DNA of 64,000 bases from Cyanobacteria bacterium P01_F01_bin.150 (lineage in GTDB: Bacteria; Cyanobacteriota; Cyanobacteriia; CAKZMO01), in the NCBI GenBank assembly GCA_039189765.1, contig JBCCYL010000007.1, forward strand, positions 92,553 to 156,552. Reading direction: 5' to 3'. Under the pieces are notes generated by a model, which was not told where the DNA came from, did not search any database, and saw nothing but the letters and a program-made list of their open reading frames with translations. Position 1 is the first letter of the stretch, and every line of letters begins with the position of its first letter. This document shows positions 1-64,000 of this stretch, one piece after another. The position numbers were made by a program, and so were the translations under genes.

Positions 1-486
1 CAAGCAGCGATTAAAGCACGAGAATTAGCCCATGCCGCCAACCAACGAGTCGCCTTTACGTTGTCCGATCCCAATATGGTGAAATTCTTTAAGGACGGCT
101 TATTGGAGATTATTGGTCCCGGTGTAGACCTGCTATTTGCCAACGAGAGCGAAGCTCTGATGATGGCTGGTACCGAAAGTTTAGACGATGCGATCGCCTA
201 TCTCAAAACCCTCGCTAAACGGCTGGCTATTACCCTAGGACCCAAAGGCTCTGTTATCTTTGATGGCAACAACTTGCTTGAAATTGAACCTGTTCCCACC
301 CAGGCCGTAGACACCGTTGGCGCTGGCGATATCTACGCTGGTTCCGTATTATATGCAGTTACTCATGGTATGGGGTTCTTTGATGCAGGACGATTGGGCT
401 CCCTGGCCGCATCTCGTTTGGTATCCACGATTGGCCCCCGCCTGTCCACAGATCAGGTCAGTGATTTACTATGGGAAGTCTATTAA
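1..486 (+). CDS. PfkB-family carbohydrate/adenosine kinase (5'-truncated by window edge)
   Basis: Frame is open from base 1. Contains PfkB signature DTVGAGD and the FANESEA motif. Confidence 0.9.
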   Translation, partial: QAAIKARELAHAANQRVAFTLSDPNMVKFFKDGLLEIIGPGVDLLFANESEALMMAGTESLDDAIAYLKTLAKRLAITLGPKGSVIFDGNNLLEIEPVPTQAVDTVGAGDIYAGSVLYAVTHGMGFFDAGRLGSLAASRLVSTIGPRLSTDQVSDLLWEVY

Positions 487-614
487 TTCAATTAATTTAC
501 GAACTCTCAGAAATTTAGTTACAGGGCTATGAATGATGTAGATAACTGTTGCTAAATTAAAAGTCTTAGAGACTTCTACGGGCTTTCTGTAGCTTTATTC
601 CTGAAGCCTACTCA

Positions 615-1625
615 TTACTCTTTGCTTTTGGGCCATATTCTTATTCCAAATAAGACAATGGCCCAAATGGCTAAAGCGGGCAGAATTAGTATCGTCAACG
701 ATGAATCAAGGGACTCTAAATCTTCAATTCGCTGTAGATCATTCCACACTAGTTGCCCCAATGGGGTCAAATCATTCACATTAGCCCCGTCAAAGTAATG
801 ACCATGGCCTTCATCTTTTATTGTCAAATCATTTCTATCATTTGCGCTAAATACCCACACCATACGTCCGATTTCCCTTTGCTGTGCGGCGGTCATCATC
901 TGTTGAGATGCGGCTAAAGTAGAATGAGTGTTATTTACAGCCCCGTACTCTCCAACCATAATGGGGATATTACGCTCATGGAGCTGGTCAAAGTAGATGC
1001 CGATATCATTTTGATTCCACTGATCATACACATGAATGGAAAATAAAATATTTTCATTTTCATCTATAAGTTCAAACCCGTGGTTTAGGATAGTTTGGCT
1101 GTAAAAATCCTGTCCCCATGCTTCCCCATCTATCACAATAATATTATTAGCGCCTTCCGCCCGAATAATATCAATCAATTCGCGATGATAGGCAATCCAT
1201 TGCTGAGGATTAGCATTCTTTTTTCCCGGTTCATTATGTAAGTTAAACCATACATAAGGATTATCTTTAAAGAGTATGGCCATTTCACGCCAATATTGCT
1301 TTAAGGTCTCAAATTCCTCTCCCTGATAATAACGACCTACACGATCGTGGGCATCGAAAATAACAACCGTTTTCTGGTGAGAATATCCTTGAGTAAACCT
1401 TTGAACAATTTGTTGGTTTGTTCTATACTCGTCTACCTCGGGATGAGGTTGGTCATAACTCCCTAAAAGAAAATTGGGAACACGAATGGCGTTAAATCCC
1501 CAGTCTATGACAATAGAATTAGCACTATCTGTGCCTTCCCACGCAAACATATTGGTCCCTTTGACAATAAACTCGTTGCCATCCGGGGCATAAATTTTGG
1601 TATCGATGACGCGAAACTGAGCCAT
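615..1625 (-). CDS. Glycoside hydrolase family 5 (cellulase/mannanase-like) with C-terminal hydrophobic tail
   Basis: GH5 catalytic motifs HNEP and VGEYG, plus FSIHVY. C-terminal LTILILPALAIWAIVLFGI followed by basic residues. Confidence 0.85.
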   Translation of the reverse strand: MAQFRVIDTKIYAPDGNEFIVKGTNMFAWEGTDSANSIVIDWGFNAIRVPNFLLGSYDQPHPEVDEYRTNQQIVQRFTQGYSHQKTVVIFDAHDRVGRYYQGEEFETLKQYWREMAILFKDNPYVWFNLHNEPGKKNANPQQWIAYHRELIDIIRAEGANNIIVIDGEAWGQDFYSQTILNHGFELIDENENILFSIHVYDQWNQNDIGIYFDQLHERNIPIMVGEYGAVNNTHSTLAASQQMMTAAQQREIGRMVWVFSANDRNDLTIKDEGHGHYFDGANVNDLTPLGQLVWNDLQRIEDLESLDSSLTILILPALAIWAIVLFGIRIWPKSKE

Positions 1626-1895
1626 AAACTTAATGTCTAATCTGTTCTAACGGGCTTGTATTTTAAGGCAAGTTTCTGAAGCACGGAGCGCCTGAGAAAC
1701 TCGTTCAGTTCTTCCCGACTTAAGTTTTAAGCCTTCTGACGATACCATAAAGAAAAATGCCCTAGAACAAATTCAAGGTCGGCAACGAAAAGCCTCTAAT
1801 CAAATCCAGTTAGGGTTTGCACAAGTTAGCTTGGTTTGCTCTATTAAAAAGTCAGTGTTTGAACAGACTTGCCCGTTATCATTTCGTCAGAACCC

Positions 1896-2483
1896 ATGGA
1901 CACAAAACCTCAACTAAGTGATCGCGTAAAAGAACTCATTGGCAAAGCTAGAATTGTCAGCTTTGCAACGTGGACAGAAACCCATCCGTTAGACCTACTT
2001 CAACGTTTTCAGCATGCTGATGATGAGCGTCAATATTTAACGGATGAAGATTTAGACGCTATTCGTCAGTATGATCCACATATGACAGAGGTTTTGAAGG
2101 CTGTGGTAATGTTGCGCGATCGCGCCGCAGACATTATTGATGAGGCTCGGGCGGCAGTTTTGGTTCAATTTCCGACCATTCTGGACCCAGGTGGCGGTCT
2201 TTATCCTCCTATGCGAGCTGAAGCTTGCTGGCGTGATTTTTGGCAATTTTTACGCTGCATTACCTACGGTATTGCTGGACAGCATATAGATTACACAAGC
2301 GATCAAGGCTTACATTATATGAATATGCTCTATCAAGAACTTCAGGTTCCTCTAGATGCGATGGTAGTGGGTTTAGAGAACGTTAAGGTGGCATCATTGA
2401 AACGACTAGAATCACCATCTCAACAAAAGGATATTGCTCCTTATTTTGAGCATCTGCTTGGGCAATTGCGGCAGTTTCAGTAA
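1896..2483 (+). CDS. Orphan phycobiliprotein-fold (allophycocyanin-like) protein
   Basis: ADDERQYL, PGGGLYP and ACWRDFWQFLRCITYG resemble the phycobiliprotein globin fold around the chromophore Cys. ATG 1896 preferred over TTG 1869. Confidence 0.8.
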   Translation: MDTKPQLSDRVKELIGKARIVSFATWTETHPLDLLQRFQHADDERQYLTDEDLDAIRQYDPHMTEVLKAVVMLRDRAADIIDEARAAVLVQFPTILDPGGGLYPPMRAEACWRDFWQFLRCITYGIAGQHIDYTSDQGLHYMNMLYQELQVPLDAMVVGLENVKVASLKRLESPSQQKDIAPYFEHLLGQLRQFQ

Positions 2484-2632
2484 TGGGTGACATGAAAATA
2501 GACGAGAAAGTGTTAAAAAGTATCTTTTTGTCGAACTGTTCCCACAAAATCTTGGATATCAACGCTTAATGTGATTTGATTAGGTGCTTAAACATAACTT
2601 ATTAGTCCTTTGATTTATGTTTTAACACAAAA

Positions 2633-2648
2633 AGTGATTAAGATCACA
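2633..2648. promoter_or_regulatory. CRP/SyCRP1-like binding site
   Basis: AGTGA-TTAAGA-TCACA versus consensus TGTGA-N6-TCACA (1 mismatch), upstream of the candidate sRNA. Confidence 0.45.
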
Positions 2649-2701
2649 GTCGCAAATGATCCAGATCGTGTCACTTTCGGGATAATCTAGGCATACTGTA
2701 A

Positions 2702-2784
2702 ATGACTCAACTCTAGCCGAGTCATCAACAGGGAACACACGACTGGCCGACAACTCCTCTGCGCGGAGAGTGTCGGTTTTTTTT
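2702..2784 (+). ncRNA. Candidate small RNA (possibly PsrR1/SyR1-like) ending in an intrinsic terminator
   Basis: -10-like CATACT at 2692-2697. 5' hairpin ATGACTC/GAGTCAT, then a single-stranded CAACAGGGAACACACG, then a GC stem CCGACA...TGTCGG and T8. No ORF. Family assignment is from memory only. Confidence 0.55.
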
Positions 2785-2950
2785 GCCTAAATGTCTGGTC
2801 ATTGCTCAAGATAATTCCTTGTCCGAATCATGCAATATCGGTTATCTCACCTATACTCCCGTAGAGCCTCTCGATAAGATAAGCCCATAGACACAAACAA
2901 CCGTTTACTTCTAGAGACCAGCCTTTAGCCTACATGAGGGGGATTTCAAA

Positions 2951-3331
2951 ATGGCATTGAACCAGGTTCGCGATACACTGACCACCGTCTACGATCAAGA
3001 TAAGCGTAGATTGCTCTCAGCCTTATCCCACGGCTCTATTTTCTTTAGCACTTTGTTGTTCTCTATCGGCGTTCCGATCGCTATCCTTTTGATCTCAGAT
3101 GACCCTGTGGTCAAAGATAACGCGCGGGAAGCCATTAACTTCTCCTTTAATGTCTGGTTCTGGGGCGGGGTGATTGGGGCTCTGTCTTTCTTGACCTTGG
3201 GTTTACTGGGCTTTTTCCTTATTCCCCTTGGATTTATCTGGCACTGGGGATTCACCATTTGGGCCACTATGAGCACTCTAAATAACCCAAATGAACCCTT
3301 CCGTTATTCGTTTATTTTTCGTCTTCTATAA
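2951..3331 (+). CDS. DUF4870-like small membrane protein
   Basis: LSALSHGSIF...VKDNAREAINF...PFRYSFI pattern with three hydrophobic segments. RBS GAGGGG. Confidence 0.8.
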   Translation: MALNQVRDTLTTVYDQDKRRLLSALSHGSIFFSTLLFSIGVPIAILLISDDPVVKDNAREAINFSFNVWFWGGVIGALSFLTLGLLGFFLIPLGFIWHWGFTIWATMSTLNNPNEPFRYSFIFRLL

Positions 3332-3425
3332 AGAAGCATTGCTAACGAAGTGCTTGTAAATTAGGTCTTAGAAAGTGCGTTATGGATTTGTATCCTGCGT
3401 ACTTTTTTAAGCAAATGATGATTGC

Positions 3426-5594
3426 CTAGTCGTTTAGAATCTCACGCATTGTTTGGGCCAGCTGCATTGCATCAGCATTTTCGGGTTCCAGACTCAAGGC
3501 TCGATCAACAGAGTCCAGAGCCGCGCTGAACTGTTGCAGTCCCCATAGAGCAGCTCCACGATTGCTCCAAGCCTCTGAAAGACTTGGGTCAAGCGCGATC
3601 GCCTCATCAAATGCATCCACCGCCTTTTGAAGCTTATCCATCCGCAACAAAGCCGTTCCTTTATTATTCCAGGCTTCTGCAAAGGCAGGATCTTTTTTAA
3701 TCGCCTTGTCATACAGCTTGATCGCATCCTTGTACTCTTGCTGTTGTTCCAGAGCATATCCCTTACTCCATAAGGCCCGTGAGTGATCTTTGTCTAGATC
3801 GATAGCTTGATCGCAGGCTGCAATTGCTTCATCAAAGCGCTGGAGAGCATTAAGGCTGTAGCATTGCCCCACATAGGCTTCAGTCGCATCTGGGTAGGCT
3901 GCGATCGCCCGTTCATAGAGGACTAGGGCTTCTGAATATTGCCCTGCATCCTGTAGCTGTACTGCCTGTGTTAACTGGGCTGTAAGAGGAGAAATAGCAT
4001 TATCAATGTGGGATGGTGGTGTTATGACAGTGGAACCCTCTATCGGATTAGAACTACTTGATGGTTGAGTCTGGTTAAGGTAGGCAGATGGTGATGGTCC
4101 GTCAATAGAAGGAAATGAACTGGAGGAAGGCTGGGGTTCAGCCTGATGCGTAGGTGTTGAACTCTGATCATCCGTTGCTGCTTCCGAGCCTGGTATATGA
4201 CCGGCTGTCTCCGATGCAGAGGAGTTCGTTTGGGCAATAGTAGGAGACAGCGGTGAGGGTTCTAAACCAGATTTTCCTAAAATTACTCCTATGATTAACG
4301 CGCCAAGAACGGCGATTGCTGCTGGGAACACTCTCCTATATGGTCCTAGAGGACTTCTTGTGTGAATAAAAGGTTGAGGATTTGTGACTAGCTCTGTCGT
4401 CCCAGTGGTTTTCGTCATCCTATGACTTATGCCATGACCGTTATGGCTATGTTCTTTGGAAATATCCATGCGTTGACCTACAACCCGCTGGGTTCGGGCC
4501 AATTCCATACTGGGGATAGAACTGGATATGCCCTCATGGGGCATCGAAGAATCAACAGATGAATCTTGGGTAGGAAAAGACGGAGCAACCACCAGGGTTG
4601 ATTCGGTCGATTGTTCCTTGGCACTAGCTTGTAAGGAAACAGAAGTATGGCCAGCTTGCTGACTATCAGCGTGATCCTTAGCTTGGTCATTTTGAACAGG
4701 GTTGGAAAGGCTAGCCGGAATCGCTTGCACTAGCTCCTCAGGCAGTTTTTTTAGGGCATTAAACGCATCGGCAGCTATGGCATATCGAGAGCGAAAATCA
4801 TACCGAACCATTTTGTCTAAAAAGGCGACCAATTCTGGACGGACTTGTTCTGCATAATCATGCCAATTCAACTCCCCTGTAGTGGGATCGGGTGTCAGCA
4901 TGCGAGGGTGGCGTCTAGTCAGCAGTTGGATTCCCATAACGCCTACTGCATATAGATCGCTGCTAAATTGAGGCATGCCAACAATTTGTTCGTTAGGCAT
5001 GTATCCCTGGGTACCGATGGAAATCGTATGACTGATGCTTGTCTCTGAATTGATCAGTTGGGTACTCGCCTGCTTAACCGCTCCAAAATCAATCAATACA
5101 ATTCGCTGATCGCGGCGACGACGCATTAGATTAGAGGGTTTTAGATCTCGATGGATGACCCGCTGTTGATGAACAACAGATAGGGTCCCTAAAACATCCC
5201 CTAGAAATGTCACAACCTGGCTATCTGTCCAGCGTTTGGTCGTTGTAAATTCTTCGGATAGGGAATGCCCTTCAATCAATTCTTGGGCAAGGTAAAATTC
5301 ATTCTTGTCTTCGAAGTGAGCCAACAGTTGGGGAATTTGAGGGTGGGTACCCAAGGCATAGAGAACCTTAGCTTCTGTATCAAACAATCGCCGTGCTACT
5401 TGCAGCGCTTGGGCACTTTCGACGTGGGGCTTGAGCTGCTTAATGACACAGGTTGGCTGCCCAGGCAGATGTAGGTCCTGGGCCAAAAAGGTATGGCCAA
5501 AGCCCCCTGCTCCTAGTTCTTGAATAATTTTGTAGTGTCCCCCCAAGGGGGGCTTGGAACGCAACTGTAGCGATCGCAAAAAATTTAATGCCAT
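3426..5594 (-). CDS. Ser/Thr protein kinase with TM segment and C-terminal TPR repeats
   Basis: GAGGFG, VIKQL, HRDLKPSN, DFG and GTQGY kinase motifs. TM VFPAAIAVLGALIIGVIL. TPR repeats of the AWNNKG/AWSNRG type. Confidence 0.95.
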   Translation of the reverse strand: MALNFLRSLQLRSKPPLGGHYKIIQELGAGGFGHTFLAQDLHLPGQPTCVIKQLKPHVESAQALQVARRLFDTEAKVLYALGTHPQIPQLLAHFEDKNEFYLAQELIEGHSLSEEFTTTKRWTDSQVVTFLGDVLGTLSVVHQQRVIHRDLKPSNLMRRRRDQRIVLIDFGAVKQASTQLINSETSISHTISIGTQGYMPNEQIVGMPQFSSDLYAVGVMGIQLLTRRHPRMLTPDPTTGELNWHDYAEQVRPELVAFLDKMVRYDFRSRYAIAADAFNALKKLPEELVQAIPASLSNPVQNDQAKDHADSQQAGHTSVSLQASAKEQSTESTLVVAPSFPTQDSSVDSSMPHEGISSSIPSMELARTQRVVGQRMDISKEHSHNGHGISHRMTKTTGTTELVTNPQPFIHTRSPLGPYRRVFPAAIAVLGALIIGVILGKSGLEPSPLSPTIAQTNSSASETAGHIPGSEAATDDQSSTPTHQAEPQPSSSSFPSIDGPSPSAYLNQTQPSSSSNPIEGSTVITPPSHIDNAISPLTAQLTQAVQLQDAGQYSEALVLYERAIAAYPDATEAYVGQCYSLNALQRFDEAIAACDQAIDLDKDHSRALWSKGYALEQQQEYKDAIKLYDKAIKKDPAFAEAWNNKGTALLRMDKLQKAVDAFDEAIALDPSLSEAWSNRGAALWGLQQFSAALDSVDRALSLEPENADAMQLAQTMREILND

Positions 5595-5664
5595 TATTTT
5601 AACGTCGTTATTAATCGGTAGATTTGTCAGCTAGAAAACGAGTAAGAGATGTACGACCCTACTG

Positions 5665-7767
5665 TCATCTCTTCTGTTTCGCTAGCGGCTTATTTCGATG
5701 AAATTGGTAGATATGGTCACCATCTTCGAATCCCTTTAGACTCGATTCGCCATTTTTAAGTGCTTGATGAATAAAGCCCTGTTGCAAAAGCCACTGACCA
5801 ATGAGCAAGGCATCTTCCCTTGCATAGTCTCTCTGTTGCATAATCCATTCGACGGCATCTGTGCCAGTAAAACAATCGGGATAGGTGCGGGAACCATAGG
5901 TGCGATCGCTTAATTCCATGCCTTTGGCCGTTTCATCGTATCCCTGCATTGCGTCTGCCAATGATTCTAGATCCAAATCAGGAGAAACTTTTGACAGAAT
6001 TGGCTCCTGTTCATTTAAAGCTTTTGGCGCTGACAGTTGGTTTGACGCTTGATCTGCAAGGGACAGTGCTTGTTGGCCAGTAGATCTGTCATTAATGCTT
6101 TCCTTGCTAGGTGGGGAAGTGGCCGGTAGAACTGATGGTTGATGTGATTCTGAATGTTTAGGACCTATCGATTTTGGCTCTAAAGGTGACATATTTATAT
6201 GATGCTTCAGAATACCCACTAGTTCCTCTAAGTGGGGCGATTGCAAATGTAAATCCCTTTGAGGAAAGGGAATCTGAATATCATTACGGCGCAAGCTGGC
6301 TTCAATTTCATAATTCAGATCACTGCGGACCTGTGCTTGTTTACGGGGTTCCCCTGTCCAAACCAATACTTCAAACTGGAGGTCACTATCGCCAAATCCT
6401 TGGAAAAAAACATCTGGTTTGGGTCTAAGCAGAACTTCAGGATGCTTGCGCACTGCTCCAAGCAGTGTTTGCTTCACAAGGGTAATATCAGATCCGTAGG
6501 CTACTCCAATCGGAATGTGGAGACGTGATACGGAGTTGCCATGGCTCCAGTTAATTACTTCACTTTCCAAAAAACGAGAATTAGGAATAATAATCGTCAC
6601 CTGATCCAGAGTGCGTAATTCGGTGCTGCGCGCCCCAATATTAACCACCGTCCCTTCGCGATCGCCCACATTAATAAAATCCCCTACTTGAATGGGCCGT
6701 TCTAAGGTGATAATAAATCCGCTAATAAAATTGTTAGTGATATTTTGGACCCCAAAACCAATTCCCACACCTAACACACTGGCTAGGATCGTGAGGGAGC
6801 TGGCATCGATCCCCCATACCTGCAGCAAAATCACAACCCCTAAAAAAATTAGGGCATACTGAATCACCACGCTGAGGATATCTTGGATTCGCTGCTCCAG
6901 ACGTGCTTGGTTCAAAACGTAGGTGCGAAACAAATAGGTTAGCAAATTTGTCCCAAACCACAAGATGATCGTGCCAATTACTAGGCGAATTAAGTTGAGC
7001 GCTGAGTACCGGACATCACCCAGTTGGATAATATCTGCGCTCAGCAGATTGACCACTGCGTAACGGACAATTCGAGTCTCCGGAAAAATATCCGTAATAT
7101 AGAAGGCAACGACCAGCCATAATCCTGCCTTGAGGCCAAAACTGCCGAGGTGCCAAAACATTTTAACGGGCTTTTCCAACTCCTGAAATTGACCAGAGTC
7201 GTATTCAAACCAACGTTTCACATATCGATAGCCCGTGCGGCCAAGAACCCAGATAATCATTTGAAGGGCGATCGCCCCTATCAAAGCAATCGCACTATAC
7301 GTTTTGGCTTGGTGACGGTAAGCGGGTTGACGCTCTTGTTGTCCTTGACGTAGGGCTGATTGCAATTCCTTGGCCCATTTTTCTGCCTGTTTACGGCGAT
7401 CACCGCCAGGAATCGTTACATCAGCATCCGTCACCGTAATCAAGATATCTTGATTAGATTGGCTTCTGAGATAGACTTGATCCCGCTCTCGATCGCCATC
7501 TACTCGAATAGTGGCTTGGGCTTCAGCGATCACTTCACGCAGTAGTTCCTTATTAATATGGTCAGCTCGCTGACTAGCGGTAAATTTCTCCGTATCCTTG
7601 ACCGTAAAAATGATGTTGCCGTCTACTACCACCGCCGCATCCTCTCCATCAAGAGGCGTAAGTTGGGCTAAGCTGGGCGGCATCTGACAGGCATGAACAG
7701 CAATGACTAAAACCATTGTCACTATTACGGTCACCCATCGCGTCCATTTGGACCTCACCATGTCCAC
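5665..7767 (-). CDS. MscS-family mechanosensitive channel with N-terminal periplasmic domain and C-terminal DEP domain
   Basis: LGVGIGFGVQNITNNFISG, ERPIQVGD and IPFPQR (MscS). C-terminal YPDCFTGTDAVEWI...GQWLLQQGFIH...FEDGDHIYQF (DEP). Confidence 0.9.
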   Translation of the reverse strand: MDMVRSKWTRWVTVIVTMVLVIAVHACQMPPSLAQLTPLDGEDAAVVVDGNIIFTVKDTEKFTASQRADHINKELLREVIAEAQATIRVDGDRERDQVYLRSQSNQDILITVTDADVTIPGGDRRKQAEKWAKELQSALRQGQQERQPAYRHQAKTYSAIALIGAIALQMIIWVLGRTGYRYVKRWFEYDSGQFQELEKPVKMFWHLGSFGLKAGLWLVVAFYITDIFPETRIVRYAVVNLLSADIIQLGDVRYSALNLIRLVIGTIILWFGTNLLTYLFRTYVLNQARLEQRIQDILSVVIQYALIFLGVVILLQVWGIDASSLTILASVLGVGIGFGVQNITNNFISGFIITLERPIQVGDFINVGDREGTVVNIGARSTELRTLDQVTIIIPNSRFLESEVINWSHGNSVSRLHIPIGVAYGSDITLVKQTLLGAVRKHPEVLLRPKPDVFFQGFGDSDLQFEVLVWTGEPRKQAQVRSDLNYEIEASLRRNDIQIPFPQRDLHLQSPHLEELVGILKHHINMSPLEPKSIGPKHSESHQPSVLPATSPPSKESINDRSTGQQALSLADQASNQLSAPKALNEQEPILSKVSPDLDLESLADAMQGYDETAKGMELSDRTYGSRTYPDCFTGTDAVEWIMQQRDYAREDALLIGQWLLQQGFIHQALKNGESSLKGFEDGDHIYQFHRNKPLAKQKR

Positions 7768-7801
7768 CTAAATTCCTTTAGTATTGCCAGCAGTTTAAGC
7801 T

Positions 7802-8407
7802 CTAATACCCATTTTTAGTCATATCAATGCTATCCGAGGACTCAAGTCGTTCACTTAGTAAATGTGGAACGACGATACTCGACTCCACTGTTGGCCTCGC
7901 ATTTTTGAGGAGAAGTTGAGCGATCGCCCAGGTGCCCCAACCTAATAGGGCTAGCACCAGGCCTCCTATTAACCAGACGGCGATCGCATTAGGATTAGTT
8001 CCCGTTTGGGTCTTAGCCATATAACTTCGCTCAACGCTGAGTTCGGTCGCATTGGTTTCCCGATCCTTCACCAACTCCACCGTAATTTTGAATGGCCCAA
8101 TTCTTACCGTGTCTTTAATGGTAAAAATTTGGCTATCTTGACGCACCGGTCTGCCATTGAGGAACGTGCCATTGGCACTTTTATCGGTAATCTGGAGTTG
8201 CTGATTAATCACGTTAATTAACGCATGGTATCGGGACACCTGTTTATGATCAAGTTCTAGATGTGAAACAGGCTGGTTCCCAAATGAATCGGGCATTTGA
8301 GCGATTTCACGACCGATGGCAACAGGAGATTGACAGACTGAATGATGAGGGGTTCCGGTTGTTGGATCATCCCAAGTTAGTTGGATTAACACAGGCTTAT
8401 TTGGCAT
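7802..8407 (-). CDS. FHA domain protein with C-terminal TM helix
   Basis: IGR, VSRYHA and SANGTFLNG FHA motifs. Hydrophobic AIAVWLIGGLVLALLGWGTW. Confidence 0.9.
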   Translation of the reverse strand: MPNKPVLIQLTWDDPTTGTPHHSVCQSPVAIGREIAQMPDSFGNQPVSHLELDHKQVSRYHALINVINQQLQITDKSANGTFLNGRPVRQDSQIFTIKDTVRIGPFKITVELVKDRETNATELSVERSYMAKTQTGTNPNAIAVWLIGGLVLALLGWGTWAIAQLLLKNARPTVESSIVVPHLLSERLESSDSIDMTKNGY

Positions 8408-8594
8408 ATGGGCCTCTCAACTCTTGTCGCACTGAACACATGTCACTTTTAATTTGTACTGGACTTTTACTCAAACGTCCAAACAGTTCCAGACAAAATC
8501 AGGATAGTTGAAGCGTTTTGAACCGCAGAAGCTTTTGGCCTATTTCGCCGCCGACTTAAGTTTTAAACCCTCCAAGTTCGGCAAAGAAGCTAGC

Positions 8595-9713
8595 TTAAAC
8601 CTGATGCTGAAGATATTTGATCGCAATATCCAAGATCCGTTGGGACGATTGACCATCCCCAAACGGGTTGATCGCAGTAGCCATTTGTTGATATTTAGCC
8701 TCGTTAGTCAATAACTCAGTAGCTTCTTTTAATAAGATATCTGAGCTAGTTCCAATTAACTTAGCAGTGCCTGCGGTCACAGCTTCAGGCCGCTCTGTTG
8801 TCTCCCGTAAAATCAACACAGGTTTACCCAAGCTGGGGGCCTCTTCCTGAAGACCGCCTGAATCAGTCATTAACAAATAACAACGTTGAATTGCCCCTAC
8901 AAGTTGAGTGTAGTCCAGGGGCTCAATCAAAAATGTCCGCGCATGGTCACCTAAAATAGCCTTCAGGGGTTCTCTCACGGTAGGATTACGATGAAGTGGC
9001 AAAACTAACGCGGTATCTGGGAACGTATCTAAAATCTTTAGAAACCCATTGGCAATCTCTTCTAGCGGCGAACCCCAGTTCTCTCGGCGATGAACAGTGG
9101 ATAAGATCGTTCGATATTTACTCCAATCCATTCCAGGGACAGAGCATTCGGGCGATCGCCCTGCAACATCTAACAATGCATCAATTACCGTGTTTCCAGT
9201 CAGATAAATCTCACCCGTCGTTCCAGACTGTTTAAGATGCCCTACGGCAACATCCGTCGGGGCAAAATGCAGCTGAGCAACTTGAGAAATTAATCGGCGA
9301 TTCGCCTCTTCAGGAAACGGATCATAAATATTATCCGTACGTAACCCTGCTTCTACATGGCCCACTGGAATTTTTTGATAGAAAGCAGCCAGTGCAGCTG
9401 CAAATGCGGTTGTTGTATCACCCTGAACCAATACCAAATTGGGTTGAAGCGTTTGCAATAAAGTCTGTAAGCCATCTAAGCTGCGACAGGTAATATCTGT
9501 AAGCGACTGTTTTGGCTGCATAATGGCCAAATCTTCGTCAGCCGTCAACTCAAACATTCCCATTACTTGGTCTACCATCTCTCGATGCTGTCCAGTCAAG
9601 ACAACACAGGTCTTGACCTGTTCAGATTTCTTAAAGGCTTGAATGACTGGGGCTAACTTAATCGCCTCTGGACGAGTGCCCAAAACAATGCAAACCTTAA
9701 ATGGCTTAGTCAT
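8595..9713 (-). CDS. wecB: UDP-N-acetylglucosamine 2-epimerase (non-hydrolysing)
   Basis: GTRPEAIK, GHVEAGLR, TDSGGLQEEAP and NPFGDG motifs. Confidence 0.97.
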   Translation of the reverse strand: MTKPFKVCIVLGTRPEAIKLAPVIQAFKKSEQVKTCVVLTGQHREMVDQVMGMFELTADEDLAIMQPKQSLTDITCRSLDGLQTLLQTLQPNLVLVQGDTTTAFAAALAAFYQKIPVGHVEAGLRTDNIYDPFPEEANRRLISQVAQLHFAPTDVAVGHLKQSGTTGEIYLTGNTVIDALLDVAGRSPECSVPGMDWSKYRTILSTVHRRENWGSPLEEIANGFLKILDTFPDTALVLPLHRNPTVREPLKAILGDHARTFLIEPLDYTQLVGAIQRCYLLMTDSGGLQEEAPSLGKPVLILRETTERPEAVTAGTAKLIGTSSDILLKEATELLTNEAKYQQMATAINPFGDGQSSQRILDIAIKYLQHQV

Positions 9714-9891
9714 GTAAGTAGTCCTTAAATACGGCTCAATGCTATGAGTCCTAAATATGGTACTTGGAAAAAATAGCTATCGACGAGAGGTGATGTCAGG
9801 ATCAATTAGGTCTGAGGGTAAGCTATTCCACAAGTTGCTATCGAATAATTTTGCTACAGCGCCTATAATGCTAGGTACACGATCTACCAGC

Positions 9892-10359
9892 TTATACGAT
9901 GATGCTTGGGCCTTGTTGCTTCAGACTTTGAATATGGCTTTTGATAGATGCCTGTAGATTATTGCGAAAGATTTCAATTCCATCCTCGAGATTATCAGGG
10001 GTCTCAAAAAAGATGACGCTATCTACCGTTTTTATCGCTAACATGTGAAAAAGTATATGCGTCACAGGGATCGGCAACGGTTCAATAGTTGGGTTGCTCA
10101 TAATTTGACTACCAACCTCAGCGTCTTTAAGGGTGGGATAGACTGAAATGATATGTTTTTCTGTCGATGGCATATTCCGACTTTTCAGGGTGACCATTAA
10201 CCAATTTCCATCTACCGTTCTTGGAACGTAGTACGCAGGATGTTTTAGCTTTTCTGCCATTGATTTGATAGCGGGAGCGATCGCCCTCATAAGGGCAGGG
10301 GTCGTACCGTCTTGGGGTGCATTATCAATAAGTTCTTGGATTTGTGAATCTAGGTTCAT
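9892..10359 (-). CDS. Conserved cyanobacterial hypothetical protein
   Basis: Intact 155-aa ORF (LIDNAPQDGTTP...PVTHILF) co-oriented with wecB. Confidence 0.7.
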   Translation of the reverse strand: MNLDSQIQELIDNAPQDGTTPALMRAIAPAIKSMAEKLKHPAYYVPRTVDGNWLMVTLKSRNMPSTEKHIISVYPTLKDAEVGSQIMSNPTIEPLPIPVTHILFHMLAIKTVDSVIFFETPDNLEDGIEIFRNNLQASIKSHIQSLKQQGPSIIV

Positions 10360-10485
10360 CTATTACTACTCTGTGAATTTGAACTAGGTATTATTGTCCT
10401 TCAGTCTAAACTGAATCATTTAGTAAACGGCCAATACCAAATCACAAATCATTGATGTTGTCGTCTACATTGAGTACTGAGCGCC

Positions 10486-11817
10486 GTGGTCACTAGTCAC
10501 CATCAGGAGAAAGTTGTGCAGGAAACCCTTGTGCAGGATCGACTTGTGAGAAAAAAGCTCACGCAGGGAGGAAATGTGCAAGAAGATAAGAGTCAGGATT
10601 TGGCTTTACAACGAGATTCTTTACAACAAAAAGATGCTCTGCAAGAAGAATCTCCAGCAAGCAGTGTACAGAGCATTGAAGCTCTATCTAAGTTTTTAAT
10701 TAATGAATTTCGCCATTCTACCAGTGCCTCAGCCAAACACTGTCGAGAGGTAGCAGGGAGGATTACGGAGGAAGTCTCTCGAATTTGTACTGAAAGTCAA
10801 CGTATTCAAGCCTCAGGAGAGGTGGATACCTGGCTTTTGAACCTTGCAAGGCATCGCCTCAAGCAGTGTTTGAAGTACTATAACCTAGGTTCTCGAAGAG
10901 GGCGGGTTGAGCTGCACAGTACTTTGAGTGCGGTGGTGTATCGATACATTACCCCGCCTCAAGTTCAATCTAGCTATCAGGCACGGCTCAATTTAATTGA
11001 AGACTTCCTACAGAATTTTTATGTAGAAGCCCTGAATGCATTCCGACGGGAAAATAAGATGGAGGCGACCTACTGTCCTCGTTCACTGTTAGAGCTGTCA
11101 GAATATATGGCATTCACTGAACGGTATGGAAAACGTCGTATTCCATTACCCCGTCGTCGCAGCCAACAGTTGATTATCCTACGTGCTCAAACGTTTTCTA
11201 AGCAACAGCCTCCTGAAACAATGGTAGATATGGAACAGGCGGCAGAGGGCGGCAGTAATGAAACGGATCAAGCTTGGAGTACAGCTCCACTGCAGCAGGT
11301 TCGAGAGCAGATGGTATCGTTAGGTCCTGATCCCGCTGAAGATTCTCTACGAGATGTTGTATCTGATCAGCTCCTTGCCTACTTGGAAGAGCGACAACAG
11401 GAAGATTGTGCGGACTATTTTGTCTTGCGATTGCAGGATTTACCGGCCCATGAAATTGAGACGATCCTAGGACTTACCCCTCGCCAGCGAGATTACTTGC
11501 AACAACGCTTTAAATATCACCTGATTCGATTTGCCCTATCCCATCATTGGGAACTGGTGCATCAATGGCTGGAGGCGGATTTGGAGCGGAATTTTGGCCT
11601 TACCCCTTATCAATGGGGTGTTTTCTGGGATGACCTATCCGCCACTCAGCAAGAGATGTTGGAATTGAAGCAAAAAGCATGGTCTGACAAAGCGATCGCC
11701 CAGCAAATCGGCTGTACCACTACCCAAATGAATAAACAATGGTCAAAATTATTGGAAAAAGCCTGGGAAATCCGTAACAATTTAATATCCGGAGCGAAGA
11801 CAGAAGGCAATGAATAG
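10486..11817 (+). CDS. hetZ: HetZ-related protein
   Basis: YYNLGSRRGRVELHSTLSAVVYRYI, EYMAFTERYGKRRI and LGLTPRQRDYLQQRFKYH recall HetZ. C-terminal HTH-like segment. Confidence 0.8.
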   Translation: MVTSHHQEKVVQETLVQDRLVRKKLTQGGNVQEDKSQDLALQRDSLQQKDALQEESPASSVQSIEALSKFLINEFRHSTSASAKHCREVAGRITEEVSRICTESQRIQASGEVDTWLLNLARHRLKQCLKYYNLGSRRGRVELHSTLSAVVYRYITPPQVQSSYQARLNLIEDFLQNFYVEALNAFRRENKMEATYCPRSLLELSEYMAFTERYGKRRIPLPRRRSQQLIILRAQTFSKQQPPETMVDMEQAAEGGSNETDQAWSTAPLQQVREQMVSLGPDPAEDSLRDVVSDQLLAYLEERQQEDCADYFVLRLQDLPAHEIETILGLTPRQRDYLQQRFKYHLIRFALSHHWELVHQWLEADLERNFGLTPYQWGVFWDDLSATQQEMLELKQKAWSDKAIAQQIGCTTTQMNKQWSKLLEKAWEIRNNLISGAKTEGNE

Positions 11818-12898
11818 AGATGCAGATGCTACTTCAAACAGCCCTGAAGAGTTCTCTCAAAGTTCGATTCAGGAACTGTGGAATTGGCTATTTCCAAATC
11901 CAACCCCAGACGATTTTAATGTGCCATCAGGGGAAGGAACCGGGGATTTACTTGGTTCTGATGGGTCTGGGGATTCGGATCGAAACGTGAATTCTAGAAA
12001 TCGGCCCAACGCTGATACTCAGAACGTTATGCTAACCAATCTCAGCCAACCTAATTTATCCTCAACTCAATCAAGTATTGGGGATACTGTATCGTTTGAA
12101 TTCGGAGAGATGTCTGCTGTGCAAGATCGTTTTTATGCCTTATTAAAGCGTCGTTTACGCGACGAAATTGAACGTAATCCTCCCCTTTTCCCCTGGGAAA
12201 ATGATCTTTGTGATTACGAACCTGAAGTACTAGACTGGGAACCAGCCCAATTGGTTCCAGTTTCTATCTGGTTGAAGCAAATTCAAGAGCGTCTACCAGT
12301 CCCCATGTCTGATCAGCTACTCGCTGTTTTGTTTAGTCGTTGTCAAGACGTTGTACATGGTTCCCTGCAACAGGGCGCGAAATTAGTTCAAGCCGTTGAG
12401 GACTTGTTCCCTGGACAAGAGCAAACTTTGAACTATCTTGCTCGTTTGGTGCTGACTCCCAGCTTCCGGGATGGTAGTGATAGGCTTCAGACAGAGGGAT
12501 TTCCAACCCATTACAATGTTGCAACAACTGAGCAACAGATGGCATTGTCTTTAATTGCAGTATCCGAAATTTTGGAGTCCCTCACACTCCATGTTTCTGC
12601 GACTAGTCCCGATGCAACTCGACAATGGACCACATCTACAGGGACGATTCAAGTCTCTGTTCAATATCAACATCAAGAACAGCAAGCGTCACGATTAAGG
12701 GTTGAAAGCTCAATTCCTTGTCCAGGACATCTAAAATTGCAAGGAATGTCTGGAGAAACTATGACCCATCGCGATGACGCAGGGTGTATAAGCGTAGAAC
12801 TCTTTGATGTTGAGCCAAATCAAACCTACCGATTAACGGTGCAATTAGAGGATGGAGCTAAGTCTCCCCTTGTTTTTTCTATTCAAGTCGATGAGTGA
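11810..12898 (+). CDS. patU: PatU-like protein
   Basis: Overlaps the hetZ stop. VQDRFYALLKRRL...PPLFPWE motif and gene order match hetZ-patU. Confidence 0.7.
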   Translation: MNRDADATSNSPEEFSQSSIQELWNWLFPNPTPDDFNVPSGEGTGDLLGSDGSGDSDRNVNSRNRPNADTQNVMLTNLSQPNLSSTQSSIGDTVSFEFGEMSAVQDRFYALLKRRLRDEIERNPPLFPWENDLCDYEPEVLDWEPAQLVPVSIWLKQIQERLPVPMSDQLLAVLFSRCQDVVHGSLQQGAKLVQAVEDLFPGQEQTLNYLARLVLTPSFRDGSDRLQTEGFPTHYNVATTEQQMALSLIAVSEILESLTLHVSATSPDATRQWTTSTGTIQVSVQYQHQEQQASRLRVESSIPCPGHLKLQGMSGETMTHRDDAGCISVELFDVEPNQTYRLTVQLEDGAKSPLVFSIQVDE

Positions 12899-13088
12899 GT
12901 CATCACAATGACATGACTGACATAACTAGGGCTACCAAATATCTCAGAACATTTAGTTAAGGGAACTATTCCAACTTTCCCATATCTTCGCTAGAGCGGG
13001 GTAAATACTTTGATTGAGGTATTGTTAAGGATCTACCGAATGAGAGACCTAGATTAGTAGCCGTGGACACTATGGTTAGGACATAAAT

Positions 13089-13121
13089 GTTATTTTCCCC
13101 TTTTGCTGAGGGGAAAATAAC
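13089..13121. terminator. 13-bp stem-loop downstream of patU (terminator or RNA-stabilising hairpin)
   Basis: GTTATTTTCCCCT-N7-AGGGGAAAATAAC. Confidence 0.5.
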
Positions 13122-13510
13122 GTCTTAATCAATATATCGATGACTATATTAGTGACCAATATCACCGCACCCCTTCGCATCGAATAGATGATCAAAGTTA
13201 ATATTCAACTGGGCGTTGCGGAGGATTGTTTCTGCGCTTCGCCTATTTTTATTATGCAGGATCTGAGTTAAATAGAACGTAGGAAGATATTATCCTAGAT
13301 TGAAACAACATTATTTATGATAGTGATGCTGTGCATCATCCTCTGTCTATGCCTAAAATTGAGACCTAAACGGGTATCTTCAAATGTAACTCATGTGTAA
13401 CAGAATGACTCCAATCTATTGACAATTTTGTATGGATGCTTAAGGTAGGTGCTACATGCTAGAGTCAACGATGATGAATTGCCCTTACTATTTGCTGTAA
13501 CGAGTTCTAG

Positions 13511-16500
13511 ATGGCACATTCCACTCCTGAGGAAAGTTCTAAACCACCGAAAAGCGTTAAAGGCCATGCTTCGCAATCGCCCCTGGCGCTTTGGGTTGAA
13601 CAGCATGAGCGTCAGCTAGGTTTATCGATAAAAGGTCGGTTCCGGGGCAATAGCCTTCACTTATTGTGTGAGTTTCCCTATGTGTCGGCCACGGTACCCT
13701 CTCAAACAGTAGTGTATCGGCATTTTCAACAATCGGTAGACTATGCAGCCCTTAACCGCCTAATTCCTCCTGGCTATCCCCGTATTCGTCACATGTGGTT
13801 GTACGGTCGATTGCGTGGAGCCAAAAAGCCCGCTTGGACTGTCTCTATTCATCTCAATGCAGTCCAGCGCAAAGGTCCTCTGGTCAAGTCCCCATCGGGT
13901 GTGCCATCTTCTATAGAGGCCCCGCCTATGGGAACGTTACCAGAAGCTTCTCCTTGTGAATTTTCCTCTGAGCCTATCCAGGCAAATGGACTCCAAAATT
14001 CACAAAAAGGAGAATTGCCAACGTCATCTAACATTACAGAGGAAGATACTGATGCGGCTACCGTAAAGAAAAGCGATGGTCTGCCCTCCTTGCCCAGGCA
14101 ACAGGTCAATCAGCAGACTCAATCTCAGGTAGAATCTACCAATTTTCAAGGTAATAAAGTTCATTCTTTACCGCAGCATGTCGAAAATACAGGTGACTTA
14201 TATTCCCAAGCAGAACAGGGGCAGCCAAATGCGATTGCCTACTATTTGCGTGATGTCCTGCTTGAGTTGGGTGTTGAAGCCAGTATTCGGGTCAAGCTTC
14301 AGCACCACCGCCCTAACACCACGAAAAATCGCCTCTGGGTAACCTGTTGCGGACCTTACAGTCCAGCAGCAGCCCTAGTCGGTGACCCGATTGCTCGCCA
14401 GTTGCGAGCGTTGTCACTTCACAATGTTGAGGATGCCTTATTGCAATTTCAGGTTAGAGGCGAAGACGTACCTGACTGGGTCTTGCGCATTGACCTTACT
14501 CCTCAAGAAGACATGCTTCGTTCTTGGGCAGAATGGGGAGATGTGGAGGCGATCAGTCGCTTAGCCAACCAAGTTTTAAGACCGTTAAGCGGCCAATTAG
14601 TGGAAGCTACACTCAAGGATATTACGCTTCATCTCAGTTGCACCTCACTGGCCCATAATATCGTTCCAGATACTGAAGAGTCCCTAGACTCTGACAATAC
14701 CGAAGCCGATGCCGCAACAGAGCAAGAAGACTCCCTGACCCCTTCAATATCAGATCCTTGGGCAGATAGCAATGGCAATCAGGGACGCATATCACCCTCC
14801 TTGGATGCACAAAAGACTCGTAACGTTATTGCAGCATTGCTGACAGCCCTAAAGCCGCAGGGAATTCAAAATGTGGTGGTGTATGGTCAACAGCTACAGG
14901 CAACCAGTCCGGATTGGGTGGAATGGATTGATATTAGCCAAGAGATGGATCGCACAGCTTCTCCCATTAAACTAGCGGGTAATGGAGATTTAGATGCGAT
15001 CGCATTCCTCATCCAGCGAGTGCTTAATACCGATCTCAATGAACAGTTGGCTACCGGTGGACGACGGGTGCAGCTATTACTTAAAAAACGGCTGCTGCAC
15101 ATCATGTGTGATGCTCCGCTTTGTCCCGAAGAAGAGGTCGTTGTACCGGAAGTAACGCGGTTATTACGATCGCTCAACGTTCCTGGAGTAGAAGGATTAC
15201 GAATTTATGGCCGACGAGCAGGACAGCGTCGTCCCAGATGGACTGAAGTCATCGATTTTGTTCAACAGCCCCAACTGGTGCCTGAACCTGCCCCTCAATT
15301 TGCCGCAACCGACGCCTACGTTACTGAGTTAGTCACAACCCCTTCCGAACCCATTATTCGTGCTGACCTCACGGCATCTGACTTATGGGAGCGATTAAGA
15401 ACCTGGCAGCGGAGACGAATCCAAACAGCACGACGCTTTGTTTTATCGTCCCAACTAGTCGTTCCAACTGCGGATAGCCCGGAACTGATGCTGCGGTCTG
15501 CTCCTAACACTGCAAGGGTCAAAACCGCCTTGGTCTGGACTGCGGTGGGTGCTTTGGCCCTAGTTCAGACTGACTTGGGCCTGCATCAGTTATCTAAATT
15601 AGAAATTAGCCGAGCAGCGATCAAACCAAGAGAAGAGTCGATATCTCAAGTTGCTGAAGCGCTGGATAGTACCCTGGACAAATCTTCTGGCTCTGCTGAA
15701 GAGGCTGAAAACGGAGGTACGAATGATGACATTGATAGTCATAACTCCGACGTGCCTGATCTCCTTCCTGACGGTTTGACTGACGGTTTGACTGGAGACC
15801 AGAGCCAGGACGAAGTGCTTAATTCTCTAAGTTTTGGGCCTAACGGTGATAATAGTGATCTGCGTCAACCCGCGTATCAAGCCCAAGCAGAGAGCGAAAT
15901 TTTTGACTCCAGCGGTTTTACGACTACTGCAAGCAATGATTTAGCCAATGGTTTGAGTAATGAGTCAGATAATGGCTTCAGCGATGTCAGTTCAGCGGTA
16001 GCTTCCCCGACTGTAAGTGCGGGAACGTCACCGGTTGAAACTGTTGCTGCAGTGCTGGATTCGCCTTACCCGAGCTTCAACAGTGAACAATTAGACTTTA
16101 AACTTGCTCTGTATCATCAGCGAGTGCTAGAAGTTGGGCCTCCAGATATCTTAGTATTGGGCAGCTCCCGTGCACTGCGGGGCATTGATCCCGCAATCCT
16201 TGAAGAAGCGCTGGCCGAATTAGGATATGCCGATGCGGATGTGTTTAACTTTGGCATCAATGGCGCAACAGCCCAGGTCGTGGAACTGATTGTAGAACAG
16301 ATTTTGTTGCCCGAACAGTTGCCTAAGCTGATTGTGTGGGCTGATGGTGCGCGGGCTTTCAATAGTGGCCGAGACGATCGCACGTTTAATGGGATTTTGG
16401 CTTCTGAAGGATACGAGCAGCTTCTCAGTGGTCCCTTGTTACTGAGTACTCCCAGTGGTGCTCCCTCTGATTTGCTGACTACTGACGGCCCACGTACTTC

Positions 16501-17278
16501 TCAAAGTCAGGTCCGTCTGAGGAATATTGCCACTTTGAGTCAGTCTTTGTCCGACAGTTATCAAACCTTAGATGAGGACTTAAGTGATACGTTGGCTCAA
16601 GTATCAACCTCACATTCCCAACGCGATCGAATTAAGGGCATGTTGCAGCATGTTCTAACGACTTGGCTACCTCGGCCCAAGCGCAACTCTGAGGAAATAA
16701 TCGCAATTGAGACCGATGTCAGTGATGGGTTAGCTCTATTAGATAACGATAGTCTGAGTACATCCCCTTCCCAAGTTCAGGGAGCAGATACTTTATCTCT
16801 GGATGCCTCCACTAGTTTTCGGGCACTGGAAAATATTGACGATGATGGCTTCTTACCGCTTCAAATCCGATTTGACCCCACTCAGTATTATCAGTCCTAT
16901 GCCCGAGTGGCAGGTAACTACGATCGCGATTACAGCAATTTTCGCGTTGAAGGGCTTCAAGGCAATGCTTTGACTACCTTACTTACGGCTAGTCGTGTTT
17001 ACGATATTCCTATCGTATTTATCAACATGCCCTTGACGGCTGAATATTTAGATCCATTTCGTATGGGGCATGAGCAAACCTTCCGTCAGTACATGTTGAA
17101 CTTAGCGCTACAAGATAAAAATTTCATCTTCCGAGATTTGAGCGAATTATGGCTCGATAATGCTGAACATCGCAGTTACTTTTCGGACCCAAGCCACCTC
17201 AATCAATACGGGGCTGAGGAAATTTCTCAACACATATCTGAGGATCCGATGATTCCATGGGATGTAACAACTCGTTAG
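13511..17278 (+). CDS. Large membrane protein: four copies of an N-terminal module, a TM helix, an acidic linker and a C-terminal SGNH/DUF1574-like domain
   Basis: Repeated LxxxC...YGx5PxW-type modules. LVLGSSRA, FNFGING and FSDPSHLN SGNH-like motifs. Confidence 0.75.
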   Translation: MAHSTPEESSKPPKSVKGHASQSPLALWVEQHERQLGLSIKGRFRGNSLHLLCEFPYVSATVPSQTVVYRHFQQSVDYAALNRLIPPGYPRIRHMWLYGRLRGAKKPAWTVSIHLNAVQRKGPLVKSPSGVPSSIEAPPMGTLPEASPCEFSSEPIQANGLQNSQKGELPTSSNITEEDTDAATVKKSDGLPSLPRQQVNQQTQSQVESTNFQGNKVHSLPQHVENTGDLYSQAEQGQPNAIAYYLRDVLLELGVEASIRVKLQHHRPNTTKNRLWVTCCGPYSPAAALVGDPIARQLRALSLHNVEDALLQFQVRGEDVPDWVLRIDLTPQEDMLRSWAEWGDVEAISRLANQVLRPLSGQLVEATLKDITLHLSCTSLAHNIVPDTEESLDSDNTEADAATEQEDSLTPSISDPWADSNGNQGRISPSLDAQKTRNVIAALLTALKPQGIQNVVVYGQQLQATSPDWVEWIDISQEMDRTASPIKLAGNGDLDAIAFLIQRVLNTDLNEQLATGGRRVQLLLKKRLLHIMCDAPLCPEEEVVVPEVTRLLRSLNVPGVEGLRIYGRRAGQRRPRWTEVIDFVQQPQLVPEPAPQFAATDAYVTELVTTPSEPIIRADLTASDLWERLRTWQRRRIQTARRFVLSSQLVVPTADSPELMLRSAPNTARVKTALVWTAVGALALVQTDLGLHQLSKLEISRAAIKPREESISQVAEALDSTLDKSSGSAEEAENGGTNDDIDSHNSDVPDLLPDGLTDGLTGDQSQDEVLNSLSFGPNGDNSDLRQPAYQAQAESEIFDSSGFTTTASNDLANGLSNESDNGFSDVSSAVASPTVSAGTSPVETVAAVLDSPYPSFNSEQLDFKLALYHQRVLEVGPPDILVLGSSRALRGIDPAILEEALAELGYADADVFNFGINGATAQVVELIVEQILLPEQLPKLIVWADGARAFNSGRDDRTFNGILASEGYEQLLSGPLLLSTPSGAPSDLLTTDGPRTSQSQVRLRNIATLSQSLSDSYQTLDEDLSDTLAQVSTSHSQRDRIKGMLQHVLTTWLPRPKRNSEEIIAIETDVSDGLALLDNDSLSTSPSQVQGADTLSLDASTSFRALENIDDDGFLPLQIRFDPTQYYQSYARVAGNYDRDYSNFRVEGLQGNALTTLLTASRVYDIPIVFINMPLTAEYLDPFRMGHEQTFRQYMLNLALQDKNFIFRDLSELWLDNAEHRSYFSDPSHLNQYGAEEISQHISEDPMIPWDVTTR

Positions 17279-17673
17279 ATCGCTACAGATTAGACCACGC
17301 ATAAACACGGTCGCTTATTGAAAAGCAGATTGGGTACACTACATAGACTGTAAGCAACACAATCTCCTTAAAAGAGCTGGAAAGCTTGCGCTTGTTGTGT
17401 CAGTAGAGCCTGCATAACAAGTTAGAAACTAAAAGTTGAGGACTCTGTGGCAGACATTAATTTTTATTGATTTCTGAAAAAGGTTCCTTTAATCTGAAGC
17501 TTCTTTGAGATCTATACCGTATATTTTAATACAAAATATATTAAAGTCTCTCATTTTTAAGATTAGATGGTTTAAACTGTTAAATGAGATACAGAAATGG
17601 TGATTATGTCGTTAGCTCTAGATCGTATCTCAAGATGTTGACATCCACTTTTTGAATCAATTCCGTTTTCGCC

Positions 17674-18597
17674 ATGGCACAACTAACTGCTGCACACGTT
17701 TTATCACAGGCTCAAGAAGGGCGATCGCTGCACAATGCAGAATTGAGCCAAATTAATTTGAAGGGTGCAAGTTTGGAGTATTTCTCCTTGGCTCACTCAT
17801 ACTTGCGGTTGGCAAATTTATCCAGTTCTTTTTGCCAAGGTACTGACTTTGATCACACCACATTAACCCGAGCTGATTTATCTAGAGGTTGCTTTGAAAC
17901 TGCTACCTTTAATGAATCACAGCTTATTCGTGCAGTATGTAAGGGGGCTAATTTCCGAGGAGCTAAAGCGGCCCGCGCTATTTTTCGCGGTGCAGTTATG
18001 AGTCAAGCTGACTTCACAGGCGCTGAACTTAACTGGACCGATTTCCAAGAGGCCTATGGAAAAGGGACGGTTTTCTCCGGAGCTAGTTTAGTAGAAGCCA
18101 ATTTCCCGAATAGTGACTTTAGCTATTGTGTTTTTAGCGGAGCAACACTTACTTATACTGATTGGGAAAATGCTCGGTTATTGGGAACAATGATGGATGG
18201 GGCCGATTTAGAACAGGCTAATTTTTCAGAAGCTCATCTGGTAGAGGCTAATTTATCTAAGGCCATCCTTCTGAATACAAATTTTGAGCGAGCCAATCTA
18301 TCCAGGGCTATTCTCCACAGTGTGTCTTTAGATTGGGCTCATTTAGCTGAAGCAAAGCTGAGTCAGGCAGATTTGAGTGGTGCTTCATTATTTGGTACAT
18401 GCTTGGAAGGCGCGAACTTGTCTGGGGCAAACTTGTCCGAAACGGATTTGCGTCATGCGAATTTGGAGGAAGCTTTCCTTAAAGGGGTTAGTTTTGCCGG
18501 ATGTCAGGTAGACGGTGCATTGTTTACAGATGCTCGTGGTCTATCTCCAGCTCAAAAGAATTGGTTGCGTAAGAACGGTGCGCTAAATGTTGAATAG
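17674..18597 (+). CDS. Pentapeptide repeat protein
   Basis: Continuous A(D/N)(L/F)xx repeats. Confidence 0.95.
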   Translation: MAQLTAAHVLSQAQEGRSLHNAELSQINLKGASLEYFSLAHSYLRLANLSSSFCQGTDFDHTTLTRADLSRGCFETATFNESQLIRAVCKGANFRGAKAARAIFRGAVMSQADFTGAELNWTDFQEAYGKGTVFSGASLVEANFPNSDFSYCVFSGATLTYTDWENARLLGTMMDGADLEQANFSEAHLVEANLSKAILLNTNFERANLSRAILHSVSLDWAHLAEAKLSQADLSGASLFGTCLEGANLSGANLSETDLRHANLEEAFLKGVSFAGCQVDGALFTDARGLSPAQKNWLRKNGALNVE

Positions 18598-18665
18598 GGA
18601 GCGCCAATAAGGAAAGGACGGGTATCCGTCAATGCGATCGCCCTCCACCAGAAGTCATTTTATTT

Positions 18666-19598
18666 ATGATGGGAGAGTTCGGTAGCTATGACCGACTGCT
18701 GACTCTATTAACTGGTTCTACTATGCACCTGTTACCATTGTTCTTACATTCCCTGATTTTCTCCTTGCATGTTCCCATCATTCACCTCCAGTCGTTTGCT
18801 GAGGTGGCTTTAACGGCTAGTGACTTATCCCTTAGCCAGTGGCTCTATTCCCATCTGGTAGAGTTCTTTCAGGGCATATCTCAGGGCATATCCCAAAGCT
18901 TGTTGACGTTAGTGCAGGGCGATCTCCTCCATTCTTTGTGGTCTGGATTTATCCATCGCCTAGATGAGCTGTGGATTACAGGTCAGGCAAGTCTGCATCA
19001 TTTTGGGAAGGGTATTGCAGACTTCACTGGAACGGTGACTGGCTTTGTAGCCTCCACTGCTTTATGGCAGTTGGGATTGTACTGGCTGCTGCTGGTGCTA
19101 ATGTTTGCTGGAGTTGTTGGCTCTTTTGTGCCAGCGCTGCCTGGGATTACGCTTGTGCTGCTGGCGATTGTTATTTGGGGCATTGCGGTAGGGTTTTCAG
19201 GGATAGTGCTATCACTGGTAGTGGCGATCGCCGCCTTTGTCCTCTGCTTGGCCATTGATAACCTAGCGGGAATCTTGAGTGCTCAAAAGGTCGGTGCCAG
19301 CCGCTGGGGTCAGATTGGCGCGATTATTGGTATGTTTATGGGCTTTTTTGGGTTTCTGCCAGCGTTGCCTGTAGGGGGGCCACTGTTGGGCATTATCTTT
19401 GGAACGGTTCTTGGTGCATTTATTGGTGAATTTCTGCACCGCCATAATCTTGCGTTGGGGGAACGGGTTAAGCAGGCAGCCAAAGTCGGCATTGCCATCG
19501 TCGTTGGGAATTTAGTGGGCAATCTGCTCCAAGGCATTGTCGCTTTAATTACCCTGATTGTTTTCGTGTTTAACACCTGGGGAATGGTTTACGGTTAA
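18666..19598 (+). CDS. DUF456 family membrane protein with N-terminal extension
   Basis: VPALPG, GASRWG and GAFIGE motifs. Exact start uncertain. Confidence 0.8.
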   Translation: MMGEFGSYDRLLTLLTGSTMHLLPLFLHSLIFSLHVPIIHLQSFAEVALTASDLSLSQWLYSHLVEFFQGISQGISQSLLTLVQGDLLHSLWSGFIHRLDELWITGQASLHHFGKGIADFTGTVTGFVASTALWQLGLYWLLLVLMFAGVVGSFVPALPGITLVLLAIVIWGIAVGFSGIVLSLVVAIAAFVLCLAIDNLAGILSAQKVGASRWGQIGAIIGMFMGFFGFLPALPVGGPLLGIIFGTVLGAFIGEFLHRHNLALGERVKQAAKVGIAIVVGNLVGNLLQGIVALITLIVFVFNTWGMVYG

Positions 19599-19673
19599 CT
19601 AGATAAAAAGGCCAGAACCCAGTAGTGCAGGGTACAAAGCAACACTATTGCTAGTGCAAGGGATACGTGTCGA

Positions 19674-19988
19674 ATGGACAATATCTTTGAGAGCTTGCCA
19701 ACTGACTTAAGCCAAGAGGTGTTTGAGCAGTTGGTCAATAGCGAGTCAGTAAAAATCGAGCGTATTGTCTCCAAGGGGCATACGTCTCCCGAACGTGGAT
19801 GGTATGAGCAGCCTCAGCATGAGTGGGTAATGGTTCTCAAGGGTGGTGCGTTGCTGGAATTTGATAATCAGGAACCTGTGCGCCTTAAACCGGGAGACTA
19901 TTTAACGATTCCCGCCTATCAGAAGCACCGAGTCGCTTGGACCGATCGCTTTTGCGAGACGGTTTGGCTAGCTATTCATTACCCCTAG
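19674..19988 (+). CDS. Cupin domain protein
   Basis: IERIVSKGH, HEWVMVLKG and IPAYQKHRV. Confidence 0.9.
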   Translation: MDNIFESLPTDLSQEVFEQLVNSESVKIERIVSKGHTSPERGWYEQPQHEWVMVLKGGALLEFDNQEPVRLKPGDYLTIPAYQKHRVAWTDRFCETVWLAIHYP

Positions 19989-20124
19989 CGAATGTTGCCT
20001 TTCTGGTGTGGCTTTTCGGGTTGGGAGAGGGGCGATCGCCCCTAACGTGTCCCCAAATTTAGGATAGAGGGCATGCCACCATATACATGAACCATCCTCT
20101 AACTCAAATGATTATGAATCTGAA

Positions 20125-20344
20125 GGTCACTCGGAGGCTGTGATCCCTATGCTTTCGTTGACCCTAGCAACACCCTTGCCGGACAAGGGTTTCAGCTATT
20201 TCAAAAGGTGTATTAATGAGAATGATTGTTAAGAGTGAGGGTATGATCTTGACCCTAGCAAAATCGGCCTCTAGATTGATTGGTATATCTGGCTTCTAGA
20301 AGCCGAGGGGTTCCCTCTCGCAGGGAAACTAATTGAATGGAAAC
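20125..20344 (+). CRISPR. CRISPR leader plus a single repeat (20310-20344), no spacer
   Basis: GTTCCCTCTCGCAGGGAAACTAATTGAATGGAAAC (35 nt, internal hairpin, 3' GAAAC). Preceded by a leader-like sequence sharing blocks with the second leader. Leader start is approximate. Confidence 0.7.
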
Positions 20345-20589
20345 CTTAAGCAAGGCAGAAGGATGAAGGCAGAAGGGGGATGTGGGGCGATCGCGCTGAG
20401 TTGAAGGGGGGCGATCGCCTCTCCTCATTGCCAAAATCTAAAATAGAGCAAATGCGATTTTGATGAAGATAAATATTAAAACATAGGTTCTATTTTTTGA
20501 TATTTCGCTAGATTGGGTGATGAGACAGGTTTAGACGCCGAATTTATGACTTTATCTCTTTTATGTTTTTATTTTCTCAATTTCTTCTA

Positions 20590-20776
20590 GGGTTTTGGCG
20601 ATCGCCGAAACCCCCATTCTTTCGTTAAACCATGGAAGTGACTTGCCCCGTAAAGGGTTCAGCCGTTTTCTATAGGCGATTATGGCAAATATTTATCAAT
20701 TATTTGGTCTTTATGGCATACCCCCCGAAAATGGGGGTGTACAATCCATACATAGTGAGGCTTCTAGAAGCTGGCC
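20590..20776 (+). promoter_or_regulatory. Second CRISPR leader
   Basis: Shares CTTTCGTT, CTTGCC..AAGGG(T)TTCAGC and GGCTTCTAGAAGC with the leader at ~20125-20309. Start is approximate. Confidence 0.6.
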
Positions 20777-20883
20777 CTTCCCTCTCGCAGGGAAATCACT
20801 TGAATGGAAACATGCCACAAGCTTAGACCAAAGGTGCTGATGAGACGTCTTCCCTCTCGCAGGGAAATCACTTGAATGGAAAC
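20777..20883 (+). CRISPR. Mini CRISPR array: two identical 35-nt repeats and one 37-nt spacer
   Basis: CTTCCCTCTCGCAGGGAAATCACTTGAATGGAAAC at 20777-20811 and 20849-20883. Spacer ATGCCACAAGCTTAGACCAAAGGTGCTGATGAGACGT. Confidence 0.85.
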
Positions 20884-21003
20884 CTTAATCAAGGCAGAAG
20901 GATGAAGGATGAAAAAAGACGAGATTAAGGCCAGATCGTTCTCAGTAATGCGATCGCTTCTGCCTTCTTTCATCGCGCGATCGCCCCCTTCTGCCTTCTG
21001 CCT

Positions 21004-22029
21004 TCATCCTTTTAAGCACCACTCAGTGAGTTCGAGCCAAGCAGGAGATTTACATAACGCTTCAGTATCTAAAACCGTGCCCCAGCGTTTGGAAAATTGG
21101 ACAAAGCTTTCAATCCAGAGAATCAGCGTATCGATGGGAGGATGATGGCGATACTGCCATGTTTGTTTAAGATAGTGAATCATTTCGTCAGGATGTCCAG
21201 TGTAGTGGAGATACCAAGCAATCCAAATCCAGGTGGCAAAGCGGGTCTTTTGTTCCCCGCGTCGAATTTCAGGGGGCAGGTCAGAACGAGTAAAAAACTG
21301 ATTGATGACAGCGGCAAGCGATCGCGCCTGGGGCAACCCCTTATGCATCGCACTTTCATTATGTTGACGATAGTAAACCGTTATTTCTTCCAGCCAAGCC
21401 GTTTGACATCCCATCGCCGCTAATCGCAATATTAAATCCGTGTCTTCCGCAGGCGGAAACTGGGGGTTAAAGCCATCTGCTTTTAGCAACCAATCTTTCC
21501 GAAACATCATGGCGCTGGGCAAAACAGGCTTCCACTGCAACCACTGGGCCAAATCCAAATAGGGACAATCGAGCCATGGTTTAACGTCCATCAACGCCTG
21601 ACCTGCCGCATCCACCCGTTGCCAACCGCTGTGCACCATGCCCACATCAGGATTAGCGTCAAAGATCGCTCGCTGGCGCTCTAGCTTGGTTGGGACCAGC
21701 CAATCATCCGCATCTAAAAAGGCAATATACTCTCCTCTCGCTAACTGGATGCCATGATTTCGAGCCACCGCTACCCCCTGGTTCGACTGACGGACATAGC
21801 GAATGCGCTGTGAGCGATCTGGCAAATTGCGTTGCGATCGCCCTGTTTCATATTGTTTCTCCATCTGCTCCATGACGCGAACCGTATTATCAGTTGATCC
21901 ATCGTCAATCACAATTAGTTCATAGTCTTCAATGGTTTGGGCAAATACACTATCCATTGCTTGGAAAAGATAGCGATCGCAGTTGTAGGTTGGAATGATA
22001 ACGCTAATAGCGGGGGTAACGAACGACAT
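21004..22029 (-). CDS. Glycosyltransferase family 2
   Basis: SVIIPTYN, DDGSTD, ARNHG and FLDADD. Confidence 0.95.
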   Translation of the reverse strand: MSFVTPAISVIIPTYNCDRYLFQAMDSVFAQTIEDYELIVIDDGSTDNTVRVMEQMEKQYETGRSQRNLPDRSQRIRYVRQSNQGVAVARNHGIQLARGEYIAFLDADDWLVPTKLERQRAIFDANPDVGMVHSGWQRVDAAGQALMDVKPWLDCPYLDLAQWLQWKPVLPSAMMFRKDWLLKADGFNPQFPPAEDTDLILRLAAMGCQTAWLEEITVYYRQHNESAMHKGLPQARSLAAVINQFFTRSDLPPEIRRGEQKTRFATWIWIAWYLHYTGHPDEMIHYLKQTWQYRHHPPIDTLILWIESFVQFSKRWGTVLDTEALCKSPAWLELTEWCLKG

Positions 22030-22289
22030 GGAACGAAAAATGGCACTATCTGGACCGGACGACGCTCATTGATACTGTAGAAAGCTAACATAGCTGACGT
22101 AAACGTGTTCAAACAGCCATTACGATCCCGTTACGATTGGTCCAAGTTTGAATTTAGAGGTTAGAGTACATTTAACTAACCTTTGTGTATGGCTCTTATT
22201 GCCTTATATCTCTCTCTTTTTATATGAACCCCTCTTCCTAGCCAGATTAGGCCATTTCATGCCTTGCAAACGTATGTAATTTTAGACTG

Positions 22290-23591
22290 ATGCCTCAGAA
22301 GACGCCGCCACTCACCCACACCAATGATTCCCTGTCTACCCCTTCGTCTCAGGCTTTAAACGAAGGGGAAACGTCTGTTACGATGTCTAGCGATTTTGGC
22401 CCTTCATCACTCCATATTACAGGCTCTGTCGATCAGGTCATCGCTCATTCTTCATCATCTCGTTTAGATGATACAGATGATGGGATATCGACTTCTTCGT
22501 CTGTCTTGGATTCTCAATCCCTTCTTTCTAAGACTGAGGCATCGGCGGAAGAATTAATGGATTCAGTGTTTGAGGATGTGGATTATATGCTGGACAAGGG
22601 CGTTAGTTTAGTGCCCGCTTCTGCTACTCAATCTTCACCCCAGAAGCAAAATGGGTTAGTTCATCAAACTGAGGCGATCGCGTCTACCCAAGCGAACTCT
22701 AATAGCCTCAAAAACCAAGATGATACGCCTCAACTTGCATCCACCGCAGAATCACTATCGGATCGTTTGGATTCTGCGGTATCCCCCTCTTCAACCGATC
22801 AGGCATGGGGGAGAGCGCTTAAAATTACGATGCCAATCTTTGGGGCCTGTGTCTTTTTGGGGGTCGCTCTTGCCGCTGGATTGGTAATTCACAGCCCGTC
22901 ATCGCCATGGAACCGGGGGGCGATCGCTGATGCTGGTGGCACTAACCCTTCGGATGGCTCAGATGCTGAATTTGCTGGTTATATGCAGCGTGCACTGGAT
23001 ACTATTGCGCGTTCCGAAACCTCAGTCAGTGCTCTGGCCAATGGTTCTGATAATAATGCCAATGGTAGCGGTTCTGACTCTAATGGTCCGGTCGCGACTA
23101 ATCCGTCTTTCCGATCCTCTGGCGTTCCTCAACGGGTCTATATTCCTGTTTACCAGCCTCCTAGTCCATCAGGATCGACCTTGCCTAGTGTGCCGGTGCA
23201 AAGTAGTTTAGACTCTGGTCCAGAGTCTGTATCTAGTACACTTTTGCCAACACCTCCTGAACCTGTTGCATTCTCTCCATCTACAGCGTCATCATCTACT
23301 GTTGCACCTACGGCTTTACCCGCTCCTGTGTCTGCACCTGCGCCTACACCTGCACCCCTCGCTTCCCCCCCCGTGCTTTCCGAACTGAGCCATGACCATG
23401 TGTTGGTGGGTCTATTGCAATTGGGCGATCGCTCCGTCGCGATGTTTGATTTCTCTGAAGGCACCCATCGAGTCAAAGTTGGTGAGCAAATCGGCGACAG
23501 CGGCTGGAGTTTAGTTTCAGTCTCCCAAAACGAAGCGGTCATTCGGCGCAATGGTGATGTGCGCTCGATTTATATCGGCCAAAGTTTCTGA
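22290..23591 (+). CDS. Membrane-anchored protein with Ser/Pro linker and C-terminal GspC/PilP-like beta domain
   Basis: One TM segment. C-terminal LVGLLQLGDRSVAMF...GEQIGDSGWSLVSV...RRNG. Confidence 0.6.
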   Translation: MPQKTPPLTHTNDSLSTPSSQALNEGETSVTMSSDFGPSSLHITGSVDQVIAHSSSSRLDDTDDGISTSSSVLDSQSLLSKTEASAEELMDSVFEDVDYMLDKGVSLVPASATQSSPQKQNGLVHQTEAIASTQANSNSLKNQDDTPQLASTAESLSDRLDSAVSPSSTDQAWGRALKITMPIFGACVFLGVALAAGLVIHSPSSPWNRGAIADAGGTNPSDGSDAEFAGYMQRALDTIARSETSVSALANGSDNNANGSGSDSNGPVATNPSFRSSGVPQRVYIPVYQPPSPSGSTLPSVPVQSSLDSGPESVSSTLLPTPPEPVAFSPSTASSSTVAPTALPAPVSAPAPTPAPLASPPVLSELSHDHVLVGLLQLGDRSVAMFDFSEGTHRVKVGEQIGDSGWSLVSVSQNEAVIRRNGDVRSIYIGQSF

Positions 23592-23599
23592 TATCTAAT

Positions 23600-26500
23600 A
23601 TGGATCTGGTTCTTTGTCATCTTACGGCCGATTTCGATACGTTGGGAGCTGCTGTCGGAGTCTCTCTTCTCAATCCAGGCACCCGAATTGTCCTGGCTGG
23701 AGGGTGCCATCCAACTGTACGAGACTTTTTAGCTCTCCACCGGGGTGAATATGCATTAATTGAACGGCGATCGGTTTCCGAGGATCAAATTCGCTCCATT
23801 ACCGTTGTCGATACTCAGCAGCGCGATCGCCTCGGTTCCATTGCTCTCTGGTTGGATCTTCCCGATTGTACGATCACCGTCTACGATCACCATTCTGATC
23901 TTGATCATCATCGCGGTCAAGACGACAAGAATAAGCGGGCAATGGAGTCCGGAGCCATTGTTGCCCAACACTACCATGTTGCATCGGTCGGGGCTGCTAC
24001 TACTTTGATTGTGGAAGCGTTACAGCATCAACAGGTCATCATTAACTCCATTGAAGCAACCGTTATGGCCTTGGGCATTCATGCCGATACAGGTTCCCTT
24101 ACCTTTGATCACACCACCGTGCGTGATGCAGCGGCATTAACTTGGTTAATGGCCCAGGGCGCTAATCCTAGAGTCATTGCTGAATATGTGGAGCCAGGAT
24201 TATCTCCCGCTCTGCAAGATTTATTGCCTACAGTCTTAACCCATATCCAAGTAAAGTCTTTAGGGGGGATCTCTCTGGCTTGGGTCAAGGTGAGTGTCAA
24301 TGCCCATACTCCCGGTTTATCTAGTCTAACCTCGCGGATTATGGATCTCACCGAGAGCGATGTGCTGATTTTTGCCAGCCATTACCCTTCTGGAGATGGA
24401 ACAAAGATGAGCGTGATTGGGCGATCGCGCAGCGGTAGTTTTGGGACTGCTCATTTAGACGCCATTGATTTGGGGCAAATTTTTCGTGAGCTAGGTGGGG
24501 GAGGTCATGCCAAAGCGGCTGCTGTTACGCTCCACTTTCCCAGCCCCTCAACGTCACTGGCATCATCAAGTCCAAATTTAGTATCAGAGCTAACTCTATC
24601 ATCCGAACTACCAGCATCCGAACTACCAGCATCCGAACTAACCGCAGATACAGCCCTGGAACAGATTTTAACCCAGGTAGAATCCCAACTGCCCTCACCT
24701 GCCAAGGCGCGAACCTTGATGTCCTCTCCCGTCCGGACCATCCGTCCAGATATATCCATCGCGGAAGCCCATCGCATTTTGCTGCGTTATGGCCACTCTG
24801 GCCTATCGGTCGTAGATAGTGATGGACGATTGGTTGGCATTATTTCTCGTCGCGATCTAGACATTGCACTCCACCACAATTTCAGTCATGCCCCTGTTAA
24901 AGGGTTTATGTCTACAAATCTCAAGACCATTGGTCCCGATATGTCGTTACCAGAGATTGAATCGCTGATGGTGACTTACGATATTGGCCGTCTTCCCGTG
25001 CTGGATGGTGATGAAATGGTCGGAATCGTGACGAGGACCGATGTTTTACGTCAGCTACACCAAACCCAGCAAGTCCTGCTTGCTCAACAAACGGATGAGA
25101 ATGGCCCACAATCAGCAGGGTTCTCGCAAATGGGCAAAAAAACAGATGAAAAATCAAGCAATCTTTTGGCCCCATTGGGTTCGATTTCCTCTGAACTTTC
25201 ATCGCTTCAACGGTTTAATCACAATCACCCCCGCCGTGACTGTCCGCTCCCCCAAACCATGACCCAACGATTGCGCGATCGCCTTATTCCTGAACTATGG
25301 GACCTACTGCAATCCGTAGCTCTGGAGGCAGAAACTCGAGGATGGCATTTATACGTAGTGGGTGGGGCTGTCCGTGATCTATTGCTAGCCAAAGACGGTG
25401 ATCCGTTTTTAATTCCTGATGTGGACCTCGTGGTAGACGGTTGCCATCGGCAAGATGAAACGGCGGCTGGGGTTGAATTAGCTAAAGCCCTTCAGAAACA
25501 CTACCCTAATGCTCGACTCCAGGTTCATGGTCGGTTTCAAACCGCTGCCCTACTTTGGCACCATGATCCGGTGCTTAAATCCCTGTGGCTCGATATTGCC
25601 ACGGCCCGGACCGAATTTTATCCTTACCCCGCAGCCAACCCCGAAGTGGAGGCCAGCTCAATTCGTCAAGATCTATATCGTCGTGATTTTACAATTAATG
25701 CCCTCGCTATTCGTCTTACTTCACCCAGGGCAGGGGAATTGCTGGATTTCTTTGGCGGTACATTGGATCTAAAATCCCACCATATTCGAGTTCTACATCC
25801 CAACAGCTTTATTGAAGACCCCACCCGCATTTTTCGCGCTGTTCGGTTTTCTGTGCGTCTGGATTTCAAGATTGAACCTCAAACTCGTCGCTACATTAGA
25901 CATGCGATCGCCAGCGGCATTTATCATCAGGTCCAGACCGAAATGGATGTGGCCCCAGCGCTGCAAACACGACTGCGAAAAGAGTTGCAATATATCCTAG
26001 AGGCACCCTACTGGCGTACCGCTATTCAACTCCTGGCTGACCTCAATGCGCTGCAATGTATTCACGCAGATCTTGCCCTATCTCCAAAAATCTGGTGGCA
26101 GCTGCGCTTGGTCGATCGCTGGCTCAAACGCTTTGACCCAGACAGCCAATTAGCCCACTGGCTAGTTCTGCTTGAAGTCGTTATTTCCCACCTCGACGAC
26201 CCTTACCCCAAAACCATCGCAGAGAATCTCCAGCTTCCCACCGACAGCATTCGCCGTCTTAGTCAGTTCAAAGCCATTTATAAAGATCTGCACCAGACTC
26301 TTATGTCATCAACTGCTGACCCAACCCCCAATCCCATAACGCCTCCCTCCAACCCCCCCGCTCCCCCGCCCCTCCGCTCCCCCGCTCCCCCGCTTCCCCC
26401 CAGCGCCATCACTACCTATCTCAAACCCTACGACCGCTCAACCCTCATCCTCGTTGGGGTCAGGAGCGATCGCCCTTTGCGTCGGCTTATTTGGAAATAT

Positions 26501-26683
26501 TTGGCCCATTGGTCCCATGTAAAAGCACCGCTAAACGGTAATGACTTAAAAGAATTAGGATATAAACCAGGGCGTCAGTTCAAATGGATCTTGAATCAGC
26601 TTTTAGCTGCAACCCTGGATGAAAACATTGAAACAGCGGCTGATGCAAAAATATTCCTGACCACTCTGAGGTTGCCTGGTTAA
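23600..26683 (+). CDS. tRNA nucleotidyltransferase (probably A-adding type) with DHH and CBS domains
   Basis: HLTADFD/YDHH/GGGH (DHH/DHHA1), a CBS pair, and VGGAVRD, DVDLVV, RRDFTINA, EDPTRIFRA. Confidence 0.92.
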   Translation: MDLVLCHLTADFDTLGAAVGVSLLNPGTRIVLAGGCHPTVRDFLALHRGEYALIERRSVSEDQIRSITVVDTQQRDRLGSIALWLDLPDCTITVYDHHSDLDHHRGQDDKNKRAMESGAIVAQHYHVASVGAATTLIVEALQHQQVIINSIEATVMALGIHADTGSLTFDHTTVRDAAALTWLMAQGANPRVIAEYVEPGLSPALQDLLPTVLTHIQVKSLGGISLAWVKVSVNAHTPGLSSLTSRIMDLTESDVLIFASHYPSGDGTKMSVIGRSRSGSFGTAHLDAIDLGQIFRELGGGGHAKAAAVTLHFPSPSTSLASSSPNLVSELTLSSELPASELPASELTADTALEQILTQVESQLPSPAKARTLMSSPVRTIRPDISIAEAHRILLRYGHSGLSVVDSDGRLVGIISRRDLDIALHHNFSHAPVKGFMSTNLKTIGPDMSLPEIESLMVTYDIGRLPVLDGDEMVGIVTRTDVLRQLHQTQQVLLAQQTDENGPQSAGFSQMGKKTDEKSSNLLAPLGSISSELSSLQRFNHNHPRRDCPLPQTMTQRLRDRLIPELWDLLQSVALEAETRGWHLYVVGGAVRDLLLAKDGDPFLIPDVDLVVDGCHRQDETAAGVELAKALQKHYPNARLQVHGRFQTAALLWHHDPVLKSLWLDIATARTEFYPYPAANPEVEASSIRQDLYRRDFTINALAIRLTSPRAGELLDFFGGTLDLKSHHIRVLHPNSFIEDPTRIFRAVRFSVRLDFKIEPQTRRYIRHAIASGIYHQVQTEMDVAPALQTRLRKELQYILEAPYWRTAIQLLADLNALQCIHADLALSPKIWWQLRLVDRWLKRFDPDSQLAHWLVLLEVVISHLDDPYPKTIAENLQLPTDSIRRLSQFKAIYKDLHQTLMSSTADPTPNPITPPSNPPAPPPLRSPAPPLPPSAITTYLKPYDRSTLILVGVRSDRPLRRLIWKYLAHWSHVKAPLNGNDLKELGYKPGRQFKWILNQLLAATLDENIETAADAKIFLTTLRLPG

Positions 26684-26884
26684 ACTATTCAGAAACGTAA
26701 GGTGGAACCCAACTATCCAGAAGATCAATAAACGCGAAATTGCATAAATGATCCGACTACACGATAATATGGCTACAATATCTTAAGTAAGTTGAAGTTG
26801 TGTATTTGCCTAAATGATGCTTCAAAGCCCAGAATCATCATTGATGTCTTTAAGCTGTTCTACCCCCATAGCTATTCATAATTT

Positions 26885-28933
26885 ATGACACTAGCAGTTG
26901 GATCACTCCTGCAAGACGACAGATATCAGATCCAAACGGTCTTGAATTCGACGGATGTTGAAATCGCGTATCAGGCGGTTCACACCTATTTGAATCGACC
27001 CGTTATTCTGAAACAGTTGCTTCATGATGATATAGAGTGGGTGGTTTCTGATCCTCCCACTCCTCAGGATGTCATGATTCAGCTATTGCGACTGTCACAG
27101 TGTCAACATCCTTGTTTGGGAGAGGTTCTGGATTGTTTTGAAGAAGATGGTTGGGTTTATTTAGTTTTACCTACAGCCAGTGAGTTAACGATGGCCCAAT
27201 GGCTGCAAGCTAATGGCCCTGTTAAGCCGTTAGACATGCTGGCGCATCTGCGATCGCTTATCGATATTTTCGATAAATTTCATCAGCATGATCTGGTGTA
27301 CGGAAATCTCAGTCCCCAGACGCTTCACTATCGGACTGCAACCAATGAGATGGTGCTTACTGATTTTAGCTGGCGAATGTTTATTACAGATTTGCTTAGC
27401 GATCGCCACCGACTCAATTATTCAAAAATCCTTGATTTACAGCGATTAGCCTATATTGCCTACTGTTTTTTAACGGGTGATTATGGTTTTGTAGATGATG
27501 TTTGGACAGCAACGTTTCATACTCCATTAGAGGGTGAGTTGGAGGAGCAGCAAGACAACATTCGGCACAATATAGGCACTGTGTCCAAATTTCATAGCGT
27601 TTTGCCCAAATTTCATACCATTAGTGCCATTGCCAACCGAGAGGTGGAAGCAGTAATCTCTACAGCCCTTTATCCTCAAACGGCTCAATTGCTTACCCCC
27701 ACAGATTGGTTTATTGCTTTAGAGCATGCTATCTGTTCAGGACAAATGCGTGAAGCTGTTAGTCCCTCTACATCAGAACCATGTAGTTCAATGGTATTTC
27801 CCTCATTGTTGCCCCCAAACTTTAACGTCCCCCACCCATCATCAGGAGAATCAGGAGAACTAGGAGCAAAGGTCTTGACTCAAGCAATCATAGAAGAAGC
27901 CCCCCTGCAAGCAGATTCCTTAGCGAAGGTAGAGGCTTCGGAGTTACCTTTTTCCGAAGTTCATGATGATGGTGTGGCCTCTCAAGTTTATATGGATGAA
28001 GATATAGAGACCAAAGATGGGACTGGTGCTGATAGTAACGCAGACAATATCTATGACACAGCCCTTGATAGTCAACGAAAACAGGAAACTCGTTGGCTAG
28101 GCGTTAAACGGGGATTGCCTCTACTTTTGGGAGCGACATCTGTTGTAGCAGCCATATCTGGAGGGATGGTAGGCTATGTGTTTCGCACCCAGGATATTGA
28201 GCAACTGGAAAAGTCTCCCCTATTTGGGAATGAAATTTTTGGGCGTGAACAAGAATTTCCTCCCTCAGATCAATGGCCGGGATTGAGTCCTCACGCTGAC
28301 GATAGTCCGACTGTTCTGTTTGAACGTTCGACTACGAGTCCGCAAGCGACACAGATTCCTGATAGTAAAGCGGCTGATACCTTTTTCAGTGATAATGGTG
28401 CAGCTAATGAAAGCCCTGCCGCATCTAGAAGACCTGTAGAGGCTGTTCCTTTGGATGGTAATGGGTTAGCGTCTTCTGATGTCATCAGAGATAGGGCGTT
28501 AGAAAATATTGTGCCTTTTCCCAATGCAGAAGACTTAGAGCAAAATCCTCAGATTGAATCAACTGATGGTTTTCCTCGTCAAGAATCTGAGCTGCCTCGA
28601 AAAAGGCCAAAGCCTTCAGAGCAAACTAACATCCAACCGCTTGTTTCACCTTTAGAAAGCCGTATTAATTCCTCTCCTTTCCAATCTGAATCACCACGGG
28701 TGAATGAGTTGCCACCTCTTTCGGAACAATTAACGCCAAGGAGACCATCTTCTGAGCAAACTCCAAGACAGTCTGGCAACGCGCCATTGTCCAATACGGA
28801 AATTTTAGATCGACTCTCTAATCAGCGACCCAAGCCATTAATTACCCCTGTATCGCCTTCTCGACAAGAGCAGGTCCCCGAACATGATGTGACAGATGTT
28901 TCGGATGCTGCGGGGCTATCTAGTGACGTTTAA
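26885..28933 (+). CDS. Ser/Thr kinase-like protein, probably a pseudokinase, with TM and low-complexity tail
   Basis: Kinase fold (VILKQ, CFEEDG) but no Gly loop, YGNLSP in place of HRDxKP and DFS in place of DFG. Confidence 0.7.
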   Translation: MTLAVGSLLQDDRYQIQTVLNSTDVEIAYQAVHTYLNRPVILKQLLHDDIEWVVSDPPTPQDVMIQLLRLSQCQHPCLGEVLDCFEEDGWVYLVLPTASELTMAQWLQANGPVKPLDMLAHLRSLIDIFDKFHQHDLVYGNLSPQTLHYRTATNEMVLTDFSWRMFITDLLSDRHRLNYSKILDLQRLAYIAYCFLTGDYGFVDDVWTATFHTPLEGELEEQQDNIRHNIGTVSKFHSVLPKFHTISAIANREVEAVISTALYPQTAQLLTPTDWFIALEHAICSGQMREAVSPSTSEPCSSMVFPSLLPPNFNVPHPSSGESGELGAKVLTQAIIEEAPLQADSLAKVEASELPFSEVHDDGVASQVYMDEDIETKDGTGADSNADNIYDTALDSQRKQETRWLGVKRGLPLLLGATSVVAAISGGMVGYVFRTQDIEQLEKSPLFGNEIFGREQEFPPSDQWPGLSPHADDSPTVLFERSTTSPQATQIPDSKAADTFFSDNGAANESPAASRRPVEAVPLDGNGLASSDVIRDRALENIVPFPNAEDLEQNPQIESTDGFPRQESELPRKRPKPSEQTNIQPLVSPLESRINSSPFQSESPRVNELPPLSEQLTPRRPSSEQTPRQSGNAPLSNTEILDRLSNQRPKPLITPVSPSRQEQVPEHDVTDVSDAAGLSSDV

Positions 28934-28978
28934 ATGTTGTCATAGATGCCATTTTTTAATGCTGTTTACTCAATAAAA

Positions 28979-29020
28979 TAAAAGCGATCGCCTTCTGACT
29001 GAGAAAAAGCGATCGCTTTT
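28979..29020. terminator. Bidirectional terminator built from two HIP1 sites
   Basis: AAAAGCGATCGC...GCGATCGCTTTT between convergent genes. Confidence 0.6.
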
Positions 29021-29136
29021 AACCTTGTGGCTATCTGGCATAGAGGTCCGCAAATGCTTTAGCTGGACCAAACAACCGGCTCGTGAGGGCACAAGAGGGT
29101 GTCTACAAAAATGCCGAGACCATATGTGGCGAAGGT

Positions 29137-29550
29137 TTATTCAGCAGATTCAGCAGTATCTTCGCCTGTAACAGCATCGACCGCATTATCAATCGCTTCA
29201 CCGGTTGCCTCAGCGGCTCCCTCAACAGCTTCACCAGTTGCATCGACTGCATTGCCAGTCGTTTCTTTAACGCCATCAACAACATCACCCGCAGCATCTT
29301 TAGTGGCATCTACGGCGTCACCCGCAGCATCTTTGGTGGCATCTACGGCGTCACCCGCAGCATCTTTGGTGGCATCTACGGCATCACCAGCGGTGTTAGC
29401 TGCATCTTCCACAACTTCTTGAGTTGCTTCTGCACCGTCTTGAAGCGTCTCAGTTGCATCCTCTGCTTGACTGCATGCACCTAGCGCACCAGCAACAACT
29501 AGACAGGATACAACAGCCAGAGTCTTAATATTTGCAAAAACAGATTTCAT
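29137..29550 (-). CDS. Lipoprotein with LEA-like 11-aa acidic repeats
   Basis: GAGGAG RBS before ATG 29550, lipobox LGAC, and 33-bp repeats encoding DAAGDAVDATK. Confidence 0.8.
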   Translation of the reverse strand: MKSVFANIKTLAVVSCLVVAGALGACSQAEDATETLQDGAEATQEVVEDAANTAGDAVDATKDAAGDAVDATKDAAGDAVDATKDAAGDVVDGVKETTGNAVDATGEAVEGAAEATGEAIDNAVDAVTGEDTAESAE

Positions 29551-29841
29551 TGGGGTTCTCCTCACACAATACGTTTTATTAAAAAGTAGCCTAAGCTACT
29601 CAACTTTGATTTGCATGAAATTCTAGCAAAAAAAAGGAATATGGGCATGGACTCTGCCCCCAGTTAACAGCACATATAAGCAATTCCAATTTGGTGACCA
29701 TGTGCTCATCATTTTTATCGACTGAATTGTAACGATTATCCTAAATACATCGCAAATATATAGTGAAGCCTTGCCTAGATTGGATAAAATTCGAAGGCGA
29801 TTAAATCGCTCAGAATATGTCTATTAAATTCGTTTTAGCGG

Positions 29842-29921
29842 GGGTATCAATTTTAGGTGGGTAGTGGGGGCACAAAGCGCCCCCACTACCGTTAATTTTG
29901 TTTCGCCTTAAAACGAAACCC
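29842..29921 (+). mobile_element. ~80-bp MITE-like repeat, copy A
   Basis: GGGTATCAA..TTTAGG..GGTAGTGGGGGC-loop-GCCCCCACTACC..GTTTCGCCTTAAAACGAAACCC. Flanks GTTTTAGCG / GTTTTAGTG. Confidence 0.7.
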
Positions 29922-30067
29922 GTTTTAGTGCTAAGTAGTCGCGTTGAAGACTGTTTCTGTTAGGGGATAAACACCCCCAAAAGAAGCAATGTTTTAGCGT
30001 GCTCAATAAATCTGTAAACCGCTGTCGTTATCCATTTTATTGATATCAACCAAAGGAGTGAGCCTTA

Positions 30068-30556
30068 ATGTCATCTAAAATTCAGGCCCAAGCCATTAAA
30101 TTTTGGCAAGCTATTGTCAGTGCAGAAACTGCTGGTGCTTACGCGAAAGCGCTAGATGTAACTTGGACCATTCTTAAGGAAGGAGCTATACTCCTGTGGC
30201 TTATTATTTGTTTAGTCCTTGTATTCTTTGATTGGGGCTATGATACAGCCACTGGTGCTGGCCGCAGTGTGAGGGCGTGGTTTGAAGGACTGTCTCAAGC
30301 AGAAAGTACTGACATTGCGTCAGAAACTGGTAAACAGCTAGTAGCAGCGAGTAAAGCAAGCTTATCTTCCACGATTTCTCAGGCGCGGACCCAGCTCGGC
30401 TTACCCGATAAGAAGGGCGAAGTAGCGCCTAATACTCCCTCCTCAGTAGATAGTGCAGCCACACCTGTTGCCACTGTTCCTACATCTACTTCAACATCTA
30501 CGCCAGCATCTACTTCAACATCTTCTGCTTCGCCTTCATCCAGCTCAGAGAAATAA
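30068..30556 (+). CDS. Hypothetical membrane protein with Ser/Thr-rich tail
   Basis: AAGGAG RBS and one TM segment (ILLWLIICLVLVFF). Confidence 0.7.
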   Translation: MSSKIQAQAIKFWQAIVSAETAGAYAKALDVTWTILKEGAILLWLIICLVLVFFDWGYDTATGAGRSVRAWFEGLSQAESTDIASETGKQLVAASKASLSSTISQARTQLGLPDKKGEVAPNTPSSVDSAATPVATVPTSTSTSTPASTSTSSASPSSSSEK

Positions 30557-30766
30557 TGTCGACTTTTAGCGTCGCAAACGGGGTGAGCAACTATGATGTT
30601 CACCCTAAATTGTTAAGTAAGGTAATGACATCCTACAAGCACTACCCATTTCCTCAAAAGCTATTTGCCCAAGGACTATTTCCTCAATCGATACAAAGCT
30701 GAGTAGCTTAAAGGCTTATTACCTGCTTCTCCCTGCATTAACGGCAACTAGTTAGTAGCCCTTTGG

Positions 30767-32113
30767 TTATGTCCTCATCATTTTGGCTACAAAATCAGTG
30801 TATACTTCACCCGCAATAAAGTCAGGGTGCTCTAAAATCCGTTCGTGGAAGCCAATGGTTGTGGGCAACCCCATAATTGCACATTCTCTCAGAGCACGCT
30901 GCATTCGGGCGATCGCGGTCTGTCGATCGGGTCCCCATGCAATAACTTTTCCAATAAGAGAATCATAGTAGGGTGGGATATCATACTCTGTATAAACGTG
31001 GGAATCAACTCGTACTCCCGGTCCGCCAGGCGGAAGGTAGCCACTAATCCGACCAGGGTGGGGACGAAAATCTTTGTCAGGATCTTCTGCATTAATGCGG
31101 CATTCAATGGCATGCCCCTGTAAATTAATCTGGTCTTGAGTCACAGAGAGGCGATCGCCCTGAGCAACTTGAATTTGCTCCCGAATTAGGTCTAACCCCA
31201 CTACCATCTCAGTGACTGGATGCTCAACCTGAATGCGAGTATTCATCTCCATAAAGTAGAAATCGCCTGATTTATCAAGCAGAAATTCTACCGTACCAGC
31301 TCCAACGTAATTGATAGACTTAGCAACTTTAACTGCCGCGTCCCCCATTTTCTGTCGCAGCTCAGGAGTCAAGGCAATGCTGGGTGATTCTTCCAGCAAT
31401 TTTTGGTGCCGTCGCTGGATGGAACAATCCCGTTCACCCAAATGGACTACATTGCCATGACTATCGGCCAATATCTGAAATTCGATATGGCGTGGACATT
31501 CTATAAATTTCTCGACATATACACCAGGATTACCAAAAGCAGCCCCCGCTTCCCCTTGGGCTGCCATAAAAGATTTGATCAAATCTTTTTCTTCTCGGAC
31601 TAAGCGCATCCCGCGTCCCCCACCTCCAGCAGTGGCCTTAATCATTACTGGATAGCCGATTTGCCCTGCCACCCGCAGCGCATCCTTTTCATCCTTCAGA
31701 AGACCATCGCTGCCGGGGACTGTCGGGACTCCAATCCGCTTCATGGTGTCCTTTGCTGTAGATTTGTCACCCATGGCCTGCATGCCTTCTGGAGTCGGAC
31801 CAATAAAGATAATTTGATGGTCTGCACAGATTTCCGCAAATTTGGCGTTCTCTGCTAAAAAACCATAGCCAGGATGAATAGCCGTGGCATTGCAGGTCAG
31901 GGCTGCTGCAATGATATTAGGAATATTGAGGTAACTTTTGGTACTTGGAGGCTCCCCAATGCAAACAGACTCGTCCGCCAATTGAACATGTAGAGCATGG
32001 CGATCGATGGTGGAATGCACTGCAACCGTAGAAATTCCCATTTCTTCACAGGTGCGAAGAATTCTAAGGGCGATCTCGCCTCGGTTGGCAATCAGAATTT
32101 TGGAAAACCGCAT
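30767..32113 (-). CDS. accC: Acetyl-CoA carboxylase biotin carboxylase subunit
   Basis: [36 protein letters not shown] and PPYYDSLI. Confidence 0.98.
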
Positions 32114-32190
32114 TGTCCAGACTTTTGGATTGAGGTGAATAGGGCATCTCTTAATGCCAGTGATTCATCCTATCACTCTTACGTCACGCA

Positions 32191-32380
32191 GAGTATCAAC
32201 TTTGGACGGTAGCAGAGGAGTTTACGCTCCCAACACCGCTAATTTTGCTCTGGTTTAGGGGAAAACACTTTAGAGGTACGACCTGAATTGGGTCAAAAAT
32301 TCGGGTTTCGTCTTAAGAGATAAAACAAAATCCATGGCAGTGTGGACGCATCGCGCTCACACTGCCCACCTAAGAACTCA
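32191..32380. repeat. Two degenerate copies of the ~80-bp repeat (B, + strand, ~32191-32268; C, - strand, ~32303-32380)
   Basis: GAGTATCAACTTTGGACGGTAG...ACCGCTAATTTTG and GGGTTTCGTCTTAAG...GGCAGTGTGG..CACACTGCCCACCTAA. Confidence 0.55.
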
Positions 32381-32550
32381 TGAAGCCGCATTTAAAAGGG
32401 ATTGAGAGCCAAAAGCCGAACCCAGAGCGTGGCCCCACAGTAGCATTGAGCCATGTAGAAATAACCGGGGTGACTTTCGACTCTCAGTCCCAAGAGCCTA
32501 GGGCCAGTATTTAAGACTAGGCCAAACAAACTTTGATTAGCTGGGCCAGC

Positions 32551-33264
32551 TTACTCGGCTGTTGCCAATTCAGTGCTGCCCTTAGTCCGACGACGGGTAA
32601 GAGTATTAAATAGCATCCGACCAATAGCTTTGACCAAGTTTCCTTCCAGCTCATTGAACAGCTTCATGTTCATACCAAAAGCGTCGTTGGCTTCATCCAC
32701 GATTCTCTCTGCGGTAGCTTCATCTATGGGTAGATTATCCATCGCATTGCGATACATGTCCTTGAATGCCTTTTCGTCTGTGATGGTAGGAAACTCATAA
32801 AATGCAGTTCCACCTTCATCCAAGTTCATCGCACGTTGGGCAATCTTCTTTAGGATTTGACCACCAGACAGGTCTCCCAGATAACGAGTGTATGAATGTG
32901 CAACCATTAGCTCAGGCTCCTTGGCTGCAATTTCATGAATCCGATCGACATAGGCTTGGCCCATAGGAGAAATTTCAATTTGCTCCTTCCAATCAGCACC
33001 ATAATAAAACTCTAAGTCTTTCTCTAAGCTTTCCTTCCGATCAAGCTCAGTGAAGTAAATTTTTGATAGCACTGGATGGTCGCTATTATTTGCCATCTCT
33101 TCTTCAATGGCAGAATATACAAAATAAAGGTTAGTGACTAACTTCCGATAGGACTTTTTCTCTACAACACCCTTGAGGAAGCACTTTACAAATCCAACAT
33201 TCTCAGCCATGGTGTGAGACTTTTTAGTCCCTTCGCGCAGTTTAGTTGCTAGATTGACACTCAT
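32551..33264 (-). CDS. ho1: Heme oxygenase (biliverdin-producing)
   Basis: REGTKKSHTMAEN, AHSYTRYLGDLSGGQIL and AFYEF. Confidence 0.97.
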   Translation of the reverse strand: MSVNLATKLREGTKKSHTMAENVGFVKCFLKGVVEKKSYRKLVTNLYFVYSAIEEEMANNSDHPVLSKIYFTELDRKESLEKDLEFYYGADWKEQIEISPMGQAYVDRIHEIAAKEPELMVAHSYTRYLGDLSGGQILKKIAQRAMNLDEGGTAFYEFPTITDEKAFKDMYRNAMDNLPIDEATAERIVDEANDAFGMNMKLFNELEGNLVKAIGRMLFNTLTRRRTKGSTELATAE

Positions 33265-33380
33265 TCTAAATTCCTTAACCGTTGTCCCAGTACAAAAGTT
33301 TTTTACGAGAGATTGATGTTTCGCAACCTCTATTTATATGAGGGAGCTTTATTCCCTATTTGCTTAACAATAGACTGATT

Positions 33381-33395
33381 TGAGAATCATTTTCA
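33381..33395. promoter_or_regulatory. Fur-box-like 7-1-7 palindrome upstream of ho1
   Basis: TGAGAAT-C-ATTTTCA. Confidence 0.5.
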
Positions 33396-33767
33396 TTAAA
33401 AAACATTACATTCGATCTAGAAACCATATACCCTGAGGCTTAGTAATCAGCTAGAGAAATGCTTGCAGTTCCACGCCTGCTTTAGTTGTAAGAATACAAT
33501 TTTGTAGAAAGTTCTCATCTACCGCTTCGTGAAGTTGTTAAATCTTTTACGTAGACGGATAGCAATGCCTTTTTATTGTAACATTTTTGAAATATAAATC
33601 ATGGGGGTTGGTCCTTCTAAAAAATACTTTGTTTGCCTGATTTTCCATTATGGTCAAACCTACCCATGAAGTGAGCGGTTACATCTTCAAATTGGCCAAG
33701 TGAGTCAGTTTTCCTTATCTTGGTAGGAAGTAGAAGACTGTGTTTGCATCAGGACTACGGGAGTACT

Positions 33768-34415
33768 ATGTCACTATCTCAGGAGCTATGGCTTGCAAAT
33801 CAAGATTTGATTCAGGCTAGTTTGGGGCACCCTTTTGTTCAGGGTATCGGCGAAGGAAGTTTGCCTCAACTCCAGTTTGCTTATTATGTGGGACAAGATG
33901 CCTTTTTTCTAGAAGCCTTTGCCCGTGCATACAGCATTGCGGCGGCTAAGGCCCCTGATTGGAACGGGTTTAAAGTTTTTCATGAACTTGCTCAAGGGGT
34001 GCTGGAGGAATTGGTACTGCATGAACGTTACGCTCAATCCTGGGAAGTCAATTTATCAGCGATTCAGCCCGGCAGTGCGACACGACAGTATACGGATTTT
34101 TTACTAGTGACTGCATGGAGCCAACCCATTGGCGTAACGGCAGTGGCGATGTCTCCTTGTATGCGTCTGTATGCCTATTTGGGACAACAGTTGGCTCAGC
34201 AGGTTGAGCAAAATAACTGGAGTCCCCATGCCTACACAGACTGGATCAACACCTATAGTGGCGATGAATTTGCTCCTCTGGTGCAGCAACTGGAATCGTT
34301 AGTTGAGCAATATGCTGAGGATACTGAGTTGGTTCGATCGACTTATCGCTATGCTATGGTGTGCGAACGGGATTTCTTTGATGCGGCTTGGAGGTTCACG
34401 CGTGATGCAAACTGA
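33768..34415 (+). CDS. tenA: TenA family protein (thiaminase II / aminopyrimidine aminohydrolase)
   Basis: HPFVQGI, YVGQDAFFL, PCMRLY, YTDWINTY and ERDFF. ATG 33768 follows GGGAG. Confidence 0.88.
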   Translation: MSLSQELWLANQDLIQASLGHPFVQGIGEGSLPQLQFAYYVGQDAFFLEAFARAYSIAAAKAPDWNGFKVFHELAQGVLEELVLHERYAQSWEVNLSAIQPGSATRQYTDFLLVTAWSQPIGVTAVAMSPCMRLYAYLGQQLAQQVEQNNWSPHAYTDWINTYSGDEFAPLVQQLESLVEQYAEDTELVRSTYRYAMVCERDFFDAAWRFTRDAN

Positions 34416-34482
34416 GCGCTAATCTAAAATAAAGCCTCCGGGATATAGCGTATGCTCCAGATGCTTTTGAGATAATCTAACA

Positions 34483-34519
34483 ATGAGAAACCGGGGCACT
34501 CAGTGCCCCGGTTTCTCAT
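34483..34519. terminator. Perfect 18-bp inverted repeat between convergent tenA and rpsU
   Basis: ATGAGAAACCGGGGCACT-C-AGTGCCCCGGTTTCTCAT. Confidence 0.7.
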
Positions 34520-34583
34520 GCTCGAATACAATCCAGTAACACGGACAGCCTTATAAAATCGAAAAGATGTGTCGATAATCGAC

Positions 34584-34766
34584 TCAAAAGCTCCGCTTGT
34601 TTCGCCGTCGTCTCGCGATCGCCTTTCTCTTCCGCTTTTCAATAGGGGATTCAAAATGACGACACTTCTTCATATCTGGAAACAAACCTGCTTTTGATAC
34701 TTCACGTTTGAACCGACGTAAAGCAGATTCAATTCCTTCACTTTCACCAACAATCACTTGAGCCAT
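34584..34766 (-). CDS. rpsU: 30S ribosomal protein S21
   Basis: [28 protein letters not shown]. Strong AAGGAGGAG RBS. Confidence 0.97.
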
Positions 34767-34955
34767 CCAATCTCCTCCTTAATTACAGTGACCAGACTAG
34801 GAAAAAATGAGATGACCTTTACCCATCTACATGAAACCCCTATAGCCTAAAAAATATGTTTACAAGCAGATAACCTTAATGGAGCTTCCATAGAGGATAC
34901 CCAAAACTATAGTGTAGCACTATAAATCTAATTCTATGGGACAAATTTAACCCAA

Positions 34956-36779
34956 TTAATTCTGATGTGAGCTTGTCCACGCAACGATGCCATCAGCAAG
35001 AGTCGTGACTAGTCGCTGTTGTTCTGTCGAATTAATTGCCCATTCAAATTCATCTGGATTGATCATAAAACCTAGTTCCAGTAAAACTGCGGGAGCAGAT
35101 GTAGGACGGGTTAATGCCAGATTGTTCCAAAACACCCCATAAGATGGGCGGTTGAGGTTGTCCACCAGATAATTGTGCAAAAAGACGGCTGGGCTATGAG
35201 CCTGGGTATTGTACCAAAAGGTGCCAATACCTGCGGTGTTAATGGCATCGCCATCGTCTGGCAGGGCATTGTAATGAAGGCTAAGGGCCAAGTGGGGTTC
35301 GGTCGCCTGAATAAGCGAGGCGCGATCGCCAAGACTGACTGTTATGTCCTCTTCTCGGGACATAATCACCTCTGCCCCCCTCTGCTCCAGTTCATCGCGC
35401 AGCAGCAAGGACACATCTAAAACTACATCCTTTTCCGGATAGCCATTTGGCCCTCGTGCGCCCAGCTCCTCACCTCCATGGCCCGGATCGATCAGAATTC
35501 TCATCCCTTGTAAAGGTTGAGACCTGCTCGTTAGTCTCGGCGGATGGTGAAGGGTCAACACTAACGTCGTGTCTTCATAGCGCAAATCGTATCCCCACTG
35601 CTGGTTCGTTTTAAGTTGAAAATTGTAGCTCACTTGATTGGGCTGGGGTTGAGTCCAATCAAGTCGTTCAACCAGCGGGTCATCATTGACAAAAATAGTG
35701 TCCGTCTGAGCGGTGGTATTGTGTAACGTCAGACTAAAGGTGTCGGTGCCTTGACTTACGGTGACGGGTACGGGCCGCTGGAGGGGAAACAGCATTTCGG
35801 TGCGATCGCCTCCCTGGCGCATTTGGGCACTGCGAATCAGCGATTGTGGTGGTGCCGCAACATCCTGTACCTCCACTTTAGTATTGCGAATCCATGCCCC
35901 ATAATCCAAGCGATACCAATCGCCTTCCCGACCCGTTACCAGGGCCTGAGTGCCAGTGGGCAACGGCGTTAATCGAGAATAGCTAGTGCTGGGACCAGTA
36001 CGGGCAGCTCCAGAATCAGCGGTGACGATTACCTGCTGAAAGGGGATGGGTGGGAGAATTTCAACCGAACCAGAGGCGCTTGTTGCCACTGTCTGGCCAT
36101 TAAGCTCCATGCGATAGGTCGGGGGGCCAAAACGCCCTGGGTTGGAAAACGTACTACAGCCTTGATAGGTGCTAATAGGGGACGAACCTGTCTGACTGGT
36201 TTGGTCGTTTGATAAGGGCTGGTTGTTGAAATTCAACACTGCGTAGTTGGGCGGAAGGTCCACGGACAGAGGAGTGGGAGAGAGGGGAATCGTTTGGGTA
36301 TCAAGGGAGACAGAAACGGTGGCGGAAGAAGGGGCGATCGCCTCAAAACAAATTAGCTCCCCTGGCAGTCGAGCGATATCCACTCCGGGAGTAAGGGAAT
36401 TCTCCACAAACGCCACCCCATTTGGAATAGGCGGAGTCGTTGCCAGGCGAGTCACTACCACTATTTTTTCCTGATCTTCGTAGCGCAGGGTAAATTCATT
36501 ATCTCCAATGGACAGGGGAAAACTGGGGGCAAAGTGACCCGCATTATTACGCTCGATAATCTGACCATTGACTAAAACATCTCCCTCCGGGGCCGCTGTG
36601 CCAATTAGAAAAATTTGCTTCGCCGTAGTTTGATGCGCTTCTGGTGGATAGGTTAGGAAGAGGGGCTGCTCTGGCTGTTCTGTTTGGGCCATGGCACTCT
36701 CTGCGCTCAATTCTACGAGACCAACCCCAGCTATTGTTAATCCCAGAAACCAGCCGAATTGCTGCCATGTCTCCTTCAT
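34956..36779 (-). CDS. N-acetylmuramoyl-L-alanine amidase (Amidase_3) with signal peptide and SH3-like domain
   Basis: IDPGHGG, EKDVVL, SLHYNA and LLELGFM. ARTGPS..Y SH3b-like segment. Confidence 0.93.
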   Translation of the reverse strand: MKETWQQFGWFLGLTIAGVGLVELSAESAMAQTEQPEQPLFLTYPPEAHQTTAKQIFLIGTAAPEGDVLVNGQIIERNNAGHFAPSFPLSIGDNEFTLRYEDQEKIVVVTRLATTPPIPNGVAFVENSLTPGVDIARLPGELICFEAIAPSSATVSVSLDTQTIPLSPTPLSVDLPPNYAVLNFNNQPLSNDQTSQTGSSPISTYQGCSTFSNPGRFGPPTYRMELNGQTVATSASGSVEILPPIPFQQVIVTADSGAARTGPSTSYSRLTPLPTGTQALVTGREGDWYRLDYGAWIRNTKVEVQDVAAPPQSLIRSAQMRQGGDRTEMLFPLQRPVPVTVSQGTDTFSLTLHNTTAQTDTIFVNDDPLVERLDWTQPQPNQVSYNFQLKTNQQWGYDLRYEDTTLVLTLHHPPRLTSRSQPLQGMRILIDPGHGGEELGARGPNGYPEKDVVLDVSLLLRDELEQRGAEVIMSREEDITVSLGDRASLIQATEPHLALSLHYNALPDDGDAINTAGIGTFWYNTQAHSPAVFLHNYLVDNLNRPSYGVFWNNLALTRPTSAPAVLLELGFMINPDEFEWAINSTEQQRLVTTLADGIVAWTSSHQN

Positions 36780-36882
36780 TGTTTATTTACTCCAAGATTT
36801 TTTTGCCAATTGGTCTGAAAAGGCCCCATCCAAGATGGAAAAAATTATTTTCGCGATAGACTTCCCCTATCGCTACGCCTTG

Positions 36883-36962
36883 GGGTTTCGTTTTAACGCG
36901 AAACAGAATTGACGGTGGTATGGACGCATTGCACCTACACCACCCGCCTAAAGTTTATACCC
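36883..36962 (-). mobile_element. ~80-bp MITE-like repeat, copy D
   Basis: GGGTTTCGTTTTAACGCGAAAC...CACCCGCCTAAAGTTTATACCC, the reverse complement of the family consensus. Confidence 0.7.
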
Positions 36963-37155
36963 AGCTTGTCCTGCATCATATAGCGTGGGCTATTAATTTT
37001 GGCGAAACGCTACCGAATGTAACGGGCCATGCTTTGTTTCCATCACCAAACATTTCCTTTACAATCTCTTTGGAGATATGGCTTTAATGCAGGATCTCCC
37101 AAACTCTGCCTAGCGGTGGAGCCTGTCAGTAAAGCACAATAATCTAGAGCATCTA

Positions 37156-38139
37156 ATGTCAATCATTGCGGTTGATTCCCTTAGTAAAGTTTATCCAGTA
37201 GCGGTTAAAGACCCTGGGATTAAAGGAACTCTGACCCATTTTTTTAAGCGCACCTATCGTCAAATTAGGGCTGTTCAGGATATTTCCTTTGATATCGAAC
37301 CAGGGGAAGTAGTGGGGTTTTTAGGGCCAAACGGTGCGGGAAAAACGACTACGTTGAAAATGTTGACCGGATTAATTCATCCTAGTCAGGGCCATGTCAG
37401 AGTCGCCGGACATGTCCCATTTAAGCGCCGGTCTCCTTTTTTGCATCAAATCACTTTGGTGATGGGTCAAAAACAACAGTTAATTTGGGACTTGCCTACT
37501 CTGGATTCTATTCGGATCAACGCTGCGGTCTATAGCCTTTCCGATAAAGAGTTTCGGCATCGGGTGGGTGAATTGACTGAGATGTTATCCCTTGAAGCTA
37601 AGTTAACCCAGCCTGTGCGTAAGTTATCCCTGGGGGAACGGATGAAGGCTGAGCTGCTGGCGGCTTTAATCCATCGCCCCAAGATTCTTTTCCTCGATGA
37701 ACCCACTCTGGGATTGGATGTGAATGCCCAGACCAATGTCCGCCAGTTTCTCAAAGACTATAACGAGCGCTATCAGGCAACCGTTTTATTAACTAGTCAC
37801 TATATGGCTGATATCACCGCGTTATGTAAGCGAGTGTTGCTGATTTATCAGGGACAGCTAATCTATGATGGTGACCTTGAGCAGCTCTTAGGCCAGTTTG
37901 CTCCGTATCGTGAGGTTACTGTGGATTTGGCACATCCTTACACGACAGAGCAGATCACAAATTTTGGTGGAGAATTAAAATCTTTAGAGGGCTGCATTGC
38001 TCGTTTAATTGTGCAGCGTCACGAACTTACCCATGTGGTCGCCCAAATTCTAGCAGGGTTGGATGTGCAGGATCTGACGATTACAGACCCACCCATTGAA
38101 GAAGTTATTGGCCGGGTCTTTCAGGCTGGTGCCGTTTAA
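37156..38139 (+). CDS. ABC transporter ATP-binding protein
   Basis: GPNGAGKTT, LSLGERMK, FLDEPT and TSHYM. Confidence 0.95.
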   Translation: MSIIAVDSLSKVYPVAVKDPGIKGTLTHFFKRTYRQIRAVQDISFDIEPGEVVGFLGPNGAGKTTTLKMLTGLIHPSQGHVRVAGHVPFKRRSPFLHQITLVMGQKQQLIWDLPTLDSIRINAAVYSLSDKEFRHRVGELTEMLSLEAKLTQPVRKLSLGERMKAELLAALIHRPKILFLDEPTLGLDVNAQTNVRQFLKDYNERYQATVLLTSHYMADITALCKRVLLIYQGQLIYDGDLEQLLGQFAPYREVTVDLAHPYTTEQITNFGGELKSLEGCIARLIVQRHELTHVVAQILAGLDVQDLTITDPPIEEVIGRVFQAGAV

Positions 38140-38221
38140 TCTGGACAGTAAGTGAGATTGTGTCCTCAAGAAATGTTAGTATTGAACGAAATTCTAAACG
38201 TTTTTAAGAGGTGGATTGAGC

Positions 38222-38359
38222 ATGGCAGGGGTATTGCTACTTGCAGAATTGCCAGAGGCATATGCGATTTTTAATCCATTGGTAGATGTTCTACCAATTA
38301 TTCCCGTATTCTTTCTGCTGTTAGCCTTCGTCTGGCAAGCGGCAATTGGATTTCGTTAG
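38222..38359 (+). CDS. psbK: Photosystem II protein K (not in the ORF track)
   Basis: Translates to [55 protein letters not shown]. Confidence 0.97.
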
Positions 38360-38569
38360 GCTTGTTTGATTCTTTTTGAGTCAATTTAATATTCAGAGAG
38401 TGATTAGGGATAGCATCTTGCTTTGCTGTTGCTCTCAATTTAGGTACCTCTTTTATTTAGGACGGTGCCTTTTTATTTGTGTGCGTGACTGCGCCATCAT
38501 GTACCTAGACGCGGCCTCAACTGTTGCTGCTCCCTTTAGGAATGAGGATTTGATAGCGTATCTATACGT

Positions 38570-38712
38570 AGTACCGTGATACGCCTTAAATAGTGGATTA
38601 GAAAGATGCGTTACGGCTATCTCCTAACACATCCTACGTCATACAGTGTAAGTGGTTGCGTAGGGTGCCATTAGCGACAGCGTAACTCACTATTGTAGGA
38701 CGTTTGACACTT
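38570..38712 (+). repeat. REP-containing MITE-like repeat, copy 1
   Basis: Direct homolog of 39081-39252 (ACGCCTTAAAT..TGGATTAGAA..GATGC.TTACGGCT..CCTAC..GCGTAGG.TGCCATTAGCGACAGCGTAA). Confidence 0.65.
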
Positions 38713-38770
38713 TAATAGATCCTCATTCTTTACGATGCTTAAGGGCATGTTTATTAAAAGTGTAGTAGTT

Positions 38771-38974
38771 CTACTTCTTTTTCTTCTTACGACCTGCGGT
38801 AGCATCTACAGCTTCCAACTCTGACATATTGAAGGTGATGATTTTATCCCAATTCCCCCCTTCAAATAGAACGGCTACCTTGCCATCATTGATACGCTGC
38901 ACCAATCCTTGGAAGCCATAGTAGATATCGTCAATATTTGTAACCCGAACCGCCGATCCTGGAAAAATCATCAT
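38771..38974 (-). CDS. ndhS: NAD(P)H dehydrogenase subunit NdhS
   Basis: [36 protein letters not shown]. Confidence 0.95.
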
Positions 38975-39080
38975 TGCTTCTGCTTTCTACCCACTGAACG
39001 TCTGTGCCTACTATAATCCTTTTCATAAGTATTTTGGCTTATTTTAGATGCTCTTGCAGACAAGCCTAACTATTGCTTGC

Positions 39081-39252
39081 TAGTGGCATGACACGCCTTA
39101 AATGCATGGATTAGAACGATGCATTACGGCTTAGTGCGTTTCACGCAGGCTTCGCCAGCGCCTAATGCCTCCTACTCCATACAACGTAAGCGATCGCGTA
39201 GGATGCCATTAGCGACAGCGTAATGCACCGTTTTAGAGTTGTCACGCTACTA
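39081..39252 (+). mobile_element. REP-containing MITE-like repeat, copy 2, with terminal inverted repeats
   Basis: Ends TAGTGGCATGACA / TGTCACGCTACTA, both embedded in CTAG. Confidence 0.6.
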
Positions 39253-39278
39253 GTAATCCTTTGTCAGTATCATCTGCT

Positions 39279-39310
39279 GGGGATCAACTTTAGGCGGGTA
39301 GTGGGGGCAC
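39279..39310 (+). repeat. Truncated 5' half of the ~80-bp repeat (copy E)
   Basis: GGGGATCAACTTTAGGCGGGTAGTGGGGGCAC. Confidence 0.6.
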
Positions 39311-39313
39311 TGT

Positions 39314-40720
39314 CTATGACGCTTTAGCAGGGAGTACCCGGTTTTCAAATTTTGGGTCTTGGGCATTTACCTGATGAGCACGATAGCGAATCCAAGGAAA
39401 GGCTCGCTGGGCGATCGCCAATCTCGCGATAGTTTTGGTCGGGTCGGACAAGTGAGATGTAGGCAATTTTTCGCCGAGTGCCTTAAACACTAAGCCAAGA
39501 GGAACGCTAATTTCATCTTGAAGCTGAAGACAGCGGCTAAAGAACGAACCGTAGGCTGACATTACGGGACCAACTCCTCCCCGTGCCTGCCCCCAACCAA
39601 CAAAATACAGTCCTTTATAGTCAGCTAAATGGACCCCACCGTAGCACTGTACAGTTGCGCCTAGGACGCGGTTAAGCTCTGATGGCAGAAACGGATAGGC
39701 GACATGGTAGCCGGTCGCACAAATAATTAGATCAAACTGTTCCGCTGTGCCATCTACAAAACGAACGGTCTTTCCCTGTAAACGCTCAATGCCGGGTTTT
39801 GAAGTGATGCGACCATGCTTTAAATAGTAAGGGACCTCGTTATTTATGGTTGGGTGCTTACTCAGCAAGCGATGTCGAGGCTTTGGCATGCCGTAGCTCT
39901 GGTGAGGGCCAAAGGAGAGGCGAATAATGCCGTGGATAATTAAACGCTGGAGCCAGTCCGGCATCCACCACTGTGCTAGTTCCGCCACAGGCATTCCGGC
40001 AATAGTTTTGGGGATAAACCACACTGAATCCCGCATACTCAACGTTGAAGCTGCACCAACCCGACCGGCTTCCGCTGCAATGTCGCAGGCCGAGTTGCCG
40101 CCGCCGATGACTAAGACCCTCTTTCCCTCTAGCTGCCGGGGGTGTCTGTAGTCCTTGGAGTGGATAATGTCACCATCAAAGGTCCCTTCAAACTCGGGGA
40201 AGCGCTTGCACCAGTGATGACCATTGCAGAGAATGACCCCTTTGTAGTAGCGCTCTTCTCCATTTGCAAACGTGACGGCCCAGCGACTGTGTTCAACGGG
40301 CGTAACTTGGGTAACGGAGCGATCGCACTCAATATGCTCCCTCAACCCAAAGTGATCCGCAAATTCATGTAAATAGACCAGCATCTGCCGAGCACTGGGA
40401 AAATCAGGATAATCGTCCGGCATTGGGAAGTGAGTAAACTCGGTGGTCTTGCGGGATGAAATAATATGGGCTGTTGCATAAACGCCGTGATGCCAGTTGC
40501 CGCCAATATCGTCGCTAGCGTCCACCTGATCATAGGCAATATCCGCCGCCTTTAACGCCTGGGCAATCCCCAACCCGACAAAACCTGCGCCAATAATCAG
40601 ATGCTTGTGGCCGTACTGCTCGCCATCGCGCTGGCAGGCATTGGGCGAATTAGGGGAAAAATTAGTCACATAGGACTGGGATGCCTTGGATGAACGCTGT
40701 AACGGTTTAGTGGAAGACAC
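39314..40720 (-). CDS. Flavin-containing monooxygenase (FMO-like)
   Basis: GAGFVG, GGNW, FDGDIIHSKDY (FxGxxxHxxxY), GGGNSA and ATGY. Confidence 0.93.
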   Translation of the reverse strand: MSSTKPLQRSSKASQSYVTNFSPNSPNACQRDGEQYGHKHLIIGAGFVGLGIAQALKAADIAYDQVDASDDIGGNWHHGVYATAHIISSRKTTEFTHFPMPDDYPDFPSARQMLVYLHEFADHFGLREHIECDRSVTQVTPVEHSRWAVTFANGEERYYKGVILCNGHHWCKRFPEFEGTFDGDIIHSKDYRHPRQLEGKRVLVIGGGNSACDIAAEAGRVGAASTLSMRDSVWFIPKTIAGMPVAELAQWWMPDWLQRLIIHGIIRLSFGPHQSYGMPKPRHRLLSKHPTINNEVPYYLKHGRITSKPGIERLQGKTVRFVDGTAEQFDLIICATGYHVAYPFLPSELNRVLGATVQCYGGVHLADYKGLYFVGWGQARGGVGPVMSAYGSFFSRCLQLQDEISVPLGLVFKALGEKLPTSHLSDPTKTIARLAIAQRAFPWIRYRAHQVNAQDPKFENRVLPAKAS

Positions 40721-41062
40721 TGGTATGAAAATCCATTGCTTGAATTCCCTTTATCCTACAGGATTCAGCTTTGGGCAATGGATAGTGATGTGGCGATCGC
40801 CTTCATCCCATGCGTTCTTTGAGACTCCCTAAATGCTCCAATTTTGAAATTGACCCCAGCAACCGCATGCATCACTGCTGGGGCGATCGCCTTTTCTCAC
40901 TCCCTAGAACCCTTATCAATTCCTTATCTTTGGCTATGTAACTGCGTTCCTCTCTGTTTGAGCAATTGGTCGATTCAGTAAAGTGACCTAAAGTCTCTTG
41001 AGGTTCTGAGGGACTTGCTTGATAGTAAGGGCATCAGAGACGAATAGCCCTTTATCCCCCCC

Positions 41063-41343
41063 ATGAGTGATTTTACAACTTTACAACGCGCCCCTTAATG
41101 CTCAAGTTCCTGGACTACGCTAGCGGCAGCAAGCATTTTGAGCTTATTGAACCGTTTAACCACTACGTTGGCCACGACGGCAGTGATGATGTTATTTCAG
41201 TACCTGCAGGCTTTCAAACAGACTTTGCTAGCGTTCCCTGTGTATTCTGGCCCATTTTGCCTCCAGTGGGCCGATACAGCAAAGCCGCTGTCATTCATGA
41301 CTATCTGTGTGCGCAATATGAAGAATGTCACTATCAATTCTGA
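41063..41343 (+). pseudogene. DUF1353-like gene remnant
   Basis: VPAGFQTDFASVP..YSKAAVIHDYL motif. An 8-bp duplication near the 5' end shifts the frame, and there is an early stop at 41343. Confidence 0.7.
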
Positions 41344-41626
41344 ATGGAGAGGCCAACGCTATGGCCAATCTGACTCTTATCCAGAAAGTCCTATACATGG
41401 CAGCATAAGTGCTAAATGATCATTTCCTGTACGTTTTTCCTCCTTCACTCGCTCCTACAGCCGTTGATGGTTCTGTTTTTTCCCCAGAGACCATTAGCGG
41501 CTTTTCTTATGCCAGTTGCAATGGAATCGTTTTTCAACGTCCATTTGTCGGTCAATCAGGAGTAGGATATCTAGAGGTTTATTTATTGTCTCCGGACACT
41601 GCCAATTATTCTAAACGTGCGCTTTT

Positions 41627-42454
41627 ATGTCACCACCCGTTGATCCCATCATTGTCGAATTTGGTCCGTTTGTGCTGCGATGGTACGGCCTGCTGATGGT
41701 CTCCGCCATCCTGGTTGGCACAACAATTGCCAGCAAATACGTCGCTCGTAAAGGCCAAGACCCCGATGACTTTTGGGACATGCTGCTTTGGGTGATGATC
41801 CCTGGATTTATCGGGGCACGCCTCTACTATGTCTTTGTACAATCTTCGGATACGGCATATTACCTTAATAATCCTGGTGAGATTTTACGAGTTTGGGGGG
41901 GCGGTATCCACATTTTTGGAGCGTTTATTTTAGGAGGGATTGCGCTGTGGTTATTTACCCGCATTCGCCAGTTGCCGACGCTAATTTTTCTAGATGCGAT
42001 TGGGTTGGCGACTCCACTGGCCCAAGCGATTGGTCGCTGGGGCAATTTTATCAACCAAGAACTTTACGGTCCGCCAACAAACTGGCCTTTTGGACTGAAC
42101 ATTGATCCCCTTCACCGCATTGGCCCGTATCAAGATTTAATGGCATATCCAGAAAGTACGCGATTCCATGCGCTGTTTCTCTACGAATCTGTCTGGAATG
42201 TTTTGGGATTTATCGTTATTTTCTGGCTCTCTCGTCGCTTTGAACGAGTTCTCAAACCGGGAGATGTGATTTTGATGTACTTAATTTGGTATCCATTTGG
42301 TCGATTTTTTATTGAGTTTCTCCGCACTGACTCATGGTTTTTCCCTGGGACGCCGTTTAATGTGGTGCATATTTTAAGCGCGATCGCCTTACTGTTGGCT
42401 GGGCTTGTTCTATATGTTCGCCATGGACGCCCCAAGCCTCAGGTCTCTCCATAG
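41627..42454 (+). CDS. lgt: Prolipoprotein diacylglyceryl transferase
   Basis: RWYGL, GARLYYV, GRWGNFINQELYG, LYES and RFFIEFLR. Confidence 0.96.
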   Translation: MSPPVDPIIVEFGPFVLRWYGLLMVSAILVGTTIASKYVARKGQDPDDFWDMLLWVMIPGFIGARLYYVFVQSSDTAYYLNNPGEILRVWGGGIHIFGAFILGGIALWLFTRIRQLPTLIFLDAIGLATPLAQAIGRWGNFINQELYGPPTNWPFGLNIDPLHRIGPYQDLMAYPESTRFHALFLYESVWNVLGFIVIFWLSRRFERVLKPGDVILMYLIWYPFGRFFIEFLRTDSWFFPGTPFNVVHILSAIALLLAGLVLYVRHGRPKPQVSP

Positions 42455-42492
42455 GACTTTTCCATGGTCATGCTGAAGTGCTCCATTATCCC

Positions 42493-42527
42493 GAATCCTA
42501 ATGGCTTTAGCCGTGGGAGTGGATCAA
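42493..42527 (+). mobile_element. Isolated IS200/IS605 (or IS607)-type right-end remnant
   Basis: GAATCC..TGGCTTTAGCCGTGGGAGTGGATCAA resembles the hairpin+TCAA right end of tnpB elements. Confidence 0.45.
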
Positions 42528-42637
42528 GGTTAAGCTAATAGTCTAGCAAGCAATAAATTAAAGAGAGGGGATGTACACTCTTTCCCCAAGCTGTTGATGC
42601 AATGCTCTAGGACTTGAACTATCGTAGAGGAAACGCC

Positions 42638-44479
42638 ATGCCTAAATTTCGCCAAACCTGGGATAACAGCAATTTTTTCAGCGGTAGCGACGATCCTCGT
42701 ATCGCTGAAGTGGTATCTGAACTAAAGCAGGACATTGCAGATTTGGGCGATCGCTGTGCTCCTTTTGCAACTTTGATTGAGCACCCAGAATCCATTGACG
42801 ATACTAATCTAAGCGACATCGTAGGGGATATTCGCACCATTCATCAACAGCGTATTCGTTTAATCGAACAGCTAGGCAATCTCCGGGTGTTTATGTCTTC
42901 TGTCCTCAGCGTTGATTCCCAAGATGCTGACGCCAGCAAGTGGTTGCCGACTCTCCAGCAAATTGCCGCTGAAAAATCCCAGGCTCAAAAGCCCTTAGAT
43001 GTATTTTTACTGCGAGCAGATAAATCCGTCATTGAAGCGATTTTGGCCGATCCGGCCTTGGCTGAGCTGTCTTTTTCCATCAATTATGAGCGGCGGCTAA
43101 GCGATCAGCTACTGAGCGTGCAAGAGGAAAAAATGGTTGCCGGATTATCCGTCACCGGGCTGCATAGTTGGGGCAACCTCTATGATGAGCTGGCTGGTAC
43201 CCTCAAGTGTGAGGTTGAAGGTGAATCCATTGGTCTAGCCAAGGCCGCAAATCTCCTCAGTGAATCTCAGCGAGAGAAGCGCGAGGCGGCTTGGAGAGGC
43301 GTTCAAGCTGCATGGAGTAGCCGCCAGGAAACCGCTGCCACTTTATTGAATTCAATCAACGGCTGGCGTTTAGAAGAGACCAAGCAGCGGGCAAAGGTCA
43401 GAGAACTGCATTATTTGGACAAAAGTTGCCACCAAAACTCCATTGAACGATCCACTTTGGATACTTTGATGGAGACGACCTACGAGCATCGTTCCATTGG
43501 TCAGCGGGCGATTAAAGCGATGGGACAGCTTCTTCACGTTAATCAGATGGCTCCTTGGGATTTGATGGCACCAGCACCGATTGTGGGGCAGGGCGATCGC
43601 ATCAGCTTTGACGAAGCAATTGAGTTGATTGCGGATGCCTTCTCTAAGCTCACCCCAGCGATGGGTGATTTTACCAGGATGATGGCTGAAAAAGGCTGGA
43701 TTGATGGTGAGCCGACTCCCAGCCGTCGTACTGGAGCCTACTGTACGTCCTTCCAGCAGCCGAGGGAACCCCGGATTTTTATAACCTTTGAAGGGACCAT
43801 GACAAATGTTATGACCCTAGCCCATGAGCTGGGTCACGCTTGGCATAACTGGGTCATGCGCGATCTTTCCCTGATGGAATCCTATTACCCCATGACCTTG
43901 GCTGAAACTGCCAGCATCTTTGCCGAAACGCTGGTGCGAGATGCTCTGCTGGCAAAGGTTACTAACCCGATTCAACAGCTAGAAATTACTTGGCAGGATG
44001 CCCAAAGCGCATCCAGCTTTATCGTTAATATTCCCGCCCGCTTTGAGTTTGAGCGCAAGCTCGTAGAAGCTCGCAAGCAAGGGTTTGTGATTGCTGACGA
44101 TTTGAAGAAGCTAATGGCAGAAAGCTGGCAAATTTGGTACGAAGATAGCCTATCTGAGTACGATCAAATGTTTTGGGCCAGCAAGCTCCATTTCTCCATC
44201 TCCCAGATTGGGTTCTACAACTATCCTTACCTGTTTGGTTATCTCTTTAGCCTTGGCATTTATGCCCAGCAGGAAACCTATGGCGATCGCTTTAACCAGC
44301 TCTACACTGATATCCTACGAGATACGGGCCGCATGACAGCGGAAGACCTGGTTAAGCATCATCTCCAGCAGGATATTAGTAATCCTGAATTTTGGCAGGC
44401 CAGTCTAAATATTGTGGATGAGTCCATTAAGCAATTTGAGCAGTTAGCCAACGAAATGACCATGAAGCAAGTAGCCTAG
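42638..44479 (+). CDS. M3 family oligoendopeptidase (PepF-like)
   Basis: GAYC, AHELGHAWH, AETAS and FYNYPYLFG. ATG 42638 follows AGAGGA. Confidence 0.93.
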   Translation: MPKFRQTWDNSNFFSGSDDPRIAEVVSELKQDIADLGDRCAPFATLIEHPESIDDTNLSDIVGDIRTIHQQRIRLIEQLGNLRVFMSSVLSVDSQDADASKWLPTLQQIAAEKSQAQKPLDVFLLRADKSVIEAILADPALAELSFSINYERRLSDQLLSVQEEKMVAGLSVTGLHSWGNLYDELAGTLKCEVEGESIGLAKAANLLSESQREKREAAWRGVQAAWSSRQETAATLLNSINGWRLEETKQRAKVRELHYLDKSCHQNSIERSTLDTLMETTYEHRSIGQRAIKAMGQLLHVNQMAPWDLMAPAPIVGQGDRISFDEAIELIADAFSKLTPAMGDFTRMMAEKGWIDGEPTPSRRTGAYCTSFQQPREPRIFITFEGTMTNVMTLAHELGHAWHNWVMRDLSLMESYYPMTLAETASIFAETLVRDALLAKVTNPIQQLEITWQDAQSASSFIVNIPARFEFERKLVEARKQGFVIADDLKKLMAESWQIWYEDSLSEYDQMFWASKLHFSISQIGFYNYPYLFGYLFSLGIYAQQETYGDRFNQLYTDILRDTGRMTAEDLVKHHLQQDISNPEFWQASLNIVDESIKQFEQLANEMTMKQVA

Positions 44480-44504
44480 CATCAAACCTCTCAAGGAAAG
44501 ATTA

Positions 44505-44963
44505 ATGGCGATTACCTGTCAAACGGTTCAAGACTACCTCCATACCCATATTCCTCTTGCCAAAGCGATGGCGGTTTCCGTAGAGTCCCTGCAAGGTGGA
44601 GTCATCTTAACCGCACCGCTGGAACCCAATCTGAATCACCGTGGTACAGCTTTTGGCGGAAGTATCTCGACCTTGGCTATTTTATCGGCTTGGGCCTTCG
44701 TACATGTTCGCCTACAGGAACAGGCGATTCCCCATCGCCTGGTGATTCGACGCAATAGTGTGGAATATCTCAAGCCGATTGACGGTGTCTTATCCGTTCA
44801 TTGCCAGGCTCCTCCCCAAAATAAATGGGGGCAATTTATAAACACTCTTATGCGCAAGGGAAAAGGTCGTATTAACCTTGAGGCAAATATTCTGTGTGGC
44901 CAGATTTTAGCTGGATTATTTAAGGGAGAATACGTTGCCTTAAAGCCTAACATTCACTCATAG
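44505..44963 (+). CDS. Thioesterase domain protein (YiiD C-terminal-like, hot-dog fold)
   Basis: HIPLAKAM, APLEPNLNHRGTAFGGS and YLKPI. Confidence 0.88.
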   Translation: MAITCQTVQDYLHTHIPLAKAMAVSVESLQGGVILTAPLEPNLNHRGTAFGGSISTLAILSAWAFVHVRLQEQAIPHRLVIRRNSVEYLKPIDGVLSVHCQAPPQNKWGQFINTLMRKGKGRINLEANILCGQILAGLFKGEYVALKPNIHS

Positions 44964-44968
44964 GAGAA

Positions 44969-47497
44969 CTAAGGTGTCCCTGTATTGAAATGCAACTTTT
45001 TCTGTTGAAGCTGTTGTTGAATAAACACCGTTGCCTGTTTAATCGTCAAAGGCTTGGCAAAGAAATATCCTTGGCCTAGATCACACCCAAATTCCTCTAG
45101 CTTGAGGCGTTGAATATTTTCTTCAATTCCTTCGGCAATCACATTCATATTCAGATTATGGGCTAAAGTAATCATGGTCCGAATAATCGGCTCAATACTT
45201 TTGTCCATTTCCAGCTTCCGAACGAAGGATTGATCAATTTTAAGGGTGTGAACGGGGAATTGGTGAAGATAGCTTAGAGACGAATACCCCATGCCAAAAT
45301 CGTCAATGGCTAGTTGAATCTGTCGTGCTTTTATCTCCGTCAGCAACATTTGGGCCGTATAGGGGCTATCAAGTAGTGCTGTTTCGGTAATTTCTAACTT
45401 GAGATTGTGGGGGGAAATGCCTGTTTTTACCAAAATCTCGTCAAGCCGATCGAGTAATTCCCGCTGGGCAAACTGTCTCGCGGATAGGTTTACTCCCATT
45501 CTGAAGGGTAAAGTAACGGCTTGATCTGAATGCTGTGATAATTGGTTTTGCCACTGTATCATTTGTTGGCATGCTTGTTGGAGAACCCACAGATCCATTG
45601 CGATAATTAACCCGGTTTCTTCTGCAATAGGAACAAACTGTGCTGGAGAAATAGAGCCTTTTTGGTGATGGTGCCATCGTACTAACGCCTCAAAGCCTGC
45701 GAGCTGACCGCTCTTTAGGTCGATAATTGGTTGGTAGTTTAAATAAAGCTGGTTCCGGGCGATCGCCTGCTGTAAATCTGTCTCTAGCTGCATTTGCTCA
45801 ATTGTGCGCTGACGCATTAGCCCATCAAAGAGCTGATAGCCGATCTGTGGAGAGGCTTTGGCTTCATACATAGCAATATCTGCATCCCTTAATAGCTGAG
45901 TCGGATCGTCGTAATTGCGATCGCTTACAGAGATGCCAATACTCACGTTAAAAAACAGACGTTGTTGGTCTAGTTGAAATGGATACACCAAGCTATCAAT
46001 TAAAAGCTGAGCAATATCTTTTGCTTGATGGGTCGTAGCTAAAGACTCAATCAATACGGTAAATTCATCGCCCCCTAGACGAGCAATATGACAGTTGCCA
46101 GGTAATGTGACGCGTAGTCGTTCGGCCACTGCAACCAATAGGCGATCGCCCACAGTGTGCCCCAAGGAGTCGTTGATTAGCTTAAAGCGATCGCCATCTA
46201 AGAACAACAGTGCAAACTTATACTCGGGGTCTTTTTGACTACGGTCCAATTCTTGAGACAAACGTTCCATCAACCACATTCGATTAGGCAAACCCGTTAA
46301 TGGATCATGCAGTGCCATATGTAGAAGTTTTTCTTGAGCTTGTTGCCGCTCTTTCACTTCTAGCTCGAGCTGTGCCGTTCGCTCCAAGACTCGCTCCTCT
46401 AGCTCCCTATTCAGCCGCTCAACTGCTTGTTTCGCATCCTGTAACTGGAGATGAACATTAGCAAAGTTGGTCAATTCATCTTCAGAATGGGACGGGAACT
46501 GCTTGAGCAGATCATGAATTTGAGCAGAAGCGGTAATCGGTGCCAAAGACTTATTATTCAAGGAATCCCTTACTAATGCTTGCAGTGCGGTCAGGGGAAG
46601 AATTAAGCGCAACCGAGTAAATTGCATAATGTCATAGAGCAAAAATAGCATAAGCACAAGCACAAACATAAGGCCCAATACCATGCCTACCATCGGCTTG
46701 AATACTTGGCTTAATGGTTTCTCAACAACAACCATCCATGGAACGCTACGTAGGGGTTGGACAGACTTAAGAACCCACGCATGATCGAGAGAGCGTGAAA
46801 TAGTAAATATTTTTTGGAAATAGCCAAAATATCGAGGAGGTGATTCTAGAGATTGCTGTGGACCGATAAATTGGCGATTAGGATATGTGATATTCGCACC
46901 ATTCTTATCACGGATATAAACATAACCATTTGCTGGCACTTTTATATCAATGGCCTGTAACCATAAATCTGTCAATTCAACTTCAGCAATTAATATTTTT
47001 TCAGATAGCCCTAGTTCATTAGAAATAGGAACCCCGATATGGACATATGACTGTCCCGCTTCATATACAACATCTTCAACAAGAAATTCTTGATTATTGA
47101 ATGATTCTAGTTGTGATATTGAATCCATAGAATAATCATTCCGCCTTCGGACAAATGCCATTTCAGATGCAATGATATTTCCCTCGTAATCTACTAGTTG
47201 AACTCCAGAAATATAGGGATGCTTAGAAAGAAGGGACAGTAAAAATAAGCGCGTTTTATCCTGATTCTGGATAATATGGCGTCCTGCCAGAAAACTGCTT
47301 TGTAAATCGGTAAAAAATAATTCCAGCCGTTCAACTGCCAGCTCATTTGTTTGTTCCAACGTACTGTGCACGTGCCGTAAGGAACTCGCTAAACTAATAA
47401 TGACAATCCCAATAATCCCAGATACTGTAACTACACGTAGAACCAGTACCTTGAGATTGAGAATTTGGCTTAATGACCCTTTTTTTTCTGACTTCAA
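44969..47497 (-). CDS. Membrane sensor diguanylate cyclase/phosphodiesterase (Cache-like + GGDEF + EAL)
   Basis: Two TM segments, HDPLTGLPNR, GGDEF, EALVRW, EITE and DDFGMGYSS. Confidence 0.95.
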   Translation of the reverse strand: MKSEKKGSLSQILNLKVLVLRVVTVSGIIGIVIISLASSLRHVHSTLEQTNELAVERLELFFTDLQSSFLAGRHIIQNQDKTRLFLLSLLSKHPYISGVQLVDYEGNIIASEMAFVRRRNDYSMDSISQLESFNNQEFLVEDVVYEAGQSYVHIGVPISNELGLSEKILIAEVELTDLWLQAIDIKVPANGYVYIRDKNGANITYPNRQFIGPQQSLESPPRYFGYFQKIFTISRSLDHAWVLKSVQPLRSVPWMVVVEKPLSQVFKPMVGMVLGLMFVLVLMLFLLYDIMQFTRLRLILPLTALQALVRDSLNNKSLAPITASAQIHDLLKQFPSHSEDELTNFANVHLQLQDAKQAVERLNRELEERVLERTAQLELEVKERQQAQEKLLHMALHDPLTGLPNRMWLMERLSQELDRSQKDPEYKFALLFLDGDRFKLINDSLGHTVGDRLLVAVAERLRVTLPGNCHIARLGGDEFTVLIESLATTHQAKDIAQLLIDSLVYPFQLDQQRLFFNVSIGISVSDRNYDDPTQLLRDADIAMYEAKASPQIGYQLFDGLMRQRTIEQMQLETDLQQAIARNQLYLNYQPIIDLKSGQLAGFEALVRWHHHQKGSISPAQFVPIAEETGLIIAMDLWVLQQACQQMIQWQNQLSQHSDQAVTLPFRMGVNLSARQFAQRELLDRLDEILVKTGISPHNLKLEITETALLDSPYTAQMLLTEIKARQIQLAIDDFGMGYSSLSYLHQFPVHTLKIDQSFVRKLEMDKSIEPIIRTMITLAHNLNMNVIAEGIEENIQRLKLEEFGCDLGQGYFFAKPLTIKQATVFIQQQLQQKKLHFNTGTP

Positions 47498-47620
47498 TAT
47501 TTTTTATAAATATAGATAAAGACAAACATTTATGAATACGCTTATGGAAGTCAACGATTAGTCAGGTCGTGTGAATGCAACGCATTTTTACGGCTGGCTA
47601 CTCTAATCCAAATTATTATG

Positions 47621-47700
47621 GGTTATCAACTTTAGGCGAGTAGTGGGGATGCGTCGCGCCCCCACTACCGTTAATTTTGTTTCGCCTTAAAACGAAACCC
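47621..47700 (+). mobile_element. ~80-bp MITE-like repeat, copy F
   Basis: Near-identical to 29842-29921. Flanks TTATTATG / TTATGATG. Confidence 0.75.
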
Positions 47701-47920
47701 TTATGATGGAACTTGATTTGTATTGGAGACAAACGAACTGAAGATCTCAAAAATCTTCCTGAATCTCCAGGTAGATACATGCTTGAGCTAGAATTCAGGC
47801 GTGGAGGCGTTTATCGGCATTCTAGGGGACAAGGTACTCCTAAATGGTGCCTTAAGCAAGCCTAGAAATGTGGCTTATAGAAATAATACCCATCTCTCTG
47901 TTTTTTGTTTTAAGGTGCTC

Positions 47921-48037
47921 TGTATTTTTCTGAAGGCTGCTGTATGTATATTGCTGAAGGTTACTACATGTATGTTGCTAAAGGTTAACTCATGTAATAT
48001 GGCTAAGAGCTATTGAATGTATATTGCTGAGAGTTCT
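47921..48037 (+). repeat. Degenerate 24-bp tandem repeat (5 units)
   Basis: TGTATATTGCTGAAGGTTA-like units starting at 47921, 47945, 47969, 47993 and 48018. Confidence 0.7.
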
Positions 48038-48153
48038 GGAGTTAGGTTAGAGTGCATTCTTGTCAGTCATTGCCCCATATTCCCCTGGACAGGGAGCACC
48101 TGATAGGATTTCTGGAGATAGCGATGAGCTATCTCCATTACTCTTTATCAAAG

Positions 48154-48233
48154 GGGTACTAACTTTAGGCGGGTGGTGTGGGTGCGAAGCCCCCATACCA
48201 CCGTTGAATAGGTTCCGCATTAAAATGGAGCCT
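48154..48233 (+). mobile_element. ~80-bp MITE-like repeat, copy G
   Basis: GGGTACTAACTTTAGGCGGGTGGTGTGGG..CCCCATACCACCG..GGTTCCGCATTAAAATGGAGCC. Flanks TTTATCAAAG / TTTACAAAG. Confidence 0.65.
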
Positions 48234-48282
48234 TTACAAAGCTCATTTCTATTAACGTCACTTAGTACCACTGATTTATCCT

Positions 48283-48975
48283 GTGCCTAACAACTTTAAC
48301 GACCCATCTTCCGAGAATGATAAGAATGCAATACCGGAATCTGAGCATTCTCCGGAGCTGTCTTCGTCTGCTGGCGCTCAATCCGGACAGACCGACGATG
48401 TCGAAAACTTTTGGCAAGAGCTTTTATATATCGTGGTCATGTCTGTGGTGCTTGCAGTGGGGATTCGTTGGTTAGTGGCGGAAGCGCGCTATATTCCGTC
48501 CGAATCCATGTTGCCGACTCTGAAAGTAAACGATCGCTTGATTGTTGAAAAGATGAGCTATCGTTTTCGCGATCCTAAGCGAGGCGATATTGTAGTATTT
48601 AAGCCCACCGATGGTATTAAGGAACGGCAGCCTGACTTAAAAGACGCCCTGATCAAACGCATTGTTGGTGTTCCCGGTGATACGATTGAGCTGGTTGAGG
48701 GAGTGATATATATAAATGAGCAGAAAATGCTTGAAAACTATACCTTTGAAGCGATCATTCCTCCCGACGATCCTCATTATCAATGGGGACCAGAAGTTAT
48801 TCCAGAGGACTCATACTTAGTACTGGGTGATAATCGATTAAACAGTTACGATGGCGTTTTCTGGGGTTTACTGCCGGAAGATAAAATTATTGGCAGAGCT
48901 GCTGTTCGTATCTGGCCCTTGGGTCGTATGGGTAGTATTGATTCTGAAGATCCAATTTTTGAATTTCAACCATAG
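48283..48975 (+). CDS. lepB: Signal peptidase I
   Basis: IPSESMLPTL, RGDIVVF, IKRIVG and GDNRLNSYD. Confidence 0.96.
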   Translation: MPNNFNDPSSENDKNAIPESEHSPELSSSAGAQSGQTDDVENFWQELLYIVVMSVVLAVGIRWLVAEARYIPSESMLPTLKVNDRLIVEKMSYRFRDPKRGDIVVFKPTDGIKERQPDLKDALIKRIVGVPGDTIELVEGVIYINEQKMLENYTFEAIIPPDDPHYQWGPEVIPEDSYLVLGDNRLNSYDGVFWGLLPEDKIIGRAAVRIWPLGRMGSIDSEDPIFEFQP

Positions 48976-48980
48976 TATGA

Positions 48981-50501
48981 ATGGCAAGGATGAGACAATT
49001 GAGAACCTTACGCACAATCACAACATCAACGCTTGTAGGGTCTCTTCTGTGGGGGATCGGTCTCTGCCCTATTGGCGTTCAGAAAAATGCCCCTATTGGC
49101 TGGTTGGGTTCTTATGCTTGGGCCTACATTCCTGGAGAATCCCAACAGCAGCAGCAATCAGAAGCCCGGGCATTACTGCTGCAAGGAGCTGAGCAATTTG
49201 AACAAAAAGAATTTACCCAAGCCATTCAATCGTGGGAAGCCGCTCGATTGCTCTATCAACGACTGGGAGATGCGGATGGAGAACTGAGTACCCTGGTGAA
49301 CTTGGGCTTAGTCACAGGGGTTATCGGCCAATATGAACAGGCTCAGGTTCAATTCAAGGCAGCTTTAGCCTTGGCTCAAACTCAAGGCAATCCCCTTGTA
49401 GAGGCTCAAACCTTAAGTCAGCTCGGTACAGTGTATGGTCAATTGGGGCAGCATGGAGATGCGATCGCCTCAATTCGCCAGTCACTGCTGTTGCGTGCCC
49501 AACATGGAGGACCACCGTTGGACTCATCCACCCTAATGGATTTGGGAAATGCCTACCAGGGGCAGGGCGAATACCCCAATGCCCTAGCGGCTTATCAACA
49601 GGCTCAAAAGGCCGCAGCTATAGAGCAAAATACGGTTCAAGAGCTATCCGCCTGGATTCAGGTGGGCAATAGCTACGAAATTTTAGGCAACTATGGTGCA
49701 GCCCTCACTGTCTATGAAACAGCCTTGGCCATTGCTCAAGAGACTCGCAATCCTCAAGCAGAGGGGACTGCTTTGGGGAGTTTGGGCAATGTATTTACTC
49801 TTTTGGGTCAATCCGATGCAGCTTTGGAAGCCTATGGACAGGCTTTGTCCTTACAACAATCCATTGGAGATCGCCCCAGCGCATTAATTACCCAAATTAA
49901 TTTGGGGCGTCTTTACTATGAAACTCAAGATACGAATCAGGCCTTGCTTCAGCTAAACACGGCTCTGAATGTCTCACGGGAATTGGGCGATCGCCTTAGT
50001 GAAGCTAATGCCTTAAATTTACTAGGGCAAATCTTCCGAACCCAAGGGAGTGAAACTGCTGCTGTAGATTTGTTTCAGCAGGCTTTAGCTCTTTACCAGG
50101 ATAGAATTGACTATCGGGGAGAAGTCAGTGCCCTGGCAAATTTAGGCCAGACGGCCGAAGCTTTTGGCAACCCCGTAGCGGCTCTACAGTGGTTTCAGCA
50201 AGCTTTACCCCTGGCTCAATCCATTGGCGATCGCGCGATCACGGCCAAGCTGCTCAGAGCAATGGGTGAAGTTGAGCGTAACCAGGGCAATGTGGATGGG
50301 GCCATTGCCTACTATGAACAGGTTATTGACCTGGGGGATGCAATGGCAAGGCGAGTTGATTCCCTATCGCCAGACCAACAGTCTATATTTTTAGAAACTT
50401 TCTCCGCTGACTACCATATCCTTGCCGAACTTCTTGAAGAAAGCGATCGCCCCGAAGCGGCAGCGGCCATTTTGGAGCGATTGCAGCGAAAAATACAATA
50501 A
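48981..50501 (+). CDS. Tetratricopeptide repeat protein with N-terminal hydrophobic/signal segment
   Basis: About 10 TPR units (LGNAYQGQGEY..ALAAY etc.). Confidence 0.9.
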   Translation: MARMRQLRTLRTITTSTLVGSLLWGIGLCPIGVQKNAPIGWLGSYAWAYIPGESQQQQQSEARALLLQGAEQFEQKEFTQAIQSWEAARLLYQRLGDADGELSTLVNLGLVTGVIGQYEQAQVQFKAALALAQTQGNPLVEAQTLSQLGTVYGQLGQHGDAIASIRQSLLLRAQHGGPPLDSSTLMDLGNAYQGQGEYPNALAAYQQAQKAAAIEQNTVQELSAWIQVGNSYEILGNYGAALTVYETALAIAQETRNPQAEGTALGSLGNVFTLLGQSDAALEAYGQALSLQQSIGDRPSALITQINLGRLYYETQDTNQALLQLNTALNVSRELGDRLSEANALNLLGQIFRTQGSETAAVDLFQQALALYQDRIDYRGEVSALANLGQTAEAFGNPVAALQWFQQALPLAQSIGDRAITAKLLRAMGEVERNQGNVDGAIAYYEQVIDLGDAMARRVDSLSPDQQSIFLETFSADYHILAELLEESDRPEAAAAILERLQRKIQ

Positions 50502-50970
50502 ACCAGCCACATTATTTTAGAGATTTTCCTAAAAATTTTGATATTTTCCTAAAAAATCTCTTAGTATCTTCCATTAAGCATTAGCCTTCGGCTAGGACTA
50601 GCACCAAAATGATGATAGGAATTAACGACCAGTGGAACCAGGATTTTGGCTTGGCTGGTGGTCTGTAGTCAGGATTAGGCTGGTAAGTATGCTTTACTTC
50701 AGTTGCCGTAATAATAAACTGCTTGTCTTTGTCGCTAGGATCAAATTTCATGAGTCGGGTGCTCCTGATATTATTTATGAGGACCTACATCCTCACCGAA
50801 TGCATTCCTGGGTTGGGTAGACACTTTTACAAGCGTCCTTCCAGAAAGAAAAAACGGTGGCTTCTAAAAATCTTGACGATTGTGAGTAGTGTTGCTGCTC
50901 ACAATGCGATAGATTAAAAAAGTAGAGATGTGATCACGTATTAACGATAAATCAGGATTCAATTATCCTC

Positions 50971-53760
50971 CTACAGTAAATTCAACGGATCAATATCCAC
51001 CGTCAAGCTAACGCTGTTGGAACAATGGTGGCGTAAATTTCTTAAATCCAATTGCTGAACCAGGACCTGAGTCATGCCCACTGGGCACTTTAGTAGGATT
51101 TGCCATCTAAACCGACGGGCCACTCTCAAAATTGCCGCTGGTGCAGGTCCCAGCAATTCATAGGGAACAGTTCCAGGTTGTTGATCAAATTGTTCCGGCT
51201 GAATCCGCCGAGCAATTTGGTCCGCTGCCTGCTGTACGGCTATCGGTTCAGTTCCGCTTAGTTTGATCACAATTAATTGGTGATAGGGAGGGTAATTTAA
51301 CGCAGCCCTTTGTTCCAGTTCATATTCCATCACAGCTGCATAGGACCGCTGGTCCCTGATCGCCTCCAAAATCGGGTGGGATGGTGCATAGGTTTGAATA
51401 ATCACTTGGCCCGGCTGCTCTCCCCGTCCTGCCCGCCCCGCCACTTGGGTCAGGGTTTGATATGTTCGTTCTCCCGCACGATAGTCTGCCATGTGCAGCA
51501 ACCCATCCGCTGCCATCACGCCCACCAGCGTCACATGGGGAATATCGATGCCCTTGGTCAGCATTTGCGTCCCCACCAAAATATCAGCCTCCCCCTGGGC
51601 AAACTGCTGCATTAAGGCTCGATGGGACCCCTTAGTGCGGGTGGTATCGCTGTCATAGCGAAGGTAGCGAATATCGGGAAAAATCTTGGTTAATTCTTGG
51701 GTCACTCGTTGGGTACCGCTGCCAAAGTGCTTGAGGTACGGGGAATGGCAGGCTGGACAAATCTCGGGGTGCGATCGCGCCATCCCACAGTAGTGACACC
51801 GCAGGTAGGGCAGTGCCTCAGCTTGGGTGTGATGGTAAGACAACGATACATCACAATCCGCGCATTCCAGCACATGCCCACAGCTTCGACATGAAACAAA
51901 AGTACTGTGACCTCGACGATGGATAAACAAAATGCCCTGCTGCCCTTTTTCCCTAAGCTGGCCAATTGCATTCAGCAAACGACGACTAAAAATTGAGCGA
52001 TGTCCCTCTAGAAACTCTCGCCGCATATCGACGATATCGATGGGGGGTAGGGGACGGGTGTGGACTCGGTTGGGCAGGGAGAGGTAGAGAGGAGGGGGGA
52101 ATTTTGGATTTTGGATTTTGGATTTTGGATTTTGGATTTTGGATTGGGGAGTTGGGGAGTTGGGGAGTTGGGGAGTTGGGGAGTTGGGGAGTTGGGGAGT
52201 TGGGGCGACGTAGGATGGGTTAGAGTTAGCGTAACCCATCATGTCATCCCTGGTGGGAGCGTCAGGGGAAGCGGAGGAAAGACCGTGGACGTGGCTCCAG
52301 GTTTCTAGGGAGGGGGTGGCGGTTCCCATGAGTAGGGGACAATGTTCGAGTTTGGCGCGCCATTGGGCGACGTTGCGGGCGTGGTAGCAGGGGGCGGGGC
52401 GATCTTGCTTGAAGCTGCCGTCGTGTTCTTCGTCTAGGACAATGAGCCCTAGCTGGGGGAGTGGCACAAAGATGGCGGAGCGGGTGCCTATCACAATGCT
52501 GGGAATGCCTCGCAGCATATGTCGCCAGGTGTCGTATCGTTCGCCATCGGATAACCCACTGTGATAGACTTGGACCCGGTTGCCAAAGCGGGCCACAAAC
52601 CGATCGGTCAGTTGGGGTGTTAGACCAATTTCCGGCACGAGGACTAGCGCTGATTTGCCTGCGGCAATAATCGGGGCGATCGCCTGTAGATAAACTTCTG
52701 TCTTTCCGGAACCGGTAACACCATGCAGCAGGATATCCCGATACCCTTGGGTTTGGCAGGAGGCGATCGCATCCACTGCCCGTTGCTGATCGGAAGTCAG
52801 GGTCTTAGGGGCATCGGTCAAAACTGAGGACGAGTTAAGCCGCAGCACTTCTCTCGATTGAATCACTACTGCGCCTTTCTTGGAGAGGGTGTGGACTACG
52901 GATGAACTGACCTTACACTGCTGTAGGAGTTCCGTAAGCCAGATATCGCCGCCCCGTCGTTTCAATACGTCTAGTACGTCTTGCTGGCGACGACTGATCG
53001 TGTCTGGAATAACTCCGGTTAGGGTCACTGCCTTCTGTTGCTTGGGTTTGACCGCATTAGGTGGTTCTAAATAACTTTCGACCCAGCCTCGCTGTAGCAG
53101 ATCCTGTAATCCTCGGTGTGCACCGCGAATATTTCGTTTTAGATAGGTCCAGGTGTAGTCCTGCTTTTTAGAGGCTTGCAAACGTGTTAGTAGCTGCTGG
53201 GCCGCTGGCTGCAAGAAGACCTCGGCACCGGACGGAACCGCTGCTGGCTGGAGACGAATGCGACGCTGCGATCGCCCCAATAACCCCGGCGGCAGCGCTG
53301 CCCGGACTACTTGAATCAGAGGAGTACAGTAATATTCTGCTACTTTCTGTAACATCGCCCAGTAAGAGGCTGGAAAAAATCCTCGACTGACCACGTTGTT
53401 AATCTCTCGAACCGCTGCTTCTTCCACCATTGGAGGGAGTTGATGGGTGAGGGCGATCGCCACTGCCCCCACCTGCTGACTACCAAAAGGCACGCTGACA
53501 ATATCCCCTGGCTGCACTAACTCTTGAGTGGACATTCGATAGGTGTACAGCCCCTGAGAGCCTGGACAATCTACTAGAACTTCCACAAATGGATAGGATT
53601 CGTCTGTCTGATGTGCAGCATTTCCATATCCAGCCGTTGATTCTGCAACGATAGCTGCTGGAGGCGGCAGCGGAGCCACCTTTTTACTCCCACTCTCTGA
53701 TCTATCAACTAAATCTGTATAGGCCAAGGTTTTTCTCTCCAATGATCCCAAAAACCTCAA
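50971..53760 (-). CDS. priA: Primosomal protein N' (PriA) with in-frame tandem-repeat insertion
   Basis: GVTGSGKTEVY, DEEHD, four CxxC pairs and QVAGRAGR. Confidence 0.97.
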   Translation of the reverse strand: MRFLGSLERKTLAYTDLVDRSESGSKKVAPLPPPAAIVAESTAGYGNAAHQTDESYPFVEVLVDCPGSQGLYTYRMSTQELVQPGDIVSVPFGSQQVGAVAIALTHQLPPMVEEAAVREINNVVSRGFFPASYWAMLQKVAEYYCTPLIQVVRAALPPGLLGRSQRRIRLQPAAVPSGAEVFLQPAAQQLLTRLQASKKQDYTWTYLKRNIRGAHRGLQDLLQRGWVESYLEPPNAVKPKQQKAVTLTGVIPDTISRRQQDVLDVLKRRGGDIWLTELLQQCKVSSSVVHTLSKKGAVVIQSREVLRLNSSSVLTDAPKTLTSDQQRAVDAIASCQTQGYRDILLHGVTGSGKTEVYLQAIAPIIAAGKSALVLVPEIGLTPQLTDRFVARFGNRVQVYHSGLSDGERYDTWRHMLRGIPSIVIGTRSAIFVPLPQLGLIVLDEEHDGSFKQDRPAPCYHARNVAQWRAKLEHCPLLMGTATPSLETWSHVHGLSSASPDAPTRDDMMGYANSNPSYVAPTPQLPNSPTPQLPNSPTPQSKIQNPKSKIQNPKFPPPLYLSLPNRVHTRPLPPIDIVDMRREFLEGHRSIFSRRLLNAIGQLREKGQQGILFIHRRGHSTFVSCRSCGHVLECADCDVSLSYHHTQAEALPYLRCHYCGMARSHPEICPACHSPYLKHFGSGTQRVTQELTKIFPDIRYLRYDSDTTRTKGSHRALMQQFAQGEADILVGTQMLTKGIDIPHVTLVGVMAADGLLHMADYRAGERTYQTLTQVAGRAGRGEQPGQVIIQTYAPSHPILEAIRDQRSYAAVMEYELEQRAALNYPPYHQLIVIKLSGTEPIAVQQAADQIARRIQPEQFDQQPGTVPYELLGPAPAAILRVARRFRWQILLKCPVGMTQVLVQQLDLRNLRHHCSNSVSLTVDIDPLNLL
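52101..52205 (+). repeat. Short tandem repeats inside priA: (ATTTTGG)6 and (GGGGAGTT)7
   Basis: Read directly. They encode PTPQLPNS and SKIQNPK repeats on the - strand. Confidence 0.95.
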
Positions 53761-53862
53761 CCCATTGCAGAAAGAGGACAGTTCAATATTACTAGAATAG
53801 ACATCACTTCAATGCTGAGATTTATTATGAAATGTAGTGACAGCCATTACTGACAGTAACAA

Positions 53863-55227
53863 ATGGAGGAGGCTCGGTTGACGCTAATCGATATTCGCCA
53901 GTTTTACCAAACCACCAACCCTGCCAGGGTTCTAGACCCTGAAGATGAGCAAGACCGTGCCTTCTATATCGACTTTTCCTCGGTGCGGGGGGAGCCGATT
54001 ATCAACGAAATTAAGGATGTGATTAGTTTTTATGAGCCGGATAATCCCACCTGCACCTTATTTACGGGGCATATTGGCTGCGGTAAATCCACGGAGCTAC
54101 TGCGGCTGCGGGCAGAGTTAGAGACAGACGGGTTCCATGTGGTCTATTTTGAGTCATCCGATGACCTGGAGATGGCGGATGTGGATATTGGCGATGTGCT
54201 GTTGGCGATCGCCCGTCGCATTAGCCAAAGTCTGGAGGCGATTAATCTTGGTAATCCTAAGGGGCTGCAAGGGTTTCTCAAGGGTGCAGCCAAAGTGCTG
54301 ATGACCGAGATTGAGCTGGAAGGGTCGGCGGAGTTTATGGGGATGGGTCTGTCGGGCAATAGCCAAGGGGAAATGACCCTGTCGGCGGGGATTGGCAAGA
54401 TTACGGCGCGGGCCAAGAATGATGCGAAATTGCGCGATCGCCTTAATCAGTTCCTCGGTCCCCAGAAGAATCAGCTAGTGGATGCGATTAATAATGAGCT
54501 GCTCAAGCCTGCGATCGCCCAGCTTAAGGAACAGGGCAAAAAGGGTCTGGTGGTGATTGTGGATAACCTAGACCGAATTGATAATCGGGTGAAAGGGATG
54601 GGGCGTTCTCAGCAGGACTATCTGTTTATTGACCAGCATGAGTGCCTTCGTAATCTCAACTGTCATAAGGTCTATACGTTGCCCCTGGCAATGAAATTTT
54701 CCAGTGATTACGGATTGCTGACCGCTCGCTATATGGACGATCCCAAGGTGCTGCCCATGGTGCCTGTTATGTTGCAATCGGGGGATCTGTGTGAGGAGGG
54801 CATGGGGCTAATTCAGCAAATGGTGTTGGCGCGGGCGTTGCCCCACGGCACGGCGGCAGAGCGGTTAGCGCTAATTCCCCAACTTTTTGATTCTACCGAG
54901 TCCCTAACGCGGCTGTGTTTGGCCAGCGGTGGACATGTGCGGGATTTACTGCGTTTGCTGAATGGCTGGGTGCGTAAGCACCGCAGCTTTCCCCTCCAGC
55001 GAGACAAGCTGGAAGAGGTGATTCGGGCGCGACGCAATGAAATGAATCTACAGCTCTCGGATGATGAGTGGGAGTTGCTGCGGCAGGTGCGCCAACGCAA
55101 AAAAGTAGGAGGCGATCAGGACTATCAAACGCTAATCCGCAGTCGATTGGTATTTGAATATCGCAATCAGGGACTGTCTTGGTTTGACGTTAATCCGATT
55201 TTGTTGGATGCTCCTGAACTTCAGTAG
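53863..55227 (+). CDS. P-loop ATPase (AAA/STAND-associated), probable partner of the downstream nSTAND-WD40 protein
   Basis: GHIGCGKST Walker A, VIVDNLDR Walker B, SGGHVRDL and WFDVNP. Confidence 0.85.
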   Translation: MEEARLTLIDIRQFYQTTNPARVLDPEDEQDRAFYIDFSSVRGEPIINEIKDVISFYEPDNPTCTLFTGHIGCGKSTELLRLRAELETDGFHVVYFESSDDLEMADVDIGDVLLAIARRISQSLEAINLGNPKGLQGFLKGAAKVLMTEIELEGSAEFMGMGLSGNSQGEMTLSAGIGKITARAKNDAKLRDRLNQFLGPQKNQLVDAINNELLKPAIAQLKEQGKKGLVVIVDNLDRIDNRVKGMGRSQQDYLFIDQHECLRNLNCHKVYTLPLAMKFSSDYGLLTARYMDDPKVLPMVPVMLQSGDLCEEGMGLIQQMVLARALPHGTAAERLALIPQLFDSTESLTRLCLASGGHVRDLLRLLNGWVRKHRSFPLQRDKLEEVIRARRNEMNLQLSDDEWELLRQVRQRKKVGGDQDYQTLIRSRLVFEYRNQGLSWFDVNPILLDAPELQ

Positions 55228-55304
55228 GGTCCAGCTTCTGGTGGGAAATAGGGGCGCGTCGTGCCGCCATTTCCCACAAACTTGTTGCGCCTTACGTTGG
55301 CCCC
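55228..55304 (+). mobile_element. Divergent ~80-bp repeat, copy H, at the ATPase stop codon
   Basis: GTGGGAAAT..ATTTCCCAC hairpin and TTGTTGCGCCTTA. Flanks CTTCAGTAG / CTTGAGTAG. Confidence 0.55.
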
Positions 55305-55345
55305 CTTGAGTAGTATATTGGAATTATAATTCATGCGATACGGCT

Positions 55346-55918
55346 ATGGTGATTACCCTTGATTTGAGTACAACCTTGGAATTGACTGATGCTCAGTTTG
55401 AAGCGATTTGTCGCCAAAATCGAGAGCTGCGCTTGGAAAAAACGGCTAAAGGGGAATTAGTGATTATGCCACCAACGGGCGGTGAGACTGGTGAACGTAA
55501 TTCTTCAATGAATGGTCAACTTTGGGTTTGGAATCGCAAATATAAGTTGGGCCGATTGTTTGATTCATCGACTGGGTTTCGATTGCCGAGTGGGGCGACG
55601 CGATCGCCCGATGCTTCATGGGTTAAAGAAGAACGCTGGCAGCAATTAACCCCAGACGAACGGCAGAAATTTTTACCTCTCTGTCCTGACTTTGCCATCG
55701 AGCTAAAGTCTTCCTCCGATAGCCTCAATGATTTACAGCGAAAAATGGAGGAGTATGTGGCAAATGGCTTGGTATTGGGATGGTTAATTGACCCAAAACA
55801 AAAAACGGTTAAGGTCTATCAGCAAAATCTACCCTGTAAAACGATTAATCAGCCCAAACGCCTTGCCGCTGACCCAGTTCTGCCTGGATTTGTAATGGAG
55901 TTTGACGATATCTTTTGA
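55346..55918 (+). CDS. Uma2 family (DUF820) endonuclease-like protein
   Basis: GELVIMPP, FDSSTGF, SPDASW, CPDFAIELKS and GWLIDP. Confidence 0.95.
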   Translation: MVITLDLSTTLELTDAQFEAICRQNRELRLEKTAKGELVIMPPTGGETGERNSSMNGQLWVWNRKYKLGRLFDSSTGFRLPSGATRSPDASWVKEERWQQLTPDERQKFLPLCPDFAIELKSSSDSLNDLQRKMEEYVANGLVLGWLIDPKQKTVKVYQQNLPCKTINQPKRLAADPVLPGFVMEFDDIF

Positions 55919-56072
55919 ACCTCTAACGTATTGGTGTCGGATCTGCCAATACCAATACGTTTAAAAGTACCAGTACGGTAAGGTCCGTTGTCACGCACAA
56001 TCACATTAGATCCTAGCTGGAAACGGTGTGTTGTCACGCACCCTATGTTTGCTACTCCCAATGTCCCTCTGC

Positions 56073-56350
56073 TTGACGGAATAACCGCAATCGACTTATG
56101 GTCATTGATAAGGGTGGCGATCGCATTTTGCCATCACCACCCCGGAGCAGAACTCAATAAGAATTTAGCGCCATCGGCAGGTGTTGAGACCACCGAACCG
56201 ACGGCTAGATCCCTAAAACTGCACATGCCAGTCTAAGGACTTGGGTTGATTATGCCCTAGTCTCCCGACTTGCACCAGAGGTTCGGGGACGGCTAATCAC
56301 CTATTGAGTTCTGGTTTCCTCTGCAAACCCGATTAAGGAAATCAGAACAA
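56073..56350 (+). promoter_or_regulatory. Sigma70-type promoter and highly structured 5' leader
   Basis: TTGACG-N18-TATGGT. Multiple helices, including CAGAACTCAATA (56148-59) / TATTGAGTTCTG (56302-13). Confidence 0.55.
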
Positions 56351-56605
56351 ATGTTTAGACCTTCTAACCCGGACGCGTTTGCGTCCAACGATGGTGGTGC
56401 CCATTCTTCAGATGATTCGTCCCCATCGCCCCAGTATGAACGGGTGCGCCATCACCTGTATGGTCGCCCCAACATGGTGCAGGCAGTGATTAAATATCTG
56501 TACAAGCTAAACTATGCCGAACCCCACGAATGGAGTAAACCCATCCCCACCGGACGCCCCCCTGAAGTCATGGTGATACTAACCAAAAAAGTCCAGGTCA
56601 ATTAA
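56351..56605 (+). CDS. Small cyanobacterial hypothetical protein
   Basis: AAGGA RBS. VRHHLYG..LYKLNYAEPHEWSKPIPT..EVMVILTK pattern, which I recall from cyanobacterial accessory genes. Confidence 0.7.
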   Translation: MFRPSNPDAFASNDGGAHSSDDSSPSPQYERVRHHLYGRPNMVQAVIKYLYKLNYAEPHEWSKPIPTGRPPEVMVILTKKVQVN

Positions 56606-56630
56606 ATCGGACTTAGATCCCAGCGGACTT

Positions 56631-56663
56631 AGATCCCAGGGTTCTTTAAGAACCCTGGGATCT
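56631..56663. repeat. REP/SDR-like palindrome with a partial upstream duplication
   Basis: AGATCCCAGGGTTCTT-T-AAGAACCCTGGGATCT. CGGACTTAGATCCCAG is duplicated just before it. Confidence 0.7.
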
Positions 56664-56685
56664 GACCACCAGAAACGATAGGAAT

Positions 56686-56904
56686 ATGTACCTCAATTAT
56701 TTCAAAGCAGAAGAAAATGTGGTGGACGATAATGACCCCATCGGCATTGTGTTGGCAACGGATAAGGATGAGGTGATGGTGGAGTATGCCACTGGCTCTA
56801 TTTCAAATCAGCTTTTTGTATCGCGATATCAACTTTATTTACCCGATGTAGAGGTTTTGAAGCGAGAGCTACAAAGGCTGCTAGAAAATAATGATGAATC
56901 ATAA
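56686..56904 (+). pseudogene. C-terminal fragment of a YhcG/DUF1016 PD-(D/E)xK protein
   Basis: MYLNYF..DNDPIGIVL..VEYA..LFVSRYQLYLP matches the DUF1016 C-terminus. The N-terminal part is absent. Confidence 0.75.
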
Positions 56905-56930
56905 ATAATGCGTAACAGGAGGTAAGCAGA

Positions 56931-59900
56931 GTGTCGCCCCAAAATGCAGCAGCGATGGAAGAGTTGGTGGGGGCGATCGCCTTTTCCCAGGGGGCGAATG
57001 CGCTTAATCTGCTGCTGGTGCGCTGTAACTATGGCCAGTTGCGGGAGCAAATGGTAGCCGCACTGCTGGCTCAGCTCGAAGCGGAATCGCTGGATGGTCC
57101 GGTGCATATTCTGCGGTCTGGTGGGGTAGATATTCACGATCAAATCCAATCCGTCACCCAAGATGGTCCCCCAGGCGCAGTGATTGTGCTGGTAACGGCA
57201 ACGGGGGCGGACCTGGATGCGGTGTTGGTGGAGTTAAATAAGCGACGGGAGGAGTTTCGGCGAAACTTTCGGTTTCCGGTGGTGCTGTGGTTCACGGATG
57301 AGGGCTATCAGCGGCTGTCCCAGTTGGCCAATGATTTTGAAAGCATTGTGGGCGGGGAGGCGATCGCCTTTGGCCTATCCGGAGACGACCTGTCCCAGCG
57401 GTTAGAAGATGCCGCCCAGGCAATGTTTACGGCATTGTTAAAGCCGGATAGCTCGGCGTCGTTTAATAAACGGCTAAAGGAAATGACCTTGGGCTATTTA
57501 AGTGCAGATGAGGTGGCGATCGCCACCTCGGACCTACATGCTCAAGCCTATGCCATCAGCCCCGGCCTCCAGGCTCATATTGATTTTGCGCGGGGATTAA
57601 ATGTGGCTCCCGTGGAGGCGATCGCCCTTTTCCAACAGTGTGCGGACCATTGGGCAACGGTGGGAACGCCAGGGGCATCGCTAAAGCAGGGAGTGGCGCT
57701 ATATTATCTGGGGCAGGCTAGCTATTTTGTTATCGACAAGCTCAAGAATCAGCCACGGGATGGGCTGATTGATGATTGGGCGATTGGGGTTAGGCACGCT
57801 GAGAGAACGGTCAGATCGGATGGGCCACAGTATGATTTTTCGGCTCGGCCTACGTCCCAGCCTCTTTTAGAATCGGATCAAGAGCCGATTACATGGGATA
57901 TTGCGGTGCCGCCCCTTGAATACTGTCTCGCTATTTTTGACCAGGCTAACCGACCGGATTTGGTAGCGGTGTGCGTTAATCGACTGGAACGGACGCTGCA
58001 TCGGCTACAGCGCTGGGATGCTCTGGAGCGACTAATTCAGCGAGCGCTACCGTTGCATCAGACCTACGGCACGGTCAGTAAGCTGTCTCAAGACTATGGA
58101 TTTCTGGCAGATATTGCGCTCCATCGGGAACAGTGGCAGGAGGCGGCACAATTGGCCCAACAGGCGCTGGACTTGTTGGAACCAAAGAGCCAACCGCCAG
58201 TAATGCGATCGTGGTGGCCCATTCTCTATCGCTATTTGTTGGCAAAGGCAGAACGGGCCTTGGGCAATGGGGATGCGGCAACGGCTCAGCTCCAAGCTGC
58301 AATGGCCATGGGCGTAATGGATCGACCCACACTCTATAGTGCCGTACTGTCGTTGCTCCGGGAATGTTTGCGGGACCAGGGGCAGTATTTGGAGGCGTTT
58401 GAGCTAAAGCGGGAACGGCTGTCGGTGGAGCGACAGTATGGGCTGCGAGCATTTATTGGGGCGGGGCGATTGCGATCGCAGCGGGTGGAGCAGCGGCCTA
58501 CGGTACAGTCGGGACGACAGACGCTGGAGGCGATCGCCCCTGAAATTGATTCTTCGGGACGCTACAGGGATTTGGAGGAGCTGCTGAACCGAATTGCCGG
58601 AACCAGCCATAAGCTAATTGTGCTCCACGGCGATTCAGGCGTGGGGAAGAGTTCTCTAGTCAATGGAGGACTGGTTCCAGCGTTGCAGGCGAAGGCGCTG
58701 GAGAATCGAACGAATGTGCCCGTTGTGTTGCGGCGATATACGAATTGGGAGCGGGAACTGTCTACAGCTCTCACGTCTGCATTGGGCAACCAAAATCCAA
58801 AATCCAAAATCCAAAATCCGGAAGACCCACCCCTAGCCCCTCCCAAGAGGGGGACCGGAGGACCCACCCCTAGCCCCTCCCAAGAGGGGGACCGGAGCGT
58901 CCAAAATCCAAAATCTAAAATCCAAAATTCCCTGCTTTCTACTCTCCAACACTGCGAAGGCCTCTCCCTCCGCCCTGTGTTGATTTTTGACCAGTTTGAG
59001 GAGTTTTTCTTTGCCAATCCCGATCGGGTGGCGCGGCGGGCGTTTTTTCAGTTTATTGCGGAGTGTTTGGAGCTGCCTAGTGCGCTGAAGATTGTGTTTT
59101 CGCTGCGGGAGGATTATCTGCACTATTTGCTGGAGGCGAAGAAGCTGGTGCGGCGGAGCGACCTGGGGGATGGGTCGATGGCGCGATCGCAACTGGAAGA
59201 TATTCTGGGGCAGAAGACGCTATATGAAATCGGCAATTTTAGCCCGGAGGATGCGAAGGCGATTATTCAACGGTTAACAGCGGGGTCGAGGATGGGGTTG
59301 GAGCCTGGGCTGGTGGATGCGCTGGTGGCAGATTTGGCTCGACCGTTGGGGGAAGTGCGGCCGATTGAGATGCAGATTGTGGGGGCGCAGCTACAGACGG
59401 AGGGGATTCAATCACTGAGCCGATATCTTCTATTAGGAGATGAACCCAAGGAAGAGTTAGTTAGTCATTATTTACAAGATGTGGTAAATGATTGTGGTGA
59501 AAAATATACTCAGTTGGCTGAGTTAGTTCTTTACCTCCTGACTGATGAACGAGGAACACGGCCATTGAAATCTGTTTCAGAACTACAACAAGAATTAAAG
59601 CCTCTATTACCTCATTTTGTTTTGTTAGATGAACCTTTTACCCAACTTTCAACTTCTTCAAAACAAGAGACTGCTATTGACACCAAAGATACTCAAAACC
59701 TTGACAACCCAAAAACGCTAAATGGTCTAGGCTATGTTTTACATATTCTTTGCGGTTCAGGGCTTATTTCCTACTTCCCTGAAGAGCCAGAGGATCGCTA
59801 TCAATTAGTACACGATTATGTGGCAGAAACTTTTCGTTTACGCTATGACTTTAGACTGCATAAAAAGCTTATCAAGGTAGAGGAAGAACGTGGCAAACTT

Positions 59901-62075
59901 TTTCAAGCTAATCAAGTTTTGTTTGAAGCCAGACGAAAAGCTCGAAGATTGTTGAGAACAACATTAGGCATATCAGTTTTAACCTTACTTTCAATAATAA
60001 TTTTTTCTGGTATTGCTAATCAAAGAGCTGAGGTAAAAAAAGAGAAAATCATCTTATCAGCTAAGATTGATCAAGATAGTAATTATGCATTGCAACAATT
60101 TGAATTTTCCCAGATTGATGCTTTAATAACGGCTATAGATGCCAGCTATGAGTTAAAAGATATTATAGAAATTAATGATTCTTTTGCAGATTATCCAGCC
60201 CTTACTCCTCTGTTTGCACTACAAAAAATCCTTAATCAAATCAATGAAAAGAATCGGATTGATATTGGTAATAGTTCAGTTTACTGGGCAGGCTTTAGCC
60301 CTGACAATCAGTATTTTGGGGTTACTTCCGAAAATGGAAATGTTCAGATTAGGAGAACTACAGGTGACATTGTTTCTTCATTCGAGGCTTGTGAAGGTAA
60401 GGAAGCATGGAGCTTAAGCTTTTTAAGTATCAATAAATTTGCTGTTGCTTGTGCTCCTGTTCCTTCTTCTAAAATTGGCTTAATTGAAATCTATAATCGT
60501 TCAGGCCAGAGAATATCAAGTTGGGACGGACATAAAGGGGGAGTTGGAAGTATAGACTTTAGTTCGCAAAACAACATCTTAGTTTCAGCCGGGCAAGACG
60601 GTTATGTAAGGATTTGGAACGAATCTGGTCAGTTATTATTTGAAGCGCTTAGCCATAAAGGTCCTGCATATTGGGTCAGCATGAGCCCAGATGGACAAAA
60701 ATTTGTGTCAGTTGGAGAAGATGGACTGGCAAAGGTTTGGAATATCGATGGTCAAGTATTAGTTAATCTTGTGGGGCACAGAGGTGCTGCTACAAGTGCT
60801 GATTTTTGCCCGGACAGTGAAAGCATTGTAACAACTGGAGATGATGGAACAGCTAAAATTTGGAATCTTAATGGTGATGAGATTGCTGAATTTTCAGGGC
60901 ATAAAGGACTCGTAACAAACGTAAATTGTTTTTTAAATGGAGATAACGTCGCAACAGCAGGAGACGATGGTACTATCCAAATCTGGAATCATTTAGGTCA
61001 AGCTTTATTTAAATTGAGAGGACATCAAAATCGTATTTGGACTGTTAATGTAAACACAGATGAACAACAACTCATTTCAGCAGGATCGGACGGCACTGTT
61101 AGACTATGGAATCTTTTAGGAAAAGAATTATCTAGCTGGCAGGCTCATTCGGGTGCTGTATGGAGTGTTAGCGTTAGTCCCGATGAGAGGTATCTTGCAT
61201 CGGCTGGACAAAATGGTGTAGTAAGCTTGTGGAAGTCATCAGGAGAGAAAATTACTGATTTTAAGGGTCACACTGACAGAGCTTTTTGGGTGAATTTTGA
61301 TCCAAGAGGACAAAGAATAGTCTCGTCTGGAGAAGATGGGATGACAAGGCTATGGAATTTATCGGGAAAAGAGCTAAAAATTTGGTCTAGTTGTCAAGGA
61401 TCTGCTCATGTAGCAAAATTCAGTCCTGATGGGAAAACCATTGCAACATCTTGCTCGACAGGAGACGTAGTACTACAGAATAGTGTCACAGGAAAGATAA
61501 CTTCTCGATTTAAAGCCCATCAAACTCATGTCTATAGTGTTAGCTTCAGCCCTGATGGACAAGAGCTTGCATCAGCAGGTGAAGATGGAAATGTAGGAAT
61601 ATGGAATTTGGACGGCCAAAAAATTCATAAATTTCATGCTCACAAAGATGTTCTATGGGTAGATTGGAGACCTAATGGTGAGTCTATCGTTACTGCGGGA
61701 AGGGAAGGCATAGCAAAACTTTGGGATAAGCAAGGGAATCATCTCAGTACATTTATTGGTCATCAAGGGGGAGTGACATGGGCTGGATTCGATCCTGACG
61801 GAGAGAGTATTTTTACAGCTAGTAGAGATGGGACTGTTAGGCGTTGGGACTTAAGTGGGAGGCAAATTTCCCAATTTGGAGGACATTTTGGCGGAGCCTT
61901 GAGTATAGGATTTTTGCCAATTACAGACTTAATTGTAGTATCTGATGAGGATGGTATTATTAGGCTATGGAGTATAGAAGATTTACCCCAGTTAATTAGT
62001 AAAGGGTGTAGTTGGTTATCTAATTATTTTGATGAAAATGAAGAGAAAGATAGTGTATGTCTGGATCAACCTTAA
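56931..62075 (+). CDS. TPR + nSTAND1-like NTPase + TM + WD40 repeat protein
   Basis: GDSGVGKSS, IFDQFEEFF, LREDYL and YQLVHDY. TM TTLGISVLTLLSIIIFSGIA. About 14 GH...W WD40 repeats. Confidence 0.9.
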   Translation: MSPQNAAAMEELVGAIAFSQGANALNLLLVRCNYGQLREQMVAALLAQLEAESLDGPVHILRSGGVDIHDQIQSVTQDGPPGAVIVLVTATGADLDAVLVELNKRREEFRRNFRFPVVLWFTDEGYQRLSQLANDFESIVGGEAIAFGLSGDDLSQRLEDAAQAMFTALLKPDSSASFNKRLKEMTLGYLSADEVAIATSDLHAQAYAISPGLQAHIDFARGLNVAPVEAIALFQQCADHWATVGTPGASLKQGVALYYLGQASYFVIDKLKNQPRDGLIDDWAIGVRHAERTVRSDGPQYDFSARPTSQPLLESDQEPITWDIAVPPLEYCLAIFDQANRPDLVAVCVNRLERTLHRLQRWDALERLIQRALPLHQTYGTVSKLSQDYGFLADIALHREQWQEAAQLAQQALDLLEPKSQPPVMRSWWPILYRYLLAKAERALGNGDAATAQLQAAMAMGVMDRPTLYSAVLSLLRECLRDQGQYLEAFELKRERLSVERQYGLRAFIGAGRLRSQRVEQRPTVQSGRQTLEAIAPEIDSSGRYRDLEELLNRIAGTSHKLIVLHGDSGVGKSSLVNGGLVPALQAKALENRTNVPVVLRRYTNWERELSTALTSALGNQNPKSKIQNPEDPPLAPPKRGTGGPTPSPSQEGDRSVQNPKSKIQNSLLSTLQHCEGLSLRPVLIFDQFEEFFFANPDRVARRAFFQFIAECLELPSALKIVFSLREDYLHYLLEAKKLVRRSDLGDGSMARSQLEDILGQKTLYEIGNFSPEDAKAIIQRLTAGSRMGLEPGLVDALVADLARPLGEVRPIEMQIVGAQLQTEGIQSLSRYLLLGDEPKEELVSHYLQDVVNDCGEKYTQLAELVLYLLTDERGTRPLKSVSELQQELKPLLPHFVLLDEPFTQLSTSSKQETAIDTKDTQNLDNPKTLNGLGYVLHILCGSGLISYFPEEPEDRYQLVHDYVAETFRLRYDFRLHKKLIKVEEERGKLFQANQVLFEARRKARRLLRTTLGISVLTLLSIIIFSGIANQRAEVKKEKIILSAKIDQDSNYALQQFEFSQIDALITAIDASYELKDIIEINDSFADYPALTPLFALQKILNQINEKNRIDIGNSSVYWAGFSPDNQYFGVTSENGNVQIRRTTGDIVSSFEACEGKEAWSLSFLSINKFAVACAPVPSSKIGLIEIYNRSGQRISSWDGHKGGVGSIDFSSQNNILVSAGQDGYVRIWNESGQLLFEALSHKGPAYWVSMSPDGQKFVSVGEDGLAKVWNIDGQVLVNLVGHRGAATSADFCPDSESIVTTGDDGTAKIWNLNGDEIAEFSGHKGLVTNVNCFLNGDNVATAGDDGTIQIWNHLGQALFKLRGHQNRIWTVNVNTDEQQLISAGSDGTVRLWNLLGKELSSWQAHSGAVWSVSVSPDERYLASAGQNGVVSLWKSSGEKITDFKGHTDRAFWVNFDPRGQRIVSSGEDGMTRLWNLSGKELKIWSSCQGSAHVAKFSPDGKTIATSCSTGDVVLQNSVTGKITSRFKAHQTHVYSVSFSPDGQELASAGEDGNVGIWNLDGQKIHKFHAHKDVLWVDWRPNGESIVTAGREGIAKLWDKQGNHLSTFIGHQGGVTWAGFDPDGESIFTASRDGTVRRWDLSGRQISQFGGHFGGALSIGFLPITDLIVVSDEDGIIRLWSIEDLPQLISKGCSWLSNYFDENEEKDSVCLDQP
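58791..58929 (+). repeat. In-gene repeat block: (CAAAATC)4, a perfect 37-bp tandem duplication, then more CAAAATC-like units
   Basis: GACCCACCCCTAGCCCCTCCCAAGAGGGGGACCGGAG at 58824-58860 and 58861-58897. Confidence 0.92.
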
Positions 62076-62138
62076 AGATTGTTCCAACTGTCTGTAAAGA
62101 AGTTTTCATCGGATTTTGTCAACATTGCTATAGCCAAA

Positions 62139-62399
62139 ATGATGATTAAGAGATTGTTTTTTCGTGTAGTAGTTATGCTAACAGCTTTGCCCAGTGTAGT
62201 GCTGAGTGTGAGCAGTGCAAGTGCAAAGGATCTGAATTCTCATTCCATGTTCTTACGTACTAGGGATACAGAAAAATCTGTATCAATAAATCTTACAAAA
62301 GAACGTGGTGGTAGTACATACGGTAGAGGCGGATCATCAGAACAAGCACCTTGGGGTGATCCCTATACAGGAAACGGTACTAGTTCAGACCAACGATAG
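62139..62399 (+). CDS. Small secreted peptide (Sec signal + Gly/Ser/Arg-rich C-terminus)
   Basis: MMIKRLFFRVVVMLTALPSVVLSVSSASA signal with AxA cleavage site. Mature part ends ERGGSTYGRGGSSEQAPWGDPYTGNGTSSDQR. Confidence 0.65.
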   Translation: MMIKRLFFRVVVMLTALPSVVLSVSSASAKDLNSHSMFLRTRDTEKSVSINLTKERGGSTYGRGGSSEQAPWGDPYTGNGTSSDQR

Positions 62400-62507
62400 T
62401 TATAAACTGAATGATTAAATAGACCTTCTTGCATAATTTTTTGATAGTATCTCAGGGAACTTTGCTTTCCAGCATTCTTCTCTTATCATAACTCCTTTAT
62501 ATAGATA

Positions 62508-63550
62508 CAGCGGTGTGCAGACTTATTAAGCACAATAGCAACAATGACAAAACCAATTATGCACATCCTCTAAGCTGATGGACTCCAACCCCGCCTGAAT
62601 GGCCTCATGCAGTTTTTCTTTAGTGGCCGTCTCAACCTGTCGCACATGCTGTTTGAGCTTGGACCACAAATTTTCAATTGGGTTAAAATCGGGTGAGTAG
62701 GGTGATAGATAGACCACTCGTGCCCCGACTCGTTCAATCGCCTCTTTCACCCCCTCTACTTTGTGAGCGGACAGATTATCCATCACCACCACTGCTCCTA
62801 GCCATAAGGTCGGTACTAACACCTGCTCGAAATACCACAAAAACGTATCCCCATTGGTGCCTCCCTCAAAACTAAATCCAGCCGTGAATCCAGCCACTAA
62901 GGTCATTGCCCCAATCACCGAAATATTTTTTCCTTTGGCCGGTTTTTCGCCATAGGCTCGATGGCCTCTTAGCGAGCGGGCATACTGCTCAACCATCGCT
63001 CGATTGAACCCGGTTTCATCCAGAAACACTAAATCGGATACCTTAATCGCGGCCATATCCTCCCAGTACTCCCGACGTTGCTGTTGCACCTCATCAGTGT
63101 AGGCTTTGCTGGCTTTCAAACTCTTTTTTTTACGAGTAATATTCAACTGGCTAAGTCCGCGACTGATGGTGCTGGAACTCACCTTTAGTTGAGTGGTTTG
63201 TTCCAGACGCTGAGCGAGTTGAGCGAGGGTTGCGTCATTATCGTCTTCCACCAGCGTTTGTAGGACCTCCAAATGGGCTGGAGTTAACTTCGCTAGGGTG
63301 TTTCCACCCCTGGGCAATGGATGGATAGAGCCTGTTTCGCGAACCCGTTTGAGCAAACGACGCACACAATCGGGGCTGACCTTAAATCGTTTCGCTAATT
63401 GGCGAATAGAGCCTTCACCAGCATTGTACGCATCGACAATTCGTTGACGCAGATCTAAGGAATAGGATTTCATCGATAATGCACCTGAAAGAGGAGAGGA
63501 TATCTCTTGATAGTACACATAAATGTGCTTAATTCAGGTGAACACCGCTG
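62508..63550 (-). mobile_element. IS630-family insertion sequence
   Basis: Imperfect TIRs CAGCGGTGTGCAGACTTATTAAGCACA / TGTGCTTAATTCAGGTGAACACCGCTG. TA duplicated at 62506-07 and 63551-52. Confidence 0.93.
62526..63473 (-). CDS. IS630 transposase (single uninterrupted ORF)
   Basis: YSLDLRQRI HTH, FLDETG, VMDNLSAH and YSPDFNPIE DDE triad. ATG 63473 preferred. Confidence 0.95.
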   Translation of the reverse strand: MKSYSLDLRQRIVDAYNAGEGSIRQLAKRFKVSPDCVRRLLKRVRETGSIHPLPRGGNTLAKLTPAHLEVLQTLVEDDNDATLAQLAQRLEQTTQLKVSSSTISRGLSQLNITRKKKSLKASKAYTDEVQQQRREYWEDMAAIKVSDLVFLDETGFNRAMVEQYARSLRGHRAYGEKPAKGKNISVIGAMTLVAGFTAGFSFEGGTNGDTFLWYFEQVLVPTLWLGAVVVMDNLSAHKVEGVKEAIERVGARVVYLSPYSPDFNPIENLWSKLKQHVRQVETATKEKLHEAIQAGLESISLEDVHNWFCHCCYCA

Positions 63551-64000
63551 TAGAGCGTAGAAGATGTAGTGATTTTAGGTAGTCTTTAACTCCCCTGTGA
63601 AATCTTTTTTCCACACTAAAAACTGTCTCTATGCGAAGATAAAATCAAAAAGATGGGGAATCTCAAGAAGTTTTAGCCCAGTTTTCAAATGCTATGACGG
63701 AGAAATAGGATTGCCTCTTATAGTCGGCAGGTCGACACATTTTGGGTTTTGGAAGGGCGATTTCCCATGGGATAGGTTATGTCAATGCCATGGCATCGCT
63801 AACTATAGTTCAATACCCGTGAACGAAATAGCTTTTTACACCTTCCTTGAGCATTTGGGGTAGAACTGCTGTAGTGTCAAAGAGAATATCTCACGTCCAC
63901 TTTAGCCATCTACAGCAGACCTATCCTGACTCAACCAACCGATACAACCAACTTGGCCGAGCTGGCCTCCCATTATAATATGGCTCCATTTAATCAACGC

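What the first reader, a model, noticed from the sequence alone, without database searches (positions are those of the whole stretch)
20125..20883. Two tandem CRISPR leader-repeat units holding one spacer in total, with no cas genes nearby
Unit 1 is a leader plus one repeat (…AAACTAATTGAATGGAAAC). Unit 2 is a diverged leader plus repeat-spacer-repeat with a variant repeat (…AAATCACTTGAATGGAAAC). Both leaders end in GGCTTCTAGAAGC, and both terminal repeats are followed by almost the same trailer, CTTAA(G/T)CAAGGCAGAAGGATGAAGG. The neighbours are a cupin and a GT2 gene. This could be a seed or collapsed array served in trans. It could also be a regulatory mini-array or solitary-repeat RNA, as in CreA/scaRNA or Racr-type repurposing. 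The repeat resembles cyanobacterial type III repeats as I recall them.
Basis: partly seen in the sequence, partly recalled or inferred. Interest (0 to 1): 0.7.

Follow-up and report, generated by a model that had tools for sequence, protein, structure and literature searches.

The report
Orphan type III-B mini-CRISPR, self-targeting spacer
Two tiny leftover CRISPR arrays of a cyanobacterial type III-B kind sit side by side far from any cas gene, and their only spacer matches one of the organism's own conserved genes, so they look more like relics of a lost immune system than a new kind of regulator.

Summary
Unit 1 is a leader plus one 35-nt repeat (20310-20344). Unit 2 is a diverged leader plus repeat-37-nt spacer-repeat (20777-20883). 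Both are followed by the same trailer.

The repeat belongs to the cyanobacterial subtype III-B (Cmr) family. It forms long arrays in other cyanobacteria. In 4 of 4 loci where such an array lies beside cas genes, these are cas1-cas2-csx18 plus cmr genes, with no Cas6 hit. Its fold, a stem-loop at nt 2-18 with a single-stranded tail, matches the RNase E-processed CRISPR3 repeat of Synechocystis.

This 10.6-Mb metagenome-assembled genome holds only five copies of the repeat, at four loci (1, 2, 1 and 1 repeats). No cas10b or cmr3 was found. The one cmr locus (contig C158) is a remnant.

New here: the single spacer matches the genome's own conserved AroB-like gene at 36 of 37 bases, antisense to its mRNA, and the mismatch is a G-U wobble. 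An independent assembly of the source reads shows no hidden longer array.

Best reading (about 0.5): collapsed orphan arrays, tolerated because the effector is gone. Trans service from an unbinned plasmid is not excluded. CreA, Racr and regulatory mini-array membership tests fail. The conserved trailer is a lineage-wide array-end hairpin, not a guide special to these units.

The parts
20137..20309 (+). Leader A of unit 1. It includes a promoter-like pair, TTGACC (20249-20254) and TAGATT (20272-20277), and the palindrome GGCTTCTAGAAGCC (20291-20304).
   Evidence: 86% identical over 240 nt to the solitary unit on C68. 81% identical over 164 nt to the leader of a real array in same-genus G001. 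Promoter-like site found, but such sites were no more frequent than in shuffles. The -10-like hexamer and the palindrome align in 9 of 10 leaders.
20310..20344 (+). Solitary 35-nt repeat of unit 1, of the type III-B(v) family.
   Evidence: It folds as a stem-loop at nt 2-18 with nt 19-35 unpaired.
20345..20394 (+). Trailer of unit 1. This is the left arm of the outer heptamer (GAAGGCA-type) hairpin and starts with CTTAAGC.
   Evidence: 40-nt arms at 20352-20391 and 20972-21011, 78% complementary. The first 25 nt are 23-25 of 25 identical in all 6 pairwise comparisons of the 4 units.
20497..20776 (+). Leader B of unit 2. It includes a HIP1 hairpin (20590-20613), a -10-like TACAAT (20740-20745) and the palindrome GGCTTCTAGAAGCT (20759-20772).
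   Evidence: 81% identical over 319 nt to the C49 unit. Homologous to the leaders of arrays in G009, G011, G032 and G056. Hairpin found.
20777..20811 (+). Repeat 2a, the variant with ...AAATCACTTG...
20812..20848 (+). The single 37-nt spacer. It is self-targeting.
   Evidence: 36 of 37 identical to G000:C44:22867-22903 (minus strand), with unrelated flanks. The match lies inside a 596-aa AroB-like ORF on the plus strand of C44.
20849..20883 (+). Repeat 2b, identical to repeat 2a.
20884..21020 (+). Trailer of unit 2. The inner hairpin has arms at 20888-20908 and 20957-20974. It is followed by the right arm of the outer hairpin (20972-21011) and then TTTTAAGC.
   Evidence: 79% identical over 131 nt to the C68 trailer. 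The C68 trailer folds at -46.6 kcal/mol, z = -2.4. The unit 2 stretch folds no better than shuffles, z = 0.23.

Best explanation
The region holds two adjacent, minimal, orphan CRISPR loci of the cyanobacterial subtype III-B(v) (Cmr) family.

Each locus keeps three elements: a leader with a conserved -10-like element and a small palindrome, one or two repeats, and the array-end hairpin typical of this lineage.

Shown: these are what is left of arrays that are longer in relatives. Shown for this assembly: the cognate adaptation and Cmr effector genes are missing, and the only cmr locus is a remnant. Shown: the sole spacer copies the organism's own AroB-like gene.

Inferred: the units are probably still transcribed. 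They would be cut by host RNase E and RNase J, as in Synechocystis CRISPR3, to give RNAs with a 13-14-nt handle. With no Cas10-Cmr complex to load, these RNAs would do nothing.

Inferred: the self-targeting spacer is tolerated because the effector is gone, or its autoimmune cost favoured that loss. Recombination between repeats then shrank the arrays to 1-2 repeats.
For: (1) Family. A pattern for the repeat's 3' part matched 21 of 61 genomes including G000, at up to 106 matches per genome; a few single matches look like chance.

(2) Cas type. In G025, G023 and G026 the leader-side flank encodes cas2-cas1, Csx1/Csm6-type CARF-HEPN genes and cmr6-cmr5-cmr4-cmr3. A csx18 hit was seen in G025, and cas10b hits in G023 and G026 but not in G025. 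There was no Cas6 hit. RefSeq annotates the same set on Anabaena cylindrica pANACY.03, including csx18 and cas10/cmr2.

(3) Fold. The stem-loop at nt 2-18 with an unpaired tail matches passages of PMC12464536 on the Cas6-less, RNase E-cut CRISPR3 repeat. The stem co-varies between genomes: TTCCCT/AGGGAA, AACTTC/GAAGTT, TTCCTA/TAGGAA, TCCCCA/TGGGGA.

(4) Copies in G000. Only 5 copies at up to 8 mismatches, at 4 loci. The five other repeat families of G000 occur only in arrays of 7-48 repeats, with no solitary copies.

(5) No cognate genes. No Cas10b. tblastn with the Cmr2, Cmr3, Csx18 and CARF-HEPN proteins of three relatives, and with Cmr2-Cmr5 and Csx18 of A. cylindrica, found nothing. Cmr3 has only one weak hit, on C285. 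C158 keeps cmr6, cmr5 and a cmr4 that aligns only from residue 90 on, with two ORFs on the other strand between them. The best Cas1 identity to the family's Cas1 is 38%.

(6) Self-match of the spacer at 36 of 37. The target is single-copy in G000. Orthologues at 69-74% identity occur in 13 of 16 genomes of the same family.

(7) Same organism. GC content is 0.460 and 0.461, and HIP1 density is 1.00 and 1.08 per kb, for the array contig and the target contig. Contig depths in the source run are similar, 36-45 against 34.

(8) Not an artefact. A Logan contig runs unbranched through the unit 1 repeat. The unit 2 repeat unitig has depth 100 against flanks of 36-47. The spacer path has depth 47.

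(9) Precedent. G032 (99% complete) and G009 (90% complete) carry arrays with the same leader type but no Cas10b hit.
Against: (1) The genome is a metagenome bin. Type III-B loci of this family are plasmid-borne in A. cylindrica, and plasmids are often left out of bins. The effector may therefore exist but be unassembled.

(2) The units do not look neutrally decayed. The 13-nt handle plus the first 25 nt of trailer are 35-38 of 38 identical in all 6 pairs of units, while the leaders are 58-86 of 100 identical. The -10-like element and the palindrome are kept, with symmetric changes in G011 and G009.

(3) cmr6 and cmr5 on C158 are still full-length, and the C158 array still has 12 near-perfect repeats. 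Effector loss alone therefore does not explain why only this repeat variant collapsed.

(4) The abstract of PMC7708048 says that deterioration of CRISPR-Cas systems in genomes with self-targeting spacers is rare.

(5) No transcript data exist.
Confidence: 0.5

Rival explanations
1. These are live mini-arrays or 'seed' arrays served in trans by a type III-B system that is not in the bin, for example on a plasmid. The units would be transcribed, cut by RNase E and loaded into Cmr. The one spacer would then knock down or police the AroB-like mRNA, or be tolerated because that gene is silent.
For: The promoter-like elements, the palindrome and the repeat-plus-handle are well conserved. Same-genus G001 has Cas10b and a type-A leader array with at least 5 repeats. 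G011 has a type-B leader with just 2 repeats and 1 spacer, lying 1.3 kb from an intact cas10b, so very small arrays can be the working ones. The crRNA would be antisense to the target mRNA, and only 4 of 8 handle positions could pair with the target flank, so an active complex would not read the target as 'self'. The family's cas loci can be plasmid-borne.
Against: No cognate cas gene was found in a bin that is 99% complete by marker genes. The Logan contig through the unit 1 repeat is unbranched, and the unit 2 repeat depth fits about 2 copies. The sample therefore shows no main array with these exact repeats. Full complementarity to a conserved host gene would be autoimmune for a type III system with CARF-HEPN RNases. 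The units were not found in the three other same-genus genomes. The G011 mini-array spacer has no self-match at up to 3 mismatches.
Confidence: 0.25
2. These are Cas-independent small-RNA genes. Because this repeat family needs only host RNases for maturation, unit 2 would release a 37-nt antisense RNA that base-pairs with the AroB-like mRNA like an ordinary trans-acting sRNA.
For: Maturation of this family without Cas6 is published (passages of PMC12464536). Complementarity is 36 of 37 plus one G-U wobble. Leader promoter elements are conserved.
Against: No expression data exist. There is no conservation of this spacer in relatives. The solitary units carry no spacer at all, so this reading cannot explain them. 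The folds are no more stable than shuffles, with z from +0.2 to +0.9 for the window units.
Confidence: 0.08
3. These are hard-wired crRNA-like genes. In the solitary units the conserved trailer would be the guide (a 13-nt handle plus 25 or more nt), aimed at transcripts that carry the complementary heptamer repeat.
For: The 38-nt block of handle plus trailer is the best-conserved part of all four units, at 35-38 of 38 identical.
Against: The same trailer follows terminal repeats of other repeat families. This is seen in same-genus G001 at C628 and C916, and in two metagenome contigs, L052 and L053; L053 is an ordinary array with 5 repeats in the stretch read. From its first base the trailer is the left arm of a long hairpin, so the 'guide' would be sequestered. 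Its heptamer part is a dispersed repeat, with 208 sites at up to 2 mismatches. No specific target was found: the 25-mer at up to 4 mismatches gave only 7 hits, and 4 of them are the units themselves.
Confidence: 0.05
4. The locus is an assembly artefact, a longer array collapsed by the assembler, or it is a Racr-like decoy carried by a mobile element.
For: Short-read assemblers often collapse arrays. Solitary repeats are known as RNA anti-CRISPRs in viruses (start of the abstract of PMC10651486, seen in the listing).
Against: An independent assembly of the same run gives the same joins, with a repeat depth of about 2 copies and no alternative spacer path. This comes from the same reads, so it is not an independent sample. 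All four units lie between housekeeping genes: cupin and GT2; an acetolactate-synthase-like gene and a histidine phosphatase; miaE, hisD and mog.
Confidence: 0.04

Closest known systems
Synechocystis sp. PCC 6803 CRISPR3, subtype III-Bv, matured by RNase E and RNase J (PMC12464536, passages read; Behler et al. 2018 seen only as cited there)
   Same: The repeat has a 5' stem-loop at nt 2-18 and a single-stranded AU-rich tail. Relatives' arrays of this family sit beside cmr genes with no Cas6 hit. A 13/14-nt handle is the expected product.
   Different: Here there are only 1-2 repeats per locus, on the chromosome, with no cmr, cas1 or cas2 genes beside them and no intact cognate set in the assembly. 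I did not compare the Synechocystis repeat sequence itself: a 35-nt blastn against plasmids did not return pSYSA.
Orphan CRISPR arrays and self-targeting spacers (Nobrega et al. 2020, PMC7708048, abstract read; Stern et al. 2010, recalled and not seen)
   Same: An array away from cas genes, and a spacer matching the same genome.
   Different: The target is a conserved single-copy metabolic-type gene, not a prophage. According to that abstract, more than half of self-targeting spacers map to prophage regions. The system type is III-B, which targets RNA, and the spacer is the only one present.
Regulatory mini-arrays and crRNA-like RNAs (Shmakov et al. 2023, bioRxiv 10.1101/2023.03.03.530964, abstract read) and CreA (PMC8501985, start of the abstract seen in a search listing)
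   Same: The repeat-spacer-repeat format and standalone repeats.
   Different: Those lie inside CRISPR-cas loci, are conserved between related loci, and have spacers partially complementary to promoters of cas or cargo genes. According to that abstract they are mostly of type I, with some of subtype V-A. None of these features holds here.
Viral solitary repeat units and RNA anti-CRISPRs, Racr (PMC10651486, start of the abstract seen in a search listing)
   Same: Solitary copies of a CRISPR repeat with their own promoter-like upstream sequence.
   Different: Racrs are encoded in viral genomes. These units lie between chromosomal housekeeping genes and carry full CRISPR leaders that are homologous to the leaders of real arrays.

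Membership tests
CRISPR array (generic) | Two or more direct repeats of 23-47 nt separated by a unique spacer of similar length | tested here: met
   Unit 2 has two identical 35-nt repeats and a 37-nt spacer. Unit 1 has one repeat only, so taken alone it is a solitary repeat and not an array.
CRISPR array (generic) | The repeat belongs to a family that forms long arrays elsewhere, and the leader is homologous to leaders of such arrays | tested here: met
   Up to 106 matches per genome in relatives. The leaders align with those of arrays in G001, G009, G011, G032 and G056, and with the leader of the C158 array.
CRISPR-Cas locus | cas genes adjacent to the array, or a cognate set elsewhere in the genome | tested here: not met
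   No cas domain in 17 ORFs within about 15 kb on either side. No Cas10b, and no close Cmr3, Cmr4, Csx18 or cognate Cas1. Caveat: this is a metagenome bin, so plasmids may be missing.
Subtype III-B(v) repeat family (Synechocystis CRISPR3 type) | Arrays associated with cmr2-cmr6 genes and no cas6 | tested here: met
   4 of 4 cas-adjacent loci of the family: G025, G023, G026 and A. cylindrica pANACY.03. No cas10b hit was seen in the G025 flank. Some ORFs there had no family hit, so a very divergent Cas6 is not excluded.
Subtype III-B(v) repeat family (Synechocystis CRISPR3 type) | Repeat RNA with a stem-loop at nt 2-18 and a single-stranded 3' tail | tested here: met
   The minimum-free-energy structure and the centroid both show it for both repeat variants. 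The description comes from PMC12464536. The stem co-varies across genomes.
Subtype III-B(v) repeat family (Synechocystis CRISPR3 type) | RNase E cleavage giving a 13/14-nt 5' handle and crRNAs of 42 and 48 nt | not testable with these tools
   No RNA run is listed for this sequence.
Regulatory mini-array / crRNA-like RNA (Shmakov 2023; CreA) | Located within a CRISPR-cas locus and conserved in closely related loci | tested here: not met
   No cas genes nearby. The repeat was not found in 3 of 3 other same-genus genomes.
Regulatory mini-array / crRNA-like RNA (Shmakov 2023; CreA) | Spacer only partially complementary to a promoter of a cas or cargo gene | tested here: not met
   The spacer is complementary at 36 of 37 positions to codons 480-492 of an AroB-like coding region on another contig.
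RNA anti-CRISPR (Racr) / viral solitary repeat unit | Encoded by a virus or other mobile element | tested here: not met
   Housekeeping genes flank all four units. A group II intron reverse transcriptase lies about 2.7 kb from the C68 unit but is not part of it.
Self-targeting spacer | Near-identical protospacer on the same genome, outside any array | tested here: met
   36 of 37 identical, with unrelated flanks. The contigs share composition and depth. The target is single-copy.

The most novel reading that the evidence does not exclude
The four units are not dead. On this reading they are a lineage-specific class of promoter-driven, Cas6-independent (RNase E-matured) CRISPR-derived small-RNA genes, kept on the chromosome. 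The one-spacer unit would make an antisense guide against a conserved AroB-like host gene. That guide would be used either by a type III-B complex supplied from a plasmid, coupling host metabolism or growth arrest to the presence of that plasmid, or without any Cas protein. The array-end hairpin shared across several CRISPR types would be a dedicated insulator that stops the terminal repeat from producing a rogue guide.
Probability: 0.12. Interest if true: 0.7.

Novelty: new member of a known kind. Interest (0 to 1): 0.38.

Why it matters
If the relic reading holds, this is a clear natural example of three events occurring together: loss of a type III-B effector, collapse of its arrays to single repeats, and one surviving self-targeting spacer against a core gene. 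That is useful for the debate on autoimmunity versus regulation, but it is not surprising.

Because this repeat family is matured by housekeeping RNases, such relics may keep producing crRNA-like RNAs after the cas genes are gone. That makes the locus a testable case for how CRISPR remnants could be turned into regulators.

The shared trailer hairpin after arrays of different repeat families may be a general array-end element of this cyanobacterial lineage. I searched no literature for a description of it.

Tried and rejected
- **Rfam.** No family matched 19000-22500 at E up to 1.
- **RNA evidence.** No RNA holder is listed. One DNA run holds the stretch.
- **Spacer against phages and plasmids.** No match in either collection in distant mode at E up to 1.
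- **Assembly collapse.** Rejected on Logan contigs of the one holder run. These come from the same reads, not from an independent sample.
- **Trailer as a specific guide.** Rejected as the main reading.
- **Trailer start as the general edge of the heptamer repeat.** Not so. Among 204 heptamer runs in G000 the upstream flank varies, and the 8-mer CCTTAAGC occurs only twice, both times at units.
- **Repeat-plus-trailer junction in one genome per species (genome contigs).** One hit, which is a chance match inside coding-like sequence with no repeat and no heptamers.
- **The same junction in metagenome contigs.** No hit. The looser GGAAAC-plus-trailer pattern gave 2 hits, both after another repeat family.
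- **Self-match of the G011 mini-array spacer.** None at up to 3 mismatches.
- **Synteny in relatives.** The flanking genes match at only about 66-71% DNA identity and lie on different contigs, so no orthologous intergenic region could be compared.
- **Earlier notes of this scan.** Nothing on this locus or this repeat. One search failed for having too many words and was re-sent shorter.
- **Promoter and terminator scan.** One site of each kind, no more than shuffles give.
- **An error of my own, caught.** My first codon reading of the spacer mismatch was off by one base. One search gives the correct reading: Ala485 (GCC) in the gene against ACC in the spacer version.

Full report
**1. What is there**

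The window lies at G000:C7:92553-156552. G000 is a 10.6-Mb, 350-contig cyanobacterial metagenome bin, 99% complete and 4.7% contaminated by marker genes.

Between a cupin gene (19674-19988) and a convergent GT2-like gene (21004-22029, minus strand) lie two leader-repeat units:
- **Unit 1** has a leader of about 170 nt (20137-20309), one 35-nt repeat (20310-20344) and a trailer.
- **Unit 2** has a leader of about 280 nt (20497-20776), a repeat (20777-20811), a 37-nt spacer (20812-20848), a repeat (20849-20883) and a trailer.

The repeat pattern occurs 3 times in the window and in none of 100 shuffles.

**2. The repeat is a real CRISPR repeat of the type III-B family**

*Distribution.* A pattern for its 3' part, with up to 1 mismatch, matched 21 of 61 genomes including G000. 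Arrays reach up to 106 matches per genome. A few single matches look like chance.

*Associated cas genes.* In the three unnamed relatives where such an array lies next to cas genes (G025, G023, G026), the leader-side flank encodes:
- cas2-cas1 and Csx1/Csm6-type CARF-HEPN proteins;
- cmr6, cmr5, cmr4 and cmr3;
- a csx18 hit in G025, and cas10b hits in G023 and G026 but not in G025.

No Cas6 hit was seen. RefSeq annotates the same layout, including csx18 and cas10/cmr2, on Anabaena cylindrica PCC 7122 plasmid pANACY.03. Arrays of the family in G032, G042 and G009 have no cas gene within the 5-20 kb examined on the sides looked at.

*Fold.* Both repeat variants fold into a stem-loop at nt 2-18, with nt 19-35 unpaired. 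Passages of PMC12464536 describe exactly this for the Synechocystis CRISPR3 (III-Bv) repeat. That system has no Cas6 and is cut by RNase E downstream of the stem, giving 13/14-nt handles and crRNAs of 42 and 48 nt. The stem co-varies between genomes.

**3. Where else the repeat occurs in this genome**

At up to 8 mismatches the repeat occurs only 5 times in G000. Three copies are here. One solitary copy is at C49:10192-10226 and one at C68:17699-17733, each with a leader and a trailer.

The leaders fall into two types:
- **Type A** comprises unit 1 and C68, which are 86% identical over 240 nt.
- **Type B** comprises unit 2 and C49, which are 81% identical over 319 nt.

Both types are old. G001, of the same genus, has a type-A leader in front of an array of at least 5 repeats. 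G009, G011, G032 and G056 have type-B leaders in front of arrays of 2-10 repeats.

A -10-like hexamer and the palindrome GGCTTCTAGAAGCC align in 9 of 10 leaders. The palindrome shows symmetric changes in G011 and G009.

The five other repeat families of G000 occur only in arrays of 7-48 repeats and have no solitary copies. All four units lie between housekeeping genes.

**4. Cognate cas genes**

- G000 has three cas1 genes, on C127, C53 and C285. Each sits beside an array of another repeat family, and none is more than 38% identical to this family's Cas1.
- No Cas10b was found. The only Cas10 hit is on C285, beside a different repeat.
- tblastn with the Cmr2, Cmr3, Csx18 and CARF-HEPN proteins of three relatives, and with Cmr2-Cmr5 and Csx18 of A. 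cylindrica, found nothing.
- Contig C158 carries a 12-repeat array with a related repeat that ends in TTGGAAAC. Its leader shares a conserved block with the leaders here.
- Beside that array lie full-length cmr6 and cmr5, and a cmr4 that aligns only from residue 90 on. Two ORFs on the other strand sit between cmr6 and cmr5. There is no cmr3 or cas10.

As assembled, the genome has no intact effector for these units. The caveat is that bins often miss plasmids, and this family's cas loci can be plasmid-borne.

**5. The spacer targets the organism's own gene**

The 37-nt spacer matches G000:C44:22867-22903 at 36 of 37 positions, and the flanks are unrelated.

*The target gene.*
- The site is at codons 480-492 of a 596-aa ORF on the plus strand of C44. 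The ORF has 3-dehydroquinate-synthase-like domains, scores below the NCBIfam cut-offs for AroB, and lies next to gltX.
- A crRNA read from the leader would therefore be antisense to this mRNA.
- The gene is single-copy in G000. Orthologues at 69-74% identity occur in 13 of 16 genomes of the same family, so it is a vertically inherited host gene and not a mobile element.

*The match itself.*
- The one mismatch would be a U-G wobble in the RNA duplex. In the gene it is the first base of Ala485.
- Only 4 of the last 8 handle positions could pair with the target's flank (read). An active type III complex would therefore not treat the target as self.
- The spacer has no match in the phage or plasmid collections.

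*Same organism.* The array contig and the target contig share GC content (0.460 and 0.461), HIP1 density and depth in the source run (36-45 against 34).

**6. Not an assembly artefact**

Logan contigs of the one run that holds the locus, a marine metagenome, reproduce every join. One contig runs unbranched through the unit 1 repeat. The unit 2 repeat unitig has depth 100 against flanks of 36-47, which fits about two copies. The spacer path has depth 47, and no other spacer path appears. These are the same reads as the bin, so this is a check on the assembler, not an independent sample.

**7. The trailer**

*Conservation among the units.* The 13-nt handle plus the first 25 nt of trailer are 35-38 of 38 identical in all six pairs of units. 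The leaders are 58-86 of 100 identical, and the distal trailer is 36-46 of 65.

*The trailer is not special to these units.*
- Its heptamer part (GAAGGCA type) is a dispersed repeat of this genome, with 208 sites at up to 2 mismatches.
- From its first base the trailer is the left arm of a long hairpin.
- In same-genus G001 the same start, CTTAACCAAGGCAGAAGG, follows terminal or solitary repeats of two other repeat families that end in GGGGACGGAAAC and GGGGACTGAAAC. There it is sometimes followed by a fragment of the repeat end and then a second hairpin.
- Two metagenome contigs show the same thing. One of them follows an ordinary array with 5 repeats in the stretch read.

The trailer is therefore best read as an array-end hairpin of this lineage, a terminator or insulator, or possibly a small element with a preference for this site. 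It is not a hard-wired guide.

In the window, unit 2 sits inside the loop of unit 1's trailer hairpin.

**8. Reading**

The simplest account is that these are collapsed orphan arrays of a type III-B system that this organism no longer has, or no longer has intact. The self-targeting spacer is either harmless for that reason or was part of the reason for the loss.

Three points count against a purely neutral relic:
- the good conservation of promoter-like elements, palindrome, repeat and handle;
- the intact cmr6 and cmr5 genes and the 12-repeat array on C158;
- the statement in the abstract of PMC7708048 that systems with self-targeting spacers rarely deteriorate.

G011 shows that an array of 2 repeats and 1 spacer can sit 1.3 kb from an intact cas10b. 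Small size alone therefore does not mean an array is dead.

I put trans service by an unbinned system at about 0.25. Cas-independent or hard-wired-guide readings together come to about 0.13.

Membership in the CreA, regulatory mini-array (abstract of 10.1101/2023.03.03.530964) and Racr classes fails on location, on target type and on conservation.

**9. What I did not see**

- There are no transcript data.
- I read no supplements.
- Behler et al. 2018 was seen only as cited in PMC12464536.
- Stern et al. 2010, and the idea that one repeat plus a leader is enough for spacer acquisition, are recalled and not checked.

Noticed in passing
G001:C628:3300-4000 (L044), G001:C916 (L050), metagenome loci L052 and L053: Arrays or solitary repeats of other CRISPR repeat families, ending in GGGGACGGAAAC or GGGGACTGAAAC, are followed by the same trailer start CTTAA(C/T)CAAGGCAGAAGG. 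In three places a 12-13-nt fragment of the repeat end lies after a hairpin's right arm and is followed by this trailer. This looks like a target-site duplication or a tandem copy of the repeat end plus hairpin.
   Followed up: partly
whole genome G000, for example C1:44818-118133: A heptamer repeat, GAAGGCA on one strand and TGCCTTC on the other, is dispersed over the genome, with about 204-208 runs, usually as hairpin arms between genes. 26 of the 27 sites listed on contig C1 lie on the same strand, which suggests a bias with replication or transcription direction.
   Followed up: partly
G000:C158:6900-12900 (L033): A remnant type III-B locus. It has a 12-repeat array, cmr6, then two ORFs on the other strand (one resembling a 4-TM effector model of PADLOC), then cmr5 and a cmr4 lacking about its first 90 residues. 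No cmr3 or cas10 is present. A PD-(D/E)xK cas-associated gene lies at 13586-14251.
   Followed up: partly
G011:C47:9136-13660 (L043, L045): In another genus of the same family, a type-B leader with only two repeats and one spacer lies 1.3 kb from, and divergent to, an intact 1054-aa cas10b frame. Its trailer is also purine-rich.
   Followed up: partly
alignment A1, columns about 64-78 (window 20291-20304 and 20759-20772): The 14-nt palindrome just upstream of the first repeat is kept in 9 of 10 leaders, with symmetric changes: GGGTTCTAGAACCC in G011 and GCTCTTTAGAGC in G009. This could be an RNA hairpin at the 5' end of the pre-crRNA or a binding site for a dimeric protein.
   Followed up: no
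window 20137-20201, C158:6659-6723, and leaders in G001 and G011: A distal leader block, ATTCTTTCGTTGACCCTAGCAAC ... CAAGGGTTTCAGC, lies about 190 nt upstream of the first repeat. It is conserved across leader types and genera and is preceded by a HIP1 hairpin (20590-20613 in leader B).
   Followed up: no
G000:C53:47838-48809: The Cas1 match beside the 40-repeat array lies in a 579-aa open frame, far longer than a plain Cas1. It may be a fusion protein.
   Followed up: no
G000:C68:20557-21771 (L035:12858-14072): A group II intron reverse transcriptase/maturase ORF lies about 2.7 kb from the C68 solitary unit.
   Followed up: no
window 10486-17278, 22290-23591 and 26885-28933: Several large ORFs near the locus (443, 362, 1255, 433 and 682 aa) have no Pfam hit at E up to 1e-8.
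   Followed up: no

Follow-up and report, generated by a model that had tools for sequence, protein, structure and literature searches.

Can the exchange of a receptor's sensing half still be read in the DNA of a single gene, and did a cognate peptide arrive together with it? Both questions are raised by gene B, which occupies positions 56931-62075 on the forward strand of the window, the whole 64,000-nt stretch of cyanobacterial DNA that was analysed, and encodes 1714 aa. The initial annotation described a GC-rich 5′ part passing into an AT-rich 3′ part without loss of frame, and the reading frame indeed runs across the switch without interruption.

In 300-nt windows, the GC content stays at 0.51-0.59 between 56950 and about 59350 and at 0.30-0.44 from there to 62500, in agreement with the switch noticed near 59420, and the GC3 of gene B falls from 0.61 (codons 1-825) to 0.26 (codons 826-1714). 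A maximum-likelihood fit puts the GC3 change-point at codon 825-830 (likelihood-ratio statistic 218). Runs of ten codons contain 5-8 GC3 positions in ten through codon 829 and 0-5 in ten beyond, and this fall between adjoining runs places the switch at about 59403-59430, directly after the conserved block EVRPIEMQIVGAQLQTEG. GC3 averages 0.457 (standard deviation 0.071) over the genome's ORFs of 250 aa or more, so both halves of gene B are outliers; when the 707 ORFs of 800 aa or more in the 10.6-Mb assembly are compared, its intragenic break is the largest. The other top-break ORFs, with identities covering 13 of the top 16, encode NACHT-HEAT, NB-ARC, caspase-nSTAND1-pentapeptide, TPR-CHAT, RHS, TPS and eCIS-Tox-GHH proteins. 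The paralogues C52, C3 and C108 break elsewhere, at codons 732, 526 and 533, respectively. Strong breaks (likelihood-ratio statistic of at least 50) were found in 16 of 80 related loci; GC3 rises along the gene in 10 of them, mostly Nostocales, and falls in 6, and comparable breaks are also present in isolate-genome relatives, L040 and L067 among them. The HIP1 sites number 78 in the window and seven in the N-terminal half of gene B; the final one at 59183-59190 is followed by zero sites from 59191 to 64000, as had been observed initially for the part up to the end of the next ORF. HIP1-free windows make up 20% (3.3 kb) and 6.6% (4.8 kb) of composition-matched genome windows, and the absence of HIP1 was rejected as a sign of foreign origin, being too weak after composition matching. 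On its right, the unique AT-rich block is bounded by an IS630-family element on the reverse strand (62505-63552; transposase 62526-63518), which was recognized by Pfam DDE_3 (E 2e-33) and HTH_Tnp_IS630 and has two further copies of 93-94% identity.

The domains of gene B are all encoded on the forward strand. Residues 1-155 (56931-57395) form an AAA+/STAND-like alpha/beta domain in which RCNY replaces the Walker A motif and C32, N33 and Y34 are invariant; its AlphaFold2 model (pLDDT 87.7) aligned in VIA-align with TnsC (7rzy) at Z 11.8 and with ORC/Cdc6, Pex1/6, RFC, Avs5 and NRC2 at Z 9-11. A TPR-like helical array was modelled for aa ~156-505 (57396-58445; pLDDT 84.2), for which Foldseek retrieved the TPR domains of LGN, OGT, KLC and Rap with E values of 5e-7 to 1e-4. 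The GC-rich part of the nSTAND1 NTPase comprises aa 543-825 (58557-59405), where Pfam nSTAND1 (PF20703) matched aa 543-807 with 88.1 bits (cut-off 27.1; E 1.2e-24), covering positions 18-224 of the 379-position profile. The translation shows intact Walker A (GDSGVGKSS) and Walker B (LIFDQFEE; VLIFDQFEEFFF) motifs, and the Walker B residues D, Q, F, E and E display no variation across seven paralogues. The loop between the two motifs is partly encoded by a short in-frame repeat of MITE type (58785-58940) that reads ..QNPKSKIQNP.., and such repeat DNA recurs in the source genome and in many other cyanobacterial genomes. The AT-rich C-terminal STAND part with a charged helical stretch (aa 826-1010; 59406-59960) carries the conserved motifs LTDERGTRPLK and RYQLVHDY, and is succeeded by the predicted membrane helix TLGISVLTLLSIIIFSGIA (aa 1011-1029; 59961-60017; Kyte-Doolittle mean 2.2 over 19 residues), with the basic stretch RRKARRLLR just N-terminal of it. 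After a linker (aa 1030-1110; 60018-60260), fourteen WD40 repeats, counted by reading the translation, fill aa 1111-1700 (60261-62030); Pfam WD40 (PF00400) matched with 276 bits (cut-off 27; E 6.5e-85), many other beta-propeller families matched too, and the repeats share only about 24% identity with each other. The composition break had been thought to bound the half containing the helix and the WD40 repeats, but it falls within the nSTAND1 module, some 185 residues N-terminal of the helix. An effector domain was sought in gene B and none was found. In PADLOC-DB 2.0, gene B was matched by the generic repeat model HEAT-ARM_XIII only, and the search of the locus returned nothing specific to a known anti-phage defence system. 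Rfam gave zero matches over 55000-64000, and a terminator scan at the locus found none.

When each half was searched separately, as the initial annotation had proposed, the nearest relatives differed. The N-terminal half (residues 1-825) is closest to the proteins P0121-P0142 at 44-59% identity, the clade with which it groups being 52-59% identical, and P0002 reaches 35%, while the C-terminal half (aa 824-1714) shares 60% identity with P0002, a single metagenomic protein, and at most 39% with the other relatives (118 among the matches listed). The sliding identity profiles of the two sets of relatives cross at aa 801-900, and the linker at aa 1030-1110 shows 58-70% identity to P0002 versus 16-34% to the relatives of the N-terminal half (the N clade). 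Segment trees built from 50 proteins are discordant, and a common phylogeny for both halves was not seen. For aa 527-825, gene B falls within a 23-row clade with an SH-aLRT of 100% and P0002 lies outside, and the AU test rejected the pairing of gene B with P0002 (p = 0.00025); for aa 826-986, gene B pairs with P0002 with 100% support, and the placement of gene B with the N clade without P0002 was rejected only marginally (p = 0.034), on 139 columns. The donor lineage of the AT-rich half is represented by one protein, P0002, without its C-terminal part. A DNA search in 40 related genomes retrieved no donor of the AT-rich half, matching only the conserved core 58942-59570 (65-76% identity) and the MITE-type repeat. 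Relatives of the sensor half were also sought among JGI metagenome contigs in two scans, which yielded none apart from one distant WD40 locus of 26% identity. Judged from sequence and trees, gene B is a recombinant whose halves derive from different lineages.

A composition step could also be produced by region-specific mutation or selection within a vertically inherited gene, for instance by biased gene conversion in repeats or distinct codon use for an exported domain. Intragenic GC3 steps are indeed common among the relatives in both directions, yet the step in gene B is confined to about 10 codons and sits within the cytoplasmic ATPase module instead of at the helix or the start of the repeats. 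Together with the change of nearest relatives from side to side, the discordant trees, and the low GC that extends into the non-coding flank and the next ORF, this makes an origin without transfer very unlikely. The source genome is probably a metagenome-assembled genome, so that genes of two organisms might have been joined in silico: the only run containing the stretch is a marine metagenome marked as its possible source, the assembly consists of 350 contigs with 4.7% estimated contamination and measures 10.6 Mb versus 4.9-7 Mb in the same genus, and the 64-kb window stops at a contig end. At the highly repeated element at 58790-58930, the summed contig depth reaches 3100-6600 versus 33-53 on the flanks. 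The contig depths on its opposite sides differ (52.8 versus 32.6), so that only the original assembly links 58816 to 58905. The junction itself (about 59405) is 480 nt away from the repeat, on its right, and is spanned by an independent Logan contig of 3630 nt, which covers 58905-62534 with zero differences and ends at 62534; thus, the junction is not an artefact of the original assembler. Moreover, likeness to the N clade is found on both sides of the repeat (88% identity over aa 551-600, 76% over aa 701-750), the frame and all family motifs run on past the junction, 58942-59570 has no other match in the genome, and isolate genomes contain similar breaks, all of which render a chimera highly improbable. 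Further joints, in run X2 and between 59134 and 61415 in run X1, lie beside repeats, and their sides are just 20-22 letters long.

Gene B belongs with gene A (53863-55227, forward strand, GC3 0.60), which encodes a KAP-like P-loop NTPase of 454 aa. Its match to KAP_NTPase (PF07693) is borderline (23.5 bits, cut-off 20; E 3.9e-5) and is accompanied by weak matches to ATPase_2 and AAA_22 and, in PADLOC-DB 2.0, to the weak PDC-S20 model; the nearest Atlas clusters are cyanobacterial and KAP-like, with KAP_NTPase in 15-47% of their members. A homologue of gene A is positioned just upstream on the same strand in 58 of 67 related loci, all six paralogues of gene B have an adjoining one, and gene A shares 74-76% identity with the partners in loci L018-L020. 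The two genes are direct neighbours or overlap in most relatives; here, a gene for a Uma2-family endonuclease (55346-55918, forward strand; Pfam Uma2, E 5.7e-43) stands between them. Genes A and B are a common, widespread two-gene STAND module of cyanobacteria. The EACC1 two-gene system was considered as the identity of this module and rejected as a different system. The part after the helix differs among relatives, being WD40, CHAT, dCache or CHASE2, which upholds the earlier proposal of a conserved, cytoplasmic engine with an exchangeable part.

The initial annotation further placed the WD40 array outside the cytoplasm. A hydrophobic helix was predicted in 195 of 249 relatives (none in 54), with a mean of 4.81 K+R before and 2.25 after it in the 195; the N-flank is the more basic one in 175, the C-flank in 3, and 17 are tied. 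In addition, a dCache domain (P0124) or CHASE2 domains (P0151, P0152, P0158, P0162 and L009) follow the helix at the position of the WD40 array. These features are consistent with an N-in/C-out orientation, and the WD40 array of gene B is probably extracytoplasmic. Other findings speak against the proposal: the helix is missing from 41 of the 161 relatives that bear WD40 repeats, indicating that it is not required for WD40 function, and CHAT protease domains, odd for an extracytoplasmic site, follow the helix in P0123, P0136 and P0142. A conserved cysteine pair in the C-terminal tail might have pointed to a disulfide formed in the periplasm, but this was rejected, as the pair occurs equally often in relatives with (69/120) and without (24/41) the helix.

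Downstream of gene B lies an orphan ORF of 86 aa on the same strand (62139-62399; GC3 0.28), whose ATG is 63 nt past the gene B stop and whose product ends in PWGDPYTGNGTSSDQR. Its N-terminus combines a basic n-region with a hydrophobic core and has ASA before KD; it passes a crude signal-peptide filter, as do ORFs behind 24% of the other long genes. A small ORF in the AT-rich block had been described in these terms; its position and composition stand, and the signal peptide is a prediction of this filter. The phmmer search of 1.84 billion representative proteins recovered the ORF itself only. Sixteen of the 18 residues of its C-terminal motif match a stretch before the DUF928 domain in a protein of contig C45. 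A DUF928 (PF06051) domain was not matched by Pfam within the ORF at E up to 1, and no DUF928 remnant was found past its stop, where several stop codons occur. Across 87 related loci (1.27 Mb), the DUF928 HMM returned nothing, and DUF928 genes were rejected as conserved neighbours; an HMM of the leader motif gave weak rows only (E of at least 2.8), among which the motif occurs solely in the 86-aa ORF.

The initial annotation took the WD40 half and this peptide for a co-exchanged receptor-ligand cassette, forming a polymorphic peptide-sensing or self/non-self recognition system. The GC3 of the ORF near that of the sensor half, the shared strand, the short distance and the plausible, predicted Sec signal peptide are in line with this reading. 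The motif PWGDPYTGNGTS.D.R is common to the pre-DUF928 region of secreted proteins without detectable DNA similarity, which hints at selection on the peptide, and the stops after the ORF, with no DUF928 remnant, favour the cassette too, as does a convergent 46-aa ORF after the C108 paralogue, with a signal-peptide-like start and the end ..SSGGYR. According to one report, WD40, CHASE2 and DUF928 genes are clustered in Nostoc punctiforme (PMC5587647), which would also suit such a cassette. Set against these points, none of the 61 related genes whose 3′ end is complete is followed by a similar ORF, and small ORFs of signal-peptide type are not more frequent behind them than behind the other long genes of the genome (16/61 versus 168/686), so the expected tracking of WD40 genes by small secreted ORFs did not appear; the ORF being an orphan as well, the idea of a cognate exported peptide swapped with the sensor is unsupported. 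The two HMMs, empty and weak over the 87 loci, offer no relatives either. The breakpoints of the paralogues lie at differing positions, which speaks for no fixed cassette border, and the genome contains no orphan sensor cassettes: tblastn of aa 824-1000 and aa 1001-1110, seeking silent orphan 3′ modules, returned full-length paralogues only, and the C-terminal STAND part matched just seven full-length genes. A receptor-ligand cassette is therefore decidedly unlikely, and self/non-self recognition by the gene B system is pure speculation; the 86-aa ORF most likely came along with the 3′ flank. Small 'secreted' ORFs with NW repeats beside the C29 paralogue, tried as ligands, are more likely members of a radical-SAM peptide cluster.

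The explanation that we favour, with fairly good confidence, is that gene B is a recombinant member of the two-gene module and most likely a transmembrane NLR-like switch. Homologous recombination in the strongly conserved STAND block would have fused the two parts after EVRPIEMQIVGAQLQTEG, the 5′ 825 codons coming from a GC-rich lineage that is also the source of gene A, and the 3′ 890 codons from a distantly related AT-rich lineage otherwise known from P0002 only. The incoming part would have brought at least 430 nt of 3′ flank, including the orphan ORF. The product of gene B runs from a degenerate AAA+-like domain through a TPR array, a presumably active nSTAND1 NTPase, charged helices and one membrane helix to a variable sensor. 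The mosaic structure with its junction, the conserved partner gene and the varying part behind the helix are shown by the data; for topology, signalling mechanism and output, we infer the following: the WD40 propellers, probably periplasmic, may bind a cue; the helix and stalk would relay this to the inside, where the STAND NTPase would oligomerise in response; and the TPR and pseudo-AAA+ parts, together with the NTPase of gene A, may act downstream of the oligomer.

In polymorphic toxin loci (Rhs, CdiA/TPS), C-terminal tips are displaced and differ in GC content. Gene B resembles them in joining, through recombination in a conserved block, a conserved 5′ part in frame with a 3′ part of other composition, and the RHS, TPS and eCIS-Tox-GHH proteins of the source genome show the same kind of step. 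Unlike those loci, gene B swaps a sensor and not a toxin, and no immunity-like gene pair was found. By analogy, the sensor halves of membrane NLR-like receptors might be replaced in the fashion of Rhs/CDI tips, with a co-arriving mini-gene for a secreted peptide that has only the DUF928 leader motif and could be a decoy or ligand of the periplasmic propellers, a reading that is possible though unlikely; it would have filamentous cyanobacteria as hosts, the conserved STAND block as the exchange site of whole sensor halves, and sensing outside the cell. The WD40 repeats of fungal NWD/HET-E NLRs evolve fast and diversify by shuffling nearly identical repeats. Gene B is likewise NLR-like with a WD40 sensor as the diversifying part, but its repeats are only distantly similar and a whole half was replaced. 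In its topology, predicted from the helix and the basic N-flank, gene B would resemble single-pass bacterial receptors that sense through extracytoplasmic dCache or CHASE2 domains, and close relatives carry dCache or CHASE2 exactly where the WD40 array sits; its cytoplasmic part, however, is a STAND NTPase and not a kinase, cyclase or chemoreceptor module.

The nSTAND1 clade was described by Kaur, Iyer, Burroughs and Aravind (eLife 2021, PMC8195603). As far as the accessible text of that paper characterizes the STANDs of counter-invader systems, gene B shares with them an nSTAND1 core bearing both Walker motifs, superstructure-forming repeats at the C-terminus as the presumed sensor, and an enrichment in filamentous, multicellular bacteria. 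It departs from them in its N-terminus, which is degenerate AAA+-like plus TPR and not a recognised effector or effector-associated domain, in the membrane helix between NTPase and sensor, and in the obligate KAP-like NTPase neighbour gene. Like Apaf-1 and the bacterial Apaf-1-like and Avs STANDs treated in a preprint (PMC12803255), gene B combines a STAND switch with a WD40 propeller, and the sharing of sensor types by unrelated STAND clades reflects sensor exchange over evolutionary time. Apaf-1-like and Avs proteins are cytoplasmic and sense intracellular proteins according to the same source, whereas the sensor of gene B is probably beyond the membrane helix and its recombination junction is still visible in the DNA.

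The exchange of sensors in STAND/NLR proteins is usually deduced from domain catalogues, while in gene B the junction is readable in the DNA to about ten codons. In the accessible literature on this theme, an architecture with a probably periplasmic sensor and a KAP-like partner was not found described. Gene B adds a well-documented case of an NLR-like switch with a probably periplasm-facing sensor, a KAP-like partner and no known effector. If this topology holds, such proteins would be candidate sensors of extracellular or cell-to-cell cues and not of intracellular phage proteins. The sharpest composition steps of the genome occur in NLR-like proteins and polymorphic toxins alike, which suggests that large multicellular cyanobacteria diversify their sensors and their weapons by one recombinational route.

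Gene B (56931-62075, + strand) is an uninterrupted ORF of 1714 residues in a 10.64-Mb assembly of 350 contigs (GC 0.4675), and the window ends where its contig ends. Pfam recognised an nSTAND1 domain at aa 543-807 (E 1.2e-24, 88.1 bits against a cut-off of 27.1) and WD40 and beta-propeller families at about aa 1120-1690; fourteen WD40 units were counted in the translation. Between nSTAND1 and WD40 lies a single hydrophobic stretch, TLGISVLTLLSIIIFSGIA (aa 1011-1029), with RRKARRLLR just N-terminal to it. AlphaFold2 modelled the N-terminal 535 residues with confidence (pLDDT 84.2, pTM 0.82), and a TPR-like array at aa ~156-505 found Foldseek matches among the LGN, OGT, KLC and Rap TPRs. Modelled alone, aa 1-155 adopted an AAA+/STAND-like alpha/beta fold (pLDDT 87.7) that VIA-align superposed on TnsC 7rzy (Z 11.8, rmsd 3.3 over 151 residues) and on ORC/Cdc6, Pex1/6, RFC, Avs5 and NRC2 (Z 9-11). 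The place of the Walker A loop in this domain is taken by an invariant RCNY. The STAND core of gene B looks active, and no enzymatic effector domain was recognised in the protein. A MITE-type repeat (58785-58940), encoding ..QNPKSKIQNP..PLAPPKRGTGG.., is inserted in frame within the Walker A-Walker B loop of the STAND NTPase. Its DNA also occurs in many cyanobacterial genomes and reaches extreme depth in the metagenome, and relatives carry other low-complexity inserts at the same place.

The initial annotation had reported a composition break within this gene, and the GC content indeed drops at about 59350-59500, from 0.51-0.59 to 0.30-0.44, and remains low as far as ~62500 (300-nt windows). 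GC3 is 0.61 over codons 1-825 and 0.26 over codons 826-1714, with a far smaller change at codon positions 1 and 2. A two-segment GC3 scan ranked gene B first of the 707 ORFs of at least 800 aa (delta 0.35; 99th percentile 0.267), and both halves are outliers against the genomic background (mean 0.457, sd 0.071, ORFs of at least 250 aa). Followed codon by codon, the switch falls at about codons 826-831 (59403-59430). As a correction, the break sits neither at the membrane helix nor at the edge of the WD40 region; it lies inside the ATPase module, directly after the conserved EVRPIEMQIVGAQLQTEG and ~185 residues before the helix. The described loss of HIP1 sites was confirmed, as the window has 78 sites, seven of them in the N half, and no site follows the one at 59183. 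This absence adds little weight, since a share of composition-matched genome windows lack HIP1 too (20% at 3.3 kb, 6.6% at 4.8 kb).

Separate searches with the two halves among 5.8 billion clustered proteins led to different relatives. For the C half (aa 824-1714), the one close relative is a metagenomic protein truncated at its C-terminus, P0002 (60% identity over 62% of the query), and the other 118 proteins among the matches listed reach at most 39%. The N half (aa 1-823) shares 44-59% identity with P0121-P0142, which, judging by their source names, come from marine Leptolyngbya-like cyanobacteria (Leptothoe, Halomicronema, unnamed bins), versus 35% with P0002. A profile in 50-residue windows gave 50-88% identity to the N group across most of aa 1-800, falling to 4-46% past aa 900, and identity to P0002 climbing from 14-56% to 44-72%; the curves cross at aa 801-900, a stretch conserved family-wide. 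Trees of the STAND module were built by 'quick' IQ-TREE searches from 50 of 54 proteins (query, 6 paralogues, 22 best N-half and 25 best C-half matches), four without the anchoring motifs being excluded. For aa 527-825, the query fell within a 23-row clade of N matches (SH-aLRT 100%) with P0002 outside, and the AU test rejected a pairing of query and P0002 (p = 0.00025). For aa 826-986, a short segment of 139 columns, the two proteins were paired with 100% support; forcing the query into the N clade without P0002 cost 33 log-likelihood units, with a marginal AU p of 0.034. These comparisons show gene B to be a mosaic of recombinant origin.

Only one public run contains the stretch, a marine metagenome marked as its possible source; the genome is therefore probably metagenome-assembled, and an assembly chimera needs considering as the cause of the mosaic. 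We regard this as very improbable, because an independent Logan contig of 3630 nt spans 58905-62534 with zero differences and crosses the junction at ~59405, with 500 GC-rich nt on one side and 3.1 AT-rich kb on the other. Pointing the other way, the Logan contigs break at the short repeat at 58790-58930 (summed depth 3100-6600), so the link across it rests on the original assembly, and over 57500-62534 their mean depths in the metagenome run are 52.8 to its left and 32.6 to its right. This depth gap could reflect GC bias, or strains with a common 5' part and different 3' parts. The resemblance to the N clade extends over both flanks of the repeat, which argues that the uncertain link is not the cause of the mosaic.

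The module that follows the helix proved variable among relatives of the N half in precomputed Pfam lists. WD40 follows in many and TPR only in others; CHAT was found in P0123, P0136, P0142 and P0154, dCache in P0124, CHASE2 in P0151, P0152, P0158 and P0162, and histidine-kinase domains in P0181. P0124 bears a second hydrophobic stretch at its C-terminus, past the dCache region, and a GC-rich homologue from a same-genus genome (L009) has the helix followed by a CHASE2-like region. No orphan sensor modules were found in this genome. Three of the six paralogues have a composition step (contigs C52, C3 and C108, at codons 732, 526 and 533), one is AT-rich throughout (C29) and two are GC-rich throughout (C140, C188). 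Strong steps (likelihood-ratio statistic at least 50) occur in 16 of the 80 best loci, 6 from high to low and 10 from low to high; given such differing positions and directions, the junction is not a fixed cassette border. The step is reversed in many Nostocales relatives (L018-L097; e.g. L040, L067, L055, L093), with GC3 of 0.20-0.29 in the N half and 0.51-0.62 in the repeat half, possibly through recombination or through biased gene conversion in near-identical repeats.

A hydrophobic 19-mer (Kyte-Doolittle mean at least 1.7, at most 260 residues after the YQLVHD anchor) was present in 195 of 249 anchored relatives. Lys and Arg in the 15 flanking residues average 4.81 before and 2.25 after it, the N-terminal flank being more basic in 175 of the 195, the C-terminal in 3, with 17 ties. 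dCache is an extracytoplasmic sensor domain. A passage of Hu et al. (2017), citing Zhulin et al. (2003), describes CHASE2 likewise. The charge bias, together with these domains at the same position in relatives, thus favours a predicted N-in, C-out topology with the propellers outside the cytoplasm. Certainty is tempered by the 54 relatives without a helix, among them 41 of the 161 that bear WD40, and by CHAT domains, which occur after the helix too. A conserved C-terminal cysteine pair was uninformative as a topology clue (69/120 with helix, 24/41 without).

Upstream lies gene A (53863-55227, + strand), which encodes a KAP-like P-loop NTPase of 454 aa according to Pfam (KAP_NTPase, 23.5 bits against a cut-off of 20) and its Atlas neighbours. 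Scanning a single genome for each prokaryote species gave at least 612 matching stretches, at least 402 of them encoding relatives of gene B, and the best 80 loci kept are almost all cyanobacterial. The NTPase gene pair is conserved: of 67 loci whose 5' end is intact and that extend at least 1.5 kb further upstream, 58 have a gene A homologue immediately upstream on the same strand, often overlapping the family gene, and such a homologue precedes all six paralogues in this genome. Here the two genes are 1.7 kb apart, with a gene for a Uma2 endonuclease and a YhcG_C nuclease fragment of 72 aa between them (55346-56904); their homologues are adjacent or overlapping in most relatives. Gene A has the GC3 of the N half (0.60) and its closest partners in N-clade loci (L018-L020, 74-76% identity), indicating a history that it shares with the 5' part of gene B. 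No description of the pair was found in PADLOC or in passages of Aravind-group papers, nor one of a membrane-spanning two-gene form of this common family in full-text literature searches on the theme and passages of the papers returned.

The small ORF noted downstream was recovered as described, with its ATG at 62139, 63 nt past the gene B stop, and 86 aa with a signal-peptide-like start (62139-62399, + strand). In composition it agrees with the sensor half (GC3 0.28), and it lies in a unique AT-rich block ending at an IS630-family element (62505-63552). Two other copies of this element exist (93-94% identity) and a second repeat (63865-64000) is common to the ends of three other contigs; these repeats explain why the contig stops here. 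Of the last 18 residues of the small ORF, 16 are matched immediately ahead of the DUF928 domain in a secreted protein encoded on contig C45 (L007:5263-6297, - strand), whose gene clusters with sigma-like, DUF1822, CHAT-CHASE2 and dCache-HAMP-cyclase genes. About two dozen DUF928 paralogues occur in the genome, all with a signal-peptide-like start and most with a leader motif P..G.P....GG.R..C before the domain (a W-G...G.R variant in four), and the small ORF ends exactly at the R of this motif. Since several stop codons and no DUF928 remnant follow it, and DNA similarity to that gene is absent, it seems to be an independent mini-gene, or else a fragment of great age, and not a recent truncation.

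That the WD40 half and this peptide form a cognate receptor-ligand cassette, as had been proposed, found no support and seems unlikely to us. A phmmer search of 1.84 billion representative proteins returned only the query itself, and Pfam nothing meaningful; a DUF928-domain HMM had zero matches across 1.27 Mb from 87 sources, and a leader-motif HMM gave weak rows only (E at least 2.8), of which just the small ORF bore the motif itself. Small ORFs with a signal-peptide-like start are not enriched after family genes (16/61, versus 168/686 other long genes of this genome, by a crude filter). The sensor half has P0002 as its sole close relative, a protein lacking its C-terminal end, and no others emerged from two scans of metagenomes. 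After the C108 paralogue, a convergent 46-aa ORF (L006:7698-7838, - strand) has a signal-peptide-like start and a faintly DUF928-leader-like end, ..GQPTDRSSGGYR, not picked up by the leader HMM. Other small ORFs end in WSNWSNW-type repeats (L001:8020-8313 and 9051-9389, L083:6691-6978, all - strand; L109:5813-6052 and 6575-6883, + strand). Their sole location in the 10.6-Mb genome is next to the C29 paralogue, and in three genomes they are convergent to orthologous family genes (43-52% identity), 18-57 nt past the stop. At L109, L110 and L111 they adjoin ~400-aa ORFs, one with a CxxxCxxC-type motif. The repeat-bearing small ORFs have the look of precursors of radical-SAM-modified peptides, presumably resembling Trp-crosslinked RiPPs.

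In the likeliest working of the pair, a cue outside the cytoplasm would bind to the propellers, its signal would pass along the helix and charged stalk, and the STAND NTPase would oligomerise, leaving output to the KAP-like partner together with the TPR and pseudo-AAA+ region. Besides gene B, the C52 paralogue and one ORF on contig C77, the 16 top step ORFs of the genome comprise 13 that were annotated (L113-L125): a NACHT-HEAT and a WD40 protein, three TPR-CHAT and another CHAT protein, an NB-ARC protein, a caspase-nSTAND1-pentapeptide protein, an RHS protein, a TPS-domain protein, an eCIS-Tox-GHH protein and two AAA-type ATPases. The sharpest steps of the genome thus lie mostly in modular conflict-type proteins, including polymorphic toxins, for which tip replacement is textbook knowledge. 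Gene B is a real and unusually clean case of sensor-half replacement in a bacterial NLR-like gene, and these annotations suggest that module replacement is general among the conflict-type genes of this genome.
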